Shown here one piece after another: positions 1 to 64,000 of a DNA stretch of 64,000 nucleotides. The stretch is from an uncultured Myxococcales bacterium. Its GTDB lineage: Bacteria; Myxococcota_A; Polyangia; JAAYKL01. Made by a program: the position numbers and the translations under genes. The stretch spans positions 15,526 through 79,525 of the forward strand of contig CAYWLQ010000004.1 in NCBI GenBank assembly GCA_964458775.1. The letters run 5' to 3'. Position 1 is the stretch's first letter, and every line of letters starts with the position of its first letter. Under the pieces are notes generated by a model. The model did no database searches. It saw nothing but the letters and a program-made list of their open reading frames with translations, and was not told where the DNA came from.

Positions 1-875
1 TAAACAACGGGGCTTTTGGAGAGCGCTTGGCTCAAATAGCTGCAGTTTACAACATTGAAACCGTGGTAATAGAACTTCCATGGGGTGCAGAAGTTCCTCT
101 AGACCAAGTTGAAGCAGCATTTATAGAAAATCCGGACATAGCTATTGCTGCTATGATACATCACGAAACATCAGTGGGTATTTTAAATCCGGTTGTTGAA
201 GTTGCCGAAATAGCCCATCGTTACGGTGCAAAGATAGTGGTAGATGCTGTGTCCAGTATGGGCGGAGAAGATATCAGTGTGGAGCGAGACGGCATTGATG
301 TTTGTATTACCAGTGCAAATAAATGTATCCACGCCCTTTCCGGGCTTGCTTCTGTATGCATTCATCAAGACATGTGGAAAACCATAGAGGGGAATGCTCC
401 TCGAAACTTCTATCTCGACCTCAGACGTTATTTAAACTTCATGGTAGAAAAGCGCCAAACACCATTTACTCCTTCAGTAAACACTATGATGGCGCTTAAC
501 GCTGCGCTGGATGAGTTGCTTGAGGTCGGAGTAACTGCTCGCCAGAACCACTATCGCAAACTTAACGCTCATCTTAGAGAAGGGCTTATGGCCTTAGGGT
601 TGAAAATCCTTGTTGATGAAAACCGCTCTTCTCACAGTTTAACTATTGTTGAGGTACCCATCGGAATGGAGTTCTCTGATATTTATCAAGGCGTAAAAGA
701 GCGTGGTTTTATCGTTTACGAATGCAAAGGTGATCTTTCAAGCAGGTATTTTCAAATAGCAAACATGGGTGCATTGGAGATAACTCACGTCGATGAATTT
801 TTAGCTTCTTTGGCAGACGTTTTAGCAGGTCTTAGAAAAGAAGAATGGGTCAGATCTGCCGAATTACGTTGCTAA
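1..875 (+). CDS. Class V (PLP) aminotransferase, 5' partial (serine-pyruvate / 2-aminoethylphosphonate-pyruvate transaminase-like)
   Basis: The ORF frame is open to the window start (NNGAFGERLAQ... precedes the first Met). Motifs 'HHETSVG' and 'SANKC' (PLP-Lys) are typical of AGXT/PhnW-type class V aminotransferases. The gene continues upstream of the window. Confidence 0.6.
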   Translation, partial: NNGAFGERLAQIAAVYNIETVVIELPWGAEVPLDQVEAAFIENPDIAIAAMIHHETSVGILNPVVEVAEIAHRYGAKIVVDAVSSMGGEDISVERDGIDVCITSANKCIHALSGLASVCIHQDMWKTIEGNAPRNFYLDLRRYLNFMVEKRQTPFTPSVNTMMALNAALDELLEVGVTARQNHYRKLNAHLREGLMALGLKILVDENRSSHSLTIVEVPIGMEFSDIYQGVKERGFIVYECKGDLSSRYFQIANMGALEITHVDEFLASLADVLAGLRKEEWVRSAELRC

Positions 876-1035
876 ATCTAGATTTATAATTTTTGTTTAA
901 ATCTGACTGTTTTTGTTTGATAGAGCACAAATTCAGATAAGTTTACAATTGTATTTGGTTTTTATTTAGCAATGCAGCAAATTATGGAATTGGCATATCT
1001 AAACATGTCAGTTATTCTCTTTTTGGAGAGATCAA

Positions 1036-1776
1036 ATGAGTCGAGGAAGGTCGAAAATTTTGCTTGTTACCGGCGGAGCAAAACGGATTGGTAAGGCCAT
1101 TGCGATTTCTGCTGCCTCTCAAGGATTCGATGTTGTCATTCACTATCAAAATTCTAAAGCCGAAGCCGAAACAACTGCCGCAGAAATTATCGATCTTGGA
1201 CGGCGCGCATTTCTTGTCTATGGGGATCTAAACTGTCCGACAATTTCTGAAAATATTCTGAAAAGCGCCTTTGAACAAGCGGGCGGTCTAGATGTGTTGG
1301 TTTCAAATGCTTCGATTTTTAATTTTAGCAATCTACTCGACTTTAATATTGAAGAACTGGAAAATGAAATAAGGGTTAATGCTTTCTCTCCATTGATAAT
1401 GGCGAGAGCCTTCTCTCGTTTAGTAGATGGCGGTGTTATCATTCATCTGTTGGACTCTCGCATGACATCTTATGACAAGCTGCACGCAGCATATCACTTT
1501 TCAAAGCGAATGCTTTACGACATAACCAGATTACTGGCCATAGAACTGGCTCCCTCTTTTAGGGTTAACGCAGTTGCTCCCGGACTGATACTTCCTCCTC
1601 CAAGCGAGCCAATGTCCTATCTAGAGTCTCACCGTACCGACAATCTTCTACACAGATATGGATCACCGGAAGAAATAGCTTCGGCGGTTATGTTTTTGGT
1701 GAACAGTAAATTCATTACCGGTCAGGTAATCTATGTGGACGGCGGCAGAAATCTGAAAGGTTCAGTATACGGATGA
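1036..1776 (+). CDS. Short-chain dehydrogenase/reductase, pteridine reductase (PTR1/FolM-like)
   Basis: N-terminal 'LVTGGAKRIGKAIA...HYQNSKAEAE' matches the PTR1/FolM signature TGaAKRlG...HY..S. A YxxxK segment ('YHFSKRM') is present. It sits directly upstream of and overlaps folB. Confidence 0.6.
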   Translation: MSRGRSKILLVTGGAKRIGKAIAISAASQGFDVVIHYQNSKAEAETTAAEIIDLGRRAFLVYGDLNCPTISENILKSAFEQAGGLDVLVSNASIFNFSNLLDFNIEELENEIRVNAFSPLIMARAFSRLVDGGVIIHLLDSRMTSYDKLHAAYHFSKRMLYDITRLLAIELAPSFRVNAVAPGLILPPPSEPMSYLESHRTDNLLHRYGSPEEIASAVMFLVNSKFITGQVIYVDGGRNLKGSVYG

Positions 1777-2168
1777 TTGATAGAGAAAAAAATATTTGTC
1801 GCTCGACCCTGGATCGGATAACTATTAGAGAGTTAAAGGCCAGAACTTTTGTTGGTTTTAACGACTGGGAACAAGAAAAGAAACAAGAAGTGTCAATCAC
1901 AATAGCATTGCACGCTGACTTAACCGTTGCATGTCATAGTGATAAGGTGGAAGACACAATCGATTATAAAATAATTAAAAATCGTGTACTCACTTTTGTT
2001 GAAAACAACAGGTTCAATCTAATAGAAAAAATGTCCGAAGATATTGCTAAGTTGTGTTTGGAGAATACTCAAATTGAAATTGTGGAAGTTACGGTTAATA
2101 AAGGTTCTGCTTTACGTTTTGCCGATAGCGTTGAAACCAATATCATTCGTTATAAAAAGCATGTCTGA
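1773..2168 (+). CDS. folB: Dihydroneopterin aldolase
   Basis: 131 aa. 'ITIRELKARTFVGFNDWEQEKKQEVSITIAL' is a typical FolB core. There is a 4-nt overlap with the upstream SDR. Confidence 0.7.
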   Translation: MIDREKNICRSTLDRITIRELKARTFVGFNDWEQEKKQEVSITIALHADLTVACHSDKVEDTIDYKIIKNRVLTFVENNRFNLIEKMSEDIAKLCLENTQIEIVEVTVNKGSALRFADSVETNIIRYKKHV

Positions 2169-2709
2169 AAATAACATACTGACTGTTGCTTATATTTTAG
2201 CAGGATCTAATATAGATCCTATCCCAAATATTACTAACGGTCTTGTTATCCTGTCAGAATCTGTAACTGTTTTGGATATATCAACACATTATTCTTCTCG
2301 CCCGACTTTGCGAAAGAATCAACCCAACTTTGTCAACGGTGTTTGGAAAATTGAAACCGACCTTGACCCGGTATCGCTGCAATTCGGCTTGCTTCGTGAA
2401 ATAGAAAATCAGCGCGGAAGAGAGCGAACATCGGACAAACACGCTGCTCGCACTTTAGATTTGGATTTGCTGCTTTTCGGCAATACAATAATGAAAACTG
2501 AACAACTGATTCTTCCTGCAAAAGAAATCTATCAATACCTCCATGCAGCAATACCTTTGGCGGATATTGCGCCGAATTTGATTTTGCCGGATATAAACAA
2601 GAGAGTTTGTGATTTAAAAATGCCGCAAGATAAAAACGAGCTTGTGCCGATGCCGGAGCTGACTGTTTTTCTGAAAGGAAAAATACAAAATGAATTTGGA
2701 AAAAATTAG
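2161..2709 (+). CDS. folK: 2-amino-4-hydroxy-6-hydroxymethyldihydropteridine pyrophosphokinase (HPPK)
   Basis: An internal ATG at 2161 gives '[20 protein letters not shown]...', the HPPK N-terminal signature (ayialGSN). The upstream part of the track ORF 2044.. overlaps the folB 3' end and is probably not coding. 'LDLDLLLFG' is an HPPK motif. Confidence 0.7.
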
Positions 2710-3253
2710 TCAATTAGTTAGGGAGTTGTTAATTGAAATCGGAGAAGACCCTGATCGCGAGGGCTTACAAAAAACCCCGGAGCGAGTCGCTCGCGCATAT
2801 GCAGAGTTGACCAAAGGATACAGACAAATTCCCGAAGACATTATTAACAATGCTGTTTTTAAATCTGAATCAAACAACATGATTATTGCGAGAGACATAG
2901 AAGTATTCAGCATGTGTGAGCATCACATGTTACCGTTCTACGGCAAATGTCATGTAGGTTATATTGCCAATGACAAAGTTTTAGGGTTAAGCAAAATAGC
3001 TCGTATTGTTGACCTCTATTCAAGACGACTCCAAATTCAAGAGCGACTTACCGCTCAGATTGCCGAGCAAATCAAAGACGCTGTAAATGCAGAAGGAGTC
3101 GGCGTAGTAATGGAATGCCGCCATTTATGCATGATGATGCGCGGAGTAGAAAAACAAAACTCTGTCATGACCACATCATCGGTTCTAGGCTCAATCCACA
3201 ATGAACCGGAAGCACGCGCTGAATTTTTAACTCTTATTAATCGTTCTGTTTAG
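2690..3253 (+). CDS. folE: GTP cyclohydrolase I
   Basis: '[17 protein letters not shown]' and '[15 protein letters not shown]' are canonical FolE motifs. It overlaps the folK 3' end by 20 nt. Confidence 0.9.
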
Positions 3254-3299
3254 TATATATTTGAAAAATAAGTTCTATGAACATGCGCAAAAACCCAAT

Positions 3300-6200
3300 C
3301 TACTTTAGGTTCAAACGCCTCATCATTTTCTGCAAACCAAATCGGGATATTCCCAACATAGTTGCTGCTGCAGTTTGATTTCCTTTTGCGTCCCTTAGCG
3401 CTGCTGTTAACAGCCTTTTTTTGAGGCGATCCACCTGAAGATTAATGTCCAAATTTGTCTCTGCAACACTCATTTCTTCCAATTGTGTTACAATATCTTG
3501 AGATAGGTGTTCAGGGCCGATTTCTTTTTCCGAAAGCACAACAGATCTAATAATTTCATTTTCTAATTGGCGAACATTTCCGGGCCACGAATAATCAATC
3601 AATATTTCTGCTGCTGCTTTAGTAATTAATTTCTTTTGACTGCTGTGTTTGGCAATGAAATGTTCCGCCAAAAGAAGAATATCTTCTTTTCTTTTTCTAA
3701 GCGGCGGCAGTGTTATTTCAATAACATTTAGACGATAATATAAGTCTTCTCTAAAAGAACCCTCTTTTACGTGTGCTTTTAGGTCTGAATTTGTTGCAGC
3801 TAAAATTCTAACATTTACTGTGCGAGTTTTGGTTCCCCCGACAGGTCTAACTTCGTGATTTTGTAATACACGAAGTAACTTAGCTTGTATGGAAAGAGGC
3901 AGGTCTGCAATCTCATCTAAAAACAGAGTTCCGCCGTCAGCCTCTACAAATAAGCCTCGACTGTCAACCACAGCTCCAGTAAACGCTCCTTTTGCATGAC
4001 CAAAAAACACTGACTCCATTAAGGACTCAGGGATGGCAGCACAGTTTTCAGCAACAAATGATTTCTTCTTTCGAGCACTGTTAAAATGAATTGCACGGGC
4101 AACAAGTTCCTTTCCGGTTCCTGACTCTCCGCCGATTATTACCGGAAAATCAGCCGCTACTATTCTGTCCAATAGACGAAAGAGTTCGACCATCGGTTTT
4201 GAATGAGCAACAATTTCATCATATTTATATCTATTAATAAGCTCTGTTGTACGCTTTTCTAATTGCTCTTTTACTTCCTCAAGTTCTCCTTCACGGCGTT
4301 CAAGTTTTCCGGCCAAATCACGATTTAGACGCTCAATACGAGCTTGACGTCTATCCAACTCCAATCGCAATCTGGCATTAGTCAGAGCAATTGCCGCTTG
4401 GTCTGCCAGTGCTTCAAGAAGTGCTAATCTGGTTTCATCGAAACGACCCGGTTGCTTGCTGTCTAGATATATTGTTCCCTGAGCCTTTCCATCTACAAGC
4501 AAAGGTATTGCAGCAATATATCTAAGATTAAAACGAACTACGCTGATCATTTCGTTAAATCGATCATCATCACGTGCATCAGTAGTTAATAACGGCTCTT
4601 TCATCTCAAAGGCACGGAGAGCAGCGCCGCGAGAAAAGCCGGCTTCTTCCAAAGACAAAGACTCTTTGTCCATATTTCTTGCACACCTTATTTTAAGCTC
4701 TCCTTTGGGACTAGCAATAAGCAAGAATCCTCGTTCAGCGTGAGTAATATCAAGAGCTGCATCCATTATCATTTCTAATAATCGTCCTACACGAAACTCT
4801 GAATTGAGCCTGGTATTAATTCTGGCCAAGTGTTCCCATCCGTATGAAGATTCAAAAAGATGAGACGATGTTTCTTTGTTTATAATCATATTCATCTCCC
4901 TTAAATACGGAGCATCGGCCTTTTGATACAAGGATGGAATTTTTTTCTGCATTGAAGATGTAATTATAGATGCAGCTGTAGCCGCACGACAGGATTCTGC
5001 CTTTTGACCGGTTGCAAAAGCAGCACGGGCAACCTCAACAAAGGCTTTTAAATGCTCATCTCTGTAGTAAGCTTGGTCTGTAGGTAATAGGCGAAGTAAA
5101 TCTTTAAGTGTCAACGCAATGTCACCGTTTGATTTGGTTGTTAGTTTTAACAAGAGTCTTTGATATTCCAATTGCAGAGATGCGTTTTTATTATGCGCTG
5201 ACAAACTAATCTTGTTCAGATAGTGTGTAGCATTTTCAAAATCCCCTATATCAATAGCTAACTCCGCAAGATGAAGCCGTGCTGAATCTGAAGACAAATC
5301 GCTTTTTTCCACGCCCGACCGAGCCTCGGCTTCCTCAAACAGTAACCGAGCTTCATCATAACGGTTTAGGGCAACAAGAATATCTCCTCTGACACATAAA
5401 ATGGTGCCGGAAAATTGCGAATTTGAACATCGTGCATCCTCCAAAGCTAAACGAGATACAGTCTCCGCACCTGCCAAATCTCCGAGTCTAAACAGAAGCT
5501 CTGCATAATTTGCTCCAGCCAAAGACAGTTCGCCGGGTCGCCCGAACAGTCTGATTTGTGACAAGCCTTCTCTATAAGCTTCAAGTGATTCTGAAAATCT
5601 TCCCAACTCAGTCAATGCCGCCGCCAAGTTTAAAATGTGGGTGGCTGCACCGTGTCGATCTCCAGCTTTTTTTGCAAATTTTACAGCTTCTGAATAAAAG
5701 GCGGCGGCTTCTATAAAATTTGATGTTCGATGACGCTGCATACCCATAAGGCCGTTGAATCTGGCTAAGCTTTTGTAGTCATATCGAGATGATGCCTTTT
5801 CAATTCCTTGAGCAAAAATGAATAATGCACGATCATCATTACCGCTAGACAAAAAAACAAGACCTACAGACGCAGATATTTCACAGTAAACCTCTGATGA
5901 AAGTTGCTCAAAAGAAATTTGTTCAACCAGTTTTCTTGCAGATTCCAAATGTCCTCGTTCAAGTTCGATGCGGGCAATTGTCGATAAGGCTGCCCCTTTT
6001 ACATCATGATTATTTGATTCTTTAAGTACTTTCAGTATTTCAACTGCTGAGCTTGTTTCTCCCAACAGACGGAGAGATAATGCCTGTTCAAGATATGCAC
6101 TGTCGTTGTTGTTCGAAGCCGTTTCTAACGCCACGCTTACAGTATCAATAGCCAATCTATATTCACCTGTTTGACGATACAACCGCGCCAAGAGCACTCT

Positions 6201-8369
6201 TAATCTACCTTCTTCTTCAGTCGAAAATGCCTTAAGAGAAATCGCTCTTGATAAATAAATAGCACCTCCTGTCAAATCGCCGGCAGCGATCAAAACAATA
6301 TAGGCATCTTTTGCAGCTGTTTTTGCTCGTTCCCAATCCTCAGCAGCATATGCATGGTCTGCTATTTTCCAAGGAGCGGCTGTGCCTGTTTTGTCCAAAA
6401 GAATAATGGCTTTTTGATGAAGTTCTCTCAATCTCCTAGAAGAAATCATTGTTGTCAGACGTTTTGCCGAAAAGGTCTTTAAAGAGATACTACCGTTATC
6501 TATGTCAACCCAACCTTGCTTTTCGAGAGTTCTAAGGTATTCCACTAGAATTGCTTCGTTTTGAATATGGAAAGTTGATGTTAGACTCTCTAAGGATACC
6601 TGTTCCCCAATCACTGCCAAAAACTCTATTGTATTTTTAGCAAGCGGATCCAATCCTTCTAAGAAGCTCTTTATTGCAGCATCAAGCGGATCCGTTTGAA
6701 ATAGCAGTTTGTCAAGGTCTGTCTCTTCAAATTTACCGTTAGGACGAGTATCCAGAAGTGCTAAGAGAATTGCTTCGACAGCAAGCGGAATGCCGCCGGA
6801 CATGCGATGTATTTTCTTTTGAAACTCAACAGCAGCAGGACGCCCTAAAATCTGGGTTACCATGTCGCATTCTTCTTCTATAGAAAGGGGCGGAATTTCA
6901 AGGATTGGAATATCTACATCAACAGAAGTAACAGTCTTTGGAACCATGCCTCTGATTTCTACTGCAACAGTAACGGACGGTCCTAAAACCCTGCTCATTC
7001 GTCTTAGAAGATGAAGCACAGCTAACGCGATATGAGGATTGTTGTCCTCTATTAGAATAATTGCCGGATAATTCAGTTTCCAGAAAACTTCCGCTATTTC
7101 AGTTATTAAGCTAACTTCATTTGTGCATTCTCGGTTAGGTAATGAATCAATTCTTCCTTCAATCCAACACTGCAAAAGTTTACAGGTTTCACCGGATGCC
7201 CTTACAAGAGAGGTTAGTATGGATCTCAGCGAGCCGCATATCAATTCCGGTGGAGTATTACCTTTTTCGGCAGCACGAATTTGAGCAGTAACAACAGCTG
7301 TTTTGAAAAATCTTGATTTACCCACACCCGGCGGACCGCTTATTGCCAGAGTTTGCACTGAATTATTGGGTCTATCCTCAAATATACTAAGCAGCTTTTC
7401 CGTTTCTTTCAAGCGTCCCGACAATCGTATACTTCTCGCTTTGGTAACACGACCGCCTTTGTCACTTGTACTGTAAGTTTCACATATGATGTCAGACAAA
7501 CTGTATTGTTGTGTTGCACCTATATTGATTATTAATGAAAGTGCTTTTGAAACATCGCCGGCACAAAAGAATCTTCGTTCCGCTTTTTGGGATGTCATTC
7601 GCTCAATAATTGCGTTTAGGAGATCTGAATCTGTAGCTTTAACAACTGAATGCAAAACATTATTCGGGTATGGGGGGAAGAAAGCTCTAGGTTTTTTGTC
7701 GGTAAGCAACTCAATTAAGGTAATTCCCAAGCTATAAATATCAGATCGTTCCTCAGGAAAACCGTGAAGCGCTTCTTCTGCTGTATAGCCGATTGTACCC
7801 GCTTTTAAACCGTCTGAGACTTTTCCATCTACTGCCAATCCAAAATCAATTAGCCTTACAGTATGTCCTTCATCACCTACCAAAATATTGGACGGTTTGA
7901 TATCCCGATGCAGCAACCCATAACGGTGGACAAGATCGAGAGCAGAAGCAACCGCTGAGACAATTCTTACTGCAGCAGCTACTCTGCCTATTCCAGGCTC
8001 TGCAATTGTCTTAATCCACTGATTGGAAGCCGAGCCGTTAACAAATTCGGAGGTGAAAAACATCGTATCCAAAAGCGGTCCGTCGCGGCCTTCAACTTGG
8101 AAAACCTTTCCCAAATCAAACACTTTGACAAGATGAAGATGTTCCATTCTTTTAACCGCTTCAAACTCATATCGAAGTAAACTATTTAAGGTAGATTTTG
8201 ATAATGTTTTTAGTGCTTTTAGATTGTCATTTTCAAGTCGGTCAGATACCAGATAGACTGTTCCTTGTCCTCCCTTTCCCAAAATGTCGTGAATGATATA
8301 TCTATTGTTAACAACCGCCTTTTCGACGAGATTTAACCGTTCCGGTTTGTTACACATTTGCTCAAACAT
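3300..8369 (-). CDS. Multidomain regulator: Ser/Thr protein kinase, P-loop STAND/AAA NTPase, TPR repeats, GAF, sigma-54 interaction domain, Fis-type HTH
   Basis: Kinase motifs 'LGKGGQGTVY', 'HRDIKPSNILV', 'DFGLA'. A Walker A 'GPPGVGKSRF' follows the kinase. A long TPR-like helical repeat region is followed by a GAF-like region. The C-terminal sigma-54 AAA+ carries '[18 protein letters not shown]', 'GAFTGA' and 'ESVFFGHAKGAFTGA', then a C-terminal HTH. The first in-frame ATG with a GGAG RBS is at 8369. The track start at 8408 is a TTG. Confidence 0.8.
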   Translation of the reverse strand: MFEQMCNKPERLNLVEKAVVNNRYIIHDILGKGGQGTVYLVSDRLENDNLKALKTLSKSTLNSLLRYEFEAVKRMEHLHLVKVFDLGKVFQVEGRDGPLLDTMFFTSEFVNGSASNQWIKTIAEPGIGRVAAAVRIVSAVASALDLVHRYGLLHRDIKPSNILVGDEGHTVRLIDFGLAVDGKVSDGLKAGTIGYTAEEALHGFPEERSDIYSLGITLIELLTDKKPRAFFPPYPNNVLHSVVKATDSDLLNAIIERMTSQKAERRFFCAGDVSKALSLIINIGATQQYSLSDIICETYSTSDKGGRVTKARSIRLSGRLKETEKLLSIFEDRPNNSVQTLAISGPPGVGKSRFFKTAVVTAQIRAAEKGNTPPELICGSLRSILTSLVRASGETCKLLQCWIEGRIDSLPNRECTNEVSLITEIAEVFWKLNYPAIILIEDNNPHIALAVLHLLRRMSRVLGPSVTVAVEIRGMVPKTVTSVDVDIPILEIPPLSIEEECDMVTQILGRPAAVEFQKKIHRMSGGIPLAVEAILLALLDTRPNGKFEETDLDKLLFQTDPLDAAIKSFLEGLDPLAKNTIEFLAVIGEQVSLESLTSTFHIQNEAILVEYLRTLEKQGWVDIDNGSISLKTFSAKRLTTMISSRRLRELHQKAIILLDKTGTAAPWKIADHAYAAEDWERAKTAAKDAYIVLIAAGDLTGGAIYLSRAISLKAFSTEEEGRLRVLLARLYRQTGEYRLAIDTVSVALETASNNNDSAYLEQALSLRLLGETSSAVEILKVLKESNNHDVKGAALSTIARIELERGHLESARKLVEQISFEQLSSEVYCEISASVGLVFLSSGNDDRALFIFAQGIEKASSRYDYKSLARFNGLMGMQRHRTSNFIEAAAFYSEAVKFAKKAGDRHGAATHILNLAAALTELGRFSESLEAYREGLSQIRLFGRPGELSLAGANYAELLFRLGDLAGAETVSRLALEDARCSNSQFSGTILCVRGDILVALNRYDEARLLFEEAEARSGVEKSDLSSDSARLHLAELAIDIGDFENATHYLNKISLSAHNKNASLQLEYQRLLLKLTTKSNGDIALTLKDLLRLLPTDQAYYRDEHLKAFVEVARAAFATGQKAESCRAATAASIITSSMQKKIPSLYQKADAPYLREMNMIINKETSSHLFESSYGWEHLARINTRLNSEFRVGRLLEMIMDAALDITHAERGFLLIASPKGELKIRCARNMDKESLSLEEAGFSRGAALRAFEMKEPLLTTDARDDDRFNEMISVVRFNLRYIAAIPLLVDGKAQGTIYLDSKQPGRFDETRLALLEALADQAAIALTNARLRLELDRRQARIERLNRDLAGKLERREGELEEVKEQLEKRTTELINRYKYDEIVAHSKPMVELFRLLDRIVAADFPVIIGGESGTGKELVARAIHFNSARKKKSFVAENCAAIPESLMESVFFGHAKGAFTGAVVDSRGLFVEADGGTLFLDEIADLPLSIQAKLLRVLQNHEVRPVGGTKTRTVNVRILAATNSDLKAHVKEGSFREDLYYRLNVIEITLPPLRKRKEDILLLAEHFIAKHSSQKKLITKAAAEILIDYSWPGNVRQLENEIIRSVVLSEKEIGPEHLSQDIVTQLEEMSVAETNLDINLQVDRLKKRLLTAALRDAKGNQTAAATMLGISRFGLQKMMRRLNLK

Positions 8370-8725
8370 ATGACAACTCCGTTGTATTAATTGTACAAAC
8401 CAAAACAATCCTTCCTATCAATTAACCAGAAACAGCATAATTATTCCTGTTGCAATATGCTGTAAAAATGCATATTTCCAACCTATTAAAGAATTTGCAT
8501 TTGATAAATGTTACCAAAACCCCATGTCAACAAGGTTGACAAACCTAATTTTACCTGAATATTTTTGAACAAGTGTTGTATGTAAGAAAAATACTACACA
8601 AAAGAAGAGTTCTAAACACATGTCTATTCAACAAAGAAAAATTTTCTATCCTTAATACGCGCACCATGTGCTAAGGTCACGAAGGATATATTTTTTAATT
8701 AATACAATCGGTCATGGGAGTTGCT

Positions 8726-10708
8726 ATGGCTAGAGCCTCTTCAAACATTATACTTATTAGTACTTCAGAGGATACCAAAAGCTTCTTCTCATTTTTGTTT
8801 CGTCAACATTTCAAGAAGCACAATCTTATTATTGTTTCTTCACATAGAGATATTGTTACAGAAAAAGAAAAACTTCAGCTCGATGCAATAATTATTGATG
8901 AACCTGCATCTGAACTTGAAACAACCGCAAAAGAACTTTCAGATATGTTTTCTAATCTTTCGTTATCCTGCAAGGTCCCATTAATGGCTTTAATAGAGAG
9001 CGACGAAGTTTTAAACAAAGCAGACAGGCTACAGTCATTTGGCATTGATGATGTAGTTTTTCGACCCATCGATGATAGAGAACTTTTAGTTCGAATAAGA
9101 ATGATGCTGAGAATAAAAGCTGCTGAAGAAGAAAATAGAATCGCTCGACTTCGTATATTAGAAATGGAATCAGCACATCAATCTGAGTTGGTGGCAAAGG
9201 AAAAGCGTTATCAACGTTTGGTTGAAATATCACCTGATGCCATTTTGATTTGTAACGAAGGAAAAATTACTTTCATAAACAATTCTGGAAAGATGCTTCT
9301 TAGACTTAGCAATCCGGAAACCCTTATCGGGCGTCCTTTGATCGACATTATCCATCCGGAATCTATTTTCGCCATAAGAAGAATCTTACAAGATTCAGAA
9401 TCTGCAAAAACCCAAACACCGTTTTCTCTAATTAAGCTCAGGGCCGAAAACGGGTCAGTTGCAAATGCAGAAGCGGTTGCAGTACCCTTTGATGACAACG
9501 ACAACAAAAGTGTTATGTTGGTGTTTCGCGACATAGCAGGAAGACCGGCTATGACTGAAAGATTTCAACAATCACAAAGAATGGAAGCTGTCGGTCAACT
9601 TGCCGGCGGTGTTGCTCACGATTTTAATAATATTCTCACCACGATTAGAGGGTACTCCGATTTGCTGTTGGACACTCTTAAGAAAGAAGACCCGCTTGTC
9701 GAAGATGTTAAGGAAATTAAAAATGCAACTGAACGAGCCGCTTCTCTAACCAGACAATTATTGGCCTTCAGTAGAAGACAACAGATGGCACCGGCTCCTC
9801 TTGATATAAACAGAGTGGTGTCAGACATTCAAAGAATGTTAAAGCGAATGATAGGTGACCATATAGAACTGATTACTGACTTGGAGCCGGATTTGGGAAT
9901 CGTAAAGGCCGACAGAAGTCAAATTGAACAGGTAATAATGAATCTATGTGTCAACGCCAGAGATGCCATGCTTAATGGAGGCACAATAACAATTAGAACC
10001 TCCAATATCGAGATAAAAAATGAGAGACCGGAATCGGCTCCCGATATCAGTCCCGGAACCTATGCTTTGTTAGAAGTAAAGGATACCGGTGTTGGAATCA
10101 GTCAGGATATTATTTTTCATATTTTTGAGCCTTTCTTTACAACCAAACCCAAGGACATGGGAACCGGCTTGGGATTGTCAACAGTATACGGAATCGTAAA
10201 ACAAAGCGGAGGTGATATTTCTGTACAGAGCACTCCCAATAAAGGAACTGTCTTTAGGATTTATTTACCCATAGTGTCAGACTATGCTTCAGAAAATTTT
10301 ATAAAATTTGATCGAGGTCCTGCCGGCGGTTCCGAAACTATTTTATTAGTGGAAGACGATAAAACGGTAAGATATTTGGCTAAACGTCTTTTGGAAAGAG
10401 CCGGTTACAAAGTAATACCAACAGCCAACGGAGCCGAAGCCCTTTTTCTTGCTGAGCAACACAAAGGAGATATTCATTTAATACTTACAGATGTGGTAAT
10501 GCCGGAAATGGGCGGAACAGCGTTGGTAGAGAAACTGGCTAAGAAGCATCGTAATTTAAAAGCCATCTTGATGTCAGGATATTCTGACAAAGATGTTATT
10601 AAATTTGCTGAGCGGCACTCCGGTGTGGTTTTTCTCCCCAAACCGTTTAGTTATGAAGAGTTGACCCAAAAAGTACGATCTGTATTGGATTGTGAAGATA
10701 ATACTTAA
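8726..10708 (+). CDS. Hybrid sensor histidine kinase (degenerate N-terminal REC-like domain, PAS, HisKA, HATPase_c, C-terminal REC)
   Basis: PAS region 'ISPDAILICNEGKITFINN'. H-box 'VGQLAGGVAHDFNNILT'. ATPase motifs 'NLCVNARDA', 'DTGVGIS', 'GTGLGLS'. C-terminal receiver 'ILLVEDD...LILTDVVMPEMGG...LMSGY'. The ATG at 8726 has a GGGAG RBS. The alternative start is 8714. Confidence 0.8.
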   Translation: MARASSNIILISTSEDTKSFFSFLFRQHFKKHNLIIVSSHRDIVTEKEKLQLDAIIIDEPASELETTAKELSDMFSNLSLSCKVPLMALIESDEVLNKADRLQSFGIDDVVFRPIDDRELLVRIRMMLRIKAAEEENRIARLRILEMESAHQSELVAKEKRYQRLVEISPDAILICNEGKITFINNSGKMLLRLSNPETLIGRPLIDIIHPESIFAIRRILQDSESAKTQTPFSLIKLRAENGSVANAEAVAVPFDDNDNKSVMLVFRDIAGRPAMTERFQQSQRMEAVGQLAGGVAHDFNNILTTIRGYSDLLLDTLKKEDPLVEDVKEIKNATERAASLTRQLLAFSRRQQMAPAPLDINRVVSDIQRMLKRMIGDHIELITDLEPDLGIVKADRSQIEQVIMNLCVNARDAMLNGGTITIRTSNIEIKNERPESAPDISPGTYALLEVKDTGVGISQDIIFHIFEPFFTTKPKDMGTGLGLSTVYGIVKQSGGDISVQSTPNKGTVFRIYLPIVSDYASENFIKFDRGPAGGSETILLVEDDKTVRYLAKRLLERAGYKVIPTANGAEALFLAEQHKGDIHLILTDVVMPEMGGTALVEKLAKKHRNLKAILMSGYSDKDVIKFAERHSGVVFLPKPFSYEELTQKVRSVLDCEDNT

Positions 10709-10922
10709 TTCATGATTTATAGGAATTAACCGACCAATGTTCATTTTGAATATAGATACGTTTTTACATAAAAACAGTTACTTCTCACCAATCATTCATA
10801 CAAAGCATCCCATTTAAGGGACGCCAATATGTGATCCTCTCCTGTTTTATTTGTATCTATAGTGTTCCTCAAAACGGCAAAAAGCTCATTTAAAAAATTT
10901 TTTTCTTTTTTTAAATACAAAA

Positions 10923-11336
10923 TTAATTTTCTATTTTTTGCATAGAGCAGTGAAATGCTTCTATAATTGCCGATATTGAAGCATCTATTTCCCCCTGTTT
11001 GCCAATAATTCGGCAGCCGGCTCTTCCCACAGCTTCTGATGAACGAACAACAAACCCGGCTTCAGCAGCTACAGAATCAATATCAAATAATACTCTGTCA
11101 TCAGGATGAACCGTTATTTCAGCATTAGCAAAACCTTTTGATAATATTAATGCTTTAGAAAAAACTCTTTCAAGAATTATTGGATTCTTATCTATTTCGA
11201 TTCCAATGATGTTTTCAACCATACTACATGCCAATTCAATTGCACTTTTTTTTAGCCAAGACGGATCTGAACAAATATCATTATCATTTGAATGTGTAGA
11301 TTTTGTTATAATTCGTGCTTTGATTATTCTTCCCAA
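10923..11336 (-). CDS. FliH/YscL-like (type III secretion/flagellar ATPase regulator family) C-terminal domain protein
   Basis: 'AEITVHPDD...AVGRAGCRIIGKQGEIDASISAIIE' resembles the conserved FliH/YscL C-terminus (VHPDD...GGCrve...g.iDAslet). This is from memory, with no search run. Confidence 0.4.
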   Translation of the reverse strand: MGRIIKARIITKSTHSNDNDICSDPSWLKKSAIELACSMVENIIGIEIDKNPIILERVFSKALILSKGFANAEITVHPDDRVLFDIDSVAAEAGFVVRSSEAVGRAGCRIIGKQGEIDASISAIIEAFHCSMQKIEN

Positions 11337-11908
11337 GAGATTGTCCCCTTAAGTATTATTTTTATTCGATTACGAAAGTTAGAAGGAAAACTAGGTTCTG
11401 CTAAAACACCTGCTAACCTTCCCATTCTAATCAGCAAACTGCCTTCTTCTGAAGGTAGTCGGTAAGATAGAGTTAACAGTGTATCGTGTAATCTGCATAA
11501 GGCGATAGCGACTGCAGCAAGACCCTTTTCTCGATCTGAGGGATTGGAGCGCGAAACTCCTAATGCAATTTTTAAATCTGAAGTTTTCCAGTTTTGTCCA
11601 ATAACGGATAGTATATTTTCCTCTTGATAAACAGGAACAATCCATAAAGGTAATGATGTGTTGGGGTATTTTGAAAACGATGATTGCAGAGCTTGTTTTA
11701 GATCGAGGTGTGAAACTCCGAGTGACAAAACTTCCAATATTTCTTCAATTGCCGCTCGATTGGAAGGTGACAAAACACTCCATTGTTTTGGGGTGTTGGG
11801 TGTAATTCCCCTTGAGTATGCAGCTACTGCGGCAGCTAATATAGCTCCTCCTCTGGAAAGCAAGGCTTTTAAACTATCTTGTTTTGGTAATTTAGAATTT
11901 TCAGACAT
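11324..11908 (-). CDS. Hypothetical protein (co-oriented and overlapping with the FliH-like gene)
   Basis: 194-aa ORF with no recognisable motif. There is a 13-nt overlap with the downstream FliH-like ORF, suggesting an operon. Confidence 0.35.
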   Translation of the reverse strand: MSENSKLPKQDSLKALLSRGGAILAAAVAAYSRGITPNTPKQWSVLSPSNRAAIEEILEVLSLGVSHLDLKQALQSSFSKYPNTSLPLWIVPVYQEENILSVIGQNWKTSDLKIALGVSRSNPSDREKGLAAVAIALCRLHDTLLTLSYRLPSEEGSLLIRMGRLAGVLAEPSFPSNFRNRIKIILKGTISWEE

Positions 11909-12105
11909 AATTTTGTTCTAAAAATACGCATAACATACCAAATAAGAAGTTTGCAACACGTATATTCAACATGCCTTCTTAGCTGTAACTGTGATATTTT
12001 GTCTAAAAAAGATGTGTTTAAGCCGACAAACAAAAATATTGTCGTATATACTAGTTAAACAATTGTCCCTTTTTATCGAAAGCACCTCTATAGATGGAGA
12101 TAAAA

Positions 12106-13881
12106 ATGACTGGAAACCGCTTTTATGTAAATGAAGAGAGTCCCTGGCTAAAACCCGAATCAGGATGGCCGGACGAAGTTCCTCATCAATTTCAAACAGA
12201 TGAACGCTCTCTTTATGAAGTATTGTCTGATTCTTGCAAAGATTATGCTGACAGAAGAGTTATCTGGTTTGAACCTCTCAATACGGAAATAACTTATAGA
12301 GAACTAAAGTTAGCTGTAGATCGCTTTGCTTCAGGACTGTATCAACATAATATTAGAAAAGGTGATACGGTGGCACTTATGCTTCCCAATAGTCCGCAGT
12401 ATATTACTGCCTATTATGCATGTCATTGCATCGGCGCAGCGGTAACCGGTATTAATCCTCTCTATAAACCACAGGAGGTACTTCATCAACTGAAGACTAC
12501 AAAGGCCAAGGCTCTTATTGTTCTGGATATGCTTTATGAATCTCAGGTCTCGTCCATATGGGATAAATCAGGAGTCGAGTTATTGGTTACCACTAATATT
12601 GTAGATATGATTAAGGGGAATCATCTCAAAAAACTATTGGGAAAGCTTTTGGGAAAGATTCCGCAAGGCAGCGTACCCGCTTCTTCTCGTTATTTTAACA
12701 GTCTGCTTTCAACAAAAGAAAGCCTTCCCAAAATATCAATAGACTGCCATGAGCCGGCTGTCTATTTGATGACCGGAGGCACTACAGGTGTTCCCAAAGC
12801 AGCGGTTCTAACTCACTTTAATTGTGTTAACAATGCCAAGCAATGCACACATTGGATATACAACATCAAACCGGGGACGGCTTATATTGGGATTCTTCCT
12901 TTGTTTCACGCTTTTGCGATGACCACTTTCATGAACACTATGTTGCGTTCCGGAGGGTTTGCAATGCTGTTTCCCAAACCCCCTCCGACAGATGTTCTTG
13001 TTGAGAAAATCATTCAATTCGGACCTCCAGAGGGAACAATCTATTGCGGTGCAGAAGTATTGTTTAAGCGTATGGCTGATTTTTTGGAAGATGAAACCAA
13101 TAAAGCAAAATACAAAGATGCACTCCAGGGAAAACTGACCTTGTGCATTTCAGGAGCAAGTCCTCTTCATCGTCCCGTTCAGGAAGCCTTTGAGAAGAAT
13201 ACCGGTGCAAAACTCTCAGAGGGTTACGGTCTGACAGAGTCTTCACCGGTAGTCAGTTGTGCTCCGTTTTGGGGTAAAAGAAGTGTAGGAACAATCGGTC
13301 TACCCTTTCCTGGAACAGATTGGCGGATTGTGGATAAGATGGACTACAATAAAAAGATGGAGCAAGGAAGAGAAAATGTAGGAGAACTGGCAGTTGCCGG
13401 TCCGGGGGTAATGAAGGAATATTTAAATCGTTCTGAGGAAACGGCAGAAACACTAGTGGAAATAGACGGAAAGAAGTGGCTTCTTACCGGAGACATCGGA
13501 TACATGGATGAATTAGGTCGAGTGGTAATTCTTGATCGAAAAAAACAGCTGATAAAATTTAAGGGCATGTCAGTCTTTCCCAAAGAGGTTGAAGAGCTTA
13601 TCGCCGGACACGAAGCCGTTAATGAGGCAGCCGTAGCCGGTCTTCCTGACAGCACTTATGGAGAGATAATTAAAGCATGGATTGTTCTTAAGGAAGACAA
13701 GAAAAACAATATTACCGAAGATGAGATGAAGAATTGGTGCGAAGAAAACATGGCACATTACAAGGTGCCCAAACTGATTGAATTTAGAGATGAAATACCC
13801 AAAAACATTATCGGCAAAGTACTGAGAAGAGAACTGCAAGAAAAAGATCCCATATGGCTTAAGGCCCATCTTGAACCTTAA
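12106..13881 (+). CDS. Long-chain fatty-acid-CoA ligase (AMP-dependent synthetase/ligase, FadD-like)
   Basis: AMP-binding motif 'YLMTGGTTGVPKAAVLTH'. Also 'GYGLTE' and 'ITEDEMKNWCEENMAHYKVPKLIEF'. The ATG at 12106 follows a GGAG. The track start is 12094. Confidence 0.8.
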   Translation: MTGNRFYVNEESPWLKPESGWPDEVPHQFQTDERSLYEVLSDSCKDYADRRVIWFEPLNTEITYRELKLAVDRFASGLYQHNIRKGDTVALMLPNSPQYITAYYACHCIGAAVTGINPLYKPQEVLHQLKTTKAKALIVLDMLYESQVSSIWDKSGVELLVTTNIVDMIKGNHLKKLLGKLLGKIPQGSVPASSRYFNSLLSTKESLPKISIDCHEPAVYLMTGGTTGVPKAAVLTHFNCVNNAKQCTHWIYNIKPGTAYIGILPLFHAFAMTTFMNTMLRSGGFAMLFPKPPPTDVLVEKIIQFGPPEGTIYCGAEVLFKRMADFLEDETNKAKYKDALQGKLTLCISGASPLHRPVQEAFEKNTGAKLSEGYGLTESSPVVSCAPFWGKRSVGTIGLPFPGTDWRIVDKMDYNKKMEQGRENVGELAVAGPGVMKEYLNRSEETAETLVEIDGKKWLLTGDIGYMDELGRVVILDRKKQLIKFKGMSVFPKEVEELIAGHEAVNEAAVAGLPDSTYGEIIKAWIVLKEDKKNNITEDEMKNWCEENMAHYKVPKLIEFRDEIPKNIIGKVLRRELQEKDPIWLKAHLEP

Positions 13882-13921
13882 CTTTTCGTCGGAAATAGAC
13901 TCTGAGAGTCGTTCTAACCTT

Positions 13922-14662
13922 TTATTTATTTGTTAATATGTCTGAGTTTAGAGCTTCGTACATAATCTGTCTGGTTTCTTCCATCAAAGCAGTATCTGAC
14001 TTATTTGCAGAGACAATGGGAGAATGAATGACTAATTTTGCTTTACCGGGAAAAAGCATAAGGCTCTTTGTTTGAACAATTTCACGAGTACCGTGAATTG
14101 TTACCGGAAGTACAGGCAATCCAAGATCACAGGCCATTTTGAAAGCACCTTTTTTAAACTTTCCCAACTCTCCTGTTTTGCTGCGAGTGCCTTCAGGAAA
14201 TAGTATTACGGAGGTTCCGTTTACGATGATTTTTTGAGCAGACTCCAGTGATTCCAACGCCTTTTTTGTATTTGATCGGTCAATAAAAATATGTCCCAAA
14301 GCTTCGCAGGCAAACCCCAAAAAAGGGACTTTGCGCAGCTCTTTTTTCATTACCCACCTAAAATCAACACCCAACCATCCATAAAGAGCAACGATATCGT
14401 AGACGCTCTGGTGATTGGCAACAATAATATATGATTGATTTCTATCTATATTCTCCTTTCCTTGAGTCGTAACAAAAACGGGGGTCATATAACATATTAG
14501 TCGAGACCAAAGTCCTCCGCAGTATTTTCCCGCAACTCTCGGACCTGCCATCGGAGCAATAACAAGAGATAAGATTGCAAAAAACAGTGTAGATAATCCC
14601 AAATAAGGTGCAAACACCAACCATGCCCAAAGTTGATATGGGTATATTAATATTCTCTTCAT
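13922..14662 (-). CDS. 1-acyl-sn-glycerol-3-phosphate acyltransferase (PlsC/LPLAT family)
   Basis: HX4D motif 'ANHQSVYDIVAL' and 'FPEGTRS'. The N-terminus is hydrophobic. Confidence 0.75.
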   Translation of the reverse strand: MKRILIYPYQLWAWLVFAPYLGLSTLFFAILSLVIAPMAGPRVAGKYCGGLWSRLICYMTPVFVTTQGKENIDRNQSYIIVANHQSVYDIVALYGWLGVDFRWVMKKELRKVPFLGFACEALGHIFIDRSNTKKALESLESAQKIIVNGTSVILFPEGTRSKTGELGKFKKGAFKMACDLGLPVLPVTIHGTREIVQTKSLMLFPGKAKLVIHSPIVSANKSDTALMEETRQIMYEALNSDILTNK

Positions 14663-14853
14663 AAATCATCCAATCGCAAAACCTGAAATTTTATGTCAGT
14701 CATCAAAACGACGCAGGCGGGAGCCTACATTTATTTCAACGTCCAATCAACACCATCGACAATTCGTACTTGTTAAAGGCAATAGTTTTTTCCAGTTGAA
14801 TTATAGTTAAATATTTTATAGGTTTTCACACCTTGATAAGGGGGTTTTCCAAA

Positions 14854-15606
14854 ATGGGTAAACGAATTACATTAAGTGCACATCCCGCCGATGAACGTAT
14901 CGGAATGCTGTCAATGCATGATGAAGAATCTAAGAATACCTTTACAGATTCTTTTGTTGACGATTTTATGGAAATATTAAATCAACTTCAAAAAAACAAG
15001 ACCTATCGGGTAATAATATTATCCGGTCTTAAGGATGTATTTTGTGCAGGCGCCGCTAAAGAAGCCTTAATGTCTATTTTTGAAGGAGAATTGGAAGTAA
15101 AAGACTTGGCACTTTCTGAGCTTCTCCTCAATATCCCAATACCTGTGATCGCAGCCATGGAGGGCGCAGCTTTAGGCGGCGGTTTTGTAGTTGCCCTTTG
15201 TTGTGATATTGTTCTCATGAACGAAAAGAAAATGTACGGAACTAATTTTACTAACATGGGTTTTACACCCGGCATGGGAGCAACTAGGTTACTGCAAGGT
15301 TTAGTAGGCGATTTTGTTGCTAACGAAATGATGTTTCGCGGTAGATTGATGAAGGGACGAGAATATAAAGGAAGAAGCTTAATTAACTACATACTTCCCG
15401 GAGAAGAAATTCTGTCAAAAGCATTGGATATTGCTCTTGATATTGTTGACAAACCCATAAAGACTCTTCAAATCCTGAAGTACTCAGTTTCCTTGAATAA
15501 ACGTAAGCTTCTTCTTGATGCCAGGGTTCATGAAGATTTCATGCATAAGATCTCCTTCGGCAGTCCCGAAACACGGCAAATAATTGAACGTATGTACAAC
15601 GGTTGA
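14854..15606 (+). CDS. Enoyl-CoA hydratase/isomerase (crotonase) family, PksH/PksI (ECH)-like
   Basis: Crotonase oxyanion-hole segments 'VFCAGAAKEAL' and 'AAMEGAALGGGFVVALCCDIV'. The ATG at 14854 follows an 'AAGGGGG' RBS. The track start at 14833 is a TTG. Confidence 0.7.
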   Translation: MGKRITLSAHPADERIGMLSMHDEESKNTFTDSFVDDFMEILNQLQKNKTYRVIILSGLKDVFCAGAAKEALMSIFEGELEVKDLALSELLLNIPIPVIAAMEGAALGGGFVVALCCDIVLMNEKKMYGTNFTNMGFTPGMGATRLLQGLVGDFVANEMMFRGRLMKGREYKGRSLINYILPGEEILSKALDIALDIVDKPIKTLQILKYSVSLNKRKLLLDARVHEDFMHKISFGSPETRQIIERMYNG

Positions 15607-15837
15607 ATTTTAGAGCATACTGCGATATGGGCAAAGCAGTTGTTTAACCTTTGTATTGTCCGAATGAGGATTTTTCATCCGGATTGACAACGGCGGACAA
15701 AAATATTATAAGGCGCCTGTTTTTTTGAAATATGGAATTTAGGTTGTATAAACATATCGAAATAATTAAGGATTAATAACAATCAAACATCGGCTGTTAT
15801 AGCTGAAAACAAAATTACATCTGGAGGCAACAAGAAA

Positions 15838-16092
15838 ATGACCCACGACGAAGTATTTGCAATATTAAAGAAGCACATTATGGAACAGCTTGAAGATGAG
15901 GTAGAAGAAGATCAAATCGACATTGAGAAATCTATGGTCGACTTGGGTGCCAACAGCCTCGATATCGTTGAAATCGTAACCAACACAATGCGTGAGCTAA
16001 AAATAAAAATCCCAAGGGATGAACTTGCAGCAATTAATACTATGAAGGGCTTGGTCGCAGCGATGACTGAGTTCAAGAATAAAAGCAACTAA
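15838..16092 (+). CDS. Acyl carrier protein
   Basis: 84 aa with 'DLGANSLDIVEIV' (DSL phosphopantetheine-attachment motif). There is a GGAGG RBS. Confidence 0.8.
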   Translation: MTHDEVFAILKKHIMEQLEDEVEEDQIDIEKSMVDLGANSLDIVEIVTNTMRELKIKIPRDELAAINTMKGLVAAMTEFKNKSN

Positions 16093-16293
16093 TTAAAAGA
16101 TGCTTTGAGTACGCTTTTCACAGTACTGTGAACGGATCATGTTTCGGGCACGGGCATGTGTAGATTTTGAAATTTGTAATATAAGCTTGACTTGTATTTG
16201 TTTTCATTTTTACCAACACTGTTTATTTGCGTGCTGAGAGCATAACCGGCGGATTCAATATAGAATCTTCTGAGATAGATGTTTTTGTAAAAA

Positions 16294-16503
16294 ATGTTCG
16301 CGTGTGAGAAGCGAGTAAAAACCCCTATGTTGTTTTCAAAGGAAGTCTTGTTGTTCCTTCAAGAAATGGTCGGAGAGAAGAAGTGCATCTATAAGGTTGG
16401 TATTGAATATCTTGATGGACAACGTACTTCCATGTTAATTGACCATCACAAAGTGAACGATCTTTTTAAAGGGTTCACTTTTCAGGGCATTGGCAATCGG
16501 TGA
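16294..16503 (+). CDS. Small hypothetical ORF inside the cassette (possibly non-coding)
   Basis: 69-aa ORF ending 12 nt before the FabZ-like gene. No motif is recognisable. Confidence 0.15.
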   Translation: MFACEKRVKTPMLFSKEVLLFLQEMVGEKKCIYKVGIEYLDGQRTSMLIDHHKVNDLFKGFTFQGIGNR

Positions 16504-16515
16504 GGAATAAACATT

Positions 16516-17043
16516 TTGGATTACGAACAACTGGCAAAACAATACAGAAAAAAAGCAATTTTGGACGTAGATTCAGCTACATTATCCAAGGTTAATTACA
16601 GACGTTCTGATATTGAGAAATTGTTGCCCCATCGTCATCCATTTTTGTTGGTTGACGGGATAACGGGAATAGATCTTCAACAGCAAGGAATAGTGGGTTT
16701 TAGGAAAATTGATCCGCAAGATCCAATTTTTAAAGGCCATTTCCCAAACTATCCAATTCTGCCCGGGGTTTTGCAAATTGAGATGATAGGACAGCTTGCC
16801 ATTTGTTTTTATGATTTTCACAAGCGACAATGTGTCGACATGCCTGATGATACAGTAACATTGGGTGTAAGAGCGCTTAAAATCTATCATACATTGTTTC
16901 AACACGAAGTGCTTCCGAACGATGAAGTAACAATTTTAGCTAAGCTACTCGAAAAGGACGATTATACTTTTCGAGGTATCGGACAAATTCTAAACGGAAA
17001 CAAGGTTTGTACGATTGCTATTGCCGAGTTTTATATAGTATAG
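16516..17043 (+). CDS. 3-hydroxyacyl-ACP dehydratase (FabZ/FabA hot-dog fold)
   Basis: 'LLPHRHPFLLVDGI' and 'GHFPNYPILPGVLQIEMIGQLA' are FabZ signature segments. The start is a TTG at 16516 after a GGTGAGGA RBS. Confidence 0.7.
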   Translation: MDYEQLAKQYRKKAILDVDSATLSKVNYRRSDIEKLLPHRHPFLLVDGITGIDLQQQGIVGFRKIDPQDPIFKGHFPNYPILPGVLQIEMIGQLAICFYDFHKRQCVDMPDDTVTLGVRALKIYHTLFQHEVLPNDEVTILAKLLEKDDYTFRGIGQILNGNKVCTIAIAEFYIV

Positions 17044-17079
17044 AGCAAACCGGTCTTTTTAGAAGAAGAGGATCATACT

Positions 17080-18372
17080 ATGAGCGAAAAGAGAAGAGTT
17101 GTTGTTACAGGAATGGGAATCCTAACGCCGATTGGCGACAATTTGGATGATTACTATAAAAATCTAATTGCAGGTAAATCCGCAATTACCAACTGGCGCT
17201 ATCTTGATACTTCAAAAATTCGCTGTAAGGTTGGCGGAGATCTTGGAGACTATGATTACAAAAAGTATATGAACGAGTATCTTGCGCCAAGAATGCCCGC
17301 AGATGCATTTAAGCGAATGAAAAAGATTCTCAAAACTGCTCCTTTAGCTACCCGACTTACTGTGATTACGGTAGTTCAGGCATATATAGATGCAGGGCTT
17401 TTTGATGTTAAAGACCTAGATCCCACAAGAGTAAACGCTGTGCTGGGAGGTCATAATTTTAATAGCAATTACATCTACGAAAATTTCAAACAATTTCAGG
17501 ATGAGCCCGAATATATAAACGGAATGATGGGAATTTGTGTATATGACACAGATCTCATCGCCAGCGCAGCAGAAGTCTGTCAGATACTGGGAAGAGTTTA
17601 CAGTATCGGCGGTACTTGTACCAGTTCTACCGTAGCAATGATGCACGGCTTAAGAGAGATCCGTTCTGGAGATAATGACATTTCTGTAGTTACAGGCGGT
17701 GTTTTGGACTATTCGCCGCTTGATCTGCAAGCTCTTATTCTAGTTAGTGCGATTAGTTATAAAAGCTTTAACGATGCTCCGTCTAAATCTTCAAGACCCT
17801 ATGATATTGCAAGAGAGGGCTTTGTTCCGTCTCACGGCGGCGGAGTTCTTATTTTCGAGGAATTGGAGCATGCGAAAAAACGCAATGCTAAGATTTATGC
17901 CGAAGTACTTGAAGTCGATTGTAATTCGGACGGAAATCACCTGTCAAATCCATCAACAGACGGACAATCTCGCTTAATGAACGGTGTGCTGAAAAAGGCA
18001 GGGGTGAGACCCGAGCAAATTGATTATGTAAACGCTCATGCAACCTCTACACCTCTTGGAGATCGTGTAGAGATAGCAAGTATTAAAAGAGTATTCGGTG
18101 ACCATGTTAAAAAGCTAAAGGTCAACGCATCAAAATCAATGCTAGGGCATGCGGGTTGGTCGGCCGGCGCGGTGGAATCCATCGGCGCTATTTTGCAAAT
18201 GAATCATAACAGACTTCACCCCTCGATAAATATTGATAATATTGACCCTGAGATTGACATTGATGTCTGTGCAAATAAAGCTCAGGATTGGGAAATCAAT
18301 TATCTTATGAAGAACTCCTTCGGCTTCGGCGGTCTCAACGCCTGTGCAGTTTTTAAGAAGTTCAAAGAATAA
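17080..18372 (+). CDS. Beta-ketoacyl-ACP synthase (KAS I/II-like, Cys-His-His retained)
   Basis: Active-site Cys in 'GGTCTSSTVAMMHG'. His motifs 'VNAHATSTPLGD' and 'GHAGWSAGAVE'. It is 430 aa. Confidence 0.8.
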   Translation: MSEKRRVVVTGMGILTPIGDNLDDYYKNLIAGKSAITNWRYLDTSKIRCKVGGDLGDYDYKKYMNEYLAPRMPADAFKRMKKILKTAPLATRLTVITVVQAYIDAGLFDVKDLDPTRVNAVLGGHNFNSNYIYENFKQFQDEPEYINGMMGICVYDTDLIASAAEVCQILGRVYSIGGTCTSSTVAMMHGLREIRSGDNDISVVTGGVLDYSPLDLQALILVSAISYKSFNDAPSKSSRPYDIAREGFVPSHGGGVLIFEELEHAKKRNAKIYAEVLEVDCNSDGNHLSNPSTDGQSRLMNGVLKKAGVRPEQIDYVNAHATSTPLGDRVEIASIKRVFGDHVKKLKVNASKSMLGHAGWSAGAVESIGAILQMNHNRLHPSINIDNIDPEIDIDVCANKAQDWEINYLMKNSFGFGGLNACAVFKKFKE

Positions 18373-18376
18373 AGGA

Positions 18377-19513
18377 ATGCTCATGTCCAGCTCATTAGAT
18401 GCAGGACTGCTTGGTCGTTTGGTCGAAGACGCCGAAGCAGTGTGGCCGGATAATTTTGAAGATATTGAGACAATGTTTAACCGTTGTTGTTTTGCCATTT
18501 CATGGGATGCGGTAAAAAAACTCGGCCTATTCTCGCAAAAAGGCGATGTTGAAACATTGTCTTCGATCAGAGAAAAGATAGCTCTTTTTAAAGATGCGGA
18601 ATATGTCCTAAAACACGTTTTACGTATTTTATGTGATGAGCAGGTTTTGGCCGAAAAAGATGACGGCTATATTTGTATTGACAATGAACCCTATATCGAA
18701 ACTCCGGCTGAGTCTCTAGTTGCAGCTACCAGAGCTTTTCCCGAAGAAGGTGCTCCATTTCAATGGTTAGCCAGATCCGGTGACGGTCTTGTTCCTTTTA
18801 TTCAAGGAAAATTATTTGCCGAAGAAGTAATGTTTCCCGGCGGAAGTTTTAAATTGGTGGAAGAAGTATACAATACTTCCAATGTCTATAGTTTTTATTC
18901 AAAATTGGCCGGTAGAGCTGTAAAGCGTTTTGTGGAAGAGCACTTTTCAAAGCCTATTACTATGTTTGAAATTGGGGCGGGAACCGGAAACGGAACTGCC
19001 AATGTTTTAACTCAAACAAGTGATAAATTCGAAAAATATATTTTTACAGATGTAGGTAAAGCACTTGTTCAAATGGGGCAAAGGCGGTTTAAGAAGTCAG
19101 GATATGACTTTTTAGAGTACCGCACGTTTGATGCCTGTAAAAGCCTTGCTGAGCAGGATTTTTCTGAATCCTCAGTTGACCTAGCCTTAGCGGTTAACGT
19201 TATGCATGCGACCGACGATATTCTTGTCGGTCTTGAGAATACCAAAAAGCTTCTGAAAAACAACGGTGTGTTAATTCTATCTGAGATAGCCCCTCCCCAA
19301 GGAGGCATTTATCGGTATATGGAGTTAACTTTCGGTCTGCTTCCCAGCTACGGAGTTTACACGGATAGAATACTTCGTCCTACAGCTCCAATTATAAGAC
19401 CGGCAGAATGGGTAAGCGCTTTTAAGAAGGTCGGTTTTAGAGAAGTCGAAATTGTTCCGGGTGATCGCTCTTCGTCAATGGATAGGGGCGGAATCGTTAT
19501 CGGAATAAAATAG
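18377..19513 (+). CDS. SAM-dependent methyltransferase (class I; PKS-type MT-like) with N-terminal extra domain
   Basis: Motif I 'FEIGAGTGNGT'. The ATG at 18377 lies just after the KAS stop with an AAGGAA RBS. The track ORF start at 18344 overlaps the KAS gene. Confidence 0.6.
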   Translation: MLMSSSLDAGLLGRLVEDAEAVWPDNFEDIETMFNRCCFAISWDAVKKLGLFSQKGDVETLSSIREKIALFKDAEYVLKHVLRILCDEQVLAEKDDGYICIDNEPYIETPAESLVAATRAFPEEGAPFQWLARSGDGLVPFIQGKLFAEEVMFPGGSFKLVEEVYNTSNVYSFYSKLAGRAVKRFVEEHFSKPITMFEIGAGTGNGTANVLTQTSDKFEKYIFTDVGKALVQMGQRRFKKSGYDFLEYRTFDACKSLAEQDFSESSVDLALAVNVMHATDDILVGLENTKKLLKNNGVLILSEIAPPQGGIYRYMELTFGLLPSYGVYTDRILRPTAPIIRPAEWVSAFKKVGFREVEIVPGDRSSSMDRGGIVIGIK

Positions 19514-19530
19514 AAGTGAGGTTGATTGAT

Positions 19531-20292
19531 ATGCTGCTCGAAGGAAAAAATGTCTTTTTCACTGGCGGTTCAAGAGGTATCGGACATGATGCGGTTCTAG
19601 AGCTTGCCAAACACGGTGCCAATATTGCTTTTACCTATGTAAATAATGAAGCTTCTGCTGCTAAAACAGCCGAAGAGATAAAGGCAATAAATCCTAATGC
19701 AAAGGTTATGTTTTATCAGTTAAACGTGAAAGACTCTAAGCAAGTTGAGAAAGTTGCAGACAAAGCAATAGAGGACATGGGGTCTATTAATGTGGTTGTT
19801 AACAACGCAGGAAATCTTAACGATAATCTGGTTGTAAACATGTCTGATGAGCAGTGGTTTGATGTCATCAATACTCATCTGTCAGGAACTTTTTTTGTTT
19901 GCCGTTCATTCATAAATGAATTCTTATATAATAAGGGCGGTAAATTTATTAACACTTCTTCTATTACATATACAGGTTCAGCCGGACAGGCAAACTACTC
20001 TGCTGCCAAAGCAGGTATTATCGGTTTTTCTCGCGCTTTGGCTAAAGAGTGGGGCAAGAAAAACATTTATACAAATATAATAGTGCCGGGCTACTACGAC
20101 ACCGAACTGACCCGCGCCAATGCCACAGAGATAGTTGTGGACAATTTTGTTCGTATGTCATCTCTTAAACGTGCAGGTCAGGGATATGAGTACGGTCGCG
20201 CTATTGTGTTCTTCGCCTCAGATCTCTCCTCTTTTGTTAACGGTCATGTTCTTGAGGTGACAGGCGGTCTCGAAACCATTCCGCCCATCTGA
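19531..20292 (+). CDS. Short-chain dehydrogenase, 3-oxoacyl-ACP reductase (FabG-like)
   Basis: 'VFFTGGSRGIG', 'NNAG', 'YSAAKAG' (YxxxK). The ATG at 19531 follows an AGTGAGG RBS. Confidence 0.7.
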   Translation: MLLEGKNVFFTGGSRGIGHDAVLELAKHGANIAFTYVNNEASAAKTAEEIKAINPNAKVMFYQLNVKDSKQVEKVADKAIEDMGSINVVVNNAGNLNDNLVVNMSDEQWFDVINTHLSGTFFVCRSFINEFLYNKGGKFINTSSITYTGSAGQANYSAAKAGIIGFSRALAKEWGKKNIYTNIIVPGYYDTELTRANATEIVVDNFVRMSSLKRAGQGYEYGRAIVFFASDLSSFVNGHVLEVTGGLETIPPI

Positions 20293-20329
20293 TAATGACA
20301 AATTAGACCGTATAAGGAGAAAACAGCAA

Positions 20330-21559
20330 ATGGGAATCGGAATCGAAAAGATTAATGTCTATGCAGGTAGTTTGGTGTTGGATATTGAAAAACTGGCTAT
20401 AGCCAGAAACCGGGATGTAGAATACTTTAAAAATGAGCTTCTAATCGATAAAAAGTCTCAGCTAGTTGACTATGAAGATGTCATTACCATGGCGGTTAAC
20501 GCAGCCAAGCCGATTATTTCAGAGCAAGATAAAGAAGACATCGAACTTTGTATTTTTGCAACTGAGTCAGGTTTGGATTTTTGCAAAACCAACTCCAGCT
20601 ATGTGTGTCATTATTTGGGACTAAAAAACCAGGTTAGAAATTTTGAAATTAAAAATGCCTGCTATGCAGCAACCTGCGCTATACAGATGGCTGTTAGTTG
20701 GGTGGCATCGGGAGTAGCTCCAGGCAAAAAAGCGTTGATTGTTTCAAGCGATATTAACTACGACCACGAAGGAAGATCCGGTGAGGAAGTTCCTGCTGTA
20801 GGTGCTGTAGCTATGATTATTAGTGCGACACCCAAAGTTATTGAATACGAATTGGGAAAAACCGGTTACTTTACCTTTGAATGTACAGACTATGCACGTC
20901 CGACATCAACGTGGGATATTATAAATCCCCAAGAATCATTGTATGCATATCTCGATTGTTTTGAAGGTGCCTGGGCTCATTATAAGACAAAATTTGAAAA
21001 AGATTTTGATCTTAACGAACACTTCAAAAGAATTATTTACCACACGCCTTTCGGCGGTTTGGTAAAGATGGCTCATACTCGTATGTTGAAAGATATGTAT
21101 GAGGGTATCAAGAAAAAGGAAATAGCCGCTCACTTTGAAGAAAAAGTTGGAAAATCACTAAAAATACCAAGAGCTGTCGGTAACACATACTCCAGCACTG
21201 TTTATACCTGTCTTATGGGTCTTTTATTAGAAGATGATCAAGTCAATCCAGGTGATCGGATAGGAATATACTCATACGGCTCCGGTTCTTGTGCTGAGTT
21301 TTACAGCGCAATAGTTCTTCCTGGAGCTAGAGAATATATTAAATCTCTTGGAATAGATGAGCATTTAAACGCACGTTATGAACTCTCCATAGAAGAGTTT
21401 GATTCGCTGTGCAGAATGCGCTCTTCCCACGCAGAAAAACCGACCTTTGATACTAACTTGGAATACCCAAAGGGATGGTATGATAAATACTATAAAGGAA
21501 AAGGCTTCCTTACTCTTAAAGGTGTAAAAGACTGGATCCGTAAGTACGAATGGAGTTAA
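20330..21559 (+). CDS. HMG-CoA synthase family protein (PksG/HCS-like, ACP-dependent)
   Basis: N-terminal 'MGIGIEKINVYAGSLVLDIEKLAIARNRD'. Catalytic Cys in 'NACYAATCAIQMA'. There is a GGAGAA RBS. It sits with the ACP, KAS and ECH genes as an HMGS cassette. Confidence 0.8.
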   Translation: MGIGIEKINVYAGSLVLDIEKLAIARNRDVEYFKNELLIDKKSQLVDYEDVITMAVNAAKPIISEQDKEDIELCIFATESGLDFCKTNSSYVCHYLGLKNQVRNFEIKNACYAATCAIQMAVSWVASGVAPGKKALIVSSDINYDHEGRSGEEVPAVGAVAMIISATPKVIEYELGKTGYFTFECTDYARPTSTWDIINPQESLYAYLDCFEGAWAHYKTKFEKDFDLNEHFKRIIYHTPFGGLVKMAHTRMLKDMYEGIKKKEIAAHFEEKVGKSLKIPRAVGNTYSSTVYTCLMGLLLEDDQVNPGDRIGIYSYGSGSCAEFYSAIVLPGAREYIKSLGIDEHLNARYELSIEEFDSLCRMRSSHAEKPTFDTNLEYPKGWYDKYYKGKGFLTLKGVKDWIRKYEWS

Positions 21560-21569
21560 TCCCTCCTAT

Positions 21570-22049
21570 TCAATAGGGAGTTTTTCCTTCCATCTTATTC
21601 CAAAGCAACAAAGGCTTTTCCCCTTCTTCACTTTTAATATAAATCATAGGAATTTTACGTAGAGCAATATCTACGGAAACTTCTTTGTATAGGTCTGCAT
21701 CATCGAATCCTACAGCGGCAGCTTCGAATCTTGTAGACGCAAAATAAATCTTTTCAATTCGCGCCCAGTAGATTGCAGCCAAGCACATAGGACAAGGTTC
21801 GCATGTTGTATAGATTTCACAATTGCTAAGTCGAAAATCTCCCAGGTTTTGACATGCCTGTCTGATAGCGCATATTTCTGCATGAGCGGTAGGGTCATTA
21901 TCTCTCACAACTCTATTAGAGCCGACTCCGATAACTTTTCCATCTTTTACTACTACAGCCCCAAAAGGTCCTCCCTTACCGTCAGCCATGTTTTTGATAG
22001 CTTCTTCTGCAGCCAATTTCATCATTTCTTGTATAAAGAGTGATGTCAT
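21570..22049 (-). CDS. Nucleoside/nucleotide deaminase (CMP/dCMP-type zinc deaminase; TadA/guanine deaminase-like)
   Basis: Zinc motifs 'HAEICAI' and 'CEPCPMC'. The ATG at 22049 forms an ATGA overlap with the stop of the upstream lipoprotein gene. The track start at 22067 is a TTG. Confidence 0.7.
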   Translation of the reverse strand: MTSLFIQEMMKLAAEEAIKNMADGKGGPFGAVVVKDGKVIGVGSNRVVRDNDPTAHAEICAIRQACQNLGDFRLSNCEIYTTCEPCPMCLAAIYWARIEKIYFASTRFEAAAVGFDDADLYKEVSVDIALRKIPMIYIKSEEGEKPLLLWNKMEGKTPY

Positions 22050-23095
22050 ATTCCGATACCTATCCAAGTAAACCGCGGAATAGGCGGTGTTACTATTTTC
22101 CGGTTTTTAACTAAAGCCTGTCCGCAAGAATGCATAATTCCGTCCTCAACCATTTGTAACTCGCCGGCACCGCTATCATTCACGCAATCACCGAGTTCAT
22201 CCACATATATAAAACTTGGTTGGTCTAACAAATTCTCATCTCCCCAATAAGAGTCATAACCGCCCAATAAATAAATCGTTGCTGTGGTATTGTCCTCAAA
22301 GTCTTCCGGCGCATCTATTGTCAAAGAGACTCCCCCTCCTTTTAGTCGAGCCCATCTAGGGCTAATAAAATACAAAGCACTAAGCTTTTTGTCTACAAAC
22401 GGCGGTGTCCATATTTCCAAAGGAGCCTTGAATACACGAATTTCTTGTTCATGTTCAGGTGCAACCTCGCTACTTCCGTCAAATTTTACCAACACTCCCG
22501 GCTCTAATACTGTAGTTAAGCCCAGAGTTGAGATAACAGCGCCCTCAGACGGTTGATAAACAGTTGAATCAGATGGAAGCGCAAACAAAAAAAGCTCTCC
22601 AATATCCAAATCAAAATCGCTCTCGCCCTTGTCGCTGATAGTTTCTTTGGATGGAACACTGACAAAAGCATATTCAGCAAAAGCATTTGTATCGCTTAAA
22701 ACACGAAGGTCAATATGCAACGGCTTCTTGTTAAAATCATAGGGGACACAATCTATATCTTCGTCCATCGGATGATTCCAAACAAAGGTTCCGTCAAGAG
22801 AGGAGAAAACAGGGGCAAAACAACTTCCAATACAAACTATGACAGCAGCAGAGGTTGGTTCTGCATCCATAATTCTAATTTGTCCTGAAATAGAGGCAAG
22901 ACACGCCCCTCTATCCATATCAGAAGAACTAGATGTGTCGGAATCGTACATAACACTTACAGAATCGCTGTTGTCGTCAACAGGCGGCTTGTTGCAAAAC
23001 CCCGACAAAAGGCAAAGAATAACTATAACAATTGGAAGTTTTATAAACCTATAGCAGAGAATGGACAGAGTGGACATAGTAGACATAATGGACAT
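22046..23095 (-). CDS. Hypothetical secreted protein or lipoprotein
   Basis: Signal-like 'MSTLSILCYRFIKLPIVIVILCLLSGFC'. Candidate ATGs at 23095, 23086 and 23077 lie inside a palindromic repeat. The rest has no recognisable domain. Confidence 0.4.
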   Translation of the reverse strand: MSIMSTMSTLSILCYRFIKLPIVIVILCLLSGFCNKPPVDDNSDSVSVMYDSDTSSSSDMDRGACLASISGQIRIMDAEPTSAAVIVCIGSCFAPVFSSLDGTFVWNHPMDEDIDCVPYDFNKKPLHIDLRVLSDTNAFAEYAFVSVPSKETISDKGESDFDLDIGELFLFALPSDSTVYQPSEGAVISTLGLTTVLEPGVLVKFDGSSEVAPEHEQEIRVFKAPLEIWTPPFVDKKLSALYFISPRWARLKGGGVSLTIDAPEDFEDNTTATIYLLGGYDSYWGDENLLDQPSFIYVDELGDCVNDSGAGELQMVEDGIMHSCGQALVKNRKIVTPPIPRFTWIGIGI

Positions 23096-23170
23096 AGTGG
23101 ACTCCCGGAAGCGGATTAAGCAAGAGCGGTCCACAATGTCTACTCTGTCTACTGTGTCCACTGTGTCCAT
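23061..23170. repeat. Imperfect 42-bp inverted repeat (arms 23061-23102 and 23129-23170, 26-bp spacer) built from helically phased RTGGACA / TGTCCAY hexamers
   Basis: The left arm is atggacagagtggacatagtagacataatggacatagtggac. The right arm is gtccacaatgtctactctgtctactgtgtccactgtgtccat (about 35/42 complementary). Each arm has about 5 hexamer copies at 9-11 bp spacing. Confidence 0.7.
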
Positions 23171-23202
23171 TAAAACAGCGCTTTCTCTCCTTCTCCCGTC
23201 CA

Positions 23203-25617
23203 TCAATGCCTCACTCCCCTGGGCTCCCATTGCAAACCCGCAGCATAGCCGATTGAAAAGCCGTATTGATAGTCTGAAGAATTGCTTTGATAGACTATAA
23301 GTGGATCTATCATCTCTTTGTTTAAAGCATAGGTTGTAATAGCAATGTTCATAGTCGGACCGCAATAAAAAGAGAGTTGTTCTATTATTCGAATTCCCAA
23401 AACAGGTCTAAGTTTTAGTATGTAGCCTGTTGACTCAGAATCCCAATTATAATTTTGGAAAATTCGATTTGCAGTTAAATCCAGTTCTACCCATAAACGA
23501 GTAAAATTAATATGACCTCCAAGACCGCCTATGAGTGAATAGCGATCAAGCTCTCCAAAACCATGATATCCCGCACCTAATATACCGAACAAATATGGAC
23601 CGCCTATTTTCAAACCCGCATTTATTAACGAGGTATCGCTTGACCAAACAGTGGGAGCCAAAATTCCGTTGCCGGCATAGTTGATAAGACCAACCGCAGC
23701 ACCGTCCAGTCTTTTTGATGCTATATTTATAAGTCCTATCTGGGCCCCTTTTACTTCTTTGGCATAATTAATAAGTCCTATCTGAGTGCCGTTTATATGT
23801 TCTTTAACAATATTTACCACTGATGACATTTGAAGGCCGTTTAACGACCATGCATAGTTTGATACAAAAGACCCTTGATATCCATTGGAAATGTCTCCAG
23901 CACTAATATTGATAACTCCCGAACCCTGAAAACCGGCCATAGAGCTCTTATTGAAATTGAAAACAAAAGCCCCTTGAAAACCATAAGAACGTGCACCGTT
24001 TATATTACCGACTCCGGCAGCCTGAAAACCGCCTGCAGAAGCCTTATTCATATTGACGAAACCGGCCAGCTCAGCTCCGAGAAAGGGCCCCATTACGATA
24101 TTTGAACCGCCGGCCAAAGATACCCCCTTAAATGCTCCTCCTGAATAATTGCCAAAGCCGGCATATTTAAATCCCGTGCTTTCTTTTAGTATAAAATTTG
24201 CAAAACCTGCAAATTGTGCGCCCCTAAGGTTTTCCAGTGCAACATTCACTCCAAATGAAGCCTGCAGACCCCACACATTAAATCTTCTTATATTACCGAC
24301 AAGTCCGGCTTCTACACCGAAAAGTTCATGGCCGTATCCTATTATATTTAAGGATAGATTATTCATTTCTTTTTCTCGACGGCCGAAATTAAAAGGAATA
24401 TTTACCCCGGGAACCAATCCTAGTCGAAAGGCTGTATTTTTTTCACCGTTATACCATACCAATGGTCTTTCTTGAGATTTTTCAGAAGCTTTTCCAGCGG
24501 CAGGCAAAGTAAAATTATCAATTGGAGATGTTCCTCTCAAAATTGTATTCTCTGCTGACATACGCTTAAGCTCAGATCTAGTTACAATAGTGGTCCTACC
24601 CTTGTTCAGAGATACAGTTCCTTTGAGAGGAGCCTTACCCATGTCCATACTTATCTCGTACACACCAGGGTCCAGTCCTAAACTTATAGGACTGCCGCCA
24701 GGAGTATTGATTTCTGCAGTGAGTTGTCCTTTACGGTTTCTTATAAATACTCGACCTTCGATATCATCTCCAATTACCAACATGGCAGACGTGCCTCGAA
24801 GATCCGTGAGCACAAGATCTCCTGATCCTTTTAGACTAAAGTCATATCCCGCATGCTGCGGTCCTGCCTGGGTTAATTCTGTTCGAGCTAATGTTTCCGC
24901 GAAAGCATATTGATAAGCCTCATTTAGGGTTACCTTATTGTCTCGATTATGATCAGCAGCACCGCGCAGACCTGATACCAGATAATAGGTAAAAAAAGAT
25001 GCTGCAATCCGATCTGATTCTTGAGCAGCCTCGTTCTCTGAAGCAGATGTTAGGTAAGCATACCCCTCAACATCTACTGAGGTATCTAATAAGAAAGGAG
25101 TACGCTTGGTTCCGCCTTTGTTGCGAACAAGCGCACCTGATGAACAAGAATCTAGGATGGCAATTCGAACATCTGCCGGAAGACTTGATAGAGCATTTCT
25201 TATTTCTCGATAAGTTATAAGATCACCGCCAAGCATTAGACCATATTCATCAGAGTGACCCGAATAATAGAATACCAATTCCACACGCGTTGAAGCGACT
25301 TTTTTTTCTCGCTCTAAAAAAGCGCGCATTCTAGAAAGCCCTGCTTCAAATTCGAATCTGTCAGGCTCTAGAAGTATTACCATATCGGCTAATTGAACTC
25401 CTCCCAACTGCGTAAGCACTCCTGCCACCGATTTGGCATCCGAATGTGCAAATTTAAGAACGGTACGGTTGGGACCTCCGTCATTGGAGCCTGCAACAAA
25501 AGCAAATCGTTTTATTACTTCACGCGATTCAGAAGCATACAAGCCTACCGACAGAAAACAGACCGCCAAAAAAACTATTAATGATAGTCTTGTATTAAAA
25601 AGACATTTGTTTTTCAT
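23203..25617 (-). CDS. Secreted caspase-like peptidase (C14 family His-Cys dyad) with about 20-aa Gly/Asn-rich repeat region and C-terminal beta-rich domain
   Basis: Signal peptide 'MKNKCLFNTRLSLIVFLAVCFLSVGLYA'. C14 motifs 'LVFYYSGHSDEYG' (His) and 'RIAILDSCSSGALV' (Cys). Mid-protein degenerate repeats such as 'GAQIGLINIASKRLDGAAVGLINYAGNG'. Confidence 0.7.
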   Translation of the reverse strand: MKNKCLFNTRLSLIVFLAVCFLSVGLYASESREVIKRFAFVAGSNDGGPNRTVLKFAHSDAKSVAGVLTQLGGVQLADMVILLEPDRFEFEAGLSRMRAFLEREKKVASTRVELVFYYSGHSDEYGLMLGGDLITYREIRNALSSLPADVRIAILDSCSSGALVRNKGGTKRTPFLLDTSVDVEGYAYLTSASENEAAQESDRIAASFFTYYLVSGLRGAADHNRDNKVTLNEAYQYAFAETLARTELTQAGPQHAGYDFSLKGSGDLVLTDLRGTSAMLVIGDDIEGRVFIRNRKGQLTAEINTPGGSPISLGLDPGVYEISMDMGKAPLKGTVSLNKGRTTIVTRSELKRMSAENTILRGTSPIDNFTLPAAGKASEKSQERPLVWYNGEKNTAFRLGLVPGVNIPFNFGRREKEMNNLSLNIIGYGHELFGVEAGLVGNIRRFNVWGLQASFGVNVALENLRGAQFAGFANFILKESTGFKYAGFGNYSGGAFKGVSLAGGSNIVMGPFLGAELAGFVNMNKASAGGFQAAGVGNINGARSYGFQGAFVFNFNKSSMAGFQGSGVINISAGDISNGYQGSFVSNYAWSLNGLQMSSVVNIVKEHINGTQIGLINYAKEVKGAQIGLINIASKRLDGAAVGLINYAGNGILAPTVWSSDTSLINAGLKIGGPYLFGILGAGYHGFGELDRYSLIGGLGGHINFTRLWVELDLTANRIFQNYNWDSESTGYILKLRPVLGIRIIEQLSFYCGPTMNIAITTYALNKEMIDPLIVYQSNSSDYQYGFSIGYAAGLQWEPRGVRH

Positions 25618-25618
25618 G

Positions 25619-26422
25619 TCATTTCCGAACCTTCTTTAAAAGGAAATCGCATTGAGATAACGATGAGTCAAGAGGAAGACTTTTATCTATGCCTAGTTTG
25701 CTTCGTTTGGCCTTTTCAACTATTTCGGATGGTTCTATTGAGTTATTTGAGGTTACAAAAAAGAACCTTTCAAAATGAGGTGCATCGTCCAATTCGTAAG
25801 AAAAATCTAGTGTATGAATTCCCTTACCGTCAATCTTTGCAGAACGACTATCCGAACCCGGATAATGCAAGGTTGTAATTCCGTTTCCGTCAATCGAGAA
25901 GATGACACCATATTGTGCACCCTTAGCTGCAAATTTAAGTTGAATTACATCACCTGCTGTTGCTGATTGTCCTGACAACAGTCTTTCCTCTCCGACCTTG
26001 CCTTTTCGATAGACATAGAGTGTCGGCTCTGTAGGTCCCTTAATTCTGGTTTCTTCAGACAAGTTCCAAGCATTTGACTGTGTATTGTTTGCGAAGCGGT
26101 TATCGATCTTTTCATTTTTCGATATAAAAACCACTGTAAGAAAGACGGAAACCGTCGCAACCGCTGACACTGCAACTGCAAAGCTTATTATTCTTTTAGG
26201 ACTGGACTCAACCGATCTATTGGCGTCGGCAATTCTTGCGGCAATTTGATTAGGCGGATATTGAGCCAAAATCTCCTTGTCGGATTCAATGATCGCACAT
26301 ATCTCTTTGTTTAACGAGGGGTTCTCATCGCGCTGCCTTTCGATTTCGGCCATTCGATCGGCACTCAACTCGCGCAACACAAATCTTTCCATTTCAATTT
26401 GGGAAATCTTTGTTTTTTCCAT
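25619..26422 (-). CDS. Anti-sigma factor (single TM, periplasmic C-terminal domain)
   Basis: Its ATG is 1 nt after the ECF sigma stop. N-terminal 'MEKTKISQIEMERFVLRELSADRMAEIERQ', then a TM segment 'AVAVSAVATVSVFLTVVFI'. Confidence 0.55.
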   Translation of the reverse strand: MEKTKISQIEMERFVLRELSADRMAEIERQRDENPSLNKEICAIIESDKEILAQYPPNQIAARIADANRSVESSPKRIISFAVAVSAVATVSVFLTVVFISKNEKIDNRFANNTQSNAWNLSEETRIKGPTEPTLYVYRKGKVGEERLLSGQSATAGDVIQLKFAAKGAQYGVIFSIDGNGITTLHYPGSDSRSAKIDGKGIHTLDFSYELDDAPHFERFFFVTSNNSIEPSEIVEKAKRSKLGIDKSLPLDSSLSQCDFLLKKVRK

Positions 26423-26922
26423 TATAATGTCTCTCCTGCAAGCTCCCCAAGTTTTGAACGAAGAGGTCTGAGTCTCTTTCTTACACCGGATATGCTCATG
26501 CCTACTTCGGATGCAACTTCTTCTAAAGTCATACCGTCCACTAAATGCAATACGGCAATCGTTCCAGTTGACACTTTTTCATCCCCAAAAAGATGACCTA
26601 TAATATTCCTCGCAGAAATCTTCGATTCAACTTCTTGTGTTTCAGCAATTTTTAAAAGCAGTTCATCGCCAAGATGTTCAGGCCTTCTTTTTAATGACCG
26701 AATCTTGTTGAGACATATATTGGTGGCCATTCTATAAAGAAGCCCGGATGGTGCTTCTTCTGTAAGATTTTTTTTGTGCTTGATCAACTGCACAAATGTA
26801 TCCTGCATCGCCTCAACAGAGGTTTCTTCGTCGCAAAGAAGCTTACGACAACGCCGAAGAACCATAGGTCCGTATCTTCTGTACCAATCTTCAACATCAA
26901 CAGCCACTAAAATGCCTCCCAA
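26422..26922 (-). CDS. RNA polymerase ECF-type sigma-70 factor
   Basis: Sigma-70 region 2 'MQDTFVQLIKH...YRMATNICLNKIR'. Region 4 'GMTLEEVASEVGMSISGVRKRL'. 166 aa. Confidence 0.8.
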   Translation of the reverse strand: MGGILVAVDVEDWYRRYGPMVLRRCRKLLCDEETSVEAMQDTFVQLIKHKKNLTEEAPSGLLYRMATNICLNKIRSLKRRPEHLGDELLLKIAETQEVESKISARNIIGHLFGDEKVSTGTIAVLHLVDGMTLEEVASEVGMSISGVRKRLRPLRSKLGELAGETL

Positions 26923-26941
26923 CTCCTACTACAAAAACACC

Positions 26942-26975
26942 AAACCGAGGCAAAAGTGTTACCGCAGTTCGGTTT
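26942..26975 (-). terminator. Hairpin (AAACCGA / TCGGTTT, 20-nt loop) followed on the minus strand by GTGTTTTTG, a candidate ilvC terminator or attenuator
   Basis: Seen directly in the sequence. It lies only about 20 bp upstream of the ECF sigma start, so its role is ambiguous. Confidence 0.25.
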
Positions 26976-27130
26976 AGATCAAGGAAAAATCATAACCGCA
27001 GATAGTAAAAAGACAATTAATATTGGTGTAGTGTCGCAAATGCTTACCGGCATTGAGTCTTCCAATGATATTAACCCATAGACTACAGTCTGATCTGTTC
27101 AAAAGATGACTTATGAGATGGAAGCGAGTG

Positions 27131-28231
27131 TTAGTTTTTCCCTCTACCGGAAACACCCTTGGTAGCTTTGGTAACAACCTTTGCAGTTTCTTTAGGACGA
27201 AGAGCACGAGCTGATTTGCCGGCTTGCCAAATTTCAGAATTGCCCAAAGCAGCCAGTTCTTTGTCGAGTTGCTCTTTGTAGTTAACTTTGGAGCACGAAC
27301 TGAGCACGCGCTTGGTTTCTTTGCCTGTTTTTACAGATTGATACAGCTCGTTAAAAGTAGGTAGAACGGCTTTTTTAAATTTGGGACGCCAATCCAAAGC
27401 TCCGCGCTGTGCGGTTGCTGAACAATTGGCAAACATCCAGTCCATTCCGTTTTCGTCAACCAGACGAATAAGGCTTTGGGTGAGTTCCTCAACTGTCTCG
27501 TTAAAAGCCTCGCTGGGACTATGTCCGTTTTTGCGCAAAACTTCATATTGAGCGTCCATAATGCCGGCAAGAGCTCCCATTAAAACACCGCGCTCACCTG
27601 TTAAATCGCTGTGAACTTCTTTGTCAAAGGTTGTAGGGAACATATAACCTGAACCGACACCTATACCGAGAGCAAGACAGCGCTCTTTTGCTTTCCCTGT
27701 GTAATCTTGGAAAACCGCAAAGCTGGAATTAATGCCGGCACCGGAAAGGAAATTACGTCGTACTGAGGTGCCCGAACCCTTTGGAGCCACCATAATAACA
27801 TCTACATCTTCCGGCGGAATAACTTTGGTCTGGTCGCGGAATACTATAGAAAAACCGTGAGAGAAATAAAGTGCATCTCCCGGTTTCAAACATTTCTTAA
27901 TTGTCGGCCAAAGCGTTTTCTGGGCTGCATCTGAAACAAGATATTGAATGATCGTTCCGCGAGTAGCTGCTTCTTCAACATCGAAAAGGGTTTCACCCGG
28001 CACCCAACCGTCTTTTTTAGCTCGCTCCCAGTCTTTTTTAAACGCCTTGGATTGACCGATAATTACGTTGAAACCATTGTCTTTGAGGTTTAAAGCCTGC
28101 GCAGGTCCCTGTACACCGTAACCTATTACAGCGATAGTCTCCTTGGCTAACGTTTTACGCGCTTTTACCATGGGAAATTCCTTACGCATAATAACTTCTT
28201 CCTTCACACCTCCGAAATCGATAATTGCCAT
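27131..28231 (-). CDS. ilvC: Ketol-acid reductoisomerase (class I) with about 30-aa Lys-rich C-terminal extension
   Basis: 'IAVIGYGVQGPAQALNLKDNG', 'SHGFSI', 'GERGVLMGA'. The exact start is uncertain (M1 at 28231, M15 at 28189, M21 at 28171). Confidence 0.8.
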   Translation of the reverse strand: MAIIDFGGVKEEVIMRKEFPMVKARKTLAKETIAVIGYGVQGPAQALNLKDNGFNVIIGQSKAFKKDWERAKKDGWVPGETLFDVEEAATRGTIIQYLVSDAAQKTLWPTIKKCLKPGDALYFSHGFSIVFRDQTKVIPPEDVDVIMVAPKGSGTSVRRNFLSGAGINSSFAVFQDYTGKAKERCLALGIGVGSGYMFPTTFDKEVHSDLTGERGVLMGALAGIMDAQYEVLRKNGHSPSEAFNETVEELTQSLIRLVDENGMDWMFANCSATAQRGALDWRPKFKKAVLPTFNELYQSVKTGKETKRVLSSCSKVNYKEQLDKELAALGNSEIWQAGKSARALRPKETAKVVTKATKGVSGRGKN

Positions 28232-28556
28232 TTTTTCTCCTTTCGATCCAACCGCCGGCCAAAAACTGCTGAATGCCGCGGTAGAATTAGCTTTTTTCGG
28301 TTCTGCTTTTTCTAGCCCATATGGGCCAAATAAAACAGAAGTTATGACTCAAACTACAATGAAACAATATTATCAAGTTTTTTTAATAGATATCAATTAA
28401 TGAACTAATTGTTCGACTTTGACTTAGCAGTCGTTCTGATTGACACTCTAACATCCGATTGCTACGCTATGATTGTTTTGTTCGCACATGCTGACAGCTT
28501 TTGAATAGGAATTTTAACAAGTAAGCCGGTTTAAGCCGGAAAGGGAAATACAGGAA

Positions 28557-28931
28557 ATGGATAACACCGTAATCAGCGGTTCAATCAAGATCGAAGGCGA
28601 GCTTATTTGCAATGATGATTTAACTATTTCCGGATCTATAAAAGGTAAGGTTATATCTAAAGGCAATATTAAAGTTGAGGAATCCGGAGATGTTGATGCT
28701 TCAGTAGAAGCCGTTAATTTAGAGGTGGCCGGAAGAGTAATTGGAGATATGACTGTTGAAGAAAAAGTTGAAATTGTAACCGGCGGACATGCAGTTGGAG
28801 ATATCAGCGCCGAACGGATATTAATAGCGGACGGTGCTGTTTTTCGAGGAAACGTGGACATGAGCGCCTCCAAGAAAAATGCGCACGCAATATCAATTGC
28901 GCACGCTTCCTCAAATACAAAACAAAGATAA
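28557..28931 (+). CDS. Bactofilin (polymer-forming cytoskeletal protein, DUF583)
   Basis: Beta-helical repeats 'ISGSIKIEGELICNDDLTISGSIKGKV...VAGRVIGDMTV...ADGAVFRGNVDM'. Confidence 0.75.
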   Translation: MDNTVISGSIKIEGELICNDDLTISGSIKGKVISKGNIKVEESGDVDASVEAVNLEVAGRVIGDMTVEEKVEIVTGGHAVGDISAERILIADGAVFRGNVDMSASKKNAHAISIAHASSNTKQR

Positions 28932-28940
28932 AGGTTCAGT

Positions 28941-29603
28941 ATGAGCGACACAAAAACTATTATTGGTGAAACCTCTATTATTCGCGGAAGTGTGGAGGGT
29001 GATGAAGATCTTGTGATCCACGGAAGGGTCGAGGGCTCCATATCTCTTTCGGGGATGCTTATTGTTGAACAGCAAGGTATGGTCCATGCGGATATAAATG
29101 TACGAAGTGCATTTATACATGGAACTTTGCTAGGAAATATCGAAGCATCAGAAACGGTTTATATCACATCAGGAGGAAGAATGTCCGGTGATATACGTGC
29201 ACCTCGTGTAGTATTAGAGGAGGGAGCTGCCTTTAACGGCAATGTGGACATGGGCGAAATAGACTTCGAAGCCCCCGCTCTGTCGACTAGAAGCAAAGCT
29301 ATGCCGGTTTCCTCAAGGCAGATTGCTCATACCTCTGAACCGGAGCCGGCGGTTCGCACGTCGCGAACTTTTACTACTAAGCCCATTGTTGCTTCAAGAT
29401 CAGCATTGCCCTCCTCCAAGATTGCCGCTGCTGCTGTATCAGATTCTACTGTTCCGACAATTTCAAAAGCACCGGCAAGACCTCCTATGCCTGTTCCGTC
29501 AAGACCTGTAGGTCCCCCGTTTCCGGCAACACAACACGAAAAAAAAGGAGCGCCGGAACCTAAGGTTCGTCCTCTCGGCAGAGCAAAAGCTCGAAGGCCG
29601 TAA
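28941..29603 (+). CDS. Bactofilin paralog with Pro/Ala-rich C-terminal tail
   Basis: 'IRGSVEGDEDLVIHGRVEGSISLSGMLIVEQQGMVHADI...GAAFNGNVDM', followed by a low-complexity P/A/S-rich tail. Confidence 0.75.
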   Translation: MSDTKTIIGETSIIRGSVEGDEDLVIHGRVEGSISLSGMLIVEQQGMVHADINVRSAFIHGTLLGNIEASETVYITSGGRMSGDIRAPRVVLEEGAAFNGNVDMGEIDFEAPALSTRSKAMPVSSRQIAHTSEPEPAVRTSRTFTTKPIVASRSALPSSKIAAAAVSDSTVPTISKAPARPPMPVPSRPVGPPFPATQHEKKGAPEPKVRPLGRAKARRP

Positions 29604-29621
29604 TTGTAAACGAGTGTTTTA

Positions 29622-30260
29622 ATGATTAGACCATTTCGTCTATTTACGCTAATCGCTATTTTTTTATGTATTTCAGCGTGTGCAAACCCAAATGTTGATA
29701 TGGGAACAGATCCTGTAAAAACTCAACCCTCAGACTATTCAAAGCACTTTAAAACTTGGAGTAGAGAAATTCACGTACTGCCTATTGACGGTTTTGAAAA
29801 TGTTCTCACAGCTCGTGCTACGTATCTTAGCTATAGATTTAGAGAGGCCTATATAAGCAAAGTATCTCACGATCTCGATTATTCATTACGTGACAGAGAA
29901 TTGCTGACAACATCAGAAATCGAAGATCTTAATAAAGGTCACGAGTTTTTTATCTCCGTTATGAGTGCAGTAAAGAAGTGTGACAACCTCGATCCTAAAG
30001 ACGGTCCATGGACTATTAGACTGAAAAATGACAAAGGTTTGGAAGTTTCCGCGACATCTGTTACAAAAATAGAAAAACCCATGCCTGATCACATCAAATA
30101 CTTCTTTTTTAATCCGTCTTTCAGAAATGCCTATAGAATAGTTTTTCCATTTAAAACCGAAAAAGGCGAATTATTGATTTCCAATAATGCCAAATATTTC
30201 ATATTGTCGTTTGCAACTGCCTACGGACGAAGTTCAGCCCGTTGGAACATAGCAAACTGA
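29622..30260 (+). CDS. Hypothetical lipoprotein
   Basis: Signal peptide plus lipobox 'LIAIFLCISAC'. Confidence 0.45.
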   Translation: MIRPFRLFTLIAIFLCISACANPNVDMGTDPVKTQPSDYSKHFKTWSREIHVLPIDGFENVLTARATYLSYRFREAYISKVSHDLDYSLRDRELLTTSEIEDLNKGHEFFISVMSAVKKCDNLDPKDGPWTIRLKNDKGLEVSATSVTKIEKPMPDHIKYFFFNPSFRNAYRIVFPFKTEKGELLISNNAKYFILSFATAYGRSSARWNIAN

Positions 30261-30306
30261 AAATGCAAATTTTCAAAAATTTCGCTATTAGAAAATGGTT
30301 ATTAAC

Positions 30307-31380
30307 TTAGCGAGTTGAAGTTGTAATGCTCTTCTTATATTTGGAGAGTTTTACCTCTATGCCTAATGCGATAAACGAAAGCGGCCTAGCCAATATTGCA
30401 ATATTTCTGTCCAGCATTTTTACTACAGGTCTTTGAACTGCAAAACCAAGCAGCCAATCACCTCTGATACTGACCAAGTTGTTGAGTCTTACAGACAAAC
30501 CCAATGACATATTTGGCAATGCAACTAAAATATTTGCATCCTTGCTAATATAAGTTTGGGCAGCAGCTCCCCTCATTCTAAAAAATAGAGGTCCTGCTCC
30601 GATTCCCGTAAAAACTTGCACAGGGGTTTGTTGAGGAAGTAATAGCAAATCAAAACCCAATGACACCAATCCTGTTTTTATGTCAACCGACCCCTCAGGT
30701 TCAGATAGAGTTATGGGTATAGTCGGTATTATACCAGTTATATTAAGTGTAAAATGTTTTGATAGGGTCAATCTGAGAGATACACTTGCACACAAAGCAA
30801 CAGGAATATCTCTAAAATTAAAGCCTGCAGAGACAGCTGTATTCAAACTCAATCTAAGAAATGTCGGTTCCACGTTCTTGTTATTCGTATGGTCAATGTT
30901 AGAATCAACGATATCAGTGTCCTTTATATTGTTTTTTGCATTGTAAGTTAATAATGCTTTTTCGCTATCTGTTGACAAAAGGGCTGCTCGCATCATCTCA
31001 ACGCTTTTTAGAACAAGCAGAGTCTGCGCATCTTCGCGACTTTCAGAAACAGAAATTTCTTGCACTACAGTTAAGGCTGAGGTGTCATCAGCCAGAAGTG
31101 TTACACTATTGCTTAAAGATGAAACCTGCATTACTGCTGTTGCATCATAAATAAACCCTAAATTTCTCAATTGTTCATATTCAAGTAAAGAATCTGTTTC
31201 TACCATTAAAACAGAAAACCCTTGAGAACTTAGTTCTGCTCTGAGCTTGATCGACAGCTTGTCTTGTTGAGGTTGTACGATAACTACTGTTTGTAATGAG
31301 TCTGAAAAAACAGGAATCGTTGTTGTTAGAACAAAACAAACAACAAAAAACACAGACCCTTTGCAACTTATTGTGTTCAT
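30307..31380 (-). CDS. Hypothetical secreted / outer-membrane protein
   Basis: N-terminal signal 'MNTISCKGSVFFVVCFVLTTTIPVFS'. The C-terminal part is beta-rich. Confidence 0.4.
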   Translation of the reverse strand: MNTISCKGSVFFVVCFVLTTTIPVFSDSLQTVVIVQPQQDKLSIKLRAELSSQGFSVLMVETDSLLEYEQLRNLGFIYDATAVMQVSSLSNSVTLLADDTSALTVVQEISVSESREDAQTLLVLKSVEMMRAALLSTDSEKALLTYNAKNNIKDTDIVDSNIDHTNNKNVEPTFLRLSLNTAVSAGFNFRDIPVALCASVSLRLTLSKHFTLNITGIIPTIPITLSEPEGSVDIKTGLVSLGFDLLLLPQQTPVQVFTGIGAGPLFFRMRGAAAQTYISKDANILVALPNMSLGLSVRLNNLVSIRGDWLLGFAVQRPVVKMLDRNIAILARPLSFIALGIEVKLSKYKKSITTSTR

Positions 31381-31454
31381 AAACTGCAACTCATCTATCT
31401 AGATATACTATTTTGTATGTAAAAAAATAAAGATGAACCCCTAATAATTTAAAT

Positions 31455-32645
31455 TTACTGTTGATGTTGAGGGGCAAATTCAGGTCGAAGCTGATAACTT
31501 TCTCGCCACATGGGAGTAAAACCGAAACTGATAAGAGCACCCAAATTATCAGCTGAGGAATGTTTATTGGCAATCACAGGTATCCACATTTTAAGGCCGA
31601 CAGTAAATAATCTTGGAATAACGGTAACATCCAATCCCGGTTCCACTGCAAAAGTAAAATGCCTATATCTATCAGATCTTATTACTGTGCGTTCGCCTAC
31701 CAAGTAGCTAAAATCATCTTCTATTTCAGCATCATCGATTTCAGACCACAGATTTTCAGAGTCATATATATTCCAAGTTGCTTGAGCTACACTGTAACCG
31801 ACATGCAGATTTACAAAAGGCGTAAGACGTTGAAAGGGCCATTGAAATCGCAAAAATGCTCCCATGTTTCCGTAGTATTTGCTTCCTGTATATTTATAGT
31901 AGTTTTCATCATCGTCGGTACTGAAATACAATGATCTGTTTGATGCTCCTGTAAAAGCTGATTTTAGATTGATACCTATTCCCATGAATTTTAAGAACAA
32001 GTATCCGAATTGAATATCAAGCATTATTCCCAAATCCGGATCAAACGGAATATTGTATTGGTCTCCGTACTCACTAATCCAAAATGTTTCCATAGTGGGA
32101 AGACGAAAATTTGGAAATGCAACGCCGAAGCCGAAATTAAGAAACAAACCGGGAGCTTTATTGTTCGGCTCCGGTCTTTCGTACATTATTTGTCTACAAT
32201 ATGACGTTGTCTGACAGGACGGTTCATGGCAATCCACAAGACCGTCGCTATTATTATCAAGGCCGTCGCTACACTGCCATCTCATTTCCGGAATGAATAC
32301 AGGTTTTTCCTCAACAATCGTTTGATCCTGTTCAGCTTCGGATTCGACTTCGGTTTCAGTTTCCGGAAGCCGAACACAAATCGCAAAAATAAGACAATCT
32401 TGGTCATCACAATCTACATATCCGTCACCGTCATTATCAATGCCGTCTCTGCAAGATTCCAAAGTATTTTCAGCAGGCATAACAGTAGTAGATTCTTCTA
32501 CCGAAACTGTCTCAGCCGTCGCTTTGACAGGTTTAACAGTTATTGCAGGTGTTTTTTGAGAAGCTTTTTCCTGAGCATGAATCGAAGTAGTCATAATTGA
32601 AAGACCTACTAACGACAACCAAATAATTCTTCTGAAAAACATTGG
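31455..32645 (-). CDS. Secreted protein with two Cys/Asp-rich metal(Ca)-binding-type motifs and C-terminal outer-membrane beta-barrel-like domain
   Basis: Signal 'MPMFFRRIIWLSLVGLSIMTTSIHA'. Motifs 'CRDGIDNDGDGYVDCDDQDC' and 'CSDGLDNNSDGLVDCHEPSC'. The C-terminal half is aromatic-rich (FGFGVAF...YSVAQATW). Confidence 0.5.
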   Translation of the reverse strand, partial: PMFFRRIIWLSLVGLSIMTTSIHAQEKASQKTPAITVKPVKATAETVSVEESTTVMPAENTLESCRDGIDNDGDGYVDCDDQDCLIFAICVRLPETETEVESEAEQDQTIVEEKPVFIPEMRWQCSDGLDNNSDGLVDCHEPSCQTTSYCRQIMYERPEPNNKAPGLFLNFGFGVAFPNFRLPTMETFWISEYGDQYNIPFDPDLGIMLDIQFGYLFLKFMGIGINLKSAFTGASNRSLYFSTDDDENYYKYTGSKYYGNMGAFLRFQWPFQRLTPFVNLHVGYSVAQATWNIYDSENLWSEIDDAEIEDDFSYLVGERTVIRSDRYRHFTFAVEPGLDVTVIPRLFTVGLKMWIPVIANKHSSADNLGALISFGFTPMWRESYQLRPEFAPQHQQ

Positions 32646-32801
32646 CATTTTTTCTCCTTTTTTTGAAAACAACATTTTCATTCTACTAGAAACGCCGAAA
32701 TAATTGAAAGTTGTTCCTTTAAGAATTAAAAAAAGCCCGGCAAGGTTTATTTAGGTTTATTTTGTTGAACATTAGACAGAAATGCTAAAGGAGAAATAAC
32801 A

Positions 32802-34721
32802 ATGCCGACTGAAAATACTTTTTCATTTGAAGCCGAAACCGGAAGACTTCTTGAGCTAATGATTAGCTCTGTATATTCCGAAAAGGAAATATTCTTACGT
32901 GAGCTAATTTCCAATGCATCGGACGCATTGGACAAACTGAGATTCTCAGCGTTGACCGACCCCTCTCTTTTAGGAAGTGACGAGCTGGAGATTCTTATAG
33001 AGACAGATTCTGAGGCTCGTACTTTAACTATTCGTGATAACGGAATTGGAATGACCGAGGAAGAGGTCAAAGCAAATATCGGTACTATTGCTCGTTCCGG
33101 TACCAGAGAGCTGATAGCCGAGCTCCAGAAATCAGGCGATACAAATGTTCCCAAAGATTTCATCGGACAATTCGGTGTGGGCTTTTATTCCTCTTTTATT
33201 GTAGCGAAGAGAGTAATTTTAGAAACCAAACGAGCAGGAAACGAAGGTTCGGCTTGTCGCTGGGAATCAGAAGGAAAGGGAACCTACACACTAAGCAAGG
33301 GAAATATTGAAAAACCGGGCACTACAGTTACTCTTTATTTAAAAGAAAAAGACGAGGAAAATGGTGTTGACGATTTTACTATGGAGTATGTTTTAAAGCG
33401 CATTGTCAAAGAACATTCTGACTTTGTAAGATATCCAATAAAGCTTAAAGTTCGTCGTGAAGAAGGAGAGGGAGAAAATAAGACTGTTTCGTGGGAATAC
33501 GAAACCTTAAATTCTCAGAAAGCACTATGGTTAAAACCTGAAAAGGATATTACAGAAAACGAACTAAAAGAACTTTATCGTCAAATATCTCACGATTTCC
33601 ATCCCCCTCTTATCCATGTTTCAATGCAAGCCGAAGGACGTCTGGAATATCGTGCGTTGTTATTTATTCCGTCTCGCGCACCAAGAGATATTTTTGTGGG
33701 TAAATACCCTAAAGGACTACAGCTATACGTAAAAAGCGTAAAAATTATGGACAGATGCGAAGATCTTCTGCCTGATTTTTTAAGGTTTGCAAAAGGGGTA
33801 GTGGACTCAGACGATATTCCTCTAAATATCTCTAGGGAAATGATTCAATTTAGTCGTCAGACAAGTCAAATTAGAAGCGCTCTTACCAAAAAAATTCTTG
33901 ATACTTTAGAAAAGCAAAAAAGTGATAATCAAGAGAAATACGTAGAGTTTTTTAAAGATTTGGGGAGTGTGCTTAAAGAAGGTTTGGTGTCTGCCTCTGA
34001 ACATCGAGAAAAGATTCTCGATCTTTTAATGTTTGAATCCTCTGCAGACGAGAAGAAAATGACCTCTTTGGAAGAATATGTTTCAAGAATGAAACCCGAA
34101 CAAAAAGAGATTTATTATCTTTCAGGAGATTCGCGCAAAGCAGTGGAGGCGTCTCCTCATTTGGAAACAGCCTGTGCCAAAGGCTATGAAGTACTATACA
34201 TGATTGACCCGGTCGACGAATTTGTCATTCCATCTTTAGACGAATATAGAGGAAAATCCTTTAAATCAGTTGGAAAAGGGGAAGTTGAGTTCGGCTCTGA
34301 CCTTGAAAAAGAAGAAAACCGTCGTGCACTTGAAAATGTTACCAAGGACTTTGAACCTTTTTTGAAAGCTTTGCAGAAAGAACTAGATTCAGAAGTTTCA
34401 GAGGTTAAGGTATCAGGCAGACTTACGTCTTCAGCGGTCTGTTTGGTAGGCAGCGAGTTCGGTCTTAGTCCTCATGTTATAAAAATGATGGAACAAAACA
34501 AACTTTCTGTACCTAAACAAAAGAGAATTTTGGAAATAAATCCAAAGCATGAAGTAATAGAAAAGCTTCATGCCAGGTTTAAAGTAAGAGTTGATGATAC
34601 TGAACTTTCGGACAATGCAAAGCTGCTTTACAATATGGCGGTACTTGCTGAAGGTTCAACCCCGGAAAATCCGGCAGACTTCTCAAAACTGCTGACCAGA
34701 ATAATGGCACGCGGTCTTTAA
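32802..34721 (+). CDS. htpG: Molecular chaperone HtpG (Hsp90)
   Basis: 'FSFEAETGRLLELMISSVYSEKEIFLRELISNASDALDK' and 'IGQFGVGFYSSF' are canonical Hsp90 N-domain motifs. 639 aa. RBS AAAGGAG. Confidence 0.9.
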   Translation: MPTENTFSFEAETGRLLELMISSVYSEKEIFLRELISNASDALDKLRFSALTDPSLLGSDELEILIETDSEARTLTIRDNGIGMTEEEVKANIGTIARSGTRELIAELQKSGDTNVPKDFIGQFGVGFYSSFIVAKRVILETKRAGNEGSACRWESEGKGTYTLSKGNIEKPGTTVTLYLKEKDEENGVDDFTMEYVLKRIVKEHSDFVRYPIKLKVRREEGEGENKTVSWEYETLNSQKALWLKPEKDITENELKELYRQISHDFHPPLIHVSMQAEGRLEYRALLFIPSRAPRDIFVGKYPKGLQLYVKSVKIMDRCEDLLPDFLRFAKGVVDSDDIPLNISREMIQFSRQTSQIRSALTKKILDTLEKQKSDNQEKYVEFFKDLGSVLKEGLVSASEHREKILDLLMFESSADEKKMTSLEEYVSRMKPEQKEIYYLSGDSRKAVEASPHLETACAKGYEVLYMIDPVDEFVIPSLDEYRGKSFKSVGKGEVEFGSDLEKEENRRALENVTKDFEPFLKALQKELDSEVSEVKVSGRLTSSAVCLVGSEFGLSPHVIKMMEQNKLSVPKQKRILEINPKHEVIEKLHARFKVRVDDTELSDNAKLLYNMAVLAEGSTPENPADFSKLLTRIMARGL

Positions 34722-34871
34722 AAATGCTTCATTCCTGTTGAAAAACAAACGCCTCTATCGACAACTTTGTTGCTGTTTTTTGTCAACCTTGAGAAACAAT
34801 ACAAATCATACAAATTTTATTTACAATGACAACATGCTGAAATAATTTGTTATTAATAACAGCAGTTATTT

Positions 34872-34887
34872 TGGCACAGGCTTTGAT
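34872..34887 (+). promoter_or_regulatory. Candidate sigma-54 (-24/-12) promoter upstream of small lipoprotein gene
   Basis: TGGCACaggctTTGATc matches TGGCAC-N5-TTGCW except C to A at the -12 GC dinucleotide. It lies about 40 nt upstream of the ATG at 34928. Confidence 0.25.
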
Positions 34888-34927
34888 CTGTACAAAGTTT
34901 AAGGAATGTGTTTTTCACAATCGGAGG

Positions 34928-35287
34928 ATGAAGTTGAGCAGTAAAATTAAAGTATTTATATTATGCGCCTTGTCGTTAGTGCTTTCGCTTTCAATTGGGT
35001 GCATGGATACACCTACAGTTCCTCTTCCTCCTCCTGATCTTACTGTTATTAGCAGCACCTCTCCAGACACTGACGGATTTGTCACTGTAGTAGGGGGACA
35101 GACAGCGGCGGAGTCCAACAGCGTTATTCTTTTGTATAATAGTGATACAAAATCAGGTGTAATGGAAACCGCCACAGAAAACGGATCATTTACAGCAAAG
35201 CTTGCTGCATCAGAGGGTAATGTACTGATTTTACAGTATAAAATAGACACAACTGTGTCGTACGAAGAATACATTCTAATAAACTAA
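34928..35287 (+). CDS. Small hypothetical lipoprotein
   Basis: The ATG at 34928 follows a GGAGG RBS. Lipobox 'LSLSIGC'. Confidence 0.45.
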   Translation: MKLSSKIKVFILCALSLVLSLSIGCMDTPTVPLPPPDLTVISSTSPDTDGFVTVVGGQTAAESNSVILLYNSDTKSGVMETATENGSFTAKLAASEGNVLILQYKIDTTVSYEEYILIN

Positions 35288-35308
35288 AAACAGAATAGGA
35301 AAACTGAC

Positions 35309-35857
35309 TTGCTAGACGTTGATATTCACCTGTTCCTGTACCTAAATCGTGCTTTTTCCGGCGAATTTTCCACAGATTTTTTTATGAAAATTACGTATCT
35401 CGGAAACGGTCTTGTCCTTGCTGCTCTTATATTGCCTTTGTTATTTTTTTTTGACAGAACAAAATTTAAAATACACTTATGGCCGTTGGTTCTTTCAACA
35501 GCGCTTTCAGGTTTGATTGTAAATATTATCAAACCGATAGCAGATAGACCGAGGCCTAAAGATTTTTTTGCAAATACTGATGTTGAATTTCATATTCCGG
35601 ACGGTACGCCCTCTGACAAGTCTTTTCCTTCAGGACATACTCAAACTGCTTTTGGAGCTGCAACCTATCTTTCATTTGTATATCCGCCTGCTGCACCGCT
35701 TTTTATAAGCCTCGCAATTTTAACAGGTTTGTCGAGGATTGCTCTGGGGGTTCACTTTCCGCTTGATGTGGTGACAGGTGCATTATTTGGAATTTCAATC
35801 GCTATTTTAGGTTATACAACCTACGGCAATTATGGGACTAAAAAATCTAACGACTAG
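35309..35857 (+). CDS. PAP2-family phosphatase (undecaprenyl-diphosphatase/PgpB-like)
   Basis: PAP2 motifs 'KPIADRPRP', 'PSGHT', 'LGVHFPLDVV'. The apparent start is a TTG at 35309. Confidence 0.7.
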   Translation: MLDVDIHLFLYLNRAFSGEFSTDFFMKITYLGNGLVLAALILPLLFFFDRTKFKIHLWPLVLSTALSGLIVNIIKPIADRPRPKDFFANTDVEFHIPDGTPSDKSFPSGHTQTAFGAATYLSFVYPPAAPLFISLAILTGLSRIALGVHFPLDVVTGALFGISIAILGYTTYGNYGTKKSND

Positions 35858-35874
35858 TATTGAGGGGATTAACA

Positions 35875-36576
35875 ATGCTTTCTTGTGTTGTTCTTTTTGA
35901 CTTAGACGGAACACTAGTTGCCGGACCGCATGGAGAAGAAGGAGCGGGAGTTTATGCTATGAACGCGGCATCACTCGCAATTACCGGAAAGCCGGCTTCT
36001 TTTTTAGGTTCTGACTATGCCGGAAGAACTGATACTCAAATAGCTCGTATGCTCTTAATAGATGCAGGAGTTGAAGAACCGAACGGCAAGTTGATAGACG
36101 CTTTGATTGAATCCTATCTTTTGCATCTCGAATACCGAATACGTGATTTTCCTTCAAGATTATTGGGCAATCCGCGTGCAGCAATTGAAGATTTAAGAAA
36201 AAAGGGTGCAACGGTCGGCCTTGGAACCGGAAATGTTAGAAAAGGAGCTTATTTAAAGTTGGTCAGCGCCGGCATTGGTGATTTGTTTGACCTAAACGAG
36301 GGTGGGTTCGGCGAAGACGGACATACCAGAGCCGAACTGCTGAGAGCAGGCGCGCTAACGCTTAATCCAAACAGTTCTTTTCCTATAATTGTAGTAGGTG
36401 ATACGCCAAGAGATGTGGAAGGAGCTCATGAAATTGGTGCTTTTTGCATAGGCGTTCCTTTTAAGAAAAATGACCGAAAAGCACTTGAAGCTGCAGGAGC
36501 CGATGCAATAGTAGATTGTGTTGACGAAAACATAAGCTGCGTTGTCAAAAATCTGATAAATATTCCCAAAACCTAA
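35875..36576 (+). CDS. HAD-superfamily hydrolase (phosphoglycolate phosphatase-like)
   Basis: Motif I 'VLFDLDGTLV'. Also 'VVGDTPRDVEGA'. The ATG at 35875 follows a GAGGGGA RBS. Confidence 0.7.
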   Translation: MLSCVVLFDLDGTLVAGPHGEEGAGVYAMNAASLAITGKPASFLGSDYAGRTDTQIARMLLIDAGVEEPNGKLIDALIESYLLHLEYRIRDFPSRLLGNPRAAIEDLRKKGATVGLGTGNVRKGAYLKLVSAGIGDLFDLNEGGFGEDGHTRAELLRAGALTLNPNSSFPIIVVGDTPRDVEGAHEIGAFCIGVPFKKNDRKALEAAGADAIVDCVDENISCVVKNLINIPKT

Positions 36577-36595
36577 TTCATACTAACATGACAAC

Positions 36596-36660
36596 TGTCT
36601 CAACCCGGCATGATGAGACAATCTATAACAATTATGATACATAAATGTCTCAATGAGACA
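36596..36660. promoter_or_regulatory. Two palindromic operator-like sites TGTCTCA-N11-TGAGACA (36596-36620) and TGTCTCA-N1-TGAGACA (36646-36660) upstream of the sigma factor gene
   Basis: Perfect 7-bp inverted repeats read directly from the sequence. They lie 130-200 bp upstream of the ATG at 36794. Confidence 0.4.
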
Positions 36661-36793
36661 GATGTTTATTTGCATTATTCTCTACTCTAAATACTACTTT
36701 ACTAAAAACTACATTAATTCAGTAAATTAAGAAGCCGGCAAGCATATTGCTAATACAGAGCTTCGAGTAGTTATTTAACCGAGGAGATACACC

Positions 36794-37972
36794 ATGTCCA
36801 ATCTGACAGTTCAAAATAGGCAATACGGGGCAAAAATATTGAGCAGAGATAAAGATTTAAACAAAAAGACAAAGGTTATGAACAATAGCAATTTATCTTC
36901 ATATTTGATGAATTTTAAAGCGAAAAGAACCTTGAGTGCTCGTGAGGAATATGATGCAGCCAAACATCTGAATGAGTTGGAGCGAAAACTTTGGCTAACA
37001 ATCCTTGATGACGAAAAACATTCGGTGTCTTTATTGAAAACTGTAATAAACGCAATTAGAGAGAGAAATTCTGAAAAGATCAATATGTTGCCGTTAGCAG
37101 AAATAGAGGATCTCACAAAACAGTTTACCCTAAGCAGAACAGTTGATATTGCAGAACAATTGATTTCAAAGCTTTACGAGATTGATGAGGACAAAGAACT
37201 ACTTGAATATGCAACAGTAACAATTGCAAACAAAGACGTAACAGATTTGCATATGCATCTCAAACAAGCCAAGCATCGCTTTATAGAAGACAACATGGGC
37301 CTTGTTGTAAATATTGCAAAAAGGTTCCACGTGGATCAAATGTCGCCGGCAGATCTCATTCAAGAAGGTAACATTGGCCTTATGAGAGCGGTAGACAAAT
37401 TTGATTATAAGAAAGGCTTTAGGTTTAGCACCTATGCCGCTTGGTGGATTCGCAGTTACATCAGCAGAGCAATTGTATTGAAAGCAAATACCGTTCGCAT
37501 TCCTGAATATATGCTTAGGGATAAGAACAGAATGAAAAGAACAGAGGAAGCAAGTAGGGTAAAGTTTGGAAGAACGCTAAACGATGATGAACTTGCAGCA
37601 GAGCTTGGAGTAAGCAACAAAAGACTTTCAAGGACCAAAAAACATGATGTTGCCTATGTTGAATCTCTGGATAGAGACATGCCGGGCGGTGACAATCAAA
37701 AATACGTAGATTTTCTTGCGGACGAAGAAACAAAGAACCCATTTGAAGCTGCCACTTTAAATAGTTGGATAAGAAATCTTCCTGAACGATTGTCCTTACT
37801 CAGCTCGGTTGAACGATTTGTTATCAGTCGACGTTTCGGACTAATTGACGGTAATGAAATGACTTTGCAGGAAATAGGTGAATGTTTAAGTCTATCAAGA
37901 GAACGAGTAAGACAAATTCAAGAAGAAGCGTTGGGAAAGCTTAGATCAGAACTGCAGATCAACGCTGCTTAG
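36794..37972 (+). CDS. RNA polymerase sigma factor, sigma-70 family (RpoD/RpoS/group 2-like)
   Basis: Region 2 'FIEDNMGLVVNIAKRF...LIQEGNIGLMRAVDKFDYKKGFRFSTYAAWWIR'. Region 4 'MTLQEIGECLSLSRERVRQIQEEAL'. Confidence 0.8.
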   Translation: MSNLTVQNRQYGAKILSRDKDLNKKTKVMNNSNLSSYLMNFKAKRTLSAREEYDAAKHLNELERKLWLTILDDEKHSVSLLKTVINAIRERNSEKINMLPLAEIEDLTKQFTLSRTVDIAEQLISKLYEIDEDKELLEYATVTIANKDVTDLHMHLKQAKHRFIEDNMGLVVNIAKRFHVDQMSPADLIQEGNIGLMRAVDKFDYKKGFRFSTYAAWWIRSYISRAIVLKANTVRIPEYMLRDKNRMKRTEEASRVKFGRTLNDDELAAELGVSNKRLSRTKKHDVAYVESLDRDMPGGDNQKYVDFLADEETKNPFEAATLNSWIRNLPERLSLLSSVERFVISRRFGLIDGNEMTLQEIGECLSLSRERVRQIQEEALGKLRSELQINAA

Positions 37973-38073
37973 TATTAAACTAGTCTTAGGCAAATCCCAA
38001 AAATCACTACATAATAATAAACTTTTTTTTAACCAACCTTTTTAAGACGTTACCATTTTCGCTGAGTAAAAGC

Positions 38074-38757
38074 TCATTGACGAGAACCGAAGATAGCTGT
38101 TCCAACTCTAACAATTGTTGAACCCTCCTCAATTGCCTGCTCAAAACTGTCGCTCATACCCATAGATAACATTGGAAGACGAGTAGCCCCACCATGACAG
38201 TCTCTGATTTGCCTGAGTTTTTTAAAATACTTTCTGGATTCTTCGGGTTCAATATCCCAAGGAGGTATTATCATCAAACCTTTTAGCTGAAGATGAGAAG
38301 CACCTTCTATTGCTTGAAGCACCGATTCTACCGACTCAGCAGCGACACCTGACTTTTGGGATTCATTTCCGATATTGATTTGAACCAAGCATTCTATACA
38401 GTGTTGATTCTTTGCTGCTGAAATTTCCAATTCTTTTACCAGATCAATTGAATCAACAGTTTCTAAGACAGCATTTGCTCCGATTATATACTTAATTTTA
38501 TTCTTTTGGAGATTACCGATGTAGTGCCATACAATATCTTTAAGATCAGCAAGATCTAGGCTTTTATCCCTCAGATGTTGAGCATAGTTTTCTGCAAAAT
38601 GACGCTGACCGGCAACATAGGCATCGCGTATAGCATTTGAAGAATGAAATTTAGATACCGCAACCAATGTAATTTCTTTGGGATCTCTATTTGCGCGCAG
38701 AGCCGCTGCCTCAATGCGTTTTCTAATATCTCCTAGATTTTTCGCAACAGTACTCAT
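38074..38757 (-). CDS. yggS: YggS-family pyridoxal phosphate homeostasis protein
   Basis: 'ITLVAVSKFHSSNAIRDAYVAGQRHFAENYAQ' (PLP Lys in VSK). 227 aa. Confidence 0.8.
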   Translation of the reverse strand: MSTVAKNLGDIRKRIEAAALRANRDPKEITLVAVSKFHSSNAIRDAYVAGQRHFAENYAQHLRDKSLDLADLKDIVWHYIGNLQKNKIKYIIGANAVLETVDSIDLVKELEISAAKNQHCIECLVQINIGNESQKSGVAAESVESVLQAIEGASHLQLKGLMIIPPWDIEPEESRKYFKKLRQIRDCHGGATRLPMLSMGMSDSFEQAIEEGSTIVRVGTAIFGSRQ

Positions 38758-39371
38758 TACAATGGGAAATCCGGCAAAGCTCCTATTTCAATTAGATCTC
38801 TCACTACCAGAGAGACCGGTAAGCCGACAACATTGAAGTAATTTCCTTCTATTCTATCTACTAGAAAGGTTCCATAACCTTGTACGGCATAAGCACCGGC
38901 CTTATCCATACCTTCTTTGGTCATAGCATAGCGTTCTATTTGTGTTTCCGTAAGAGTGTGGAAAGTTACTTTTGTTTCACAATAACAAACCAAGGGCGGT
39001 CTTCCGGTTTTTGTAATAGCATATCCGGTAATTACTAAATGAGTTTTTCCGGCAAGCTGTCGAATCATGTTTTTTGCTTCAGAAAAATCTTTTGGTTTTA
39101 AAAGAACTTGGTCATCTAAAACGACAATAGTATCTGCACTTAAAATCCAAGGTGATTCGTTGTCCGCTTCCAGGCGAATTCTAACCTCTTCACCTTTCTC
39201 CTGAGCAGCGCGTTTTGCAAAATCTAAAGGGGACTCGTTAGCTTTTCTGACTTCATCTATATATGAAGGAACTTGAATGAACGGTATGTTCAAATCCTTG
39301 AGAAGCGTGTTCCTTCTTGGAGATGATGAAGCCAATACAATAGGTTCTATTAAAGATTTGTTTTTCATCAT
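38757..39371 (-). CDS. maf: Maf-like nucleoside triphosphate pyrophosphatase (septum formation protein)
   Basis: 'IVLASSSPRRNTLLKDLNIPF' and 'ILSADTIVVLD'. The start is probably at the internal Met (39371 or 39368). Confidence 0.8.
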   Translation of the reverse strand: MMKNKSLIEPIVLASSSPRRNTLLKDLNIPFIQVPSYIDEVRKANESPLDFAKRAAQEKGEEVRIRLEADNESPWILSADTIVVLDDQVLLKPKDFSEAKNMIRQLAGKTHLVITGYAITKTGRPPLVCYCETKVTFHTLTETQIERYAMTKEGMDKAGAYAVQGYGTFLVDRIEGNYFNVVGLPVSLVVRDLIEIGALPDFPL

Positions 39372-39384
39372 GATAATATTTCTT

Positions 39385-41157
39385 CTATTGAGAATCGGAT
39401 ATAGTTTTAACTGCTCTGTCACTTGAAACTATATATGCAATTCCTACAAAAAAAAGAACTCCCAAGATCAAAGCAAGAAGAATGGCTGCCCACATATGTT
39501 TATTTTCTTTGTGAGCAGGAGGTTGTGAATTTGGCAACAGACCGCTTATAGCGATCATTTGTGACTCAACTAACAATTTACTGGAGAGATCATTTTCAAT
39601 TCCTGAAGATATGTCACGAGAAGAAACGGGTTTTCTTCTTTTACTAGAATGAAACAATAATTCAGGTTCTACTACTTCAGTTGTACTGGATCTTGTTTCA
39701 CTATTAATGTCCTTGTCTTCTGTCGAAGCTACACTGCTTGAATTATTTGGTTTTTCAAGCTGAAGACGTAAAGGTCGACATTTAGCAGGTACTATACGTT
39801 CAGGAGCAACATCCTGAAGATGATAAGCTCCCTTAGCCGGCTTGCTTATACTTGATGGAGATTTTACTTCCACTATTGGAGACTGTGAAGCAGGCATTGA
39901 GCTTCTTATTGTTTTGGGAGCAAACGGATTATCTATAAGCGCTTTCAAAAGATGCACAACACTTGTTATTGAAGCATTTTCAGAGGCAGTACGATTTACA
40001 TTTGTCGGGTTTTCAACAAAGCGAACCGCTCCGCATCTAAATAGAGTATGAATGATACGTTCAATTTCAAAAAGATCATTCTTGGCACCAAAGAACTGTC
40101 GAAATCGATTTAAATCTGCACCTTTAGCAATCTCTGCCGCTATATCTATTGCATATGATGATACAGTTTCAGATGCAGTGCGCAAAAAGTTCGGCCTTAC
40201 GGATATGTGAGATTCCAACTGCTTAAAATCTTTAGTGCTTCGTCCGAAAAGGCGTGAAAAATTTTTGGTAATACGGTTAATGATTTCTTCGGTATCAAAT
40301 GATTTCCGATTTACGAACTCTTTTTTCTTTTCTGCAAAAGTCCATTTGCCGGAGTCACACAACATTAACTGCATTATTGCATCTATGTCCTCATCCGCTT
40401 CACCGTCTATACCTTTCCGATATGCCGAAGTTATTTTTCCGTCTGACAAATCAACAGTGAACATGTTCCACGTATCGTTAACAGACAGAGAACCGCTAAG
40501 TTTTGCTGATGACAACACACGTAACAAAACGGCAGGCCCGGTCATTTCAACTCGATCACTAAGCGGACGCCTTGCCAATATACGTTCCTCAAGAACTCGA
40601 ACAGGAGCCAGAAGCTCCTCAAGCTGATTTAGAACGTCATCAAGTAATACTCTTCCTTCATCTTCAGATGTTTCTTCCCACCAACGAAGTAAAATCACCG
40701 AACTCCATCTCAAAAGAGGATGTCGTCTCAAGTTCTGTATAAAGGCAAACCCCTCTTCACCAGGACGAACGAAATCAGAAATAACAGCATCAGGCAAAAA
40801 TTTTGCTGCTTGAGTATATCCGCTGACCGAATGATCGCCCACAGCAACTTTTGCACCAAGCGCTCTAAGATCAACCGCTAAGGCATCCACTTTTATAGGA
40901 TCGCTGTCAATAACCAAAAGACGCAATCCATTGACTCGAAATTTTGCAGGAGATGTAGGAGGAAGCGAAGGTCGAATTTTAATTAAACGCTCTTGTTCCT
41001 TTTTTGGTTTTTCCGGAATTTCAATTACGCCGGACAAATCCTCCCAAGAGTCTTCGCCTAAGGATTTTTTTGGTTTGTAAGGAGAATAACTGATTTTATT
41101 CCGGTCATTCATAATCGTTTTACCAAAATAGCATAGTTTTCTAGTTATTTCGAGCAA
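39385..41157 (-). CDS. Response-regulator receiver domain protein with DUF4388-like domain and C-terminal TM anchor
   Basis: REC-like 'RLLVIDSDPIKVDALAVDLRALGAKV...DAVISDF'. DUF4388-like 'LLRVLSSAKLSGSLSVND'. C-terminal TM 'MWAAILLALILGVLFFVGIAYIV'. The start is ambiguous (TTG at 41157 or ATG at 41112). Confidence 0.55.
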   Translation of the reverse strand: MLEITRKLCYFGKTIMNDRNKISYSPYKPKKSLGEDSWEDLSGVIEIPEKPKKEQERLIKIRPSLPPTSPAKFRVNGLRLLVIDSDPIKVDALAVDLRALGAKVAVGDHSVSGYTQAAKFLPDAVISDFVRPGEEGFAFIQNLRRHPLLRWSSVILLRWWEETSEDEGRVLLDDVLNQLEELLAPVRVLEERILARRPLSDRVEMTGPAVLLRVLSSAKLSGSLSVNDTWNMFTVDLSDGKITSAYRKGIDGEADEDIDAIMQLMLCDSGKWTFAEKKKEFVNRKSFDTEEIINRITKNFSRLFGRSTKDFKQLESHISVRPNFLRTASETVSSYAIDIAAEIAKGADLNRFRQFFGAKNDLFEIERIIHTLFRCGAVRFVENPTNVNRTASENASITSVVHLLKALIDNPFAPKTIRSSMPASQSPIVEVKSPSSISKPAKGAYHLQDVAPERIVPAKCRPLRLQLEKPNNSSSVASTEDKDINSETRSSTTEVVEPELLFHSSKRRKPVSSRDISSGIENDLSSKLLVESQMIAISGLLPNSQPPAHKENKHMWAAILLALILGVLFFVGIAYIVSSDRAVKTISDSQ

Positions 41158-41312
41158 AATGGCCTGTCATTAATGAACGGCCGTTATTATTTACATCCAA
41201 AAATATTGACGTTTTTTGTTTGATGTCAAAACATAAACTGGCAGTTTTCCATCGAGTCGCATTTTTAGCGTTATAAATTCTATGGTAATAATTGCTGTTG
41301 TGAGGTGATACC

Positions 41313-42764
41313 ATGGAAGACAATGTAAGTACTGAGAAAATTGATAGCCGACATGGTCAAGTTTCTGAACAAACATGGTCTTACCTTGTCGAACACGGTA
41401 TGGTTGAGGCGTTATTTGACCTTCTAGATGACGGAATTATTGTTCATGATGAACATAGAAATATTCTTTTAATAAATACAGCAGCCGAAGCGTTAACCGG
41501 TTTATCAAGAAAAGAAATATTAGGGCATGATTGTCACAGCTTGTTTCCCAAAACCGGCTTATGCGGTGCAGCCTGCGCCTTTAAAAATGAGAAAGAAATA
41601 AAAAACGAAGAACGCGAACATGAAGTGTATTTTCATCGTTCTGACGGAGAAACAAGATATGTTCGTATCAAATCTGTACCGATTTTCTTGGACAACAAGC
41701 ACAGAGGTGTACTTGCAGTGGTAAGGGACATTTCAGAGGTAGAAGACCTGAAATTTCGAAGAACCCATCATACAAAGTTTCATGGAATGATAGGAACATC
41801 TCACAGTATGTTGCAAGTGTTTGAAACAATTAGATCTGTAGGACCTTCTGATTATCCGGTTCTAATCATGGGAGAAAGCGGAACCGGCAAAGAGCTGGCC
41901 GCTGCAGCCATTCATCAAGAAAGCAGAAGAAAAGCCGGACCTTTTGTACCGGTTAATTGCGGTGCTTTACCGGAGAATATTCTTGAAAGCGAGTTATTTG
42001 GGCATGTTAGGGGTGCGTTTACCGGCGCAATTAGAGATAAAAAAGGTAGATTTGAACTTGCTGACGGAGGAACAATTTTTTTGGACGAAGTGGGAGAATT
42101 GCCGCTTCATATGCAAACCAAACTTTTGCGCGTACTTCAGGAAAGCAGTTTTGAGCGCGTTGGAGGAGAAAGATCTGTTAAAGTTGATATTAGGGTGGTT
42201 GCCGCTACCAATCGAGATCTTCGAGAAATGGTTGCAAGAGGTGCGTTTAGAGAAGATTTGTTTTATAGGCTATGCGTGGTCCCTGTTGAGTTACCCCCTC
42301 TAAGACAACGTATTGAGGACATTCCACATATTATTGCGGATATTTTGGATAATGTTAACACGGAAACGGGCAAGCAAATAGGTTCGGTTTCAGACGGTGC
42401 TATAAAGTTGTTGCTTGCACATTCATGGAGAGGAAATGTTCGAGAGCTTATAAACGCTCTACAATATGCTTCTGTAATATGCAAAGGAACAGTTATATTA
42501 GAAGAAAATCTACCATATGAAATACGCTTTCCTAATTCTGATTCTTACCTTCCGCCGTCCGGTTTGAATGACAGAAACGTATTTAAATCAAGTACTGCAG
42601 CAAATACTTCTGTCTTTGATGGAAGAAAGCGTTTAACAGTCCAAAATGTTCAAGATGCATTGACACAAACCGGCGGAAATCGGCTTAGAGCAGCAAAACT
42701 ACTAGGAATAGGTCGCGCAACCCTTTATAGATTTCTTTCGGAACACAAAGCCCACATATTATAA
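41313..42764 (+). CDS. Sigma-54-dependent transcriptional activator with N-terminal PAS domain and C-terminal Fis-type HTH
   Basis: '[18 protein letters not shown]', 'GAFTGA', '[15 protein letters not shown]'. HTH '[17 protein letters not shown]'. There is a GAGGTGA RBS. Confidence 0.85.
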
Positions 42765-42983
42765 TAATTGCCAATTATACCGTATTATCATTAATTAATA
42801 ACGCATGCCTCGATTAGCACTCATGATGGGTGATTGGTATAATACAAATATTTTTATTTAATTTTTATGGGAAAGTTTTACCCTTTCAGAACACATAATA
42901 AACTAGTGATGTTTATAATTGAGAAATGAACTTTATAAATCAATTAAGACCGACTTTATATTTTTTACGAAAGGTCATCTACA

Positions 42984-45900
42984 ATGAATATTAAAGAAGC
43001 AAAAATTAGACTAAACAAAAATGAACTATTTCTACGATTTTTATGTGCAGTTTTTTTGTTAGGACTTGCAGCGACAATGTCGTGTGAAGGAGACGGACCT
43101 AAAATCGGAAAAGACGGTTCAGATGCTGATGCAGATAGTGATTCGGACATTGATGCAGATGCAGATTCGGATATTGATGTAGATACGAATAACATTCCAG
43201 GCGATACCGACAATAACGGTTCTGATACTGCTATTTGTGTGGGATTGGAGGCAATAGGTGATCCAAGATGTAGAATGGAACCTTCCGGCCCGGCCTGCGG
43301 AGATGCGGAGATTAATCAAGAAAGTGAGGAATGTGACGACGGAAACACACTTCCAGGTGACGGTTGCAACGGAATTTGCAGAGTCGAACCAAACTGGGTT
43401 TGTCCTAAACCCGGTGAAAAATGTACCCTGCTTATTATTTGCGGTAACGGAAAAATAGAACCGGGTGAGGTATGTGATGACGGAAATAATATTGATGATG
43501 ACGGTTGCAACAATAAGTGTGAGCAGAGCCCCAATTATATTTGCCCAAGGCCTAATGAGGCTTGTCAAAGAGTGGTGGTGTGCAACGACGGACGAATTGG
43601 GGGTGATGAAACCTGTGAAGACGGTAACACAATTTCCGGAGACGGTTGTGATGAGAATTGCCACAGAGAAGACGGTTGGATATGTTTAATTCCGGGGCAA
43701 AAATGTGTTCCCAGAAATGTTTGCGGTGACAGCATTCTAAGCGCCGCTGACGGAGAAAAATGTGATGACGGCAATACAAGAGACGGTGATGGGTGTGCCG
43801 GAGATTGCAAGAGTATCGAATCAGGTTATGTTTGTCCTGAAGCCGGAAAACAATGTGTTAACACAACAGTATGCGGTGACGGCAGAGTTTCAGGATCGGA
43901 AACCTGCGATGATGCTAATGATGATCCGGCCGACGGATGTGATAACTGTGCATTACAGCCCGGCTATGAATGCCCTTTCCCCGGCGCCAAATGTCTTGCC
44001 AAATGCGGAGACGGAATAATATTGCTCAATGAAGAGTGTGACGACGGAAATACTCAGGACGGCGACGGATGTACAAGTACCTGCGAATGGGAAGACGGCT
44101 TTATCTGTACCGGCACACCTCCTAACTATGTGTGCCGAGAAACAGTTTGCGGAGACTCCAAAGTGGAAGGTACGGAGGCATGTGACGACGGAAATAACAA
44201 CATGGGAGACGGATGTACTCCATTCTGCGATAAAGAACCTATCTGTAATGGAGGTGCTTGCACTTCAACTTGCGGTGACAGTCTTTTGCTTACCAGCATG
44301 GGGGAAGAATGTGATGACGGTAATGCTCGTGACGGAGACGGTTGCTCTTCCAGTTGCAAAATAGAACCCGGATTTCAATGTGTACAACCGCCTATTGGCG
44401 ATAAAATGACTATTCCGTTAGTAGTTAGAGACTTTCCGGGCACTCACGCAGACTTTGAGAACGGGGTTACAGGCTCTGTTGATGCAACATTAGGTTTAGT
44501 AAAGGATACATTGGATGCTGACGGTAAACCGGTATTTGCCGGCGCAAACTCTACAGGACATATTGCAAGTGCAGCTTCTTTTGCTGAATGGTTTAGGGAT
44601 GCTTCATCCAATACAACCGTTGTAACTTCACTGACGCTCTATGATAACGGCAACGGTGGTTATGTTAACCGATGGGGACCTGACGGTGAGCCTTTTGCTT
44701 ATTACACTGATGCAGTATGGTGCGGAAACGGAGGAGCCGGTTGTACTGAATGTACGGAAGATCAATATGATGTTTGCTTAGACCCATGCACATATTGGGG
44801 TAACGGCAATACTTCGGCTTGTGGAGTTCAGGCAGTTTACATGGAGGGAAATCCTGTTTTCTTTCCCGCTGACGGTATAGCCGGTGCAACTCCTTTGTCT
44901 ATAGCTCAAATACCGCCGCCTTATGCTGACAGTTGGCCTGCTGAGTTTCCGGATCTTGATGTGGCGGACCAGCCTAAGCATAATTTCGCCTTTACCAGTG
45001 AAGTCAGATATTGGTTTCAGTATAATTCTGCACAAACCTACACACTTGACTTCTTGGGGGATGATGATGTTTGGGTTTTCCTAAACAATAAGTTGGCTGT
45101 TGATCTAGGAGGTATTCATACTCCTGTAGCCGGTAACCTAACAATTGCCGGTTTGGCAGACGGTACAGCCTACGGAATGGAAGACGGCAAGGTTTACGAA
45201 ATAGTGGTTTTCCAAGCTGAGCGTCAAACCACTTGCTCCTCCTATCAGCTAACTCTTAGCGGTTTTAATGCTGCAGAAACAAAATGCGGACCTATTTGCG
45301 GTGATGCCGTAATGTCTCCGGGAGAACAATGTGATAACGGAGATGCTGAAAACACCGGAGGTTACGGCAAGTGTCAACCTGATTGTACGAGAGGACCTTA
45401 TTGCGGTGACGGCAAAGTTCAAAATGATATTGATTCGGTAACCGGTGAACCGTACGAGCAATGTGACGACGGTGTGAACGTAAGCCCTTATAGCATAGAT
45501 ATGACCTCAGGCTGCTCTCCCGGATGCATCCAGCCTCCATATTGCGGTGACGGTATTGTTCAGGGAGCGTTTGGAGAGACCTGTGATGACGGAGTAAATG
45601 ACGGTTCTTATGGCGGATGTTCAAGCACTTGCGGATATGCCGCATGGTGCGGAGACGGAATTAAACAAGAGGCCTTTGGAGAAGAATGCGACGACGGTTT
45701 GAATGACGGAACCTATAATACATGTTCTCCGGGATGCAAAGCTCCTCCTCGTTGCGGTGACGGCATACTTCAAATAGAATGGGGTGAGCAATGTGAAATA
45801 GGAGAAGCAAACTGCAGCGACAAATGCAATTGGCTGGGAGTTTGCGGCGACGGTTCTGTTGATGACGGAGAAGAATGTGATGATGGAGTCAACGACGGCG

Positions 45901-46184
45901 GTTACGGAGAATGTGCTCCGGAATGCAAACTAGGTCCATATTGCGGTGACGGAGCAGTTGAAACATCTATTAATCCGGCCACGAGCAATCCTTACGAACT
46001 CTGTGATGATAGAAATAACAAAGGCGGCTATGGAGAATGTGCTCCGGGATGTGTACTTGGACCGAGATGCGGAGACGGAATCCCTCAGCCGGGATATGAA
46101 GAATGTGATGAAGGTGAAAAAAACGGAACTTCGCAATCCCTTTGTACCTCTGCTTGCAAGGAAATATTAATCATTCCTATTTGA
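42984..46184 (+). CDS. Giant secreted (lipoprotein-like) Cys-rich repeat protein with central fibro-slime domain
   Basis: Signal with Cys '[11 protein letters not shown]'. An Asp/Ser acidic linker follows. There are 12 or more N-terminal repeats 'CGxGxxExGExCDDGNxxxGDGC', a central '[28 protein letters not shown]...[14 protein letters not shown]' fibro-slime motif, and 8 or more C-terminal Cys repeats. Confidence 0.8.
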
Positions 46185-46321
46185 CATCGACTTGATCCTG
46201 TTTTTAGTTTAATTGAAATATTCTATTTCATTTGAGAGGCTTCCTAATCTCTGCTACCTTTTATTAATAGAGGACTTTTTGTTTAGAATTAACTTGTTTA
46301 TTAGAATGAAGGATTGAAATC

Positions 46322-49300
46322 ATGACAACAATTAGATTCTTAAATGGACTATGCTGTATGAAGGGGTTTGTTTTAATAATAGTCAGTTTGTTTGTCTTCG
46401 TTGCAACAACATCATGTGAAGGCGGCGGACCGGAAATAATTTCGGGCGGTGATGCGGATGCGGATTCTGACGCTGACGGGGATACCGACCGCGAAGGTGA
46501 TTCGGTAACGCCCGGCGATACAAGCGACAAAGAAAACAATACCGACAATAGTGGAGATACGGCTATCTGCGCAGGACCGGACGCAATAGGCGACCCAAGA
46601 TGTCGAATGGAACCTTCCGGACCGGCCTGCGGTGATGGGGAAATTAATCAAGAAAGCGAGACGTGTGACGACGGCAATACACTTCCTGGTGACGGTTGCA
46701 ACGGTATTTGTAGAGTTGAACCCAACTGGCAATGTCCGGTACCGGGAGAAAAATGTATTTTGTTGATTGTTTGCGGCAACGGAAAGATTGAACCCGGCGA
46801 AGTATGTGATGACGGTAACACTATTGATGACGACGGATGCAACAGCACTTGTACTATTCAGAGCGCTAATTTTATATGTCCTACTCCCGGTGAGAAATGC
46901 CAACGTGTTGAGTTTTGCGGAAACGGAAGAATAGGCGGAGATGAAACCTGTGAAGACGGAAATACTGTTTCAGGAGACGGGTGCGATGAGAATTGTAAAA
47001 GGGAAGAAGGCTGGCTTTGTCTTATACCCGGTGAAAAATGTGTAAAAAAGAACGTTTGCGGTGACGGTCGGTTAGCTGTTGCCGATGGTGAGATATGTGA
47101 CGACGGAAATACCGTTAACGGTGACGGATGCTCAGCAGATTGTAAATCCATTGAACCCGGTTATGTATGTCCTGATCCCGGTCGGCAGTGTATAAATACA
47201 ACTCTTTGCGGTGACGGTCGTGTTTCAGGAAATGAAACATGTGACGATGCTAACAATGATCCCAGTGACGGATGCGATAATTGCAAAATTCAAACAGGCT
47301 ATGAGTGTCCTTTCCCCGGAGCGAAATGCATACCCAAATGCGGAGACGGTTTAACAATTCTCAACGAAGAATGTGATGACAAAAATACTGACAACGGCGA
47401 CGGTTGTACAAGCACCTGTGAGTGGGAAGACGGTTTTGTCTGCTCGGGAACACCTCCCGATTATGTATGTAGAGCCACAAAATGCGGTGACGGAAAAGCC
47501 GAAGGAACAGAGGCATGTGATGACGGCAACAATATTCCCGGCGACGGTTGTTCTCCGACTTGTCGTTGGGAACCTGCATGTTCAGGCGGACAATGCAGCT
47601 CTCCATGCGGTGACGGTTTGGTTGTCAACGAGGAATGCGACGATGGTAATACTAATGATGGAGACGGTTGTTCGTCAGGTTGCAAGATAGAAGACGGTTT
47701 TGTTTGTAAACAAGCGCCCATGGGAGATTCTATGATGGTTCCGGTGGTATATAGGGATTTTACTACTTCCCATCCGGACTTTGAACCTAGTGCTACCGGT
47801 CTCAGTGCAGCTGCTACAGGTTTGGTTCAAGATAGATTAGATGCAGACGGCAAACCTGTTTTTGCGGGAGTGCCGGGAGGAGCAGGACTTGTTACAAGCG
47901 CATCCTCTTTTTCTCAGTGGTATAGGGATGTGACCGGAGTAAATGCAACTATTGTAGATACAATGACCCTATATGCAAATGGGAGCGGGGGTTTTGTTAA
48001 TAGATGGGGTACTGACGGAGAACAATGGGCATCCTATAAAGAAGTTTGGTGTGCGCCGGACAATCCGGACGAAATCACCGATCCTTGTGTATATATATAT
48101 AACGCTGATGATTGTGACGAGCTTCGGGATCAATTGGTAGATTGTGTAGTTCACGGAGGTGCACAATGGGGAGTTTATATTGATCAGGCTTATGACGGCA
48201 ATCCGACCTTTTTTCCATTAGACAATCACCCGGATGCCATAACGCCTCTATCCGAGTACTCTTATGCTCAAATACCTCCGGCATATGACACAAGTGAGAG
48301 CTGGCCGTCGGACGAAGGCAGCCATAATTTTCATTTTACCAGTGAAGTTCGCTATTGGTTTAAATATGAAGCAGATCAGGTTTTCACTTTGGACTTTACA
48401 GGGGATGATGACGTATGGGTTTTTGTAAACAATCGTTTGGCTGTTGATCTGGGAGGCATTCACACTCCGGTAGACGGCAGCTTGAGGCTTGCTTCTGCTG
48501 CCGACGGTGCAAAATACGATATGGAAGACGGAAAGGTATATGAGATAGTAGTCTTTCAGGCTGAACGTCAGATAACTTCATCCACCTACAAACTTACGCT
48601 CAGCGGATTTAATTCTTCTGAAAGCAAGTGCGGACCTGTTTGCGGAGACGCTATTTTGTCGCCGGGAGAACAATGTGACAACGGCAAAGAACAAAATGTC
48701 GGAGGATACGGCAAATGCGACCCCGAATGTACTAGAGGACCGTATTGCGGTGACGGTATTGTTGAAACAACTATTAATCCGGACAATGAGATGCCCTATG
48801 AGCAGTGTGATGACGGTGTAAATATAAGTCCATACGGAATGAAACAAACCGACGGATGTTCTCCAGGATGTGTTTTACCGCCGTATTGCGGCGATTCAAT
48901 AGTTCAAGGTGCTTTTGGAGAGACTTGTGACGACGGCATCAACGACGGAAGCTACGGCGGTTGTACTTCCCAGTGCGGTTTGGCACCATGGTGCGGTGAT
49001 GGAAATAAACAAGAAGAATTCGATGAAGAATGCGATGACGGTCTAAATGACGGAACCTATAATACCTGTTCTCCCGGATGCAAGCTTCCTCCTCGCTGCG
49101 GTGACGGCATACTTCAAATAGAATGGGGAGAACAGTGCGACAGTACAGATGATTGCGGACCCAACTGCAAATTTTTAGGAATATGCGGTGACGGTGTTGT
49201 GGATGATGACGAGCAATGCGATGACGGAATGAATATCGGCGGCTATGGAGAATGTGCACCGGGTTGTGTAATAGGACCTCATTGCGGTGACGGAGCAGTT

Positions 49301-49525
49301 GAAACATCTATTAACCCAGCTACAAATAATCCCTACGAGCTTTGTGATGACGGAAACAACAAGGGCGGCTATGGAGAGTGCGCACCGGGATGTGTTTTGG
49401 GACCGCGTTGCGGCGACGGAATAGTTCAGCCTCAATATGAAGAATGCGATGAAGGCGAAGCAAACGGGACTAACCAGGTTTTATGTACAGCTGCATGTAA
49501 GAATATTGTCATCGTTCCCGTCTGA
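46322..49525 (+). CDS. Giant secreted Cys-rich repeat / fibro-slime domain protein (tandem paralog)
   Basis: Same architecture as the upstream gene and about 70% identical by eye. It has stretches of near-identical DNA, for example around '[16 protein letters not shown]'. Confidence 0.8.
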   Translation: MTTIRFLNGLCCMKGFVLIIVSLFVFVATTSCEGGGPEIISGGDADADSDADGDTDREGDSVTPGDTSDKENNTDNSGDTAICAGPDAIGDPRCRMEPSGPACGDGEINQESETCDDGNTLPGDGCNGICRVEPNWQCPVPGEKCILLIVCGNGKIEPGEVCDDGNTIDDDGCNSTCTIQSANFICPTPGEKCQRVEFCGNGRIGGDETCEDGNTVSGDGCDENCKREEGWLCLIPGEKCVKKNVCGDGRLAVADGEICDDGNTVNGDGCSADCKSIEPGYVCPDPGRQCINTTLCGDGRVSGNETCDDANNDPSDGCDNCKIQTGYECPFPGAKCIPKCGDGLTILNEECDDKNTDNGDGCTSTCEWEDGFVCSGTPPDYVCRATKCGDGKAEGTEACDDGNNIPGDGCSPTCRWEPACSGGQCSSPCGDGLVVNEECDDGNTNDGDGCSSGCKIEDGFVCKQAPMGDSMMVPVVYRDFTTSHPDFEPSATGLSAAATGLVQDRLDADGKPVFAGVPGGAGLVTSASSFSQWYRDVTGVNATIVDTMTLYANGSGGFVNRWGTDGEQWASYKEVWCAPDNPDEITDPCVYIYNADDCDELRDQLVDCVVHGGAQWGVYIDQAYDGNPTFFPLDNHPDAITPLSEYSYAQIPPAYDTSESWPSDEGSHNFHFTSEVRYWFKYEADQVFTLDFTGDDDVWVFVNNRLAVDLGGIHTPVDGSLRLASAADGAKYDMEDGKVYEIVVFQAERQITSSTYKLTLSGFNSSESKCGPVCGDAILSPGEQCDNGKEQNVGGYGKCDPECTRGPYCGDGIVETTINPDNEMPYEQCDDGVNISPYGMKQTDGCSPGCVLPPYCGDSIVQGAFGETCDDGINDGSYGGCTSQCGLAPWCGDGNKQEEFDEECDDGLNDGTYNTCSPGCKLPPRCGDGILQIEWGEQCDSTDDCGPNCKFLGICGDGVVDDDEQCDDGMNIGGYGECAPGCVIGPHCGDGAVETSINPATNNPYELCDDGNNKGGYGECAPGCVLGPRCGDGIVQPQYEECDEGEANGTNQVLCTAACKNIVIVPV

Positions 49526-49814
49526 TAAACAGTTTCCCTATTAAAAGTCTTTTTCAGAACAAATAAGAATGAGGCCGATGGGTTAATCCCATAGTAAGAC
49601 TTAATCTCGGCGTGCGTTTAGGGAATGGGACAAATTCATGTTTTACATCGATTTGCCTAATTTGCTGCGTTTTGAGATGGATACTAATTGGGTCTGTAAC
49701 AGTTTTTGCGTTAATGCACGTTTATAAATATTAGCCTGTTAATATAAGACTCTCATGCTTGATAAAACCTCTGAAAGATATAATCTCTATTATTCAAGGA
49801 ACGAGGAGATGCTT

Positions 49815-51557
49815 ATGAATAAACAAGCTGAATTGTCAAATACACTAAAAGGACCGAAATGGATGGAGTCTTTTGCCGAAACCTGGACTGACGGTCGCAA
49901 ACGCATGTTCATTATGCACGGCAATGTATTTGATTTGGTTGAGTGTAAAAAAGTCGGTAATACAGAATATCTAACACTTCCAGAATTTATGGCGACGCGT
50001 GTTTTTGGCACTTTTGATTCAGTATTGTACTACGACCAGGTAAGAGGACCTCGAGTCATTGCACAATCAAAAACGAGACTTGAAAAAATAAATAGACATA
50101 TAGACCGATTTATCGGTCCATCCGAAAAGCTTCGCGATCTTAAACAATTGGGGTCTGTTTTTGAAATGTTAGACCGTTATTTGGAGCTGGCTTTGTTGCA
50201 TGACAACGATAAACCTTCCATAGCTTTGATTTTTGATTATGCACAATTTATGGCACCGGCATCCGGAGTATCACAAACTTCCAAAGAAACAGGAGCTGTC
50301 TTGGCTACCCTCCTAAACTGGGCCAGAAGTCCTTATTTTAAAAATGTTTCATTTGCCTTTTGTCTTATTTCAGAAAAACTAAGCGATCTTCATGATTCTC
50401 TTACGCGCTCAGTTCATACAGCCAGAATAGAAATTCCGTTTCCCGAAAAGGAGGATAGAATAGCTTTTATAACTCATACCATAGCAAATGTGGATTTTGC
50501 TGCTTTCTCAGAAATTGACGAATCATCTTTGGCGGGCCTCAGTGCAGGAATGACTTTGGTCCACTTACAGGGGTTGTTGCAAAGAGCTTTTTCAGGCAAA
50601 CGTAAAATTACACTTAAAGACCTCAAAAAATATAAAAAAGAAATGATAGAAGGTGAATGCCAGGGATTAATAGAATTTATCGAACCCTCTTGTACCTTGG
50701 ATTTGGTTGTAGGCCAGAACGAAGCAAAAATACGTTTGCAAGAGGACGCAGAGCTTATGGCATGCGGTCGACTTGATGCCGTACCTATGGGATATCTATT
50801 TTGCGGCCCGGTGGGAACAGGCAAAACCTTCTTGGCAGAATGCTATGCCGGATCTGTAGGTATTCCGTGTATAAAGCTGTTAAATTTTCGCTCAAAATAT
50901 GTGGGAGAGACCGAAGGTAATCTGGAAAAAGTGTTAAAAGTGTTGAGAGTTATGGGTCCGGTGGCCGTTGTTATAGATGAAGCTGATGCAATGTTGGGAG
51001 ACCGCAAAGGCGGCTCTGATAGCGGAACCTCAAGTCGCGTTTTCGGTTTGTTTGCAAGCCAAATGGGCAATACTGCATACAGAGGAAAGATTGTTTGGTT
51101 TTTGCTGACCTGCCGCCCTGATCTTTTGCCGATTGATCTAAAAAGACAAGGTAGATGTGAAGTGCACATTCCGCTCTTTTATCCTGAAACCGAAGCCGAT
51201 ATTCAGGAAATGTTTGTGGTAATGGGAAAGAAAAACAAAATTGTGATCGACCTTGACGAAATTCCAAAGATTCCCTCAAAAGTATCTCTATCGGGTGCTG
51301 ATATTGAGGGAATAGTAATGAGAGCAAAACGTGCCTCTTTGCTACAAAAGGCCGAAGATGTTACAAAAGAGCATTTGGAAGCTGCTATCAGAGACTTTGT
51401 TCCTTCTGCCGAAACAGCTGAAAAAGATTTGCAGATTGCAGCAGCAATTATTGAATCTACTAGTATAAAATTTCTTCCCGATAGTGTTTTATCTGATCCA
51501 AACTGGAGAGATGTCGCTCATGAAAAATATAGGATACTAAAACCGACATTGACTTAG
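49815..51557 (+). CDS. AAA+ ATPase with uncharacterised N-terminal domain
   Basis: Walker A 'CGPVGTGKTFLAECYAG'. Walker B 'VVIDEADAML'. The ATG at 49815 follows a GAGGAG RBS. The track start is 49755. Confidence 0.65.
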   Translation: MNKQAELSNTLKGPKWMESFAETWTDGRKRMFIMHGNVFDLVECKKVGNTEYLTLPEFMATRVFGTFDSVLYYDQVRGPRVIAQSKTRLEKINRHIDRFIGPSEKLRDLKQLGSVFEMLDRYLELALLHDNDKPSIALIFDYAQFMAPASGVSQTSKETGAVLATLLNWARSPYFKNVSFAFCLISEKLSDLHDSLTRSVHTARIEIPFPEKEDRIAFITHTIANVDFAAFSEIDESSLAGLSAGMTLVHLQGLLQRAFSGKRKITLKDLKKYKKEMIEGECQGLIEFIEPSCTLDLVVGQNEAKIRLQEDAELMACGRLDAVPMGYLFCGPVGTGKTFLAECYAGSVGIPCIKLLNFRSKYVGETEGNLEKVLKVLRVMGPVAVVIDEADAMLGDRKGGSDSGTSSRVFGLFASQMGNTAYRGKIVWFLLTCRPDLLPIDLKRQGRCEVHIPLFYPETEADIQEMFVVMGKKNKIVIDLDEIPKIPSKVSLSGADIEGIVMRAKRASLLQKAEDVTKEHLEAAIRDFVPSAETAEKDLQIAAAIIESTSIKFLPDSVLSDPNWRDVAHEKYRILKPTLT

Positions 51558-51650
51558 GAATAAAATCTGCCAAAAAATATTGCCGAAAACTTGATTTTCA
51601 CTGTTTCTGCATACACTATCCTACATGTAAGGTATGTAGGAGCGACAACA

Positions 51651-52295
51651 ATGGAAGACCTAAGCAGATACACTAAAAAGAAAAGCATCGAAATTGAAAC
51701 AAAGTACATATCTTTTCTGGCAACAGTTTTCATAGCGCTGATCGGATTGGTCTTTGCTCTTGGGGTTCTAATAGGAAGCAAAAGCCAAAAGGTCGACACA
51801 AAATCTAAGTATGATGCTCTTGAAACGTTGGATAAGAGTTCAGGTGAACCTCCCATATCTTCTGTTGAAACCTCAAAATTCTCATTTCATGATACACTAA
51901 AAAGACCGCCGCCTTCTGTTCCGACTCCGGCATCTCTGTTGCTTTCCAATGAAGAGAATGAAAATGACTCTCAAAATACAATTACTGCAACAAACTTTAG
52001 ACCGCGAGCTGAAGAGCCGCCTATTGTAGAAAATCTAGGTGCTGACGAACCCGGTTTTTATTCTTTGCAAGTAGGATCGTTTCAAGAAAAATCAGATGCC
52101 GACGAAATGATAAGAAAGCTTGGTAAAGCCGGCTACAACGCTTTTATGGTAAGCGTAACTATGCCGAACAGAGGAGGAGTCTGGTATCGAGTAAGAGTCG
52201 GTCCCTATAAGGATCGCCAGGAAATTTGGAACAAGAAAAAAGAATTCGAAGAAAAAGAACGAATACCTGCCTTTATTGTTAAACGCAAAGTCTGA
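51651..52295 (+). CDS. SPOR-domain (peptidoglycan-binding) membrane protein
   Basis: TM 'ISFLATVFIALIGLVFALGVLIG'. C-terminal SPOR-like 'FYSLQVGSFQEKSDADEMIRKLGKAGYNAFMV...VWYRVRVGPYKDRQEI'. The ATG at 51651 follows an AGGAG RBS. Confidence 0.65.
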   Translation: MEDLSRYTKKKSIEIETKYISFLATVFIALIGLVFALGVLIGSKSQKVDTKSKYDALETLDKSSGEPPISSVETSKFSFHDTLKRPPPSVPTPASLLLSNEENENDSQNTITATNFRPRAEEPPIVENLGADEPGFYSLQVGSFQEKSDADEMIRKLGKAGYNAFMVSVTMPNRGGVWYRVRVGPYKDRQEIWNKKKEFEEKERIPAFIVKRKV

Positions 52296-52318
52296 GCAAA
52301 TTCAATTTTACTGAATAT

Positions 52319-53329
52319 CTATAAAGGTTTAACGGGAATACAAAGTTCAGCCACGCATTTTTTTTCCGGATGTTTATTGCAATCGTTTAAGTATATTTCA
52401 AAAGATAATCTGTCATCAAATTGATATCCGCTTTCCGGCAGCCATCCTCCAATCAACATGTCCCATGCATCCGAATATTGGTTTTGCAAAAGCTCAAATC
52501 GGGCGACAGCAAACTTTCCGCCGGGAATTACCATCGTTCCGATATCTGCATCAACCTTGGTTCCCTCGGGAACAGAAATGCAAGCATCTGTTCGAAGCTT
52601 ATCTTCTTCACAAATCGAGGGGTCATCATGATACACAGACATAACCTCAGTATTCGGCCCGATTAGCCCTCTTGAGCCTGCATAGGAATAAAGTTTTTTG
52701 AATAGTTCTTCAAATACTTGAGAGAGTCCGGCATAGGGACCGACATGTCGTACATAAATCACATTTTTGGGGTTCAAGTCCTTTACAGTTACGGTTGCGG
52801 TTAGTTTGTTTTTCAGCATTGTCTCATTCATTTCAATCCTCCATGTAGGTATCGAAGTTGTCATGAGACCGTTATGCAAAATTGAGATGCCTTCGGCTTT
52901 CCCCATGTTGCGATATGCTTGACCGATTTTGCGTTCTACTTTGCATTTATTGCGTTCATCCTCAGGCATATTCTGCCATTCAATAGCAGTAACGCCGAAT
53001 ATCTCCTTAAAAGTTCGAGCAAAAACCGAAGGGCTCGAAAATCCGCAATCAAGAGCAATCTCGGTTACAGTTTTTCCGGGATTGACAAGAAGCTGACTTG
53101 CCGCCCTCTCCGTTCTAAGTCTTCGTACAAAAATATTTAAAGTTTCTCCAGTCGTAGCGGCAAAAATACGATGAAAATGAAATGAAGAAAAACATGCAAC
53201 CTTAGCAAGTACCTCCAGTGACAAGTCTTCATCAATATGTCTCTCTATATAATCCATTACTCTATTAATTCGTGCGACATACTCAGCTCGCTGTTGCTTG
53301 TTTTTTTGATTTAGATAATTCGAATCCAC
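52319..53329 (-). CDS. AraC-family transcriptional regulator with GyrI-like effector-binding C-terminal domain
   Basis: AraC HTH 'LEVLAKVACFSSFHFHRIFAATTGETLNIFVRRLRTERAASQLL...ITEIALDCGFSSPSVFARTFKEIFG'. The C-terminal about 150 aa are GyrI-like. Confidence 0.7.
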   Translation of the reverse strand: MDSNYLNQKNKQQRAEYVARINRVMDYIERHIDEDLSLEVLAKVACFSSFHFHRIFAATTGETLNIFVRRLRTERAASQLLVNPGKTVTEIALDCGFSSPSVFARTFKEIFGVTAIEWQNMPEDERNKCKVERKIGQAYRNMGKAEGISILHNGLMTTSIPTWRIEMNETMLKNKLTATVTVKDLNPKNVIYVRHVGPYAGLSQVFEELFKKLYSYAGSRGLIGPNTEVMSVYHDDPSICEEDKLRTDACISVPEGTKVDADIGTMVIPGGKFAVARFELLQNQYSDAWDMLIGGWLPESGYQFDDRLSFEIYLNDCNKHPEKKCVAELCIPVKPL

Positions 53330-53370
53330 AAATCACCTCAAATTCCAGCAATTTTTAATTAAACAGACTA

Positions 53371-53832
53371 TTATAGATTCGGCTCGAAGGTTCTTAGCGC
53401 TGCAGAAATCTCAGCTTCAACTTTTTGATATCTATCAAAAGGTCCTGCAGCTTCCACTATTACTATGACATCATTTACAACAAAGATCGTTTGCGAAAAT
53501 GTCCAATCCTCAGTTCCGTAAGGCAGTACAAAAGTAACGGTACAACCGTCTTGTCGGTTTTTTGTTTTAAAGCATTCCTTTGTCTTTTTTAGATAGCCTC
53601 GCTCAATAAGATGCTTTTCCATAGCATCTGTCCAAAATTGCAAACTTCCCTTCGGATAATTATCGGTTTGTCTGGCTTTCAGCATTACTCCGTCAGCTGT
53701 AATCATTTTAAAATCTCTACTCTTTTCATATTTTTTAAATGACTGAGGTGTTTCCATGGTATACGGAGGCTTGCATGAGACAACAGACAAAACTATGATT
53801 GAAAGTGTTAACGTTAATACTTTTTTATACAT
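53371..53832 (-). CDS. Hypothetical lipoprotein
   Basis: Lipobox 'IVLSVVSC'. 153 aa. Confidence 0.45.
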   Translation of the reverse strand: MYKKVLTLTLSIIVLSVVSCKPPYTMETPQSFKKYEKSRDFKMITADGVMLKARQTDNYPKGSLQFWTDAMEKHLIERGYLKKTKECFKTKNRQDGCTVTFVLPYGTEDWTFSQTIFVVNDVIVIVEAAGPFDRYQKVEAEISAALRTFEPNL

Positions 53833-53834
53833 AA

Positions 53835-54611
53835 CTAGAATCCCTCCACAAAACTTCCGAGGTCAATTGAGTTGAGCCATTCAAATGTTGAACGAATATA
53901 AACAATTCGATCTCTTTCACGAAAATCAAACGAAATCTCTGCTACCGCAAAAGATGAACGGTCAGTTAATACTCTAAGATTTCCTTTAAATCGTTCTATT
54001 TCGAGTACAAGATCTGTCATCGTTCTTTCAATATCAATTGTTGATGCAACATCAGCGTCATCCAAAAATTTACGTGTTCGCTCTAAAATATCCTCCCTAG
54101 ATTTTATTCGCCCCTTTAGTTCTGCTATTCTCAAAGTCAAATCCTCACTACTAAGATTTTTTTCTAATAGTATTCCAAAGTCTGCAATTTGATCTGCAAA
54201 AGAGGAAAGCTGTTCCGGCGGTAACTTAACTTTAATGGAGCCTTTAGCAAAATGAACCAGAAAGCCTCCAAAGCTCTTTGCTGATTGTTCTATTTGTGTT
54301 CTTGCTTCGTCAGGACTAAGAACTTTCATCGTTGCCCGCCAAACCATTGCTTTTTGTCCAAAATGTAGAGAAGAATTTTTATTTTCAGTGTTAACGTTAA
54401 GAGAATCGGTTTCCACCGACGATTTAGCTGCTTTACCGGGCACATCAGATGTAACAGAAGCATCGCTACTTGATATTGCATCAGTTTTTTGTGACTTGTC
54501 AGATGTTAACTCTTTGGATATTTCAGGTTTAATACTTTCCGCAGAAAACGATTCGGTTGTATTTATCGATATATAAGTAAAAATAGTTGCTAAAAAAATT
54601 AACGCTTTCAT
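53835..54611 (-). CDS. Secreted coiled-coil protein, DUF4349-like
   Basis: Signal peptide, then 'MVWRATMKVLSPDEARTQIEQSAKSFGGFLV' and a C-terminal coiled-coil. It is homologous to the upstream 438-aa protein. Confidence 0.45.
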   Translation of the reverse strand: MKALIFLATIFTYISINTTESFSAESIKPEISKELTSDKSQKTDAISSSDASVTSDVPGKAAKSSVETDSLNVNTENKNSSLHFGQKAMVWRATMKVLSPDEARTQIEQSAKSFGGFLVHFAKGSIKVKLPPEQLSSFADQIADFGILLEKNLSSEDLTLRIAELKGRIKSREDILERTRKFLDDADVASTIDIERTMTDLVLEIERFKGNLRVLTDRSSFAVAEISFDFRERDRIVYIRSTFEWLNSIDLGSFVEGF

Positions 54612-55897
54612 TATATTACCTCCACAGATTTCAGCATTTCTATTATCGACGGATAATGCAAGTTCTTGGAATCAACGTTTGGGAAAAACGCTTCTACGAC
54701 ATAAATCTTTAAATCTGAGGTGTGAACAGCAATCAAATAGAATCTTGGATTGATATCTCTATTTTCATAAAGTCGATATACAAATGAGCCCTGTTTTCCT
54801 TTGTCAACAAGGTTTTCCTGCCTTGATGCCATCTCAAAATCTATGGCGTTACTCCAAAATTCGTTGTTTCCGCTGGGCTCGTTTTCGACAACCGAAGCTC
54901 TTATAATAGAAGTATCAGCAGATTGAGCCTTAAATGCGTCTTCTTTGTCAAACAGTACAAAACCTTTGGGTAACTTAATAAGAAAGGATTTCTTGTCTTT
55001 TCTAGATGAATCAATGGTTTGCAAATGAGGTTTTAAACCTCTCACCCAAGGAAACGGCGACAATCCTCTATCTATATTGTCGACTTCCAAGACGGGAACA
55101 AGTTCAATTGTTATCGTAAAAAAATCCGTTAGGTTTTTTATTGCCGCTAAGCTTGCATCAATGGTGTCAATAAGTTCTGAAAGTCGTTTTATTTCGTTTA
55201 ATATACGTAGTCGCTCTGTTGTATTCGGTGTTTTCTTTAGAAGCAATGTAAGGCGTTCTCTTGCCTGCAAAGCAACATCCAATCTGGCTCGCAAGTCAGT
55301 AAATTGTTCTGTTACATCCTCCGCTTGAACCCATTTATCCAAGAGATCTCCTAATGCTGATAGCTCTTTCATTGCTTCTTCAAACTTTTTGCCTGGAATT
55401 CTAACAATAACAACTGAGCCCGTTAACGCTTCAATATAGCCGCCTCTTTTGTTTACAAACGCAGTTATTTGGTCTTGAGCTTCAATTATACGTCTTACTC
55501 TCAGTTGCAGGTATCCTGTATATATTACCATTGGGTCTGCGTGCTCAACCTTAACTTCATTTGTAAGAGGTGCCGTAGATACTGAAGCAGAGGACTCAAC
55601 GCTATCACTTACAGTCGGGTAAACAGAATCTACCCCTTGTCCTGCTCCGCCTGTATTCCCTGACCTGCTATCTGCTTCCGGCATTTTTTTTGCGGAATAG
55701 TCGTTATAACTGTAACTCTCCTCCATGACGGCACTTGCTGATTCCGGCGGGTAAGCATAGTTGTCATAGTCTGCATTTCCTGCTTTCATTGATGAAGGGG
55801 GAGCAGGCGGTTCTCCATATGCCTTATCTCTGTTAGATAATGAAGCTCCGCAACCCAAAACCATAATTGATATTACCCCCCAAAACAATATTCTCAT
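54611..55897 (-). CDS. DUF4349-like lipoprotein with low-complexity N-terminal linker and extra C-terminal domain
   Basis: Lipobox 'IMVLGCGAS'. Also 'MVIYTGYLQLRVRRIIEAQDQITAFVNKRGGYIEAL'. It is a paralog of the downstream gene. Confidence 0.45.
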   Translation of the reverse strand: MRILFWGVISIMVLGCGASLSNRDKAYGEPPAPPSSMKAGNADYDNYAYPPESASAVMEESYSYNDYSAKKMPEADSRSGNTGGAGQGVDSVYPTVSDSVESSASVSTAPLTNEVKVEHADPMVIYTGYLQLRVRRIIEAQDQITAFVNKRGGYIEALTGSVVIVRIPGKKFEEAMKELSALGDLLDKWVQAEDVTEQFTDLRARLDVALQARERLTLLLKKTPNTTERLRILNEIKRLSELIDTIDASLAAIKNLTDFFTITIELVPVLEVDNIDRGLSPFPWVRGLKPHLQTIDSSRKDKKSFLIKLPKGFVLFDKEDAFKAQSADTSIIRASVVENEPSGNNEFWSNAIDFEMASRQENLVDKGKQGSFVYRLYENRDINPRFYLIAVHTSDLKIYVVEAFFPNVDSKNLHYPSIIEMLKSVEVI

Positions 55898-55959
55898 GTC
55901 GCTTCTCCTATTCAACGGTTCTTTCATTGTATAGCATCTTGCAATAAATACCTATGCTA

Positions 55960-58047
55960 TTATCTTTCTATTCCTGTATCTTCTACTGCAGGAAGAACCA
56001 CTGTAAAAACAGCACCTTGTCCGAGAGTACTTTGTACTTCAATTTCTCCTCCTGCATCTCTAATGATACGTAAAGAAATTGACAATCCCAATCCTGACCC
56101 GCTTTCTTTGGTAGTATAAAATGGAATAAAAATGTTTTCTATTACCTTTGGCGGAAAACCTGTTCCGTTATCAGCAAACCTTATTTCAACAAATCTATTG
56201 TCAATATTTTTTTCAGCAATGATCAACTGAGGACGAACGGTTCTGACACGAGTAGAAATAATAATTCTCTTCTCGGTTTGATCTGCTGCCGCTTGTACTC
56301 CGTTAAGCATTAGATTTAAAAAAACTTGATGCAGTCGTTCTCCGTCAACTTTAACCAAGGGCAATTCTTTCGCAAGGTCGGTCTCAATAACAGCATCCGT
56401 ATCGAGTCTTGTTCTAAATACTGATACACTACGATTGATAATCTGATTTACATCCAATATTGAAGGTTTTCCCGAAGTCGGTCTGGCATAAGCTAAAAAG
56501 TCTGCAACCACACGATCCAGTCGATCTACTTCTTCGACCACCACATCAAGAAGATCTCTGTAAGCTTCAGGGTCTACACCCTTTAACACCATTTCATCAA
56601 CCACCTGCGCTGCACCCTTTATTGATCCCAAGGGATTTCGTATTTCGTGTGCCAATCCCGCCGCCATTCTGCCCAAAGCTGCCAATCGGTCTCGCTCCTT
56701 GGCTTGTTGATACAAACGCGAATTTTCAACTGTTATCGCTAATTGACCTGCAAGTCCTCTCAACAAATCTACATCTTCGGGCGAAAAAGGATCTTTTTTT
56801 CGCTCATCTCGCATAGTCAATAATCCTATTGGTTGGTCTTCGCCTTCAACTACCAATAAAACATCTGATTGCAACGCTCCCATTAAATCGATGGTTTCTC
56901 TAATATCCCGAGCCTTTTCTCTAAGTCCGGCCTGAAGCAGACGTTCTCTATAAGCAGATAATGCGGCAGCGGATAGCGCACCGTGAGTAACATATGGAAG
57001 AATGTGCATACGTACTGTAGCCGTATCAATACTGTCAAGATTTGCAGGGGGACCTACAGAAACCCTAAGGTCATATCCGCGGCCGTGAGCGTCAATCAGA
57101 AACAAGCCGGCGTGTGTAATGCGTTTTGAATGTTCTAAAGCATACTTTAAAACCTCTATCATAGCCTCCATATCAATAACGTGAGCCAGCTTTTTTCGAA
57201 GTGATGAAAATGCCCCTTCTAATTCGTATCGCTCGCGAAAGAAAAACTCTGCTATTTTTTGTTCTACAAGATCCCTAAGAGGATTGAGCAAAATTAGAAT
57301 TACAAGAGAAGCCAAAAATGCATTGACAGAAAATCCCGTTTCAACCCACGAAACCATGGCCGCATAAATAGCGGCAAGCGCTATACCCATAAGAAAAAGC
57401 ACTGCAAAACGACCCATTGTTTCGTGCAAATCCAAAATTCTATACAACACAAGAGTTTGTGAAATTACGTAAAGATAAATAACAGTCATCGCAAGACCGA
57501 TGGGAGGAAGATCAATTGCAAACACATGGTCCAAACGGTCGATTACCTGGAAAAACAAAGTTAAAAGTCCAAGAGTAACCAAATATCTAATTCGAGCTGC
57601 ATCAATTCTTGTCGGCGCTTCTTTGGCTCGTACATTTAAATTAAGAATCGCCGCCAACATAAAACCTACAACATAGGCAAGAACAGCAGGCCCCACAGCC
57701 GGGCGAGGCGCCGTCGGATGTAGAACAGCGACAAGCAAAATAAAACCCAAAACCGCTGCAATGCCTCCAAGTCTGCCCATGCCTCTGGCTCCGCTCGAAA
57801 AAGCACGAAAAAATCGAAGACCGCCTTGCGGAATAAGAACTGCTACAACCAGGGCAATACGCTCAAACCAGGGTTCCCCTCTCCAGTCGTAGAGAAAGGA
57901 AAAGAAATAATAAACCGTGATGTTTCCGCAAAACAAAATGAAGAGTTTTTGTCGTAAATCTTTTTTTCTGCGTAATAAAATAGAAATCGTAATTGCCAGA
58001 GGCAATATCCAACCGAGCAGAGTACTTTGTACACGAGTCTCATCCAT
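55960..58047 (-). CDS. Sensor histidine kinase: polytopic membrane N-terminal domain, GAF, HisKA, HATPase_c
   Basis: Eight or more hydrophobic segments at the N-terminus. H-box 'LGRMAAGLAHEIRNPL'. ATPase 'LNLMLNGVQA', 'DNGTGF', 'GSGLGLS'. Confidence 0.8.
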   Translation of the reverse strand: MDETRVQSTLLGWILPLAITISILLRRKKDLRQKLFILFCGNITVYYFFSFLYDWRGEPWFERIALVVAVLIPQGGLRFFRAFSSGARGMGRLGGIAAVLGFILLVAVLHPTAPRPAVGPAVLAYVVGFMLAAILNLNVRAKEAPTRIDAARIRYLVTLGLLTLFFQVIDRLDHVFAIDLPPIGLAMTVIYLYVISQTLVLYRILDLHETMGRFAVLFLMGIALAAIYAAMVSWVETGFSVNAFLASLVILILLNPLRDLVEQKIAEFFFRERYELEGAFSSLRKKLAHVIDMEAMIEVLKYALEHSKRITHAGLFLIDAHGRGYDLRVSVGPPANLDSIDTATVRMHILPYVTHGALSAAALSAYRERLLQAGLREKARDIRETIDLMGALQSDVLLVVEGEDQPIGLLTMRDERKKDPFSPEDVDLLRGLAGQLAITVENSRLYQQAKERDRLAALGRMAAGLAHEIRNPLGSIKGAAQVVDEMVLKGVDPEAYRDLLDVVVEEVDRLDRVVADFLAYARPTSGKPSILDVNQIINRSVSVFRTRLDTDAVIETDLAKELPLVKVDGERLHQVFLNLMLNGVQAAADQTEKRIIISTRVRTVRPQLIIAEKNIDNRFVEIRFADNGTGFPPKVIENIFIPFYTTKESGSGLGLSISLRIIRDAGGEIEVQSTLGQGAVFTVVLPAVEDTGIER

Positions 58048-58189
58048 CAGAGCAGTAGAATAAAACGATTCTTAATATGAAACAGCATTTTTCTTTTATT
58101 AACAGACCTTACATATGAATTGGATAGTGACAAGAAAGTGCGGGATAGTAGTATTTAGAACACTGCTTACCAAATCAAAAAGCAAAAGA

Positions 58190-58939
58190 TTATATTTTCA
58201 TGTTGGCGATAATAGATAGAATTCTTTCTTGGGATAGATCTGAGGAAAAGGCGTAGGCCATATCTCCATTTAATAATACTGCTACATTGAAGCCGTTTCT
58301 TCTTCCCAGCAACACATCTTTGTCATTTACTTTTACTTGTCGACCTCCTTCAAAGGAGGTGTCTTTTCGATTAAAAATCATCAGCGTAACTCTATGTCCG
58401 TCAACATTGTAAGACATATGAGCTGCTTGATGCTCTCTAACATTTGAAAGCCTGGCACCTTCAAAACTTGCCTGTCTCAGGTTAAGGCTGGGTGCGTGCA
58501 CCGGAAAATCTACTTTACCTCTAAACCATGATGCCGCTTTTATCGGATCTGCGTCTGTTACCTCCATCGGAAGTTCAACCGCATGCCTGGCAACCAAATC
58601 GCCTACTACTTCTTCTATATTTTCTCCTTTTTTGCCTGCGCCGGGTAAAGCGAAAAACAGCAAAAAGGATGCAGCGGCGGCCATCGGAAAAGCAACAGCG
58701 GCAACTGTTCTCCAATTTGTACTATTTCCCCTTAATTTCTCAATTCTTCGCCGCAGATGTTCCGGAGCTTTTATGTCTCTAAATTTTGACAGCTCTATTA
58801 TTAATCTTCTCTTAACAAGAACTAAAGACTGACAGCTGTCACATGCCTCCAAATGACTTTCAACTTCCAGCATGCGACTCGGTTCCAGTTCGCCGTCCAC
58901 ATACGCGTCGAGATACTTTCGATTCTCTTTGCAGTTCAT
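58190..58939 (-). CDS. Anti-sigma factor, zinc-binding (ZAS-like HxxxCxxC) with TM segment
   Basis: 'HLEACDSCQ'. TM 'VAAVAFPMAAAASFLLFFALP'. Its start is 6 nt after the ECF sigma stop. Confidence 0.55.
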   Translation of the reverse strand: MNCKENRKYLDAYVDGELEPSRMLEVESHLEACDSCQSLVLVKRRLIIELSKFRDIKAPEHLRRRIEKLRGNSTNWRTVAAVAFPMAAAASFLLFFALPGAGKKGENIEEVVGDLVARHAVELPMEVTDADPIKAASWFRGKVDFPVHAPSLNLRQASFEGARLSNVREHQAAHMSYNVDGHRVTLMIFNRKDTSFEGGRQVKVNDKDVLLGRRNGFNVAVLLNGDMAYAFSSDLSQERILSIIANMKI

Positions 58940-58944
58940 GGGTA

Positions 58945-59640
58945 CTATCCTTCCGACTTCTTTTTGGTTCTAAATTCTGCCAGGCTTGCAAGACCGGCAT
59001 CGTTTTCTGCTTCTTCCATATCTTTTTTTGCCGATATTCCTACATCCACTGCAAAATCCACAAGTTCACGCTGTAGAATCCGGCGACCCCTGTGAAGTCT
59101 GGACATTACTGTGCCGATAGGACAACCAATAATATCAGCAACTTCCTTGTATGAAAAACCCTGAATATCTGCCAAAACGATAACAGTTTTAAAATCATCA
59201 GGTAGAATATCGAGAGCTCGGTCCATCTCCTGCTTTAAAAAGGCATTAAAGATATGTGTTTCGGGATTTGCTGCATAGGCTCGCGATTCGGAATCTAATA
59301 CTTGATCATAAATTGATTCAGTTGCAGCACGTTCAATGTATTTTCGTTCATGTCCTCTATGTCGATAATCATTTATAAACGTATTTGACTGAATTCTAAA
59401 CAACCATGCCTTAAGATTGGTTCCCCACTCAAATTTATGAGCAAACCTAAATGCTTTGAGATAGGTATCTTGCACAAGTTCTTCAGCATCAGCATTTGAT
59501 CTAGTCAATTTCACAGCTGATGCGTAAAGAGCATCTAGATGCGCCAGACATGCCTCTTCAAATTCGCGTTTGGCTTTATTTTTATTTTTGTTAAACACCA
59601 AACTTACCTTTCTTCTGTGTGCGATAACAACGATGTTCAA
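58945..59640 (-). CDS. RNA polymerase ECF-type sigma factor
   Basis: Region 2 'ELVQDTYLKAFRF...WLFRIQSNTFINDYR'. Region 4 'GFSYKEVADIIGCPIGTVMSRLHRGR'. Confidence 0.75.
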   Translation of the reverse strand: MNIVVIAHRRKVSLVFNKNKNKAKREFEEACLAHLDALYASAVKLTRSNADAEELVQDTYLKAFRFAHKFEWGTNLKAWLFRIQSNTFINDYRHRGHERKYIERAATESIYDQVLDSESRAYAANPETHIFNAFLKQEMDRALDILPDDFKTVIVLADIQGFSYKEVADIIGCPIGTVMSRLHRGRRILQRELVDFAVDVGISAKKDMEEAENDAGLASLAEFRTKKKSEG

Positions 59641-59819
59641 ATGATTATTCCCGATATTTTGGCAGGATTTTGTTGAAAAATGCTTTTTTTATTTCAGCAC
59701 TCTTTGTAGACAAACTTTTGCGACATTGTAAATAAAGATATTACGAAACGAAAAACAGCTCTGTTTTTATAATAATAGTGTCATATAATGATTAGCTTAA
59801 GGCTGAAGGGATAGTGACT

Positions 59820-61142
59820 ATGAACAAACAAGACTCGGAAAACCAGGCAATTCTCAAGAGGCAAACAACTTTTCTCAAGACAATTGATCAGAAACTGGAG
59901 GGTTTGCGGAGAGAAAACGAACGATTAATGCGTCTGGCTTCAAATCCGCGAGTTGTTTTCAGCCGGAGCTCTCTTGCCGGATTGTATCGCATAGTCAATA
60001 GTCTTTTAAGCGCCGGACCTATGTACGGTCTTCTTTCAATTGAACAATGGGCAAAACAAACAAGGGATTGGCTTGTCGTATTGGGAAAACGAGGAGCAGG
60101 ACTGAAAGAAGAAGAACTCAATCTATTGCAGGATGCAATAAATGATCTGGCAAAGCTGCGGGATGAAGCACTTGCGGACATCTCATCCAAGCTTCAAGAC
60201 GTTGAGCCGACTTTCATTACTGACGAAGCTGTTGATAACAATCTTGGCACCGATATCAATATTGAACCTGCCTTAGAAGAAAATAGAACAGAGAAACTTG
60301 ATGTCTTGATCGAAGTTGAAGAGAACGGTTTGGAGATAACAACTTCAGAAAACAAGGATAATCAATTACCGTTTCAAGATGAACCCAAAGCTCAATCAAT
60401 AAAAGAGGCAAACCAAAAAAATGCAGCTTCTCTTTCTAAAAGTAGAAAAGTAAAACACAAGATAAACAAAGATACACATTTTAGAGATCGAACGAGTACA
60501 ATCCCCCTTGCCATTGATGACCTGGCTATTATAAATGCAGCATCAAAAGCGCCGTCTCCTTTACACACAGAAAAAAAACCGACTTTTTGGAAAGTATTAG
60601 CGTTATTTTCAACTATGGGATTTGTAGTTGTGACAGGGTTATATTTACTGCGTCCCCCTTGCCAAAGCACACCCTGTTCTACAACACCATTTGAACCTCA
60701 ACCTTGTACATCAGTAGTCCCTACAAGCGTAATACAGCCTTCGTCATCATCTGAAGAAAATACCAAAAATATTGAAGAAGATAAAAAGACAGTCAGCGGC
60801 GTCGAAAATACTGATGCTGTTGCAAAAGAAAATTCAGATATTAATGGCGACAATAAATCTATATCAAAACCGCTGACCGGAACATCAGCATCCGTTCCTT
60901 CTCGTTCCAAACCCGGAAAAACACAGAATCCTGAAGGCGGAACCCTTATTATAAAAGCTCCCGCAGAGGGGGGTGATGTTAGTGTTTTGATTAACGGTGT
61001 TCCAAAAGGAAAAGCCCCACTGAAACTCTCTCTTTCTTCCGGATTACACGAGGTAACCTTTATCTCAGGAGGAAAACGAGCTATTAGAATGGTGCCTATA
61101 AAAAAAGAACAAACAAGAACAATGGAAGCGATTAGTCCATAA
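59820..61142 (+). CDS. PEGA-domain protein with N-terminal coiled-coil and central TM
   Basis: TM 'FWKVLALFSTMGFVVVTGLYLL'. C-terminal PEGA-like 'GTLIIKAPAEGGDVSVLINGVPKGKAPLKLSLSSGLHEVTF'. The ATG at 59820 is preferred to the GTG at 59814. Confidence 0.5.
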   Translation: MNKQDSENQAILKRQTTFLKTIDQKLEGLRRENERLMRLASNPRVVFSRSSLAGLYRIVNSLLSAGPMYGLLSIEQWAKQTRDWLVVLGKRGAGLKEEELNLLQDAINDLAKLRDEALADISSKLQDVEPTFITDEAVDNNLGTDINIEPALEENRTEKLDVLIEVEENGLEITTSENKDNQLPFQDEPKAQSIKEANQKNAASLSKSRKVKHKINKDTHFRDRTSTIPLAIDDLAIINAASKAPSPLHTEKKPTFWKVLALFSTMGFVVVTGLYLLRPPCQSTPCSTTPFEPQPCTSVVPTSVIQPSSSSEENTKNIEEDKKTVSGVENTDAVAKENSDINGDNKSISKPLTGTSASVPSRSKPGKTQNPEGGTLIIKAPAEGGDVSVLINGVPKGKAPLKLSLSSGLHEVTFISGGKRAIRMVPIKKEQTRTMEAISP

Positions 61143-61158
61143 TCGTTGATAACGGTTT

Positions 61159-63573
61159 CTACGGAGTATAATACGGCACCGTCTTTTTCATCAGAGCCAT
61201 GGCGTTTTCATCTAATCTTTCGATCGATGCCAATTTCTTATAATATGGTGTATACGAAGGGTCTATTTGCGGTACTTCCGCCAAGAACCTTAGTCCCACT
61301 CGTTCTCCGCCTCCGTGAATATTATCCACTCCTAGCCAGTAAGACATTCTTGGATCGCTGATTGATTCGTTCTTCAAGGTTCTTATAACAACCAAGGCAC
61401 GGTTCTTGAATTTTCCAGTTCGCGGCATATTTTGTTCTACCTGTACCATAAAGGTATCAAAAGCCTCTCCTGCACCGCCAGTTACCAATGCCTGTCTGGC
61501 AATTCTCTGAACAAATTTCTCTGACTCGTTTTTTTCTTCGAGATTCCACAACGCTTTAAAGCCCAATTCTGTTAGTTCAGAAGTCCATTGTCCCATTGCT
61601 CCAACTTGGCTTTCATCCATCCAAGTTCGAACAGCGCCAGGGTCTGAACTCAGCTGTTTTCTTAGAGCAAGAAACTTAAGCGCAGGGTGAGAGGATTGCT
61701 TACTTGCTGCCACAGCTTCATCTATAAGCTTTTCGGCCTGGTCTTTTTTGTTCATCATTTCCAAAGAAAAAATATGTAATGCCAAAAGTTCGGGGCGGCT
61801 ATTATTTTTTACCAAGTTTTCTGTTTTTTCCGGAAGATTCATTTCTAAATACGCCCGGGCTAAACGTTCCAGAAGAGGAACACCGTCAGGATTAAGAGCT
61901 GCGATACTATCTAAAATACGTAATCCGGCCTCATATCCGTTCATAAACCAAACAGCCAATGCTCTGTCTACTTCAAAAATAAGATTGCCGCTGCTTTGTC
62001 GACGCAGCTCTTCTGCATACTGTGCTAAAATTTCCACAGAAAGATGTTTTCGCATAAGCCTGGGTGCTAAAAGTGGTGCGCAGTCAATTCGTTCATTCTC
62101 AAATTGTCGAACAGCCCTTCCTATACTTTTGCTGTGCCATGCTCGGATTACTTGAGCGCAGGAGGGCATATTGGCTGACATTGCATCGGTCAACTTATTG
62201 ATAGTTTTGTGGTCACCTGCCGACAACAGCAGAAAATAATACTCCAATGCAGTCCATTTTTCATTTAACTCAATTGATTTCGGCATGAGCAAATCAGCCG
62301 CCTTTAAGTCTCCTTTTCTTACAGCAAGTTGCCAATCCAGAAATTTAACCTGAGGAGAAAAGACACCGGTTTTTTTTAGAGATTCAAGAGTTGTTTCCGC
62401 CGACCTTATATGATGGTGCTGAAGATAACATCTAGTGCGTAACTCCATTATTTTTGGACAATTCAAGTCAGAATGTTTATCCAACAAAGCAAGCGCGTCC
62501 ACAGGTCCGCTTTTTGTATAAACAGCGGATGCCAAATAGGACAGTATATCCGCGTTTTTCTTTTTTTCTAAAGCTGAAGACAAGTATGACACAGCTTCGT
62601 CAATACGTCCTAATGTCAATGCTCCCCTCCCCAACAAATAAAGACCGATCACGGCGGGATTAAGCGGAGATGACATGATTCTTTCTTTTAATGCGCTTAG
62701 CTGTTTATCCAATATATCAAGCTGAGCCTTAGCCGGTGCAGGTTCATTCCAATCGGGAAGTGCTGCCAACAGAACAAACATAGTTCCCAGAAAATGTGCC
62801 GGAGATAATGTCAGAAGCATCTCAGAATATTTCAACATGGCCGATTTATCATTGTCTGATGAAGCTTCCTGAACAGCCAGAACAATCAAAGGTGTGTAAG
62901 AAGAGCCCGCTGAAATAACCGAGTCAAGAAGTTCACGAGCCTTTTTTCTTTCACCCGATGCACTATAAGCTGCTGCCTTAACCAAATTCAAACGAGCATT
63001 TGTCGGTGTTGCTCCAAGGATTGATAGAGCCTCATCCGATTTTCCTTCGATGACAGAAATACCTGCGCGAACCGCAATAGAGATATCACTCTCGTCCAGC
63101 TTTAATTTTGTAACAACCTGTTTAACTTCTTCTAAAAGCGGTTTGCCCCACAAAATAGATTGCAACACCGATTGCCATGCCCATGCTCTAGCGGCCCTTT
63201 CTTCTTCCGAATACTTTTCATAAAGTGTTCTCAGAGTCTTTTCCGCAGCTTCTGTTTGCTCCAAAGTTCCGGCAGCTTCCAAAGCTTCTGCATCCTTAAC
63301 GGTATTATCTATTGTAGATGCCACTACCGCACTTCTTGTTACAAAACCGATAGTAAGTAAAAGTATCAGTACAATTCCAATGAAGAGAGGAAGTCTTACA
63401 CGCCGCCAGATTCGCTGAGATTTAGGCATTTCAAGCAATGGCATTGTTTCAGCAGTAGGCCTTCGTGATAGATTTTGTAGATTTTCAACTCTGCGAATTG
63501 CAGACGGTGTATCATCCCGTCTTTTTTTACTTTTTGCTTTTATTATCCCGTCGTCCTTGTTGTCCATATTCAC
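61159..63573 (-). CDS. TPR-repeat membrane-anchored protein
   Basis: N-terminal TM 'LPLFIGIVLILLLTIGFV', followed by about 700 aa of TPR-like helical repeats. Confidence 0.55.
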   Translation of the reverse strand: MNMDNKDDGIIKAKSKKRRDDTPSAIRRVENLQNLSRRPTAETMPLLEMPKSQRIWRRVRLPLFIGIVLILLLTIGFVTRSAVVASTIDNTVKDAEALEAAGTLEQTEAAEKTLRTLYEKYSEEERAARAWAWQSVLQSILWGKPLLEEVKQVVTKLKLDESDISIAVRAGISVIEGKSDEALSILGATPTNARLNLVKAAAYSASGERKKARELLDSVISAGSSYTPLIVLAVQEASSDNDKSAMLKYSEMLLTLSPAHFLGTMFVLLAALPDWNEPAPAKAQLDILDKQLSALKERIMSSPLNPAVIGLYLLGRGALTLGRIDEAVSYLSSALEKKKNADILSYLASAVYTKSGPVDALALLDKHSDLNCPKIMELRTRCYLQHHHIRSAETTLESLKKTGVFSPQVKFLDWQLAVRKGDLKAADLLMPKSIELNEKWTALEYYFLLLSAGDHKTINKLTDAMSANMPSCAQVIRAWHSKSIGRAVRQFENERIDCAPLLAPRLMRKHLSVEILAQYAEELRRQSSGNLIFEVDRALAVWFMNGYEAGLRILDSIAALNPDGVPLLERLARAYLEMNLPEKTENLVKNNSRPELLALHIFSLEMMNKKDQAEKLIDEAVAASKQSSHPALKFLALRKQLSSDPGAVRTWMDESQVGAMGQWTSELTELGFKALWNLEEKNESEKFVQRIARQALVTGGAGEAFDTFMVQVEQNMPRTGKFKNRALVVIRTLKNESISDPRMSYWLGVDNIHGGGERVGLRFLAEVPQIDPSYTPYYKKLASIERLDENAMALMKKTVPYYTP

Positions 63574-63922
63574 TCCCCAACTACAAAATTACTCAGACAT
63601 ATCTAATAAGCGGCACTATTTTTTACTTTTTTTACAACAATGAATATTCAATCTTCTCTATTTGTTTTCCAAGCTGCTTTTTATAATCTCTAATTTCAAT
63701 TACAAAAACTCATAGCACAACTTGGTAACATATGTACATTACTAGCTAAAATTGACCCAAAATGTGCATCCAAGTTAGTAAAACGGCTGTTCTTAAGTTC
63801 AGTACTATCAATACATTTGTAAATCTCACGTTTTGCTTTTAATGTCATATCTCAGTTTGGAAATTACAAAATTTAAGAGGAATACTAAATTAATGTCCTT
63901 TTAACGAAGAAAGCAAACTGTC

Positions 63923-64000
63923 ATGAGTAAAGATGTTACCACTACTAAAATTACAATTTTAATCGACAACAAAGGTCAGAATACACTTTTCGTTGAGCAC
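63923..64000 (+). CDS. 3' partial ORF (possible metallo-beta-lactamase-fold protein start 'MSKDVTTTKITILIDN')
   Basis: Open frame running off the window end. The RBS is weak. Confidence 0.2.
   Translation, partial: MSKDVTTTKITILIDNKGQNTLFVEH

What the first reader, a model, noticed from the sequence alone, without database searches (positions are those of the whole stretch)
3300..8408. 1.7k-aa fusion of a eukaryotic-type Ser/Thr kinase, a STAND-type P-loop NTPase and TPR array to a GAF/sigma-54 enhancer-binding output
The N-terminus has a full Hanks-type kinase catalytic core. It is followed by a Walker A P-loop and a long TPR region, the architecture of PknK/MalT-like STAND regulators. Instead of a LuxR HTH, the C-terminus carries a GAF domain, a complete sigma-54 AAA+ activator module (GAFTGA present) and a Fis HTH. 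One polypeptide would therefore couple phosphorylation, nucleotide-switch and small-ligand input directly to sigma-54 promoter opening. It is divergently transcribed from a PAS hybrid histidine kinase. This is a rare architecture of regulatory interest.
Basis: seen in the sequence. Interest (0 to 1): 0.6.

Follow-up and report, generated by a model that had tools for sequence, protein, structure and literature searches.

The report
Giant kinase-STAND-GAF sigma-54 activator
One intact 1,689-residue gene fuses an active-looking Ser/Thr kinase, a STAND ATP switch with a TPR sensor, a GAF domain and a complete sigma-54 transcription activator; it belongs to a recurrent but unstudied family, whose closest relatives carry a conserved pair of DNA sites in front of the gene.

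Summary
Window 3300-8369 (minus strand) is one uninterrupted gene of 1,689 aa; the likely start is ATG 8369, not TTG 8408. Domain order is Hanks kinase, STAND NTPase, TPR sensor, GAF, a 66-residue helix, sigma-54 AAA+ and a Fis-type HTH. All catalytic motifs are intact and invariant in 12 full-length orthologues (38-51% identity, 99% coverage) from independent assemblies. The fusion is therefore real, and the kinase is not a pseudokinase by sequence.

The architecture is uncommon but not unique. I found 80 distinct proteins with kinase plus EBP module (1,485-1,942 aa). The same N-terminal module also occurs with histidine-kinase, GGDEF or cyclase outputs.

The new result is a dyad, CAAC-N3-GTTG. 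One copy overlaps the ribosome-binding site. A second lies about 100 nt upstream (154 nt in the window). Across ten orthologue loci, 15 of 20 exact copies fall in 1.5% of the sequence (P about 6e-24). This most likely marks autoregulation through the protein's own invariant HTH.

Gene neighbours are not conserved, and no convincing target promoter was found. The mechanism (STAND- and GAF-gated hexamer assembly, with the kinase as co-output or feedback) is inferred. I found no published study. Verdict: new variant of a known kind, moderate interest.

The parts
3300..8369 (-). Complete CDS of the 1,689-aa kinase-STAND-TPR-GAF-EBP protein (stop codon 3300-3302; start ATG 8367-8369)
   Evidence: (100% identical to P0001)
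7500..8312 (-). Hanks-type Ser/Thr kinase domain (aa 20-290). K54, E68, HRD154-156, K158, N161, D175(FG), T192, E199, D210 and R266 are all invariant in the orthologues.
   Evidence: (M. tuberculosis PknB kinase domain, E 1.6e-19)
6480..7424 (-). STAND nucleotide-binding oligomerisation domain (aa 316-630): P-loop NBD (Walker A GPPGVGKS at aa 345-352 = nt 7314-7337; Walker B region ILIED around aa 440), helical domain and winged helix
   Evidence: AAA_16; AF2 pLDDT 87.5; five beta strands, helical bundle and a beta-hairpin-bearing winged helix; top PDB hit 6mfv, a STAND-TPR protein; also Avs3
4860..6479 (-). Arm plus TPR/MalT-like superhelical sensor (aa 631-1170)
   Evidence: (TPR_12, TPR_MalT)
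4377..4784 (-). GAF domain (aa 1196-1331); ligand unknown
   Evidence: (only generic similarity to solved GAF domains)
4239..4436 (-). Single continuous 66-residue helix (aa 1312-1377) joining GAF to the AAA+ domain. I infer it forms a dimeric coiled-coil signalling helix.
   Evidence: (AF2 helix 132-197 of the segment, pLDDT mostly 85-93)
3471..4214 (-). Sigma-54 interaction AAA+ domain plus lid (aa 1386-1633). GAFTGA lies at nt 3972-3989.
   Evidence: (NifA 9qq6 E 2e-76; ZraR, NtrC1)
3315..3419 (-). Fis-type HTH_8 DNA-binding domain (aa 1651-1685). The recognition helix SR(F/Y)GLQKM is invariant in the orthologues.
8372..8386 (.). Proximal dyad TACAAC-GGA-GTTGTC (gene strand). Its spacer is the Shine-Dalgarno sequence, and it ends 2 nt before the ATG.
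   Evidence: exact copy at -14/-15 in 7 of 10 orthologue loci, and with one mismatch in an eighth
8526..8540 (.). Distal dyad GTCAAC-N3-GTTGAC (perfect 6+6), 154 nt upstream of the proximal copy. It contains a TTGACA hexamer on each strand.
   Evidence: PWM 19.7, the top score in the 64-kb window. The equivalent copy lies at -104 to -122 in 8 of 10 orthologue loci: exact in five (L001, L002, L003, L012, L013) and with one mismatch in three (L010, L011, L014).
8714..10708 (+). Divergently transcribed PAS-HisKA-HATPase-REC hybrid histidine kinase with an N-terminal stretch I judged receiver-like by eye. It is a neighbour, not a conserved partner.
   Evidence: Only L009 has a similar kinase nearby (33% identity). 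It is absent from the other orthologue loci with flanking sequence held.
34760..34887 (+). Weak lead for a target. A core dyad GACAAC-TTT-GTTGCT (34760-34774) lies 105 nt upstream of the window's best -24/-12 match, TGGCAC-N5-TTGAT (34872-34887). A small lipoprotein ORF follows at about 34928-35287.
   Evidence: The PWM score of 13.4 is no better than the shuffle maximum, and the -12 GC is broken.

Best explanation
This is a single, intact cytoplasmic signalling protein from an uncultured Myxococcota-like bacterium. It belongs to an orthologous family of giant bacterial enhancer-binding proteins.

Shown:
- The polypeptide contains, in order, a catalytically complete Hanks-type Ser/Thr kinase, a STAND nucleotide-binding oligomerisation domain with a TPR sensor, a GAF domain, a 66-residue linker helix, a complete sigma-54-contacting AAA+ domain (GAFTGA, Walker A/B, arginine fingers) and a Fis-type HTH.
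- All of these are conserved across orthologues.
- The orthologues share two copies of a dyad, G(Y)CAAC-N3-GTTG(R)C, in front of the gene. One overlaps the ribosome-binding site. The other lies about 100 nt upstream.

Inferred:
1. The protein activates sigma-54-dependent promoters by ATP-driven remodelling of the closed complex, as NifA, NorR and NtrC1 do.
2. AAA+ ring assembly is held off in the resting state by the GAF/coiled-coil dimer, analogous to negative control in NtrC1, DctD, NorR and PexR.
3. It is also held off by the closed, ADP-bound STAND module.
4. An unknown inducer bound by the TPR sensor, and/or a GAF ligand, opens the STAND switch. STAND multimerisation then brings the dimers together into an active ring.
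5. The same multimerisation juxtaposes the kinase domains, which trans-autophosphorylate and either reinforce the switch or phosphorylate other proteins as a second output.
6. The protein binds the two dyads through its own invariant HTH and represses its own sigma-70-type promoter or translation start. This would be negative autoregulation.
For: Single intact gene and real fusion:
- The ORF is uninterrupted and its composition is even.
- There are 12 colinear orthologues at 38-51% identity and 99% coverage.
- 80 distinct kinase+EBP proteins were found.

Domains and motifs:
- Pfam and NCBIfam scans.
- Invariant catalytic residues.
- The kinase aligns to PknB.
- The EBP module aligns to NifA, ZraR and NtrC1.

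STAND fold:
- The AF2 model has pLDDT 87.5.
- Its best PDB match is the STAND-TPR protein 6mfv at E 5e-13, and Avs3 also matches.
- The STAND scheme of NOD, arm and sensor with effectors at either end, and PknK as a STAND kinase, comes from PMC4381067.

Linker:
- AF2 predicts one continuous 66-residue helix between GAF and AAA+.

Dyads:
- 15 of 20 exact copies in 207 kb lie within 310 nt upstream of the start codons of ten orthologue loci (binomial P 6e-24).
- Their positions are fixed.
- There is no consistent RNA hairpin.
- The dyad flanks do not pair with each other as a hairpin would require (read from the copies listed).
- The HTH recognition helix is invariant in the orthologues.
- A distant family member with a different HTH lacks the dyad.

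Other support:
- PexR of M. xanthus is a GAF-bEBP dimer that binds dyad repeats, represses a sigma-A promoter and activates sigma-54 promoters (PMC12754779).
- The organism uses sigma-54 regulation: a second EBP is encoded at 41313-42764.
Against: - No biochemical data exist for any family member, as far as I could find.
- rpoN is not in the window.
- -24/-12 matches are not enriched in the window (29 found against 29.6 expected).
- No dyad-plus-promoter pair was found in the orthologue flanks.
- The one candidate in the window has a broken -12 GC and a chance-level PWM score.
- AAA_16 and TPR_MalT pass their Pfam cut-offs only marginally.
- The STAND module has no sequence-level match in the PDB.
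- The Walker B of the STAND module is not strictly conserved.
- No phospho-acceptor is conserved in the activation loop apart from T192.
- The identity of the protein that binds the dyads is inferred only from co-conservation. The distant-member control is a single case.
- The distal dyad contains TTGACA, so part of its conservation could reflect a -35 element.
Confidence: 0.6

Rival explanations
1. The kinase is the principal output. In this reading the STAND-TPR-GAF region controls a PknK-like kinase that phosphorylates other regulators. The EBP/HTH part mainly tethers the protein to DNA as a repressor or scaffold and does not activate sigma-54 promoters.
For: - The only conserved DNA sites found overlap the gene's own promoter and RBS region, which is a repressive position.
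- No convincing sigma-54 target was found.
- PknK-type STAND kinases exist without any DNA-binding output.
- PexR shows that a myxobacterial bEBP can also repress.
Against: GAFTGA, Walker A/B, the arginine fingers and sensor II are all invariant across the orthologues. That level of conservation is not expected if sigma-54 contact and ATP hydrolysis were dispensable. The Sigma54_activat score is 228 bits.
Confidence: 0.15
2. The conserved dyads are not the protein's own binding sites. They could be operators of another conserved transcription factor, a promoter element (-35 TTGACA) plus a translation-control hairpin, or both.
For: - The right arm of the distal dyad is GTTGACA in most loci, which is a perfect -35 hexamer.
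- The proximal dyad encloses the Shine-Dalgarno sequence, so a 4-bp stem could in principle mask it.
- No binding experiment exists.
Against: - The left arm GCCAAC is as conserved as the right arm (matrix).
- The same dyad occurs at both positions, and in tandem in L011.
- The dyad is not the predicted minimum-energy structure in most loci.
- In the copies listed, the bases flanking the two arms do not pair with each other as a hairpin would require.
- No neighbouring gene is conserved that could encode another factor.
- A distant member with a different HTH lacks the dyad.
Confidence: 0.25
3. The long ORF is an artefact: two or more adjacent genes (kinase-STAND and GAF-EBP) merged by a sequencing or assembly frameshift or a chimeric join.
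For: The contig comes from a metagenome-type assembly. The protein is represented by a single database sequence.
Against: - Twelve independent assemblies encode colinear proteins of 1,654-1,722 aa that align over 99% of the length, including the TPR-GAF junction.
- 80 distinct proteins share the architecture.
- GC and GC3 are uniform along the gene.
Confidence: 0.01
4. It is an anti-phage or conflict STAND NTPase (Avs-like, or a kinase-based defence such as PD-T4-6 or MADS) rather than a housekeeping signalling regulator.
For: - STAND NTPases and Hanks kinases both occur in defence systems.
- The PADLOC and NCBIfam kinase models (PD-T4-6, mad6/MAD6) hit the kinase domain.
- Avs3 appears among the fold matches.
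Against: - All PADLOC hits are single-domain matches to the generic kinase or EBP modules. No Avs or STAND defence model matched.
- MAD6 scores 112 bits against a cut-off of 460.
- The effector is a sigma-54 activator with a DNA-binding domain, not a nuclease or other toxic effector.
- No mobile-element or defence-island context is seen in the window or in most orthologue loci.
Confidence: 0.03

Closest known systems
GAF-type bacterial enhancer-binding proteins (NifA, NorR, FhlA; PexR of Myxococcus xanthus)
   Same: - The C-terminal 500 aa follow the GAF, AAA+ (GAFTGA), HTH_8 order.
- The best solved relative by sequence is NifA (9qq6, E 2e-76).
- The best NCBIfam partial hits are NorR and NifA.
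- PexR provides a precedent for GAF autoinhibition, dyad binding and dual repressor/activator behaviour in the same phylum.
   Different: - About 1,180 extra N-terminal residues carry a kinase and a STAND-TPR module.
- A 66-residue helix separates GAF from AAA+.
- The scores are well below the equivalog cut-offs: NifA 340 against 528.85, and NorR 341 against 476.
- The dyad (CAAC-N3-GTTG) differs from the PexR site CACCG-n6-CGGTG.
- The five bEBP groups in the 2020 review include no kinase or STAND regulatory domain.
PknK of Mycobacterium tuberculosis and MalT of E. coli (STAND regulators with a TPR/SUPR sensor)
   Same: - Like PknK, it has an N-terminal Hanks kinase followed by a P-loop NOD and a MalT-like TPR sensor.
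- STAND logic applies: an ADP-closed and ATP-open switch, with inducer-dependent multimerisation.
- Pfam AAA_16 and TPR_MalT are detected.
- The fold matches a solved STAND-TPR protein.
   Different: - The output is a GAF-sigma-54 AAA+-Fis HTH module. MalT instead has a LuxR-type HTH, and PknK has no DNA-binding domain.
- A second, unrelated ATPase ring-former is present in the same chain.
- There is no sequence-level match to any solved STAND protein.
- The Pfam scores are borderline.
Kinase-STAND-GAF multidomain sensors with other outputs (histidine kinase, GGDEF, class III cyclase), for example the protein annotated as a circadian input-output histidine kinase in Scytonema hofmannii
   Same: They share the N-terminal layout Pkinase, AAA_16, (TPR), GAF. 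Examples recovered in the same searches are P0066, P0102, P0112 and P0119 (HisKA/HATPase), P0106, P0108 and P0111 (GGDEF), and P0086, P0109 and P0114 (cyclase).
   Different: Here the output is a sigma-54 activator, so the signal reaches RNA polymerase directly without a phosphorelay or second messenger.

Membership tests
Bacterial enhancer-binding proteins (sigma-54 activators) | Sigma54_activat AAA+ domain above the curated threshold | tested here: met
   PF00158 scores 228.1 bits against a cut-off of 20.2, covering aa 1386-1552 and the full profile 1-167 of 168. Solved relatives are NifA, ZraR and NtrC1.
Bacterial enhancer-binding proteins (sigma-54 activators) | GAFTGA L1 loop, Walker A, Walker B, arginine fingers and sensor II intact | tested here: met
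   GESGTGKE at 1414, GAFTGA at 1461, LFLDE at 1482, FREDLYYRL at 1539 and GNVRQLEN at 1597. All are invariant in 12 orthologues.
Bacterial enhancer-binding proteins (sigma-54 activators) | C-terminal DNA-binding HTH that recognises an upstream activator sequence | tested here: inconclusive
   HTH_8 is present at 28.6 bits against a cut-off of 22. A conserved dyad was found, but only in front of the gene itself. No dyad-plus-(-24/-12) pair is verified.
Bacterial enhancer-binding proteins (sigma-54 activators) | Sigma-54 (rpoN) present in the genome, and a -24/-12 target promoter | not testable with these tools
   rpoN is not in the 64-kb window. A second EBP at 41313-42764 implies a sigma-54 system. 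Promoter matches are at the chance level.
NifA / NorR equivalogs (NCBIfam TIGR01817, NF003451) | Whole-protein score above the curated equivalog cut-off | tested here: not met
   NifA scores 340.5 against 528.85, and NorR 341 against 476. The protein is GAF-EBP-like but is not a member of either named family.
Hanks-type (eukaryotic-like) Ser/Thr protein kinases | Pkinase domain above threshold, with the catalytic Lys, alphaC Glu, HRD Asp, DxKxxN, DFG Asp and APE Glu | tested here: met
   PF00069 scores 100.2 bits against a cut-off of 31.7. K54, E68, H154-R155-D156, K158, N161, D175, E199, D210 and R266 are invariant. The domain aligns with PknB at E 1.6e-19. The window copy has AEE in place of APE, and most orthologues have DLG in place of DFG.
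Hanks-type (eukaryotic-like) Ser/Thr protein kinases | Phosphotransfer activity | not testable with these tools
   This requires an in vitro kinase assay.
STAND NTPases | P-loop NBD with Walker A and Walker B | tested here: met
   GPPGVGK(S/T)R is invariant. The acidic Walker B (ILIED) is conserved in most but not all orthologues. AAA_16 scores 33.0 against a cut-off of 32.6, which is marginal.
STAND NTPases | NOD made of NBD, helical domain and winged helix, followed by an arm and a repeat sensor | tested here: met
STAND NTPases | Inducer- and ATP-dependent multimerisation | not testable with these tools
   This requires SEC-MALS or cryo-EM with and without ATP and the inducer. The inducer is unknown.
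MalT / LuxR-type STAND transcription factors | C-terminal LuxR-type (GerE) HTH effector | tested here: not met
   There is no GerE/LuxR hit. The C-terminus is GAF, Sigma54_activat and HTH_8.
Known anti-phage defence systems (PADLOC) | Full-length match to a defence-system protein model | tested here: not met
   Only single-domain matches to the kinase or EBP modules were found. No Avs or STAND defence model matched.

The most novel reading that the evidence does not exclude
These proteins could define a further regulatory class of bacterial enhancer-binding protein. In this class, assembly of the sigma-54 AAA+ ring would be licensed by a second, STAND-type nucleotide switch in the same chain. 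A Hanks kinase would be activated by the same oligomerisation, so one inducer would trigger both transcription and Ser/Thr phosphorylation. The protein's level would be set by negative autoregulation through the conserved CAAC-N3-GTTG dyads.
Probability: 0.3. Interest if true: 0.65.

Novelty: new variant of a known kind. Interest (0 to 1): 0.45.

Why it matters
All described bEBPs are controlled by receiver, PAS/V4R/ACT or GAF domains, or by partner proteins. A family that places a STAND switch and an active Ser/Thr kinase upstream of the sigma-54 AAA+ ring would show how two oligomerising ATPases are coupled in one chain. It would also link Hanks-kinase signalling directly to sigma-54 transcription in a phylum known for expansions of both.

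The conserved dyad gives an immediately testable handle. It is a defined DNA site for binding assays and for genome-wide regulon searches. Without experiments, however, this remains a well-annotated architecture and not a demonstrated mechanism.

Tried and rejected
- The exact-sequence contig look-up of P0001 found nothing on record.
It returned only five unrelated TPR/P-loop loci, L004-L008, so species-level taxonomy and the genome-wide distribution could not be obtained that way.
- Rfam found nothing in the window.
- The sigma-54 promoter scan showed no enrichment.
- Gene neighbourhoods with DNA were obtained for nine orthologues. A tenth, P0003, returned only a gene list. None showed a conserved partner or target operon. 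Only a hybrid histidine kinase in L009 (33% identity) and a Peptidase_M20 gene in L003 and L010 recur.
- Literature searches found no paper describing a kinase-EBP fusion.
- Two search calls failed on syntax.
- The myxobacterial kinome paper (Perez et al. 2008), which may list such architectures, is not held.
- The STAND region has no sequence-level PDB relative.
- The GAF domain gave only generic matches and no ligand clue.
- An RNA-hairpin reading of the proximal dyad was rejected. There is no consistent minimum-energy structure, and the bases flanking the arms do not pair as a hairpin would require (read).
- The candidate target at 34760-34887 was downgraded. Its PWM score equals the shuffle maximum and its -12 GC is broken.
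- No -24/-12 sites lie near the extra dyads in the orthologue loci.
Full report
**Observation.** The window has one uninterrupted ORF on the minus strand at 3300-8408, 1,702 codons from TTG. The likely start is ATG at 8369, with GGAG 8-11 nt upstream, which gives 1,689 aa. That length is identical to a database protein, P0001, from an 80,490-nt NCBI contig. It also matches the N-termini of the orthologues. GC (0.40-0.43) and GC3 (0.28-0.34) are even along the gene.

**Domains.** Pfam places these domains in order:
- Pkinase, aa 26-227, 100.2 bits against a cut-off of 31.7.
- AAA_16, aa 316-461, 33.0 against 32.6.
- TPR_12 and TPR_MalT, about aa 725-1119.
- GAF, aa 1196-1331.
- Sigma54_activat, aa 1386-1552, 228 bits.
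- AAA_lid_14, aa 1558-1633.
- HTH_8, aa 1651-1685.

NCBIfam gives only partial, sub-threshold matches to named EBPs: NorR scores 341 against 476 and NifA 340 against 528.85. The protein is therefore not an equivalog of any named activator.

**Is the fusion real, and is the kinase live?** Eleven further proteins of 1,654-1,722 aa from independent assemblies align with it over 99% of the length at 38-51% identity. The following residues and motifs are invariant in that alignment:
- Kinase: the G-loop, K54, E68, H154-R155-D156, K158, N161, D175, T192, E199, D210 and R266.
- STAND: the P-loop GPPGVGK(S/T)R.
- EBP: Walker A, GAFTGA, Walker B, the arginine fingers and sensor II.
- HTH: the recognition helix SR(F/Y)GLQKM.

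The kinase aligns with the M. tuberculosis PknB kinase domain at E 1.6e-19. Two small deviations exist. The window copy has AEE for APE, and most orthologues have DLG for DFG. No activation-loop Ser or Thr other than T192 is conserved.

**The middle region.** It has no sequence-level relative in the PDB. An AlphaFold2 model of aa 300-1180 is confident, with pLDDT 87.5 and pTM 0.73. It shows a five-stranded P-loop domain, a helical domain, a winged helix with a beta hairpin, and a long TPR superhelix. The best Foldseek match in the PDB is 6mfv, a STAND protein with a TPR sensor (E 5e-13), and the antiviral STAND protein Avs3 is also among the hits. This fits the published STAND scheme of NOD, arm and sensor with effector domains at either end. 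The same paper names PknK as a STAND kinase (PMC4381067).

**The C-terminal region.** It matches NifA (9qq6, E 2e-76), ZraR and NtrC1. An AF2 model of aa 1181-1689 has pLDDT 87.6. It shows a GAF fold, then one continuous 66-residue helix (aa 1312-1377), then the AAA+ domain and the HTH. The GAF domain has only generic similarity to solved GAF domains, so its ligand is unknown.

**How common is it?** A search of 1.84 billion cluster representatives with aa 1-1190 gave 230 proteins at E <= 1e-30. I classified all 264 proteins held at that point with domain probes. That gave 80 distinct proteins with kinase plus EBP module, 1,485-1,942 aa long. Source names include Deltaproteobacteria, Proteobacteria, Nitrospirae and WOR-3 MAGs. 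The same N-terminal module also precedes histidine-kinase, GGDEF and cyclase outputs. The architecture is uncommon but is a recurrent family within a modular series.

**Prior description.** The 2020 bEBP review lists five regulatory groups, none with a kinase or a STAND module. My literature searches found no paper on such a fusion. The myxobacterial kinome paper could not be read, so an earlier listing of this architecture cannot be excluded.

**Organism and context.**
- The window's HtpG is closest to proteins named from Myxococcota, Deltaproteobacteria and Myxococcales MAGs, at 54-60% identity.
- The window also encodes bactofilin, several ECF sigma factors, DUF4215 repeat proteins and a second PAS-type EBP.
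- Downstream of the gene, and convergent with it, lie an SDR and folB, folK and folE.
- Upstream and divergent lies a PAS-HisKA-HATPase-REC hybrid kinase with an N-terminal stretch that I judged receiver-like by eye.
- None of these neighbours is conserved in the orthologue loci examined. Only L009 has a similar hybrid kinase nearby (33% identity).
- PADLOC gives only single-domain hits, so a defence role is not supported.

**A conserved cis-element.** I compared the upstream regions of the orthologues and found a dyad, CAAC-N3-GTTG, often G(Y)CAAC-N3-GTTG(R)C.
- A proximal copy lies at -14/-15 from the start codon. Its 3-nt spacer is the Shine-Dalgarno sequence. It is exact in 7 of 10 loci and has one mismatch in an eighth.
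- A distal copy lies at -104 to -122 in 8 of 10 loci, exact or with one mismatch. In the window it lies at -169 (nt 8526-8540) and is a perfect 6+6 palindrome.
- L011 has two extra tandem copies.
- Over 207 kb of sequence, 15 of the 20 exact copies fall in the 310 nt upstream of the start codons, which is 1.5% of the sequence (binomial P about 6e-24).
- The distance from the dyad to the start codon differs by one nucleotide between loci, so the element is not coding.
- The dyad is not the predicted RNA minimum-energy structure in most loci.
- In the copies listed, the bases flanking the arms are Y or R independently in each half. They do not pair with each other as a hairpin would require. This points to a protein-binding DNA site.
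- The only locus-linked conserved factor is the gene product itself, and its HTH is invariant in these orthologues.
- A distant member, P0016 (28% identity), has a different recognition helix and lacks the dyad.

I therefore infer negative autoregulation. The sites bracket a sigma-70-like promoter (TTTACA-18-AATTAT at 8466-8437) and overlap the RBS. PexR of M. xanthus is a published precedent. It is a GAF-bEBP dimer that binds dyad repeats, represses a sigma-A promoter and activates sigma-54 promoters.

**Targets.**
- -24/-12 matches are not enriched in the window.
- Only four exact dyads occur in the 64 kb, against 0.83 expected.
- Two lie upstream of the gene and one lies inside its 3' end.
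- The fourth, at 34762-34772, is 105 nt upstream of the window's single best -24/-12 match, TGGCAC-N5-TTGAT at 34872-34887.
- A small lipoprotein ORF follows, then PAP2 and HAD genes.
- This site scores no better than shuffled sequence with a position matrix. Its -12 GC is broken, and no similar pairs occur in the orthologue flanks. It is a lead only.

**Mechanism.** The domains, motifs, fold, family and dyads are shown. The rest is inferred:
- The GAF/coiled-coil dimer and the ADP-closed STAND module keep the AAA+ domains from forming a ring.
- An inducer on the TPR sensor, and/or a GAF ligand, opens the STAND switch.
- Multimerisation then assembles the sigma-54-activating ring and juxtaposes the kinase domains for trans-autophosphorylation.
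- The kinase acts as feedback or as a second output.

**Verdict.** It is a new variant of known kinds (GAF-type bEBP plus PknK-like STAND kinase). No experimental study was found, and it now has a concrete, testable cis-element. Interest is moderate, at 0.45.

Noticed in passing
window 34760-35287: A core dyad (GACAAC-TTT-GTTGCT) and a GTCAACCTTG half-site lie about 105 nt upstream of the only 1-mismatch sigma-54 -24/-12 match in the window (TGGCACaggctTTGAT). A GGAGG and a roughly 120-aa lipoprotein ORF follow (signal peptide, LSIGC lipobox), then PAP2 and HAD genes. It is a possible target promoter, but the dyad scores at chance level.
   Followed up: partly
window 41313-49525: A second sigma-54 activator (PAS-AAA+-HTH_8, 483 aa) is followed by two tandem paralogous proteins of 1,066 and 1,067 aa. 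Both are full of DUF4215 cysteine-rich repeats, and one also has a PA14 domain.
   Followed up: no
window 12094-21559: A run of lipid or polyketide-type genes: AMP-binding enzyme, acyltransferase, enoyl-CoA hydratase, FabA-like dehydratase, ketosynthase, methyltransferase, ketoreductase and an HMG-CoA-synthase-like gene. I note a resemblance to a beta-branching cassette; this was not tested.
   Followed up: no
window 23203-26922: An 804-aa protein with an N-terminal caspase (Peptidase_C14) domain lies in an apparent minus-strand operon with two unannotated ORFs and an ECF-type sigma factor.
   Followed up: no
window 10923-11908: A small FliH-like ORF (137 aa) overlaps the end of an unannotated 194-aa ORF. 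No other flagellar or type III secretion genes are nearby.
   Followed up: no
window 8661-8671: A second 4-N3-4 palindrome with different arms (GCAC-ATG-GTGC) lies 43-53 nt upstream of the hybrid histidine-kinase start codon. It sits in the same divergent intergenic region as the CAAC dyads.
   Followed up: no
window 36736-36751: A 2-mismatch -24/-12 match (CGGCAAgcataTTGCT, with GG and GC intact) lies 43 nt upstream of a 392-aa sigma-70-family gene (regions 2, 3 and 4) at 36794-37972.
   Followed up: no
window 3354-3364; L001 15282; L012 about 7364: Extra exact CAAC-N3-GTTG copies lie at or just beyond the 3' end of the giant gene in three loci, at +5005, +5281 and +6044 from the start. Their significance is unknown.
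   Followed up: partly
L009 3063-6937: In one orthologue locus, the gene is preceded by a V4R protein and a partner-switching set (GAF-STAS, STAS, two HATPase_c_2 anti-sigma-type kinases and a SpoIIE phosphatase). This is not seen in the other loci.
   Followed up: no

Follow-up and report, generated by a model that had tools for sequence, protein, structure and literature searches.

A PKS-independent, probably lipid-directed β-branching gene cluster in an uncultured Myxococcales bacterium

The β-branching chemistry of HMG-CoA-synthase (HMGS, or HCS) cassettes, e.g. those of bacillaene (AcpK/PksF/G/H/I) and curacin (CurB-F), has been summarised (PMC11522927). The locus analysed here, within a 64-kb stretch of DNA (the window) from an uncultured Myxococcales bacterium, shares with these cassettes a PksG/CurD-type HMGS with a Glu-Cys-His triad, a PksI/CurF-type ECH2, and a small discrete acyl carrier protein (ACP). 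It differs from them in having no KS0, as its ketosynthase (KS) is of the Cys-His-His kind, no modular PKS to act on, its own reductase (KR), dehydratase (DH), and C-methyltransferase (C-MT), and an association with a lipid acyltransferase; moreover, ECH1, which directly follows HMGS in relatives of the window cluster, is absent from the window itself.

The alternative isovaleryl-CoA (AIB) pathway, found in the same phylum, uses the enzymes MvaS, LiuC, AibA/B, and AibC and is CoA-based, with an MvaS-type synthase and a glutaconate-CoA-transferase-like decarboxylase. In Myxococcus xanthus, its HMG-synthase chemistry followed by dehydration and decarboxylation produces from acetate a methyl-branched C5 unit that serves lipid acyl chains (iso-fatty acids) (PMC5389471). 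In contrast, the system described here is ACP-based, its HMGS and ECH2 are of the PKS type, and it has a C-methyltransferase in addition. Among FASII-type genes, other clusters encode a CurJ-like C-MT that stands alone, has a His-Glu dyad, and was proposed to α-methylate short β-ketoacyl-ACPs on the way to branched lipids, a putative function (PMC9821293); no HMGS or ECH cassette was described in those clusters, whereas both are present here. Orphan actinobacterial type II PKS clusters with HCS (bioRxiv 10.1101/509463, Tables S173-S179) also combine an HMGS homologue with a discrete KS and ACP and no modular PKS, but they contain KS/CLF pairs, LnmK/L/M-type AT/DC donors, and two ECHs, are found in Actinobacteria, and lack C-MT, FabZ, and PlsC. 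A literature search gave no description of a family of PKS-less HMGS clusters, in agreement with the initial annotation of the locus, which knew of no described lipid-modifying HMGS cassette.

Gene content of the locus

All nine genes named in the initial annotation are present and intact, in the order and orientation given there (Table 1). Between 13922 and 21559, the PlsC gene on the minus strand is followed by ECH, ACP, FabZ, KS, methyltransferase, FabG, and HMGS genes on the plus strand. The ECH start replaces an earlier one at 14833 on the basis of an exact-sequence match with the public gene call; the start of the methyltransferase likewise agrees with its public gene call.

Table 1 Features of the locus (positions in the window).
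Feature	Position	Strand	Basis
FadD-like ligase	12094-13881	+	PF00501 and PF13193
PlsC-family lysophospholipid acyltransferase	13922-14662	-	PF01553, TIGR00530
Promoter-like motif TTGAATTA...TTTTATAGG	14796-14822	+	Conserved blocks, PlsC/ECH2 intergenic region
ECH2-type enoyl-CoA hydratase homologue	14854-15606	+	PRK07110; PDB matches PksI, CurF ECH2
Discrete acyl carrier protein	15838-16092	+	PF00550
α/β-Hydrolase gene relic, C-terminal ~61 codons	16315-16503	+	tblastn with L087 hydrolase
FabZ-like 3-hydroxyacyl-ACP dehydratase	16516-17043	+	PF07977
KAS I/II-type ketosynthase	17080-18372	+	Cys-His-His; FabF alignment
Free-standing PKS-type C-methyltransferase	18383-19513	+	PDB phmmer; CurJ C-MT
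FabG-like 3-oxoacyl-ACP reductase (KR)	19531-20292	+	PF13561, PF00106, PF08659
PksG/CurD-type HMGS (HMG-ACP-synthase type)	20330-21559	+	PDB scores CurD, PksG > MvaS

No PKS or NRPS, said earlier to be absent within 10 kb, occurs anywhere in the 64-kb window, whose largest ORFs encode a kinase/sigma-54 regulator (1702 aa) and two proteins with DUF4215 repeats. The description "no PKS" holds for a megasynthase nearby, but not for the cluster itself, which is a dissociated PKS-like module (KS, PKS-type C-MT, KR, DH, and ACP). With moderate confidence, we propose that the locus encodes a self-contained dissociated ("type II") polyketide/fatty-acid-like system that, with no megasynthase involved, would use its own ACP to assemble a methyl-branched acyl chain destined for a glycerolipid. 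The window contains no malonyl-loading acyl transferase, enoyl reductase, PPTase, or ECH1, and we count this against our explanation.

Enzymes of the cluster and a possible reaction sequence

The PksG-type assignment of the HMGS was borne out by its PDB scores (CurD 288 bits, PksG 256 bits, MvaS 176 bits). Its residues E79, C111, H238, S318, and G319 are invariant within the clade and match the triad and oxyanion hole of VirC (PMC11522927). The presence of Pfam HMG_CoA_synt domains and a best NCBIfam match to the MvaS-type model TIGR01835 could suggest an MvaS, i.e. the mevalonate-pathway HMG-CoA synthase for isoprenoids. However, with TIGR01835 the protein scores 267.7, short of the cut-off of 360, CurD and PksG score far above MvaS, the gene sits among those for ACP, KS, and ECH2, and HMG-CoA reductase and mevalonate kinase, the neighbours by which the initial annotation would have recognised an MvaS, are absent from the window; we regard this reading as effectively refuted.

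The initial annotation left it to be settled whether the single ECH belongs to the ECH1 or ECH2 clade, and it proved to be of the ECH2 decarboxylase type. It scores 271.8 with PRK07110 (cut-off 215), and its top PDB matches are PksI (136 bits) and CurF ECH2 (128 bits), against at most 90 bits for ordinary crotonases. In the alignment, the His of window "FMHKI" coincides with those of PksI "MMHEK" (mutated in 4q1j) and CurF "IHQV". Of the two ECHs of the related locus L003, the second shares 53% identity with the window protein and the first 28%. No ECH1 follows HMGS in the window, a junction on which two independent assemblies agree. FabZ had been suggested to replace ECH1, an idea contradicted as a general rule by loci L090, L087, and L089, which have both FabZ and an ECH1, the latter directly after HMGS. 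Given that ECH1 occupies this position in relatives and is missing here, substitution by FabZ remains speculative; ECH1 has simply disappeared from the window or moved elsewhere. The FabZ itself scores 78-83 bits with NCBIfam FabZ models, below cut-off; its top PDB matches are FabZ proteins and its motif GHFPNYPILPGVLQIEMIGQ places His and Glu, the catalytic residues of FabZ, at their usual positions.

The ACP (top NCBIfam match PRK07117, 52.7 bits, below its cut-off) carries the Ser required by the original proposal, in DLGANSLD. The KS, as stated earlier, retains its catalytic Cys, and the complete Cys-His-His triad aligns with E. coli FabF (6okg; siggtCtss / naHatstp / ksmlgHag); judging by its sequence, it is a condensing enzyme and not a KS0. 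Its NCBIfam scores for PRK07103 (PksF-like, 339 bits) and fabF (330 bits) are both below cut-off. Cys is kept in all 112 KSs of PKS-less loci and the full triad in 111, the contig of the remaining one ending before the second His; the sole Ser variant was found in a PKS-linked locus. The methyltransferase, initially described as class I, could be refined to a free-standing PKS-type C-methyltransferase, with phmmer matches in the PDB to the C-MTs of CurJ (1e-31) and DisA (7e-26) and also to AprA MT2, PsoF, LovB, and PksCT CMeT; its NVMHAT and LILSE align with NVLHAT and LVLYE of CurJ. Its third-best match is 7dmb, presumably the stand-alone CurJ-like C-MT encoded among FASII-type genes. In an exhaustive search, its relatives formed a small family of ~375-aa proteins, all others being C-MT domains inside synthases of 2,000-7,700 aa. 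FabG (TIGR01830, 224.8 bits, below its cut-off) has the motifs TGGSRGIG and YSAAK, and its gene adjoins HMGS in every class of the family.

From these functions we infer an order of steps, together with the acetyl donor, chain length, dehydration step, and lipid acceptor. The KS would condense a primer, most likely acetyl, with malonyl-ACP to give a β-ketoacyl-ACP (acetoacetyl-ACP for an acetyl primer), whose α carbon could be methylated by the C-MT. HMGS would then attach an acetate unit at the β-carbonyl. Dehydration would follow, by ECH1 in the relatives; because ECH1 is missing here, this step would fall to FabZ or to an unlinked crotonase. Decarboxylation by ECH2 would leave a β-methyl branch, further rounds of elongation would be processed by FabG and FabZ, and the finished acyl-ACP would pass to the divergently encoded PlsC-family acyltransferase, the chain becoming part of a glycerolipid.

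A family of PKS-less HMGS clusters

Of the neighbourhood, whose conservation had been singled out for checking, the core FabZ-KS-CMT-FabG-HMGS was found again in more than 15 independent contigs, an arrangement far beyond chance. The window cluster is one member of a large family of PKS-less HMGS clusters, whose hosts are uncultured Myxococcota-like bacteria as well as Spirochaetota, Aminicenantes, and further phyla. Of ~75 related loci, just nine contain an ORF of synthase size (at least 1,400 aa) within 10 kb, and eight of these are cyanobacterial and actinobacterial PKS-linked loci. In the related locus L089, a type I PKS lies at a distance of 6.5 kb, which we count against our explanation. 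In a neighbour-joining tree (midpoint-rooted, without bootstrap), the HMGSs of PKS-less clusters fall in clades apart from PKS-linked HMGSs.

These data bear on whether the genes constitute a classical β-branching cassette that serves, in trans, a modular (trans-AT) PKS elsewhere in the genome. HMGS, ECH2, ACP, and C-MT are all PKS-type, a PKS does lie near the cluster in L089, and the absence of PKSs is established for the 64-kb window. We nevertheless find this very improbable, since the cluster itself supplies a condensing KS, KR, DH, and ACP, contains no KS0, which classical cassettes need, and belongs to a separate HMGS clade, and since, PKS-linked loci aside, only one related locus across several phyla has a synthase-size ORF within 10 kb.

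The fullest relatives (L087, L089, and L096) end with an α/β hydrolase, a CrtI-like FAD oxidoreductase, and a PPTase, L003 ends with an α-oxoamine synthase and a thioesterase, and others are progressively reduced, down to FabG-HMGS pairs. The window copy is trimmed: it has no ECH1, CrtI-like oxidoreductase, or PPTase, and the 423-bp gap between ACP and FabZ contains a hydrolase relic, in which tblastn matched residues 208-268 of the L087 hydrolase (268 aa; 36% identity, E = 6e-5). Where intact hydrolases have the conserved "DGYHASML", the relic reads "DGQRTSML", with the His replaced. The gene is intact at this position in L087, L089, L096, and L006, and decayed in the window, L001, L090 (in-frame stop), and L007 (frameshift).

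This relic, the missing genes, including an ECH1 whose absence both assemblies confirm, and the progressive reduction in relatives could mean that the window copy is itself a decaying remnant, no longer productive. We consider this improbable, as none of the eight genes that remain is truncated and their catalytic motifs are intact, and dN is 0.04-0.25 with saturated synonymous sites for all cluster genes compared with their orthologues, indicating long-term purifying selection. Furthermore, L001, L090, and L007 share the trimmed layout despite 10-14% divergence of the HMGS protein, which speaks for its maintenance.

The acyltransferase and the destination of the product

The initial annotation inferred a lipid context from the ligase and the acyltransferase, and comparison supports the second of these only. 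PlsC matches PF01553 (E = 3e-35) and TIGR00530 (128.9, above the 102.95 cut-off) and has the motifs HX4D (HQSVYD) at residue 84 and EGTR at 157; its gene diverges from the cluster, and it is our candidate for the off-loading step. Homologues with 70-72% identity are again divergent beside ECH2 in L090 and L091, so that the pair is kept in three genomes though the outer flanks differ; in the MAG containing L007 and L091, the pair is kept and the other cluster genes are on a separate contig. The blocks TTGA.T.A and TTCTATAG of the 191-bp intergenic region are conserved in an alignment of the window, L090, and L091, and the motif in Table 1, a putative promoter by sequence, has a unique match in the window. 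FadD, on the other hand, has no homologue beside any related cluster. Its gene is convergent with PlsC, its top NCBIfam matches are all acyl-CoA ligases, far below cut-offs, and it looks like a CoA ligase and not an ACP-loading FAAL; we therefore treat it as a neighbour and only a candidate member of the system.

Off-loading partners never occur together in one locus within the window's clade. A PF01553 or LpxL acyltransferase is found in the window, L090, L091, L001, L010, L012, L088, and the P0040 context, an α/β hydrolase in L087, L089, L096, and L006, and an α-oxoamine synthase in L003 and L004; an acyltransferase is absent from all 67 loci L019-L085, which comprise class A, the PKS-linked loci, and contigs that are short or unclassified. 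Decay of the hydrolase coincides exactly, genome by genome, with the presence of an adjacent acyltransferase (4 genomes versus 4, a small sample). This coincidence and the recurring PlsC-ECH2 pair support a lipid as the likely destination of the product.

Alternatively, the same machinery could make a small released or otherwise tailored metabolite instead of a membrane lipid, e.g. a signal or a short unsaturated acid with a methyl branch, with the adjacency of PlsC coincidental or inherited. The end genes of L087, L089, L096, and L003 are typical of small-molecule clusters, and the hydrolase-bearing relatives look more like producers of released small acids. Moreover, the cluster has no enoyl reductase and no conserved long-chain loading enzyme, and the PlsC subfamily is very broad, with 55-60% identical members in unrelated contexts in other phyla, so this opposite-strand gene could have a housekeeping role and owe its position to descent. 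For the window we find a released product rather unlikely: hydrolytic release by a cluster-encoded enzyme is unavailable in it and in L001, L090, and L007, where the hydrolase is a relic, the acyltransferase adjoins the cluster in exactly these four, and a second architecture carries a PF01553 acyltransferase on the same strand.

In summary, the β-branching chemistry of this locus is real, PKS-independent, and probably lipid-directed. The occurrence of polyketide assembly-line decorators as a small stand-alone set beside a membrane-lipid acyltransferase points to an undescribed bacterial route to methyl-branched acyl chains.

Gene content of the cluster and its surroundings

All nine genes that the initial annotation had listed, from the FadD-like ligase to the HMGS (HMG-ACP-type synthase), were found and are intact; the start codons of three were moved to match public gene calls (proteins identical). 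An ORF and domain survey revealed no PKS or NRPS genes in the entire 64-kb window, which extends the proposed absence of a megasynthase beyond 10 kb on either side. The largest ORFs of the window encode a 1702-aa Ser/Thr-kinase/TPR/GAF/sigma-54 activator and two DUF4215 repeat proteins.

Coordinates of features in the window and in related loci (L numbers)
Feature	Sequence	Position	Strand
Pterin/folate genes	window	1036-3253	
1702-aa kinase/sigma-54 activator fusion	window	3300-8408	-
Hybrid histidine kinase	window	8714-10708	
FadD-like ligase	window	12094-13881	+
PlsC	window	13922-14662	-
ECH (ECH2 type)	window	14854-15606	+
ACP	window	15838-16092	+
ACP-FabZ gap	window	16093-16515	
Hydrolase relic	window	16315-16503	
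FabZ	window	16516-17043	+
KS	window	17080-18372	+
Methyltransferase	window	18383-19513	+
FabG	window	19531-20292	+
HMGS	window	20330-21559	+
Peptidase_C14 block	window	22046-26922	-
ECF-type sigma factor	window	26422-26922	
Tandem DUF4215 proteins	window	42984-49525	
LpxL-type acyltransferase and 249-aa protein	L001	4032-5617	
Class A cluster (example)	L020	4833-20210	
Type I PKS	L089	17800-21227	opposite to cluster

The condensing KS, KR, DH, and ACP are encoded separately, as in the elongation set of a type II FAS or a dissociated PKS, and catalytic motifs are present in FabZ, FabG, ACP, and PlsC. The ACP bears the Ser on which the initial annotation had made a functional cassette depend; its top NCBIfam match, PRK07117, falls under the cut-off, and in a comparison of donor and acceptor subtypes CurB scored no higher than FAS ACPs. 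Because a KS, a C-methyltransferase (C-MT), a KR, a DH, and an ACP are all present, the window cluster is itself a dissociated PKS-like module, to which the HMGS and the decarboxylating enoyl-CoA hydratase homologue (ECH2) are added. Malonyl-CoA:ACP transacylase and enoyl reductase are both absent from the cluster; a FabD-like AT occurs in two related loci (L089 and L096) and in a second group of clusters (class A, described below), where a FabL/FabI-like SDR is also found. A homologue search of the whole window retrieved no α-oxoamine synthase (AOS), thioesterase, or PPTase.

Comparison with orthologues gave dN values of 0.04-0.25 for each cluster gene with saturated synonymous sites, which allow a qualitative reading only and point to purifying selection; all the remaining genes are full length. 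No RNA family was detected in the window by an Rfam scan, the ECH2-ACP spacer folded as RNA is as stable as its shuffles (z = -0.02), and a promoter scan showed no enrichment.

Elsewhere in the window, co-oriented genes for an SDR, FolB, HPPK, and GTP cyclohydrolase I lie at the left end, behind a truncated class V aminotransferase gene. The 1702-aa protein, which also contains AAA_16 and HTH_8 domains, is followed by the hybrid histidine kinase. The block beyond the cluster comprises an 804-aa caspase-like (Peptidase_C14) protein, two ORFs with no assigned function (439 and 267 aa), and the sigma factor. The two ~ 1066-aa Cys-rich DUF4215 proteins, the second of which also carries a PA14 domain, occupy a stretch of raised G+C (0.45-0.48 vs ~ 0.40). 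The nearest named relatives of HtpG (54-60% identity) belong to Myxococcota and "Deltaproteobacteria" MAGs; the DUF4215 repeats, the kinase/sigma-54 fusion, a bactofilin, and the "Polyangia" label of a closely related MAG (loci L007 and L091) all agree, so that the window probably derives from a Myxococcota-like lineage that is deep and uncultured.

Identities of the core enzymes

The HMGS scored 288 bits with CurD and 256 with PksG vs 176 with MvaS, so that it belongs to the polyketide HMG-ACP-synthase type, as the initial annotation had proposed. A mevalonate HMG-CoA synthase was considered, as the protein reaches 267.7 with the TIGR01835 model, but this value is under the cut-off of 360.35 and the MvaS score is below those of CurD and PksG, hence this assignment was rejected; neither HMG-CoA reductase nor mevalonate kinase is encoded in the 64-kb window. 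Residues E79, C111, and H238 and a Ser/Gly oxyanion hole are invariant within the clade of the window HMGS and match the Glu/Cys/His triad of HMG-ACP synthases defined for VirC (PMC11522927).

The sole ECH could be placed as the decarboxylating ECH2: it exceeds the PRK07110 cut-off (271.8 vs 215), its best PDB matches are PksI and CurF, the catalytic His is kept, and in a relative with two ECHs it is closer to the second (53% identity) than to the first (28%).

In classical cassettes, a non-condensing ketosynthase (KS0), whose active-site Cys is replaced, converts malonyl-ACP to acetyl-ACP. The window KS, aligned to E. coli FabF, retains the complete Cys-His-His, as had been noticed from the sequence, and the catalytic Cys is kept in each of the 112 KSs from PKS-less loci; the only Cys-to-Ser KS belongs to a PKS-linked locus. 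The defining KS0 of canonical cassettes is therefore missing from the PKS-less family.

The class I methyltransferase of the initial annotation does contain a class I core, but it is not a generic enzyme. It matches the CurJ C-MT (1e-31) over residues 91-373, i.e. the N-terminal lid and the core, followed by DisA, AprA MT2, PsoF, LovB, and PksCT, and its NVMHAT and LILSE motifs align with NVLHAT and LVLYE of CurJ, which contain the His-Glu dyad described for C-MTs (PMC9821293). In an exhaustive search over 1.8 billion representatives, its relatives were C-MT domains in synthases of 2,000-7,700 aa, except for a handful of ~ 375-aa proteins. A BioC-like O-methyltransferase, suggested by a weak TIGR02072 match, was discarded for the PKS C-MT assignment. 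Judged by homology, the enzyme is a free-standing PKS-type C-methyltransferase.

Related loci and the dehydration step

The HMGS belongs to a tight clade of ~ 62 clusters with at least 59% identity, after which identity falls to 47%. Genome, metagenome, and contig look-ups yielded ~ 75 related loci, the metagenome scan contributing only one new informative context. Blast-based synteny sorted the loci into three groups, which also separate in the HMGS tree (midpoint-rooted NJ, without bootstrap). The clade of the window has a KS-CMT-FabG-HMGS core, often with FabZ, ECH1 (the dehydrating homologue), ECH2, and ACP. Class A comprises ~ 55 PKS-less loci with the order FabD-KS-FabG-HMGS-ECH1-ECH2-FabL/FabI-like SDR-ACP-AOS-FabZ. 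The third group contains the classical PKS-linked cassettes of cyanobacteria and actinomycetes, with ORFs of several thousand residues. FabG lies beside HMGS in every class.

Class A clusters, found in Spirochaetota, Aminicenantes, FCPU426, Firestonebacteria, Brevinematales, and one Alphaproteobacterium, look like a complete dedicated FAS with β-branching, whose output would go into an aminoketone or sphingoid-like base; they often include a second KS and a PPTase, the AOS is of the BioF/Kbl/Spt family, and our literature search found no description of such a cluster. A biotin or pimelate product, raised by the BioF-like AOS, was dismissed: the carboxylate is lost in the ECH2 step, and the AOS falls under every equivalog cut-off. 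Several Spirochaetota MAGs hold the FabG-HMGS pair alone (L013, L014, L015, L102, L103, and L111), with an HMGS 74-78% identical to that of the window and none of the other cluster genes within 10 kb. L089, a window-type locus with an intact hydrolase gene, is the only one of its type seen with a PKS close by, a type I enzyme of more than 2795 aa located 6.5 kb away.

ECH1 follows HMGS immediately in five relatives (L090, with an HMGS 89% identical, L006, L087, L089, and L088), whereas no ECH1 homologue exists anywhere in the window. In the window, the 3' ends of HMGS and of a convergent deaminase gene lie at 21559 and 21570, respectively, and two other independent assemblies have the identical junction. 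The initial annotation had suggested that FabZ may replace ECH1. As a general rule this fails, since the five relatives with ECH1 also carry FabZ. Nevertheless, ECH2 is kept intact without ECH1 both in the window and in the L007/L091 MAG, which implies that another dehydratase provides its substrate. The clustered FabZ would be the obvious candidate, and an unlinked crotonase a possible alternative.

Terminal enzymes and a putative route to branched lipids

Three kinds of terminal enzyme occur in the clade of the window, and no locus has more than one kind: an α/β hydrolase (L087, L089, L096, and L006), an AOS (L003, with a thioesterase, and L004), or a PF01553/LpxL-type acyltransferase, arranged on the same strand (L010, L012, L088, and the P0040 context) or upstream (window, L090, and L001). 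No acyltransferase was found among 67 other loci (L019-L085: class A, PKS-linked, and short or unclassified contigs). Among relatives with the layout of the window, L087 is the fullest, with ECH2-ACP-hydrolase-FabZ-KS-CMT-FabG-HMGS-ECH1-CrtI-like FAD oxidoreductase-PPTase. The 423-bp ACP-FabZ gap of the window retains only the last ~ 61 codons of this hydrolase gene (36% identity, E = 6e-5), and the conserved GYH of hydrolases has become GQR. The relic is also seen in L001; the L090 copy is interrupted by an in-frame stop and that of L007 by a frameshift, and the four hydrolase loci have an intact gene. The four genomes in which the relic occurs coincide exactly with those that carry an acyltransferase at the cluster; the enzyme is PlsC in the window, in L090, and in L091 (the MAG of L007), and of the LpxL type in L001.

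The window PlsC, a PF01553 member, contains HQSVYD (HX4D) at residue 84 and FPEGTR (EGTR) at residue 157 and passes the TIGR00530 cut-off (128.9 vs 102.95). Homologues with 70-72% identity again lie divergent beside ECH2, with unlike outer flanks; the intergenic region between the two genes contains a conserved promoter-like motif, and the PlsC-ECH2 pair is intact in the L007/L091 MAG while ACP-to-HMGS lies on a separate contig. The coincidence of relic and acyltransferase, the kept PlsC-ECH2 pair, and the conserved motif are the main support for a lipid destination. Caveats are that the PlsC gene is on the opposite strand, that the sample of hydrolases and acyltransferases is small, and that 55-60% identical PlsCs exist in unrelated contexts of other phyla. 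Thousands of relatives of this PlsC exist, those with 55-60% identity being from Smithellaceae, Spirochaetota, Bacteroidia, and Myxococcota, an unusually high conservation across phyla for a PlsC. In L001, the closest relative by HMGS (90%), the gene of the LpxL-type lipid A acyltransferase lies 5' of ACP, and a 249-aa protein takes the place of ECH2; it has no Pfam match, and tblastn (E ≤ 1e-3) revealed no similarity to any part of the window, ECH2 included.

The initial annotation had derived the lipid destination from the ligase and the acyltransferase together. The acyltransferase part is supported by the evidence just described; the ligase part is not. The top NCBIfam matches of the FadD-like protein are acyl-CoA ligases, and no FadD homologue adjoins any related cluster, hence a FadD/FAAL loading enzyme was rejected.

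From the gene content, motifs, and synteny observed, we infer step order, donor, chain length, dehydratase, and acceptor. The KS would join malonyl-ACP to a primer, probably acetyl, given that the structure best matched by the HMGS (CurD) uses acetoacetyl-ACP. The C-MT may then α-methylate the β-keto intermediate, the stage at which PKS C-MTs work (PMC9821293). HMGS would add acetate onto the β-carbonyl, and dehydration followed by ECH2 decarboxylation would leave a β-methyl branch. Additional rounds could be handled by FabG and FabZ, and PlsC would pass the ACP-bound chain on to a lysolipid.

With the canonical PKS cassette, the window shares a PksG/CurD-type HMGS and ECH2, but it has neither KS0 nor ECH1, and no PKS to serve within the 64 kb. 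The M. xanthus AIB pathway to isovaleryl-CoA (PMC5389471) is the closest functional analogue, although it is CoA-based and uses other enzymes. The free-standing C-MT AmxMT1 is encoded in anammox FASII clusters (PMC9821293), which are close analogues too but contain no HMGS. The only near precedent found in the literature is provided by orphan type II PKS/HCS clusters of actinobacteria (bioRxiv 10.1101/509463), which differ by their KS/CLF pairs and LnmKLM-type donors. The search returned no account of PKS-less HMGS clusters, in agreement with the earlier suggestion of an undescribed pathway; a 2026 paper on HCS mining had no bearing on them.

We consider it highly probable that the window cluster is a PKS-independent dissociated β-branching system. 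For the full statement, lipid destination included, the chances appear evenly balanced. More tentatively, an ACP-dependent, PKS-independent route might combine HMGS/ECH β-branching and C-methylation to build, de novo from acetate, isoprenoid-like acyl chains with multiple methyl branches, to be placed in membrane lipids by a dedicated PlsC/LpxL-type acyltransferase; it might represent one arm of a superfamily that is widespread, other arms of which would supply AOS in Spirochaetota, Aminicenantes, and further uncultured phyla to yield sphingoid-like bases or aminoketones. The cluster may be regarded as known chemistry placed in a new and autonomous context that is probably lipid-directed.

HMGS-cassette β-branching is usually seen as a tailoring device of modular PKSs. 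The present clusters suggest that this chemistry also works autonomously, as a FAS-like system of many uncultured bacteria, with lipid acyltransferases, hydrolases, or AOS as partners. If true, it would be a third path to methyl-branched lipid chains, besides branched-chain amino-acid primers and SAM-dependent methylation, and would account for genes that present genome-mining tools leave unclassified. It would offer small parts for branched fatty acid engineering (a KS proposed to both prime and condense, a free-standing C-MT, and an HMGS working without KS0), and candidates that can be tested as sources of unusual branched lipids, both in anoxic sediments and in spirochaetes.

Follow-up and report, generated by a model that had tools for sequence, protein, structure and literature searches.

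The window, a 64,000-nucleotide stretch of DNA from an uncultured Myxococcales bacterium, carries on its minus strand, to which all features below belong, three consecutive genes encoding an ECF sigma factor (161 amino acids, 26422..26907), a single-pass anti-sigma factor (267 amino acids, 25619..26422) and a caspase-family (C14) protease (804 amino acids, 23203..25617), the last being identified from the ORF, Pfam, alignment and an AlphaFold2 model. The ORF positions, the junctions and the conserved gene order bear out the co-directional operon described in an earlier note on this DNA, whereas the spacings given there need correction: the sigma and anti-sigma genes are not 1 nt apart but share 1 nt (TAATG), and the spacer between the anti-sigma and caspase genes is 1 nt (TGAcATG) instead of 2 nt. 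The predicted single transcript of the three genes is probably translationally coupled. The sigma factor matches Pfam Sigma70_r2 (E=5.9e-10), TIGR02937 (sigma70-ECF; 51.2 bits, cutoff 42.9) and the ECF factor SigE in the PDB. Its start had been placed at TTG 26922, giving the longest ORF, but GTG 26907, with GGGAGG 7 nt upstream, is likelier and agrees with an independent gene call on an identical contig.

Upstream of the sigma gene lies a conserved ECF-type promoter with the -35 element GGTAACA (26957..26963) and the -10 element GGTGTT (26936..26941). The consensus is GGT(G/A)ACA-N16-CGGTGTT, and the window copy reads GGTAACA-N16-TGGTGTT, being the top PWM match (25.3 bits; shuffle maximum 16.7) as well as an exact match to the bipartite pattern. 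Of 64 loci, 52, the window included, carry GTRAC-N17-GTGT some 40 nt before the sigma gene; the bipartite motif is enriched (34 loci, no more than 9 in any shuffle), and the spacing between the two elements is invariant across the Myxococcota and Spirochaetota loci. Cultured Stigmatella, Corallococcus and Myxococcus and Treponema brennaborense are among the bearers of this promoter. A second ECF motif upstream of the window's caspase gene was looked for and not found, which agrees with the proposed co-expression of the protease with the sigma factor, and judged from the sequence one ECF-type promoter is positioned to drive all three genes as a single transcript. At the other end of the operon, just past the caspase stop codon, a long imperfect hairpin (23057..23170) is predicted to fold with -66.3 kcal/mol (z=-5.8; 0/200 shuffles equally stable). 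Each of its arms is composed of about 4.6 tandem copies of a 9-nt unit, and the element, which is unique within the window, could serve either to terminate transcription at the end of the operon or to stabilise the mRNA.

The AlphaFold2 model of the anti-sigma factor (pLDDT 85) is composed of a four-helix N-terminal domain (amino acids 8-73), a transmembrane helix (78-100), a disordered linker (101-133) and a periplasmic beta-sandwich (134-265), and its homologs carry the source names "ActD-like protein" or "anti-sigma-K factor RskA". The periplasmic domain (25628..26023) appears from profile matches to be a divergent DUF4384 domain: the window protein itself stays under the Pfam cutoff (E=0.019), and 11 of the 42 family members match PF14326, the best with E=2.2e-9. 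Cyanobacterial orthocaspases carry DUF4384 as an accessory domain (PMC7475262), and the domain has been reported fused to proteases elsewhere. At the end of the low-confidence linker, the family alignment places a juxtamembrane R-x-K-G motif (R126-I-K128-G129, 26036..26047), which is a candidate cleavage site. In the alignment, K128 never varies and G129 is kept in at least 90% of the sequences; of 79 loci, 70 have the full R-x-K-G and 78 have K-G.

The caspase (p20-like) domain of the third protein (amino acids 35-250, 24868..25515) matches Pfam Peptidase_C14 (PF00656) with 28.2 bits against a cutoff of 21.4. The catalytic dyad is formed by His121 (25255-25257) and Cys158 in Asp156-Ser-Cys158 (25144-25152), and the surrounding motifs YYSGHSDE and LDSCSSGA are invariant in a 42-sequence alignment and present in 84/84 non-redundant related loci, so that the intact dyad and C14 match claimed earlier hold. 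D156 and K167/G168/G169 are likewise invariant in this alignment, the latter residues belonging to the post-Cys loop R165-N-K167-G-G169 (25111-25125), which recurs as [TA]-R-x-K-G-G in 83 of 84 loci within a loop of low model confidence (amino acids 159-189, pLDDT <50). The invariance of the dyad and of the Asp at position -2 in all 84 full-length homologs indicates that catalysis is under selection. The Foldseek search with the domain yields the MALT1 paracaspase (E=1.5e-5) and also metacaspase 9 and Yca1, all of which are Arg/Lys-specific, and the Asp equivalent to D156 lines the S1 pocket for a basic P1 residue in TbMCA2 and MALT1. MaOC1, Yca1, AtMC9 and MALT1 have the same fold and His/Cys dyad as the window caspase, with an Asp at the second position before the catalytic Cys and basic residues in a flexible loop after it, but the window protein differs from orthocaspases, metacaspases and paracaspases in being exported and fused to 16-residue repeats and a beta-barrel. 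None of the solved structures matched by Foldseek has this architecture or the sigma/anti-sigma context.

The N-terminus of the protease has a hydrophobic helix (amino acids 5-28) followed by LYA/SE, conserved in homologs, and is a putative signal peptide. The caspase domain is followed by a beta-sandwich domain in the AlphaFold2 model (266-350, 24568..24822), for which homology to the C-terminal domain of the anti-sigma factor was not detectable, and by a disordered linker (356-388), while residues 390-800 are all-beta with pLDDT mostly >90. This part includes about 13-14 tandem Gly/Gln/Asn repeats of 16 residues (G-x-Q-x-A-G-x-x-N...; amino acids ~434-650, 23668..24318). The degenerate tandem array described before is therefore confirmed, but with a period of 16 instead of about 20 residues (BLOSUM autocorrelation 0.49 at lag 16 and 0.28 at lag 32; shuffle maximum -0.19) and over about 220 rather than 300 residues; the region matches NCBIfam LA_2272_repeat (40.1 bits, cutoff 25). 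The beta-rich C-terminus, also described before, is modelled as a small outer-membrane-protein-like beta-barrel (~651-804, 23206..23667) with weak Foldseek matches to the 8-stranded OmpA, NspA and OprF N-terminal barrels and to a designed 8-stranded barrel (probability ~1.0, E 3e-3 to 1.6e-2). Many homologs end on an aromatic residue straight after the final strand, and a natural 511-residue variant consists of caspase, beta-sandwich and small barrel, without the 16-residue repeats. The description of the protease as secreted is not supported; given the C-terminal small barrel, kept in the repeat-less variant, the models suggest that an outer-membrane anchor, with the catalytic domain on the periplasmic side, is the most likely placement of the protein.

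The arrangement of the genes is conserved far beyond chance. Of 79 eligible related loci, at least 72 have an anti-sigma gene directly 5' of the caspase gene; the two ORFs share 4 nt in 49 related loci, and the sigma gene is also present in 59 of 70. Members of Myxococcota, Spirochaetota and further phyla carry the trio, the conservation thus spanning at least two phyla, and the locus adjoins dnaN in Stigmatella and Myxococcus. What the earlier note had missed is that the anti-sigma/caspase pair is kept together even without an adjoining sigma gene, namely in the Myxococcus loci linked to actA-actB-actC, in Archangium and in Vitiosangium, where the ECF motif lies just upstream of the pair; in other genomes, the same motif stands directly 5' of the remaining genes where sigma or anti-sigma is absent. 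The conservation of the pair without an adjacent sigma gene suggests that the protease acts together with the anti-sigma factor, probably as its regulator, and is not an output alone.

In the output-only view of the earlier note, the sigma/anti-sigma pair would perceive an envelope signal in some other way, and the caspase, as the main product of the regulon, would have no control over the sigma factor. It would work in the envelope or at the surface, remodelling or degrading extracytoplasmic proteins in quality control, nutrition or predation. The co-transcription of the caspase gene from the ECF promoter fits this view, and so do two loci without an anti-sigma gene, L041 and L046, where the motif stands directly upstream of the caspase gene. 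A third such locus, L031, did not yield an exact motif match; all three indicate that the protease can exist without its anti-sigma partner. Envelope proteins are also encoded by other motif-preceded genes in related loci, among them small OMP-like proteins, an ExbB/TolQ-like protein and a TonB-dependent-receptor-like protein. The view nevertheless leaves unexplained the pairing itself, with its 4-nt overlaps and its persistence in three genomic contexts, some without sigma, and the presence in the anti-sigma factor of a periplasmic domain that elsewhere is fused to caspases and proteases; we therefore consider the view rather unlikely.

In the act operon of Myxococcus, the pair takes the actD/actE position. 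Homologs of the window pair directly follow genes for a response regulator-GGDEF protein, an NtrC-type activator and an epimerase/GNAT protein in seven loci from Myxococcus, Pyxidicoccus and Citreicoccus, where the GGDEF response regulator has 301 amino acids compared to 302 for the published ActA; the reference genes upstream of the pair are actA (MXAN_3213) and actB (MXAN_3214). The anti-sigma homologs here are those named "ActD-like protein" by NCBI, and they have the same ECF motif upstream as the window operon. The pairs share about 32% identity in the anti-sigma factor and 37-38% in the caspase, but the window pair is linked to its own sigma gene and the act pair to actABC. The anti-sigma/caspase pair thus has a paralogous copy at the actD/actE position. 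The orthologous sigma gene lies elsewhere in the Myxococcus genome, in front of genes for a second anti-sigma paralog and for a barrel-only protein. This stand-alone barrel homolog is secreted, has 202 amino acids and is 48% identical to residues 619-769 of the Stigmatella protein. The act phenotypes of Gronewold and Kaiser 2001 reportedly concern the timing of CsgA production. The literature searched, which leaves out the two original act-operon papers, makes no mention of actC, actD or MXAN_3216/3217.

Our preferred reading, which we put forward tentatively, is an autoregulated trans-envelope signalling module with the caspase as site-1 protease on the anti-sigma factor. With the barrel in the outer membrane, the caspase domain would face the DUF4384 domain of the anti-sigma factor in the periplasm. 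An envelope signal, for which envelope stress is a plausible candidate, would activate the caspase, possibly through a cut in its own R-x-K-G-G loop, R-x-K-G being common to the anti-sigma linker and to this disordered loop. The caspase might then cut the linker at R-x-K-G, and an RseP-type intramembrane protease could release the sigma factor, which would re-induce the operon in a positive feedback together with a small envelope regulon. The protease would thus probably help to turn the sigma factor on instead of killing the cell. Output-only and site-1-protease functions are not mutually exclusive. As a short motif, R-x-K-G might have a structural role, for instance at the start of the first beta-strand; its Arg is missing in 9 of 79 anti-sigma factors without a consistent matching change in the partner caspase, and the caspase genes without anti-sigma at L041, L046 and L031 likewise speak against this reading.

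A precedent is the Myxococcus xanthus DdvS/DdvA system, where the periplasmic TPR-CHAT part of DdvA has been proposed as its own site-1 protease (PMC11506125). Both systems would couple a periplasmic caspase-fold domain to a single-pass anti-sigma factor. In DdvA, a zinc-ASD-linked CHAT domain with TPRs is fused to the anti-sigma factor, and a CBASS/CRISPR island is under its control, whereas the window's C14 protease, which is not of the CHAT type, is a protein of its own with a predicted beta-barrel tether, and its anti-sigma factor has DUF4384 and lacks the HxxxCxxC motif. New here are the trio across phyla, the shared ECF promoter, the actD/actE placement, the putative DUF4384 identity and the twin R-x-K-G motifs.

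An outer-membrane barrel extended at its N-terminus into the periplasm, combined with a single-pass anti-sigma factor and with an autoregulated ECF sigma factor, parallels cell-surface signalling by FecA-FecR-FecI and allows for a non-proteolytic partner switch. The outer-membrane protein would bind DUF4384 through its caspase or beta-sandwich domain and pass on a conformational signal, or DUF4384 would keep the protease from acting; site-1 cleavage would then fall to a general Prc/DegS-type protease, and the caspase substrates would be other proteins. Conservation of the pair fits binding as well as cleavage, and the barrel-only third gene of the Myxococcus sigma operon, where the caspase is missing, indicates that the catalytic domain beside the sigma gene is dispensable there. 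However, the dyad and the Asp at -2 are invariant in the 84 full-length homologs, pointing to selected catalysis, and the Pfam search found no STN, FecR or TonB-dependent receptor domains, the outer-membrane partner in the window bearing a protease domain where Fec has a signalling domain. We regard such a switch as quite improbable.

The "programmed-death-like" role suggested earlier would make the locus an anti-phage defence or cell-death module, where the sigma response would release the caspase as a death effector, as in craspase or the caspase effectors of conflict systems. The proximity of a caspase-family protease to an ECF sigma factor, as in type III-E CRISPR loci, points in this direction, as does the best NCBIfam match of the caspase, "EACC1-associated", yet this match reaches 60.6 bits against a cutoff of 140. 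PADLOC gave no credible match for any of the three proteins. Their surroundings showed neither a toxin nor an effector, and among the called genes in those related loci that were inspected there were no cas genes and no NTPase partners. The locus, which is chromosomal, keeps its synteny across large evolutionary distances, as with its place beside dnaN, and the protease, exported and membrane-anchored, would be kept away from cytoplasmic targets, which together make this role very improbable. The craspase module (RpoE, Csx30, Csx31, Csx29) resembles the preferred site-1-protease reading in that a caspase-like protease cuts an anti-sigma-like protein bound to an ECF sigma factor, but unlike the window module it is cytoplasmic, RNA-guided and TPR-CHAT-based. 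No cas genes were seen beside the sigma/anti-sigma/caspase module, and the anti-sigma family profile did not find Csx30 among the PDB sequences; some Csx30 C-terminal domains are DUF4384.

The three minus-strand reading frames at 23203-26922 encode an ECF sigma factor (26422-26907), an anti-sigma factor (25619-26422), and an 804-residue caspase-family protein (23203-25617), and the reading frames, the domain matches, and the intact catalytic dyad confirm the three-gene operon described in the earlier note. The sigma factor matches Sigma70_r2 (Pfam, 39.2 bits against a cutoff of 24, E = 5.9e-10) and TIGR02937 (NCBIfam, 51.2 bits against a cutoff of 42.9), with Sigma70_r4_2 slightly below its cutoff (22 bits, cutoff 25.7) and ECF SigE as the closest PDB sequences, and with 161 residues it belongs to the ECF (group IV) sigma-70 factors. 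The TTG start at 26922 that had been assumed does give the longest reading frame, but the GTG at 26907 is favored, as it has a GGGAGG box 7 nt upstream, yields the 161-residue product, and was also chosen when the genes of an identical metagenome contig were called independently. The spacings of 1 and 2 nt given in the note need correction: the sigma stop and anti-sigma start share one base (TAATG), and a single base separates the anti-sigma stop from the caspase ATG (TGAcATG).

The product of the third gene matches Peptidase_C14 (Pfam ID PF00656) above threshold. Its catalytic motifs, YYSGHSDE with H121 and LDSCSSGA with C158, are invariant in a 42-sequence alignment, and none of the 84 non-redundant related loci lacks either of them, bearing out the intact His/Cys dyad that had been claimed and giving the protein the caspase fold and catalytic dyad of peptidase family C14. 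The AlphaFold2 model, computed on the family alignment (mean pLDDT, 81), places an alpha/beta caspase domain at residues 35 to 250, with a disordered loop (residues 159 to 189) directly after the catalytic cysteine, the position at which caspases process themselves. In 83 of the 84 loci it carries the motif [TA]-R-x-K-G-G. The Foldseek matches of the caspase domain in the PDB include the MALT1 paracaspase (E = 1.5e-5), Arabidopsis metacaspase 9 (AtMC9), and yeast Yca1. An aspartate, D156, is invariant two residues ahead of C158; the equivalent residue lines the S1 pocket in TbMCA2 and MALT1. Together with the nearest structural relatives, this residue suggests proteolytic activity with an Arg/Lys P1 specificity for the predicted protease. 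No match to CHAT or TPR was found in Pfam, and the match to the EACC1-associated caspases (NF047832) stays at 60.6 bits, below the cutoff of 140, which places the protein outside that family.

The anti-sigma protein has 267 residues, and an NCBI/Logan record contains an identical protein. Its AlphaFold2 model (pLDDT, 85) shows four N-terminal helices (residues 8 to 73, pLDDT above 90), a transmembrane helix (78 to 100), a low-confidence linker (101 to 133), and a beta-sandwich with one helix (134 to 265). The N-terminal domain has no match among the known anti-sigma domains of Pfam, NCBIfam, and the PDB sequence profiles, and the zinc motif HxxxCxxC is absent from the sequence, so the assignment as an anti-sigma factor rests on gene position, topology, and the source annotations (“anti-sigma-K factor RskA”). 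A search for solved relatives by PDB sequence profile and by Foldseek on the model returned generic Ig-like sandwiches only, with neither Csx30 nor a known anti-sigma domain among them. The window protein itself reaches only 15.5 bits against DUF4384 (Pfam ID PF14326; gathering cutoff 27, E = 0.019), and 11 of the 42 aligned family members match this family at E ≤ 0.01, the best at 2.2e-9; the C-terminal domain is therefore, by sequence at the family level, a predicted divergent DUF4384. K128, located where the linker ends, does not vary in the family alignment, and the surrounding motif R-x-K-G, nearly identical to that in the protease loop, is found in 70 of 79 loci. A common origin of this C-terminal domain and the beta-sandwich of the protease was considered and rejected, the profile-profile comparison of the two families being empty (probability, 0.3%).

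The remainder of the protease model starts with a hydrophobic helix (residues 5 to 28), taken as a signal peptide, and continues after the caspase domain with the beta-sandwich (266 to 350), a disordered linker (356 to 388), and an all-beta region (390 to 800, pLDDT mostly above 90), in agreement with the beta-rich C-terminus noted earlier. Repeats are present as described, but not as about 300 residues of 20-residue units: their period is 16 residues (autocorrelation of 0.49 at lag 16 against a shuffle maximum of -0.19), and they cover about residues 434 to 650. Two stretches in the last repeats match the LA_2272 surface repeat (NF047436) at 40.1 bits with a cutoff of 25, making them members of that family, and a Myxococcus homolog also matches the VC2662 family below its cutoff. 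The C-terminal part weakly matches 8-stranded barrels in Foldseek (OmpA, NspA, the N-terminal barrel of OprF, and a designed 8-strand barrel). A 511-residue variant from an uncultured relative (locus L087, contig ERZ25039600) consists of the caspase domain, the sandwich, and a short beta C-terminus without the 16-residue repeats, and a secreted Myxococcus protein of 202 residues corresponds to the last ~150 residues only, with 48% identity to residues 619 to 769 of the Stigmatella protein. By these comparisons the predicted barrel is a self-contained module, and the repeats are an insertion that can be absent. In L087 (5807-8256), the 511-residue variant is followed by a 282-residue protein that is only weakly similar (E = 0.04) to the beta-sandwich of the protease.

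Type Va autotransporters have a C-terminal 12-stranded translocator barrel behind an alpha-helical linker, whereas the window protease best matches 8-stranded barrels, has no predicted helix before the barrel, and gives no Autotransporter match in Pfam. Since a barrel this small would be unable to pass a 350-residue passenger through its lumen, we infer from the model that the caspase domain is periplasmic and anchored to the outer membrane.

The protease has 3,453 detectable homologs, of which the best 120 are mostly full length with 36 to 64% identity; among the matches listed, the closest are from Myxococcota and “Deltaproteobacteria” metagenome-assembled genomes (49 to 64% identity). Together with the GC content of ~41%, two cysteine-rich DUF4215 repeat proteins, and a bactofilin pair in the window, these matches suggest that the DNA comes from a low-GC organism within or related to the Myxococcota. 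A scan with one genome per species gave at least 575 loci, and the groups among the matches listed are Myxococcota, many Spirochaetota (including Leptospirales), Bradymonadales, Fermentibacteria, and Eiseniibacteriota. Cultured carriers include Stigmatella aurantiaca DW4/3-1, Corallococcus species, and Treponema brennaborense. For gene order, 85 loci were fetched. Of 79 eligible loci, at least 72 have the anti-sigma gene directly upstream of the caspase gene and in the same orientation; in 49 of these it overlaps the caspase start by 4 nt. A sigma gene precedes the anti-sigma gene in 59 of 70.

Bipartite words were enumerated for 62 sigma genes over the 250 nt preceding each gene, where GTGAC...GTGT occurs in 34 loci compared to at most 9 in shuffles. 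The resulting motif, GT[GA]AC-N17-GTGT, lies about 40 nt ahead of the sigma start in 52 of 64 loci (consensus GGTGACA-N16-CGGTGTT), with a spacing that is constant in every motif-bearing locus. Its window copy, GGTAACA at 26963-26957 and GGTGTT at 26941-26936 on the minus strand, is the top PWM match of the whole 64 kb (25.3 bits, shuffle maximum 16.7) and supplies a predicted ECF-type promoter of the kind that the earlier note had proposed to look for upstream of 26922. An autoregulated bipartite promoter ahead of the operon and a cotranscribed anti-sigma gene are features of ECF factors, and both are predicted here. The second promoter looked for, upstream of the protease gene, is absent from the PWM scan of the window, so the protease gene must, as far as its sequence tells, be transcribed by read-through from the sigma promoter.

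Eleven loci have the anti-sigma and caspase pair without an adjacent sigma gene, for example in Archangium and Vitiosangium, where the pair stands alone, and all eleven carry the motif right in front of the anti-sigma-like gene. In two loci without an anti-sigma gene (L041 and L046) it lies immediately upstream of the protease gene. As the pair and the motif persist without the sigma gene, and the motif precedes even a protease gene that has no anti-sigma gene, the protease is a genuine predicted target of this type of sigma factor, and the pair behaves as one evolutionary unit. Further copies of the motif in related loci (L009, 2473-3400; L049, 2986-3613; L054, 7121-7766; L038, 7287-7945; L072, 815-3275) precede genes for an ExbB/TolQ-like protein (two copies), homologous outer membrane protein-like proteins of ~190 to 200 residues, and a TonB-dependent-receptor-like protein, which are candidate regulon members and suggest an envelope regulon. 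Two other window matches were rejected as regulon promoters and are probably due to chance: an exact motif at 3465-3491 on the minus strand falls within a large kinase/sigma-54-activator gene, at its 3' end, and the second PWM match, at 45342-45383 on the minus strand, is antisense inside a DUF4215 gene.

In a tentative reading of the module, the anti-sigma factor is the target of the periplasmic caspase; the cut would fall at the conserved R-x-K-G of the linker, with the protease serving as site-1 protease. A main rival, in which the protease is an output of the sigma factor and nothing more, is in our view rather unlikely. The tentative reading is proposed because R-x-K-G sits in an exposed linker and recurs almost identically in the protease loop, because the structural relatives of the protease are Arg/Lys specific and D156 is invariant, and because of two parallels to known proteins. 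DUF4384 occurs in other proteins as a fusion partner of caspases and of further proteases (orthocaspases, PMC7475262) and forms the C-terminal domain of some Csx30 proteins, and Csx30 is cleaved by a caspase-like protease and acts on an ECF sigma factor. For the Myxococcus xanthus anti-sigma factor DdvA, a periplasmic caspase-fold domain was already proposed as its own site-1 protease (PMC11506125). The more specific claim that a widespread ECF pathway has an outer-membrane-tethered, periplasmic C14 protein as its dedicated site-1 protease, which cuts a DUF4384 anti-sigma factor at R-x-K-G, is doubtful. Between the caspase R-x-K-G-G and the anti-sigma R-x-K-G, the x and Arg positions showed no consistent pattern of covariation. 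Locus L074 is the only one without Arg in the protease loop (TMHKGG), and its anti-sigma linker also has no Arg (IGIKG), a single anecdotal parallel change.

The module differs from the known systems that it recalls. FecIRA combines a TonB-dependent transducer carrying an STN domain with a FecR-type anti-sigma factor, whereas the window proteins have neither Pfam domain. A non-proteolytic, FecA-like partner switch, the other main rival, is an improbable explanation of the module. Craspase (type III-E) comprises a TPR-CHAT protease, Csx30/Csx31, and an adjacent cas7-11, in contrast to the window C14 protease without CHAT or TPR; the anti-sigma profile retrieved no Csx30 from the PDB, and the PADLOC search was negative. 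In DdvA a zinc-binding ASD is fused to a periplasmic TPR-CHAT region, whereas the window anti-sigma factor ends in the DUF4384-like domain and the protease is a separate gene. The defining features of each of these three families, and of the autotransporters, were tested and are absent, and the module is therefore not a member of any of them. By analogy, it may nevertheless work like craspase and DdvA. A role in defense or cell death, along the lines of the programmed-death-like module suggested earlier, is very improbable in view of the stable chromosomal synteny and the lack of a credible PADLOC match (none for the anti-sigma factor or the caspase, and a marginal LmuC match at E = 0.007 for the sigma factor).

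Seven of the eleven loci without an adjacent sigma gene are from Myxococcus, Pyxidicoccus, Citreicoccus, and one mislabeled “Comamonas” and share the order of a 301-residue response regulator with a GGDEF domain, an NtrC-type activator, an epimerase/GNAT gene, and then the pair. The protease and anti-sigma family profiles match the two genes after actA-actB-actC at 1e-73 or better in these seven loci. ActA (302 residues, GGDEF) is MXAN_3213 and ActB is MXAN_3214, and NCBI names the anti-sigma homologs here “ActD-like”. The gene order, the GGDEF and NtrC genes, and these names place the pair, on homology, at the predicted actD and actE positions of the act developmental operon, and the sigma-linked pair of the window may be a paralogous lineage. 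The orthologous Myxococcus sigma factor, 88% identical to that of Stigmatella, is encoded at a dnaN-linked locus with the motif upstream; the genes behind it there encode a second anti-sigma paralog and the 202-residue barrel-only protein. The split system is seen in L088 (CP080534.1, 6001-7882), with the sigma gene, anti-sigma paralog, and barrel-only protein by dnaN, and in L056 (Myxococcus sp. CA023, 16-7166), where the pair closes the actA-actB-actC operon behind its own ECF-type motif. With the motif at the act operon and the sigma gene at dnaN, this arrangement implies a putative input of an unlinked ECF sigma factor into the act operon. Our literature search on actC, actD, and MXAN_3216/3217, which covered work other than the original 2001/2002 act operon papers, found nothing. 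The assignment offers a molecular reading of two poorly characterized genes at the end of this operon. If the caspase is indeed the site-1 protease of this ECF pathway, the distal act genes at the actD/actE positions would be an anti-sigma/caspase pair under an unlinked ECF sigma factor, tying C-signal timing to envelope proteolysis.

The components are of known kinds (an ECF sigma factor, a single-pass anti-sigma factor, a C14 protease, the LA_2272 repeat, and an OmpA-like barrel), and “caspase family protein” is the existing annotation of the protein family. What we did not find described is their combination: an ECF operon with a defined promoter that encodes, besides a DUF4384 anti-sigma factor, a free-standing, barrel-tethered C14 protease as its conserved third gene. 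The literature search, again outside the original act operon papers, did not find an ECF sigma factor linked to Peptidase_C14, and the main text of the ECF reclassification by Casas-Pastor et al. (2021) makes no mention of a caspase or DUF4384 context. The module is a concrete, genetically compact, and testable pairing with a defined promoter, a candidate cleavage motif, and catalytic residues, and it occurs in cultured Stigmatella, Corallococcus, Myxococcus, and Treponema brennaborense. Although bacteria encode many caspase homologs, to our knowledge a substrate or physiological role has been established for hardly any of them; in ECF pathways, the site-1 protease is often not identified. If the caspase does act on the anti-sigma factor, a bacterial orthocaspase-type protease would gain a defined physiological substrate, and the module would be a free-standing counterpart of the caspase/anti-sigma/ECF logic of craspase (Csx29-Csx30-RpoE) and DdvA. 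The module suggests that the combination of a caspase-fold protease, an anti-sigma factor, and an ECF sigma factor, so far seen in a type III-E CRISPR accessory module and in DdvA, is a broader and older regulatory design.

Directly after the caspase stop, the minus strand can form a very stable imperfect hairpin (23057-23170, -66 kcal/mol, z = -5.8), whose arms each contain ~4.6 tandem copies of a 9-nt unit (TGGACATAG / GTCCACTGT); it has no clear U-tract and no second copy in the window. Possible start codons of the next minus-strand reading frame (22046-23365, real start probably near 23090) fall in the 3' arm of the hairpin. Its product has a hydrophobic N-terminal segment ending in ...LLSGFC and may, from this sequence, be a lipoprotein. 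It has no Pfam match and no homolog in the 85 related loci and is therefore not a conserved part of the module.

Elsewhere in the window, which has a GC content of ~41%, two adjacent paralogous secreted proteins of 1,066 and 1,067 residues are encoded on the plus strand (42984-46184 and 46322-49525), the first with eight cysteine-rich DUF4215 repeats and a PA14 domain. The GC content is locally higher here, at 45 to 48%. The minus strand at 3300-8408 encodes a 1,702-residue fusion of a Ser/Thr kinase, AAA_16/TPR (STAND-like), GAF, a sigma-54 activator, and HTH_8. Two adjacent bactofilin genes (Pfam, E = 3e-22 and 1e-24) are located on the plus strand at 28557-29603, the second product having a long Pro/Ala-rich tail.
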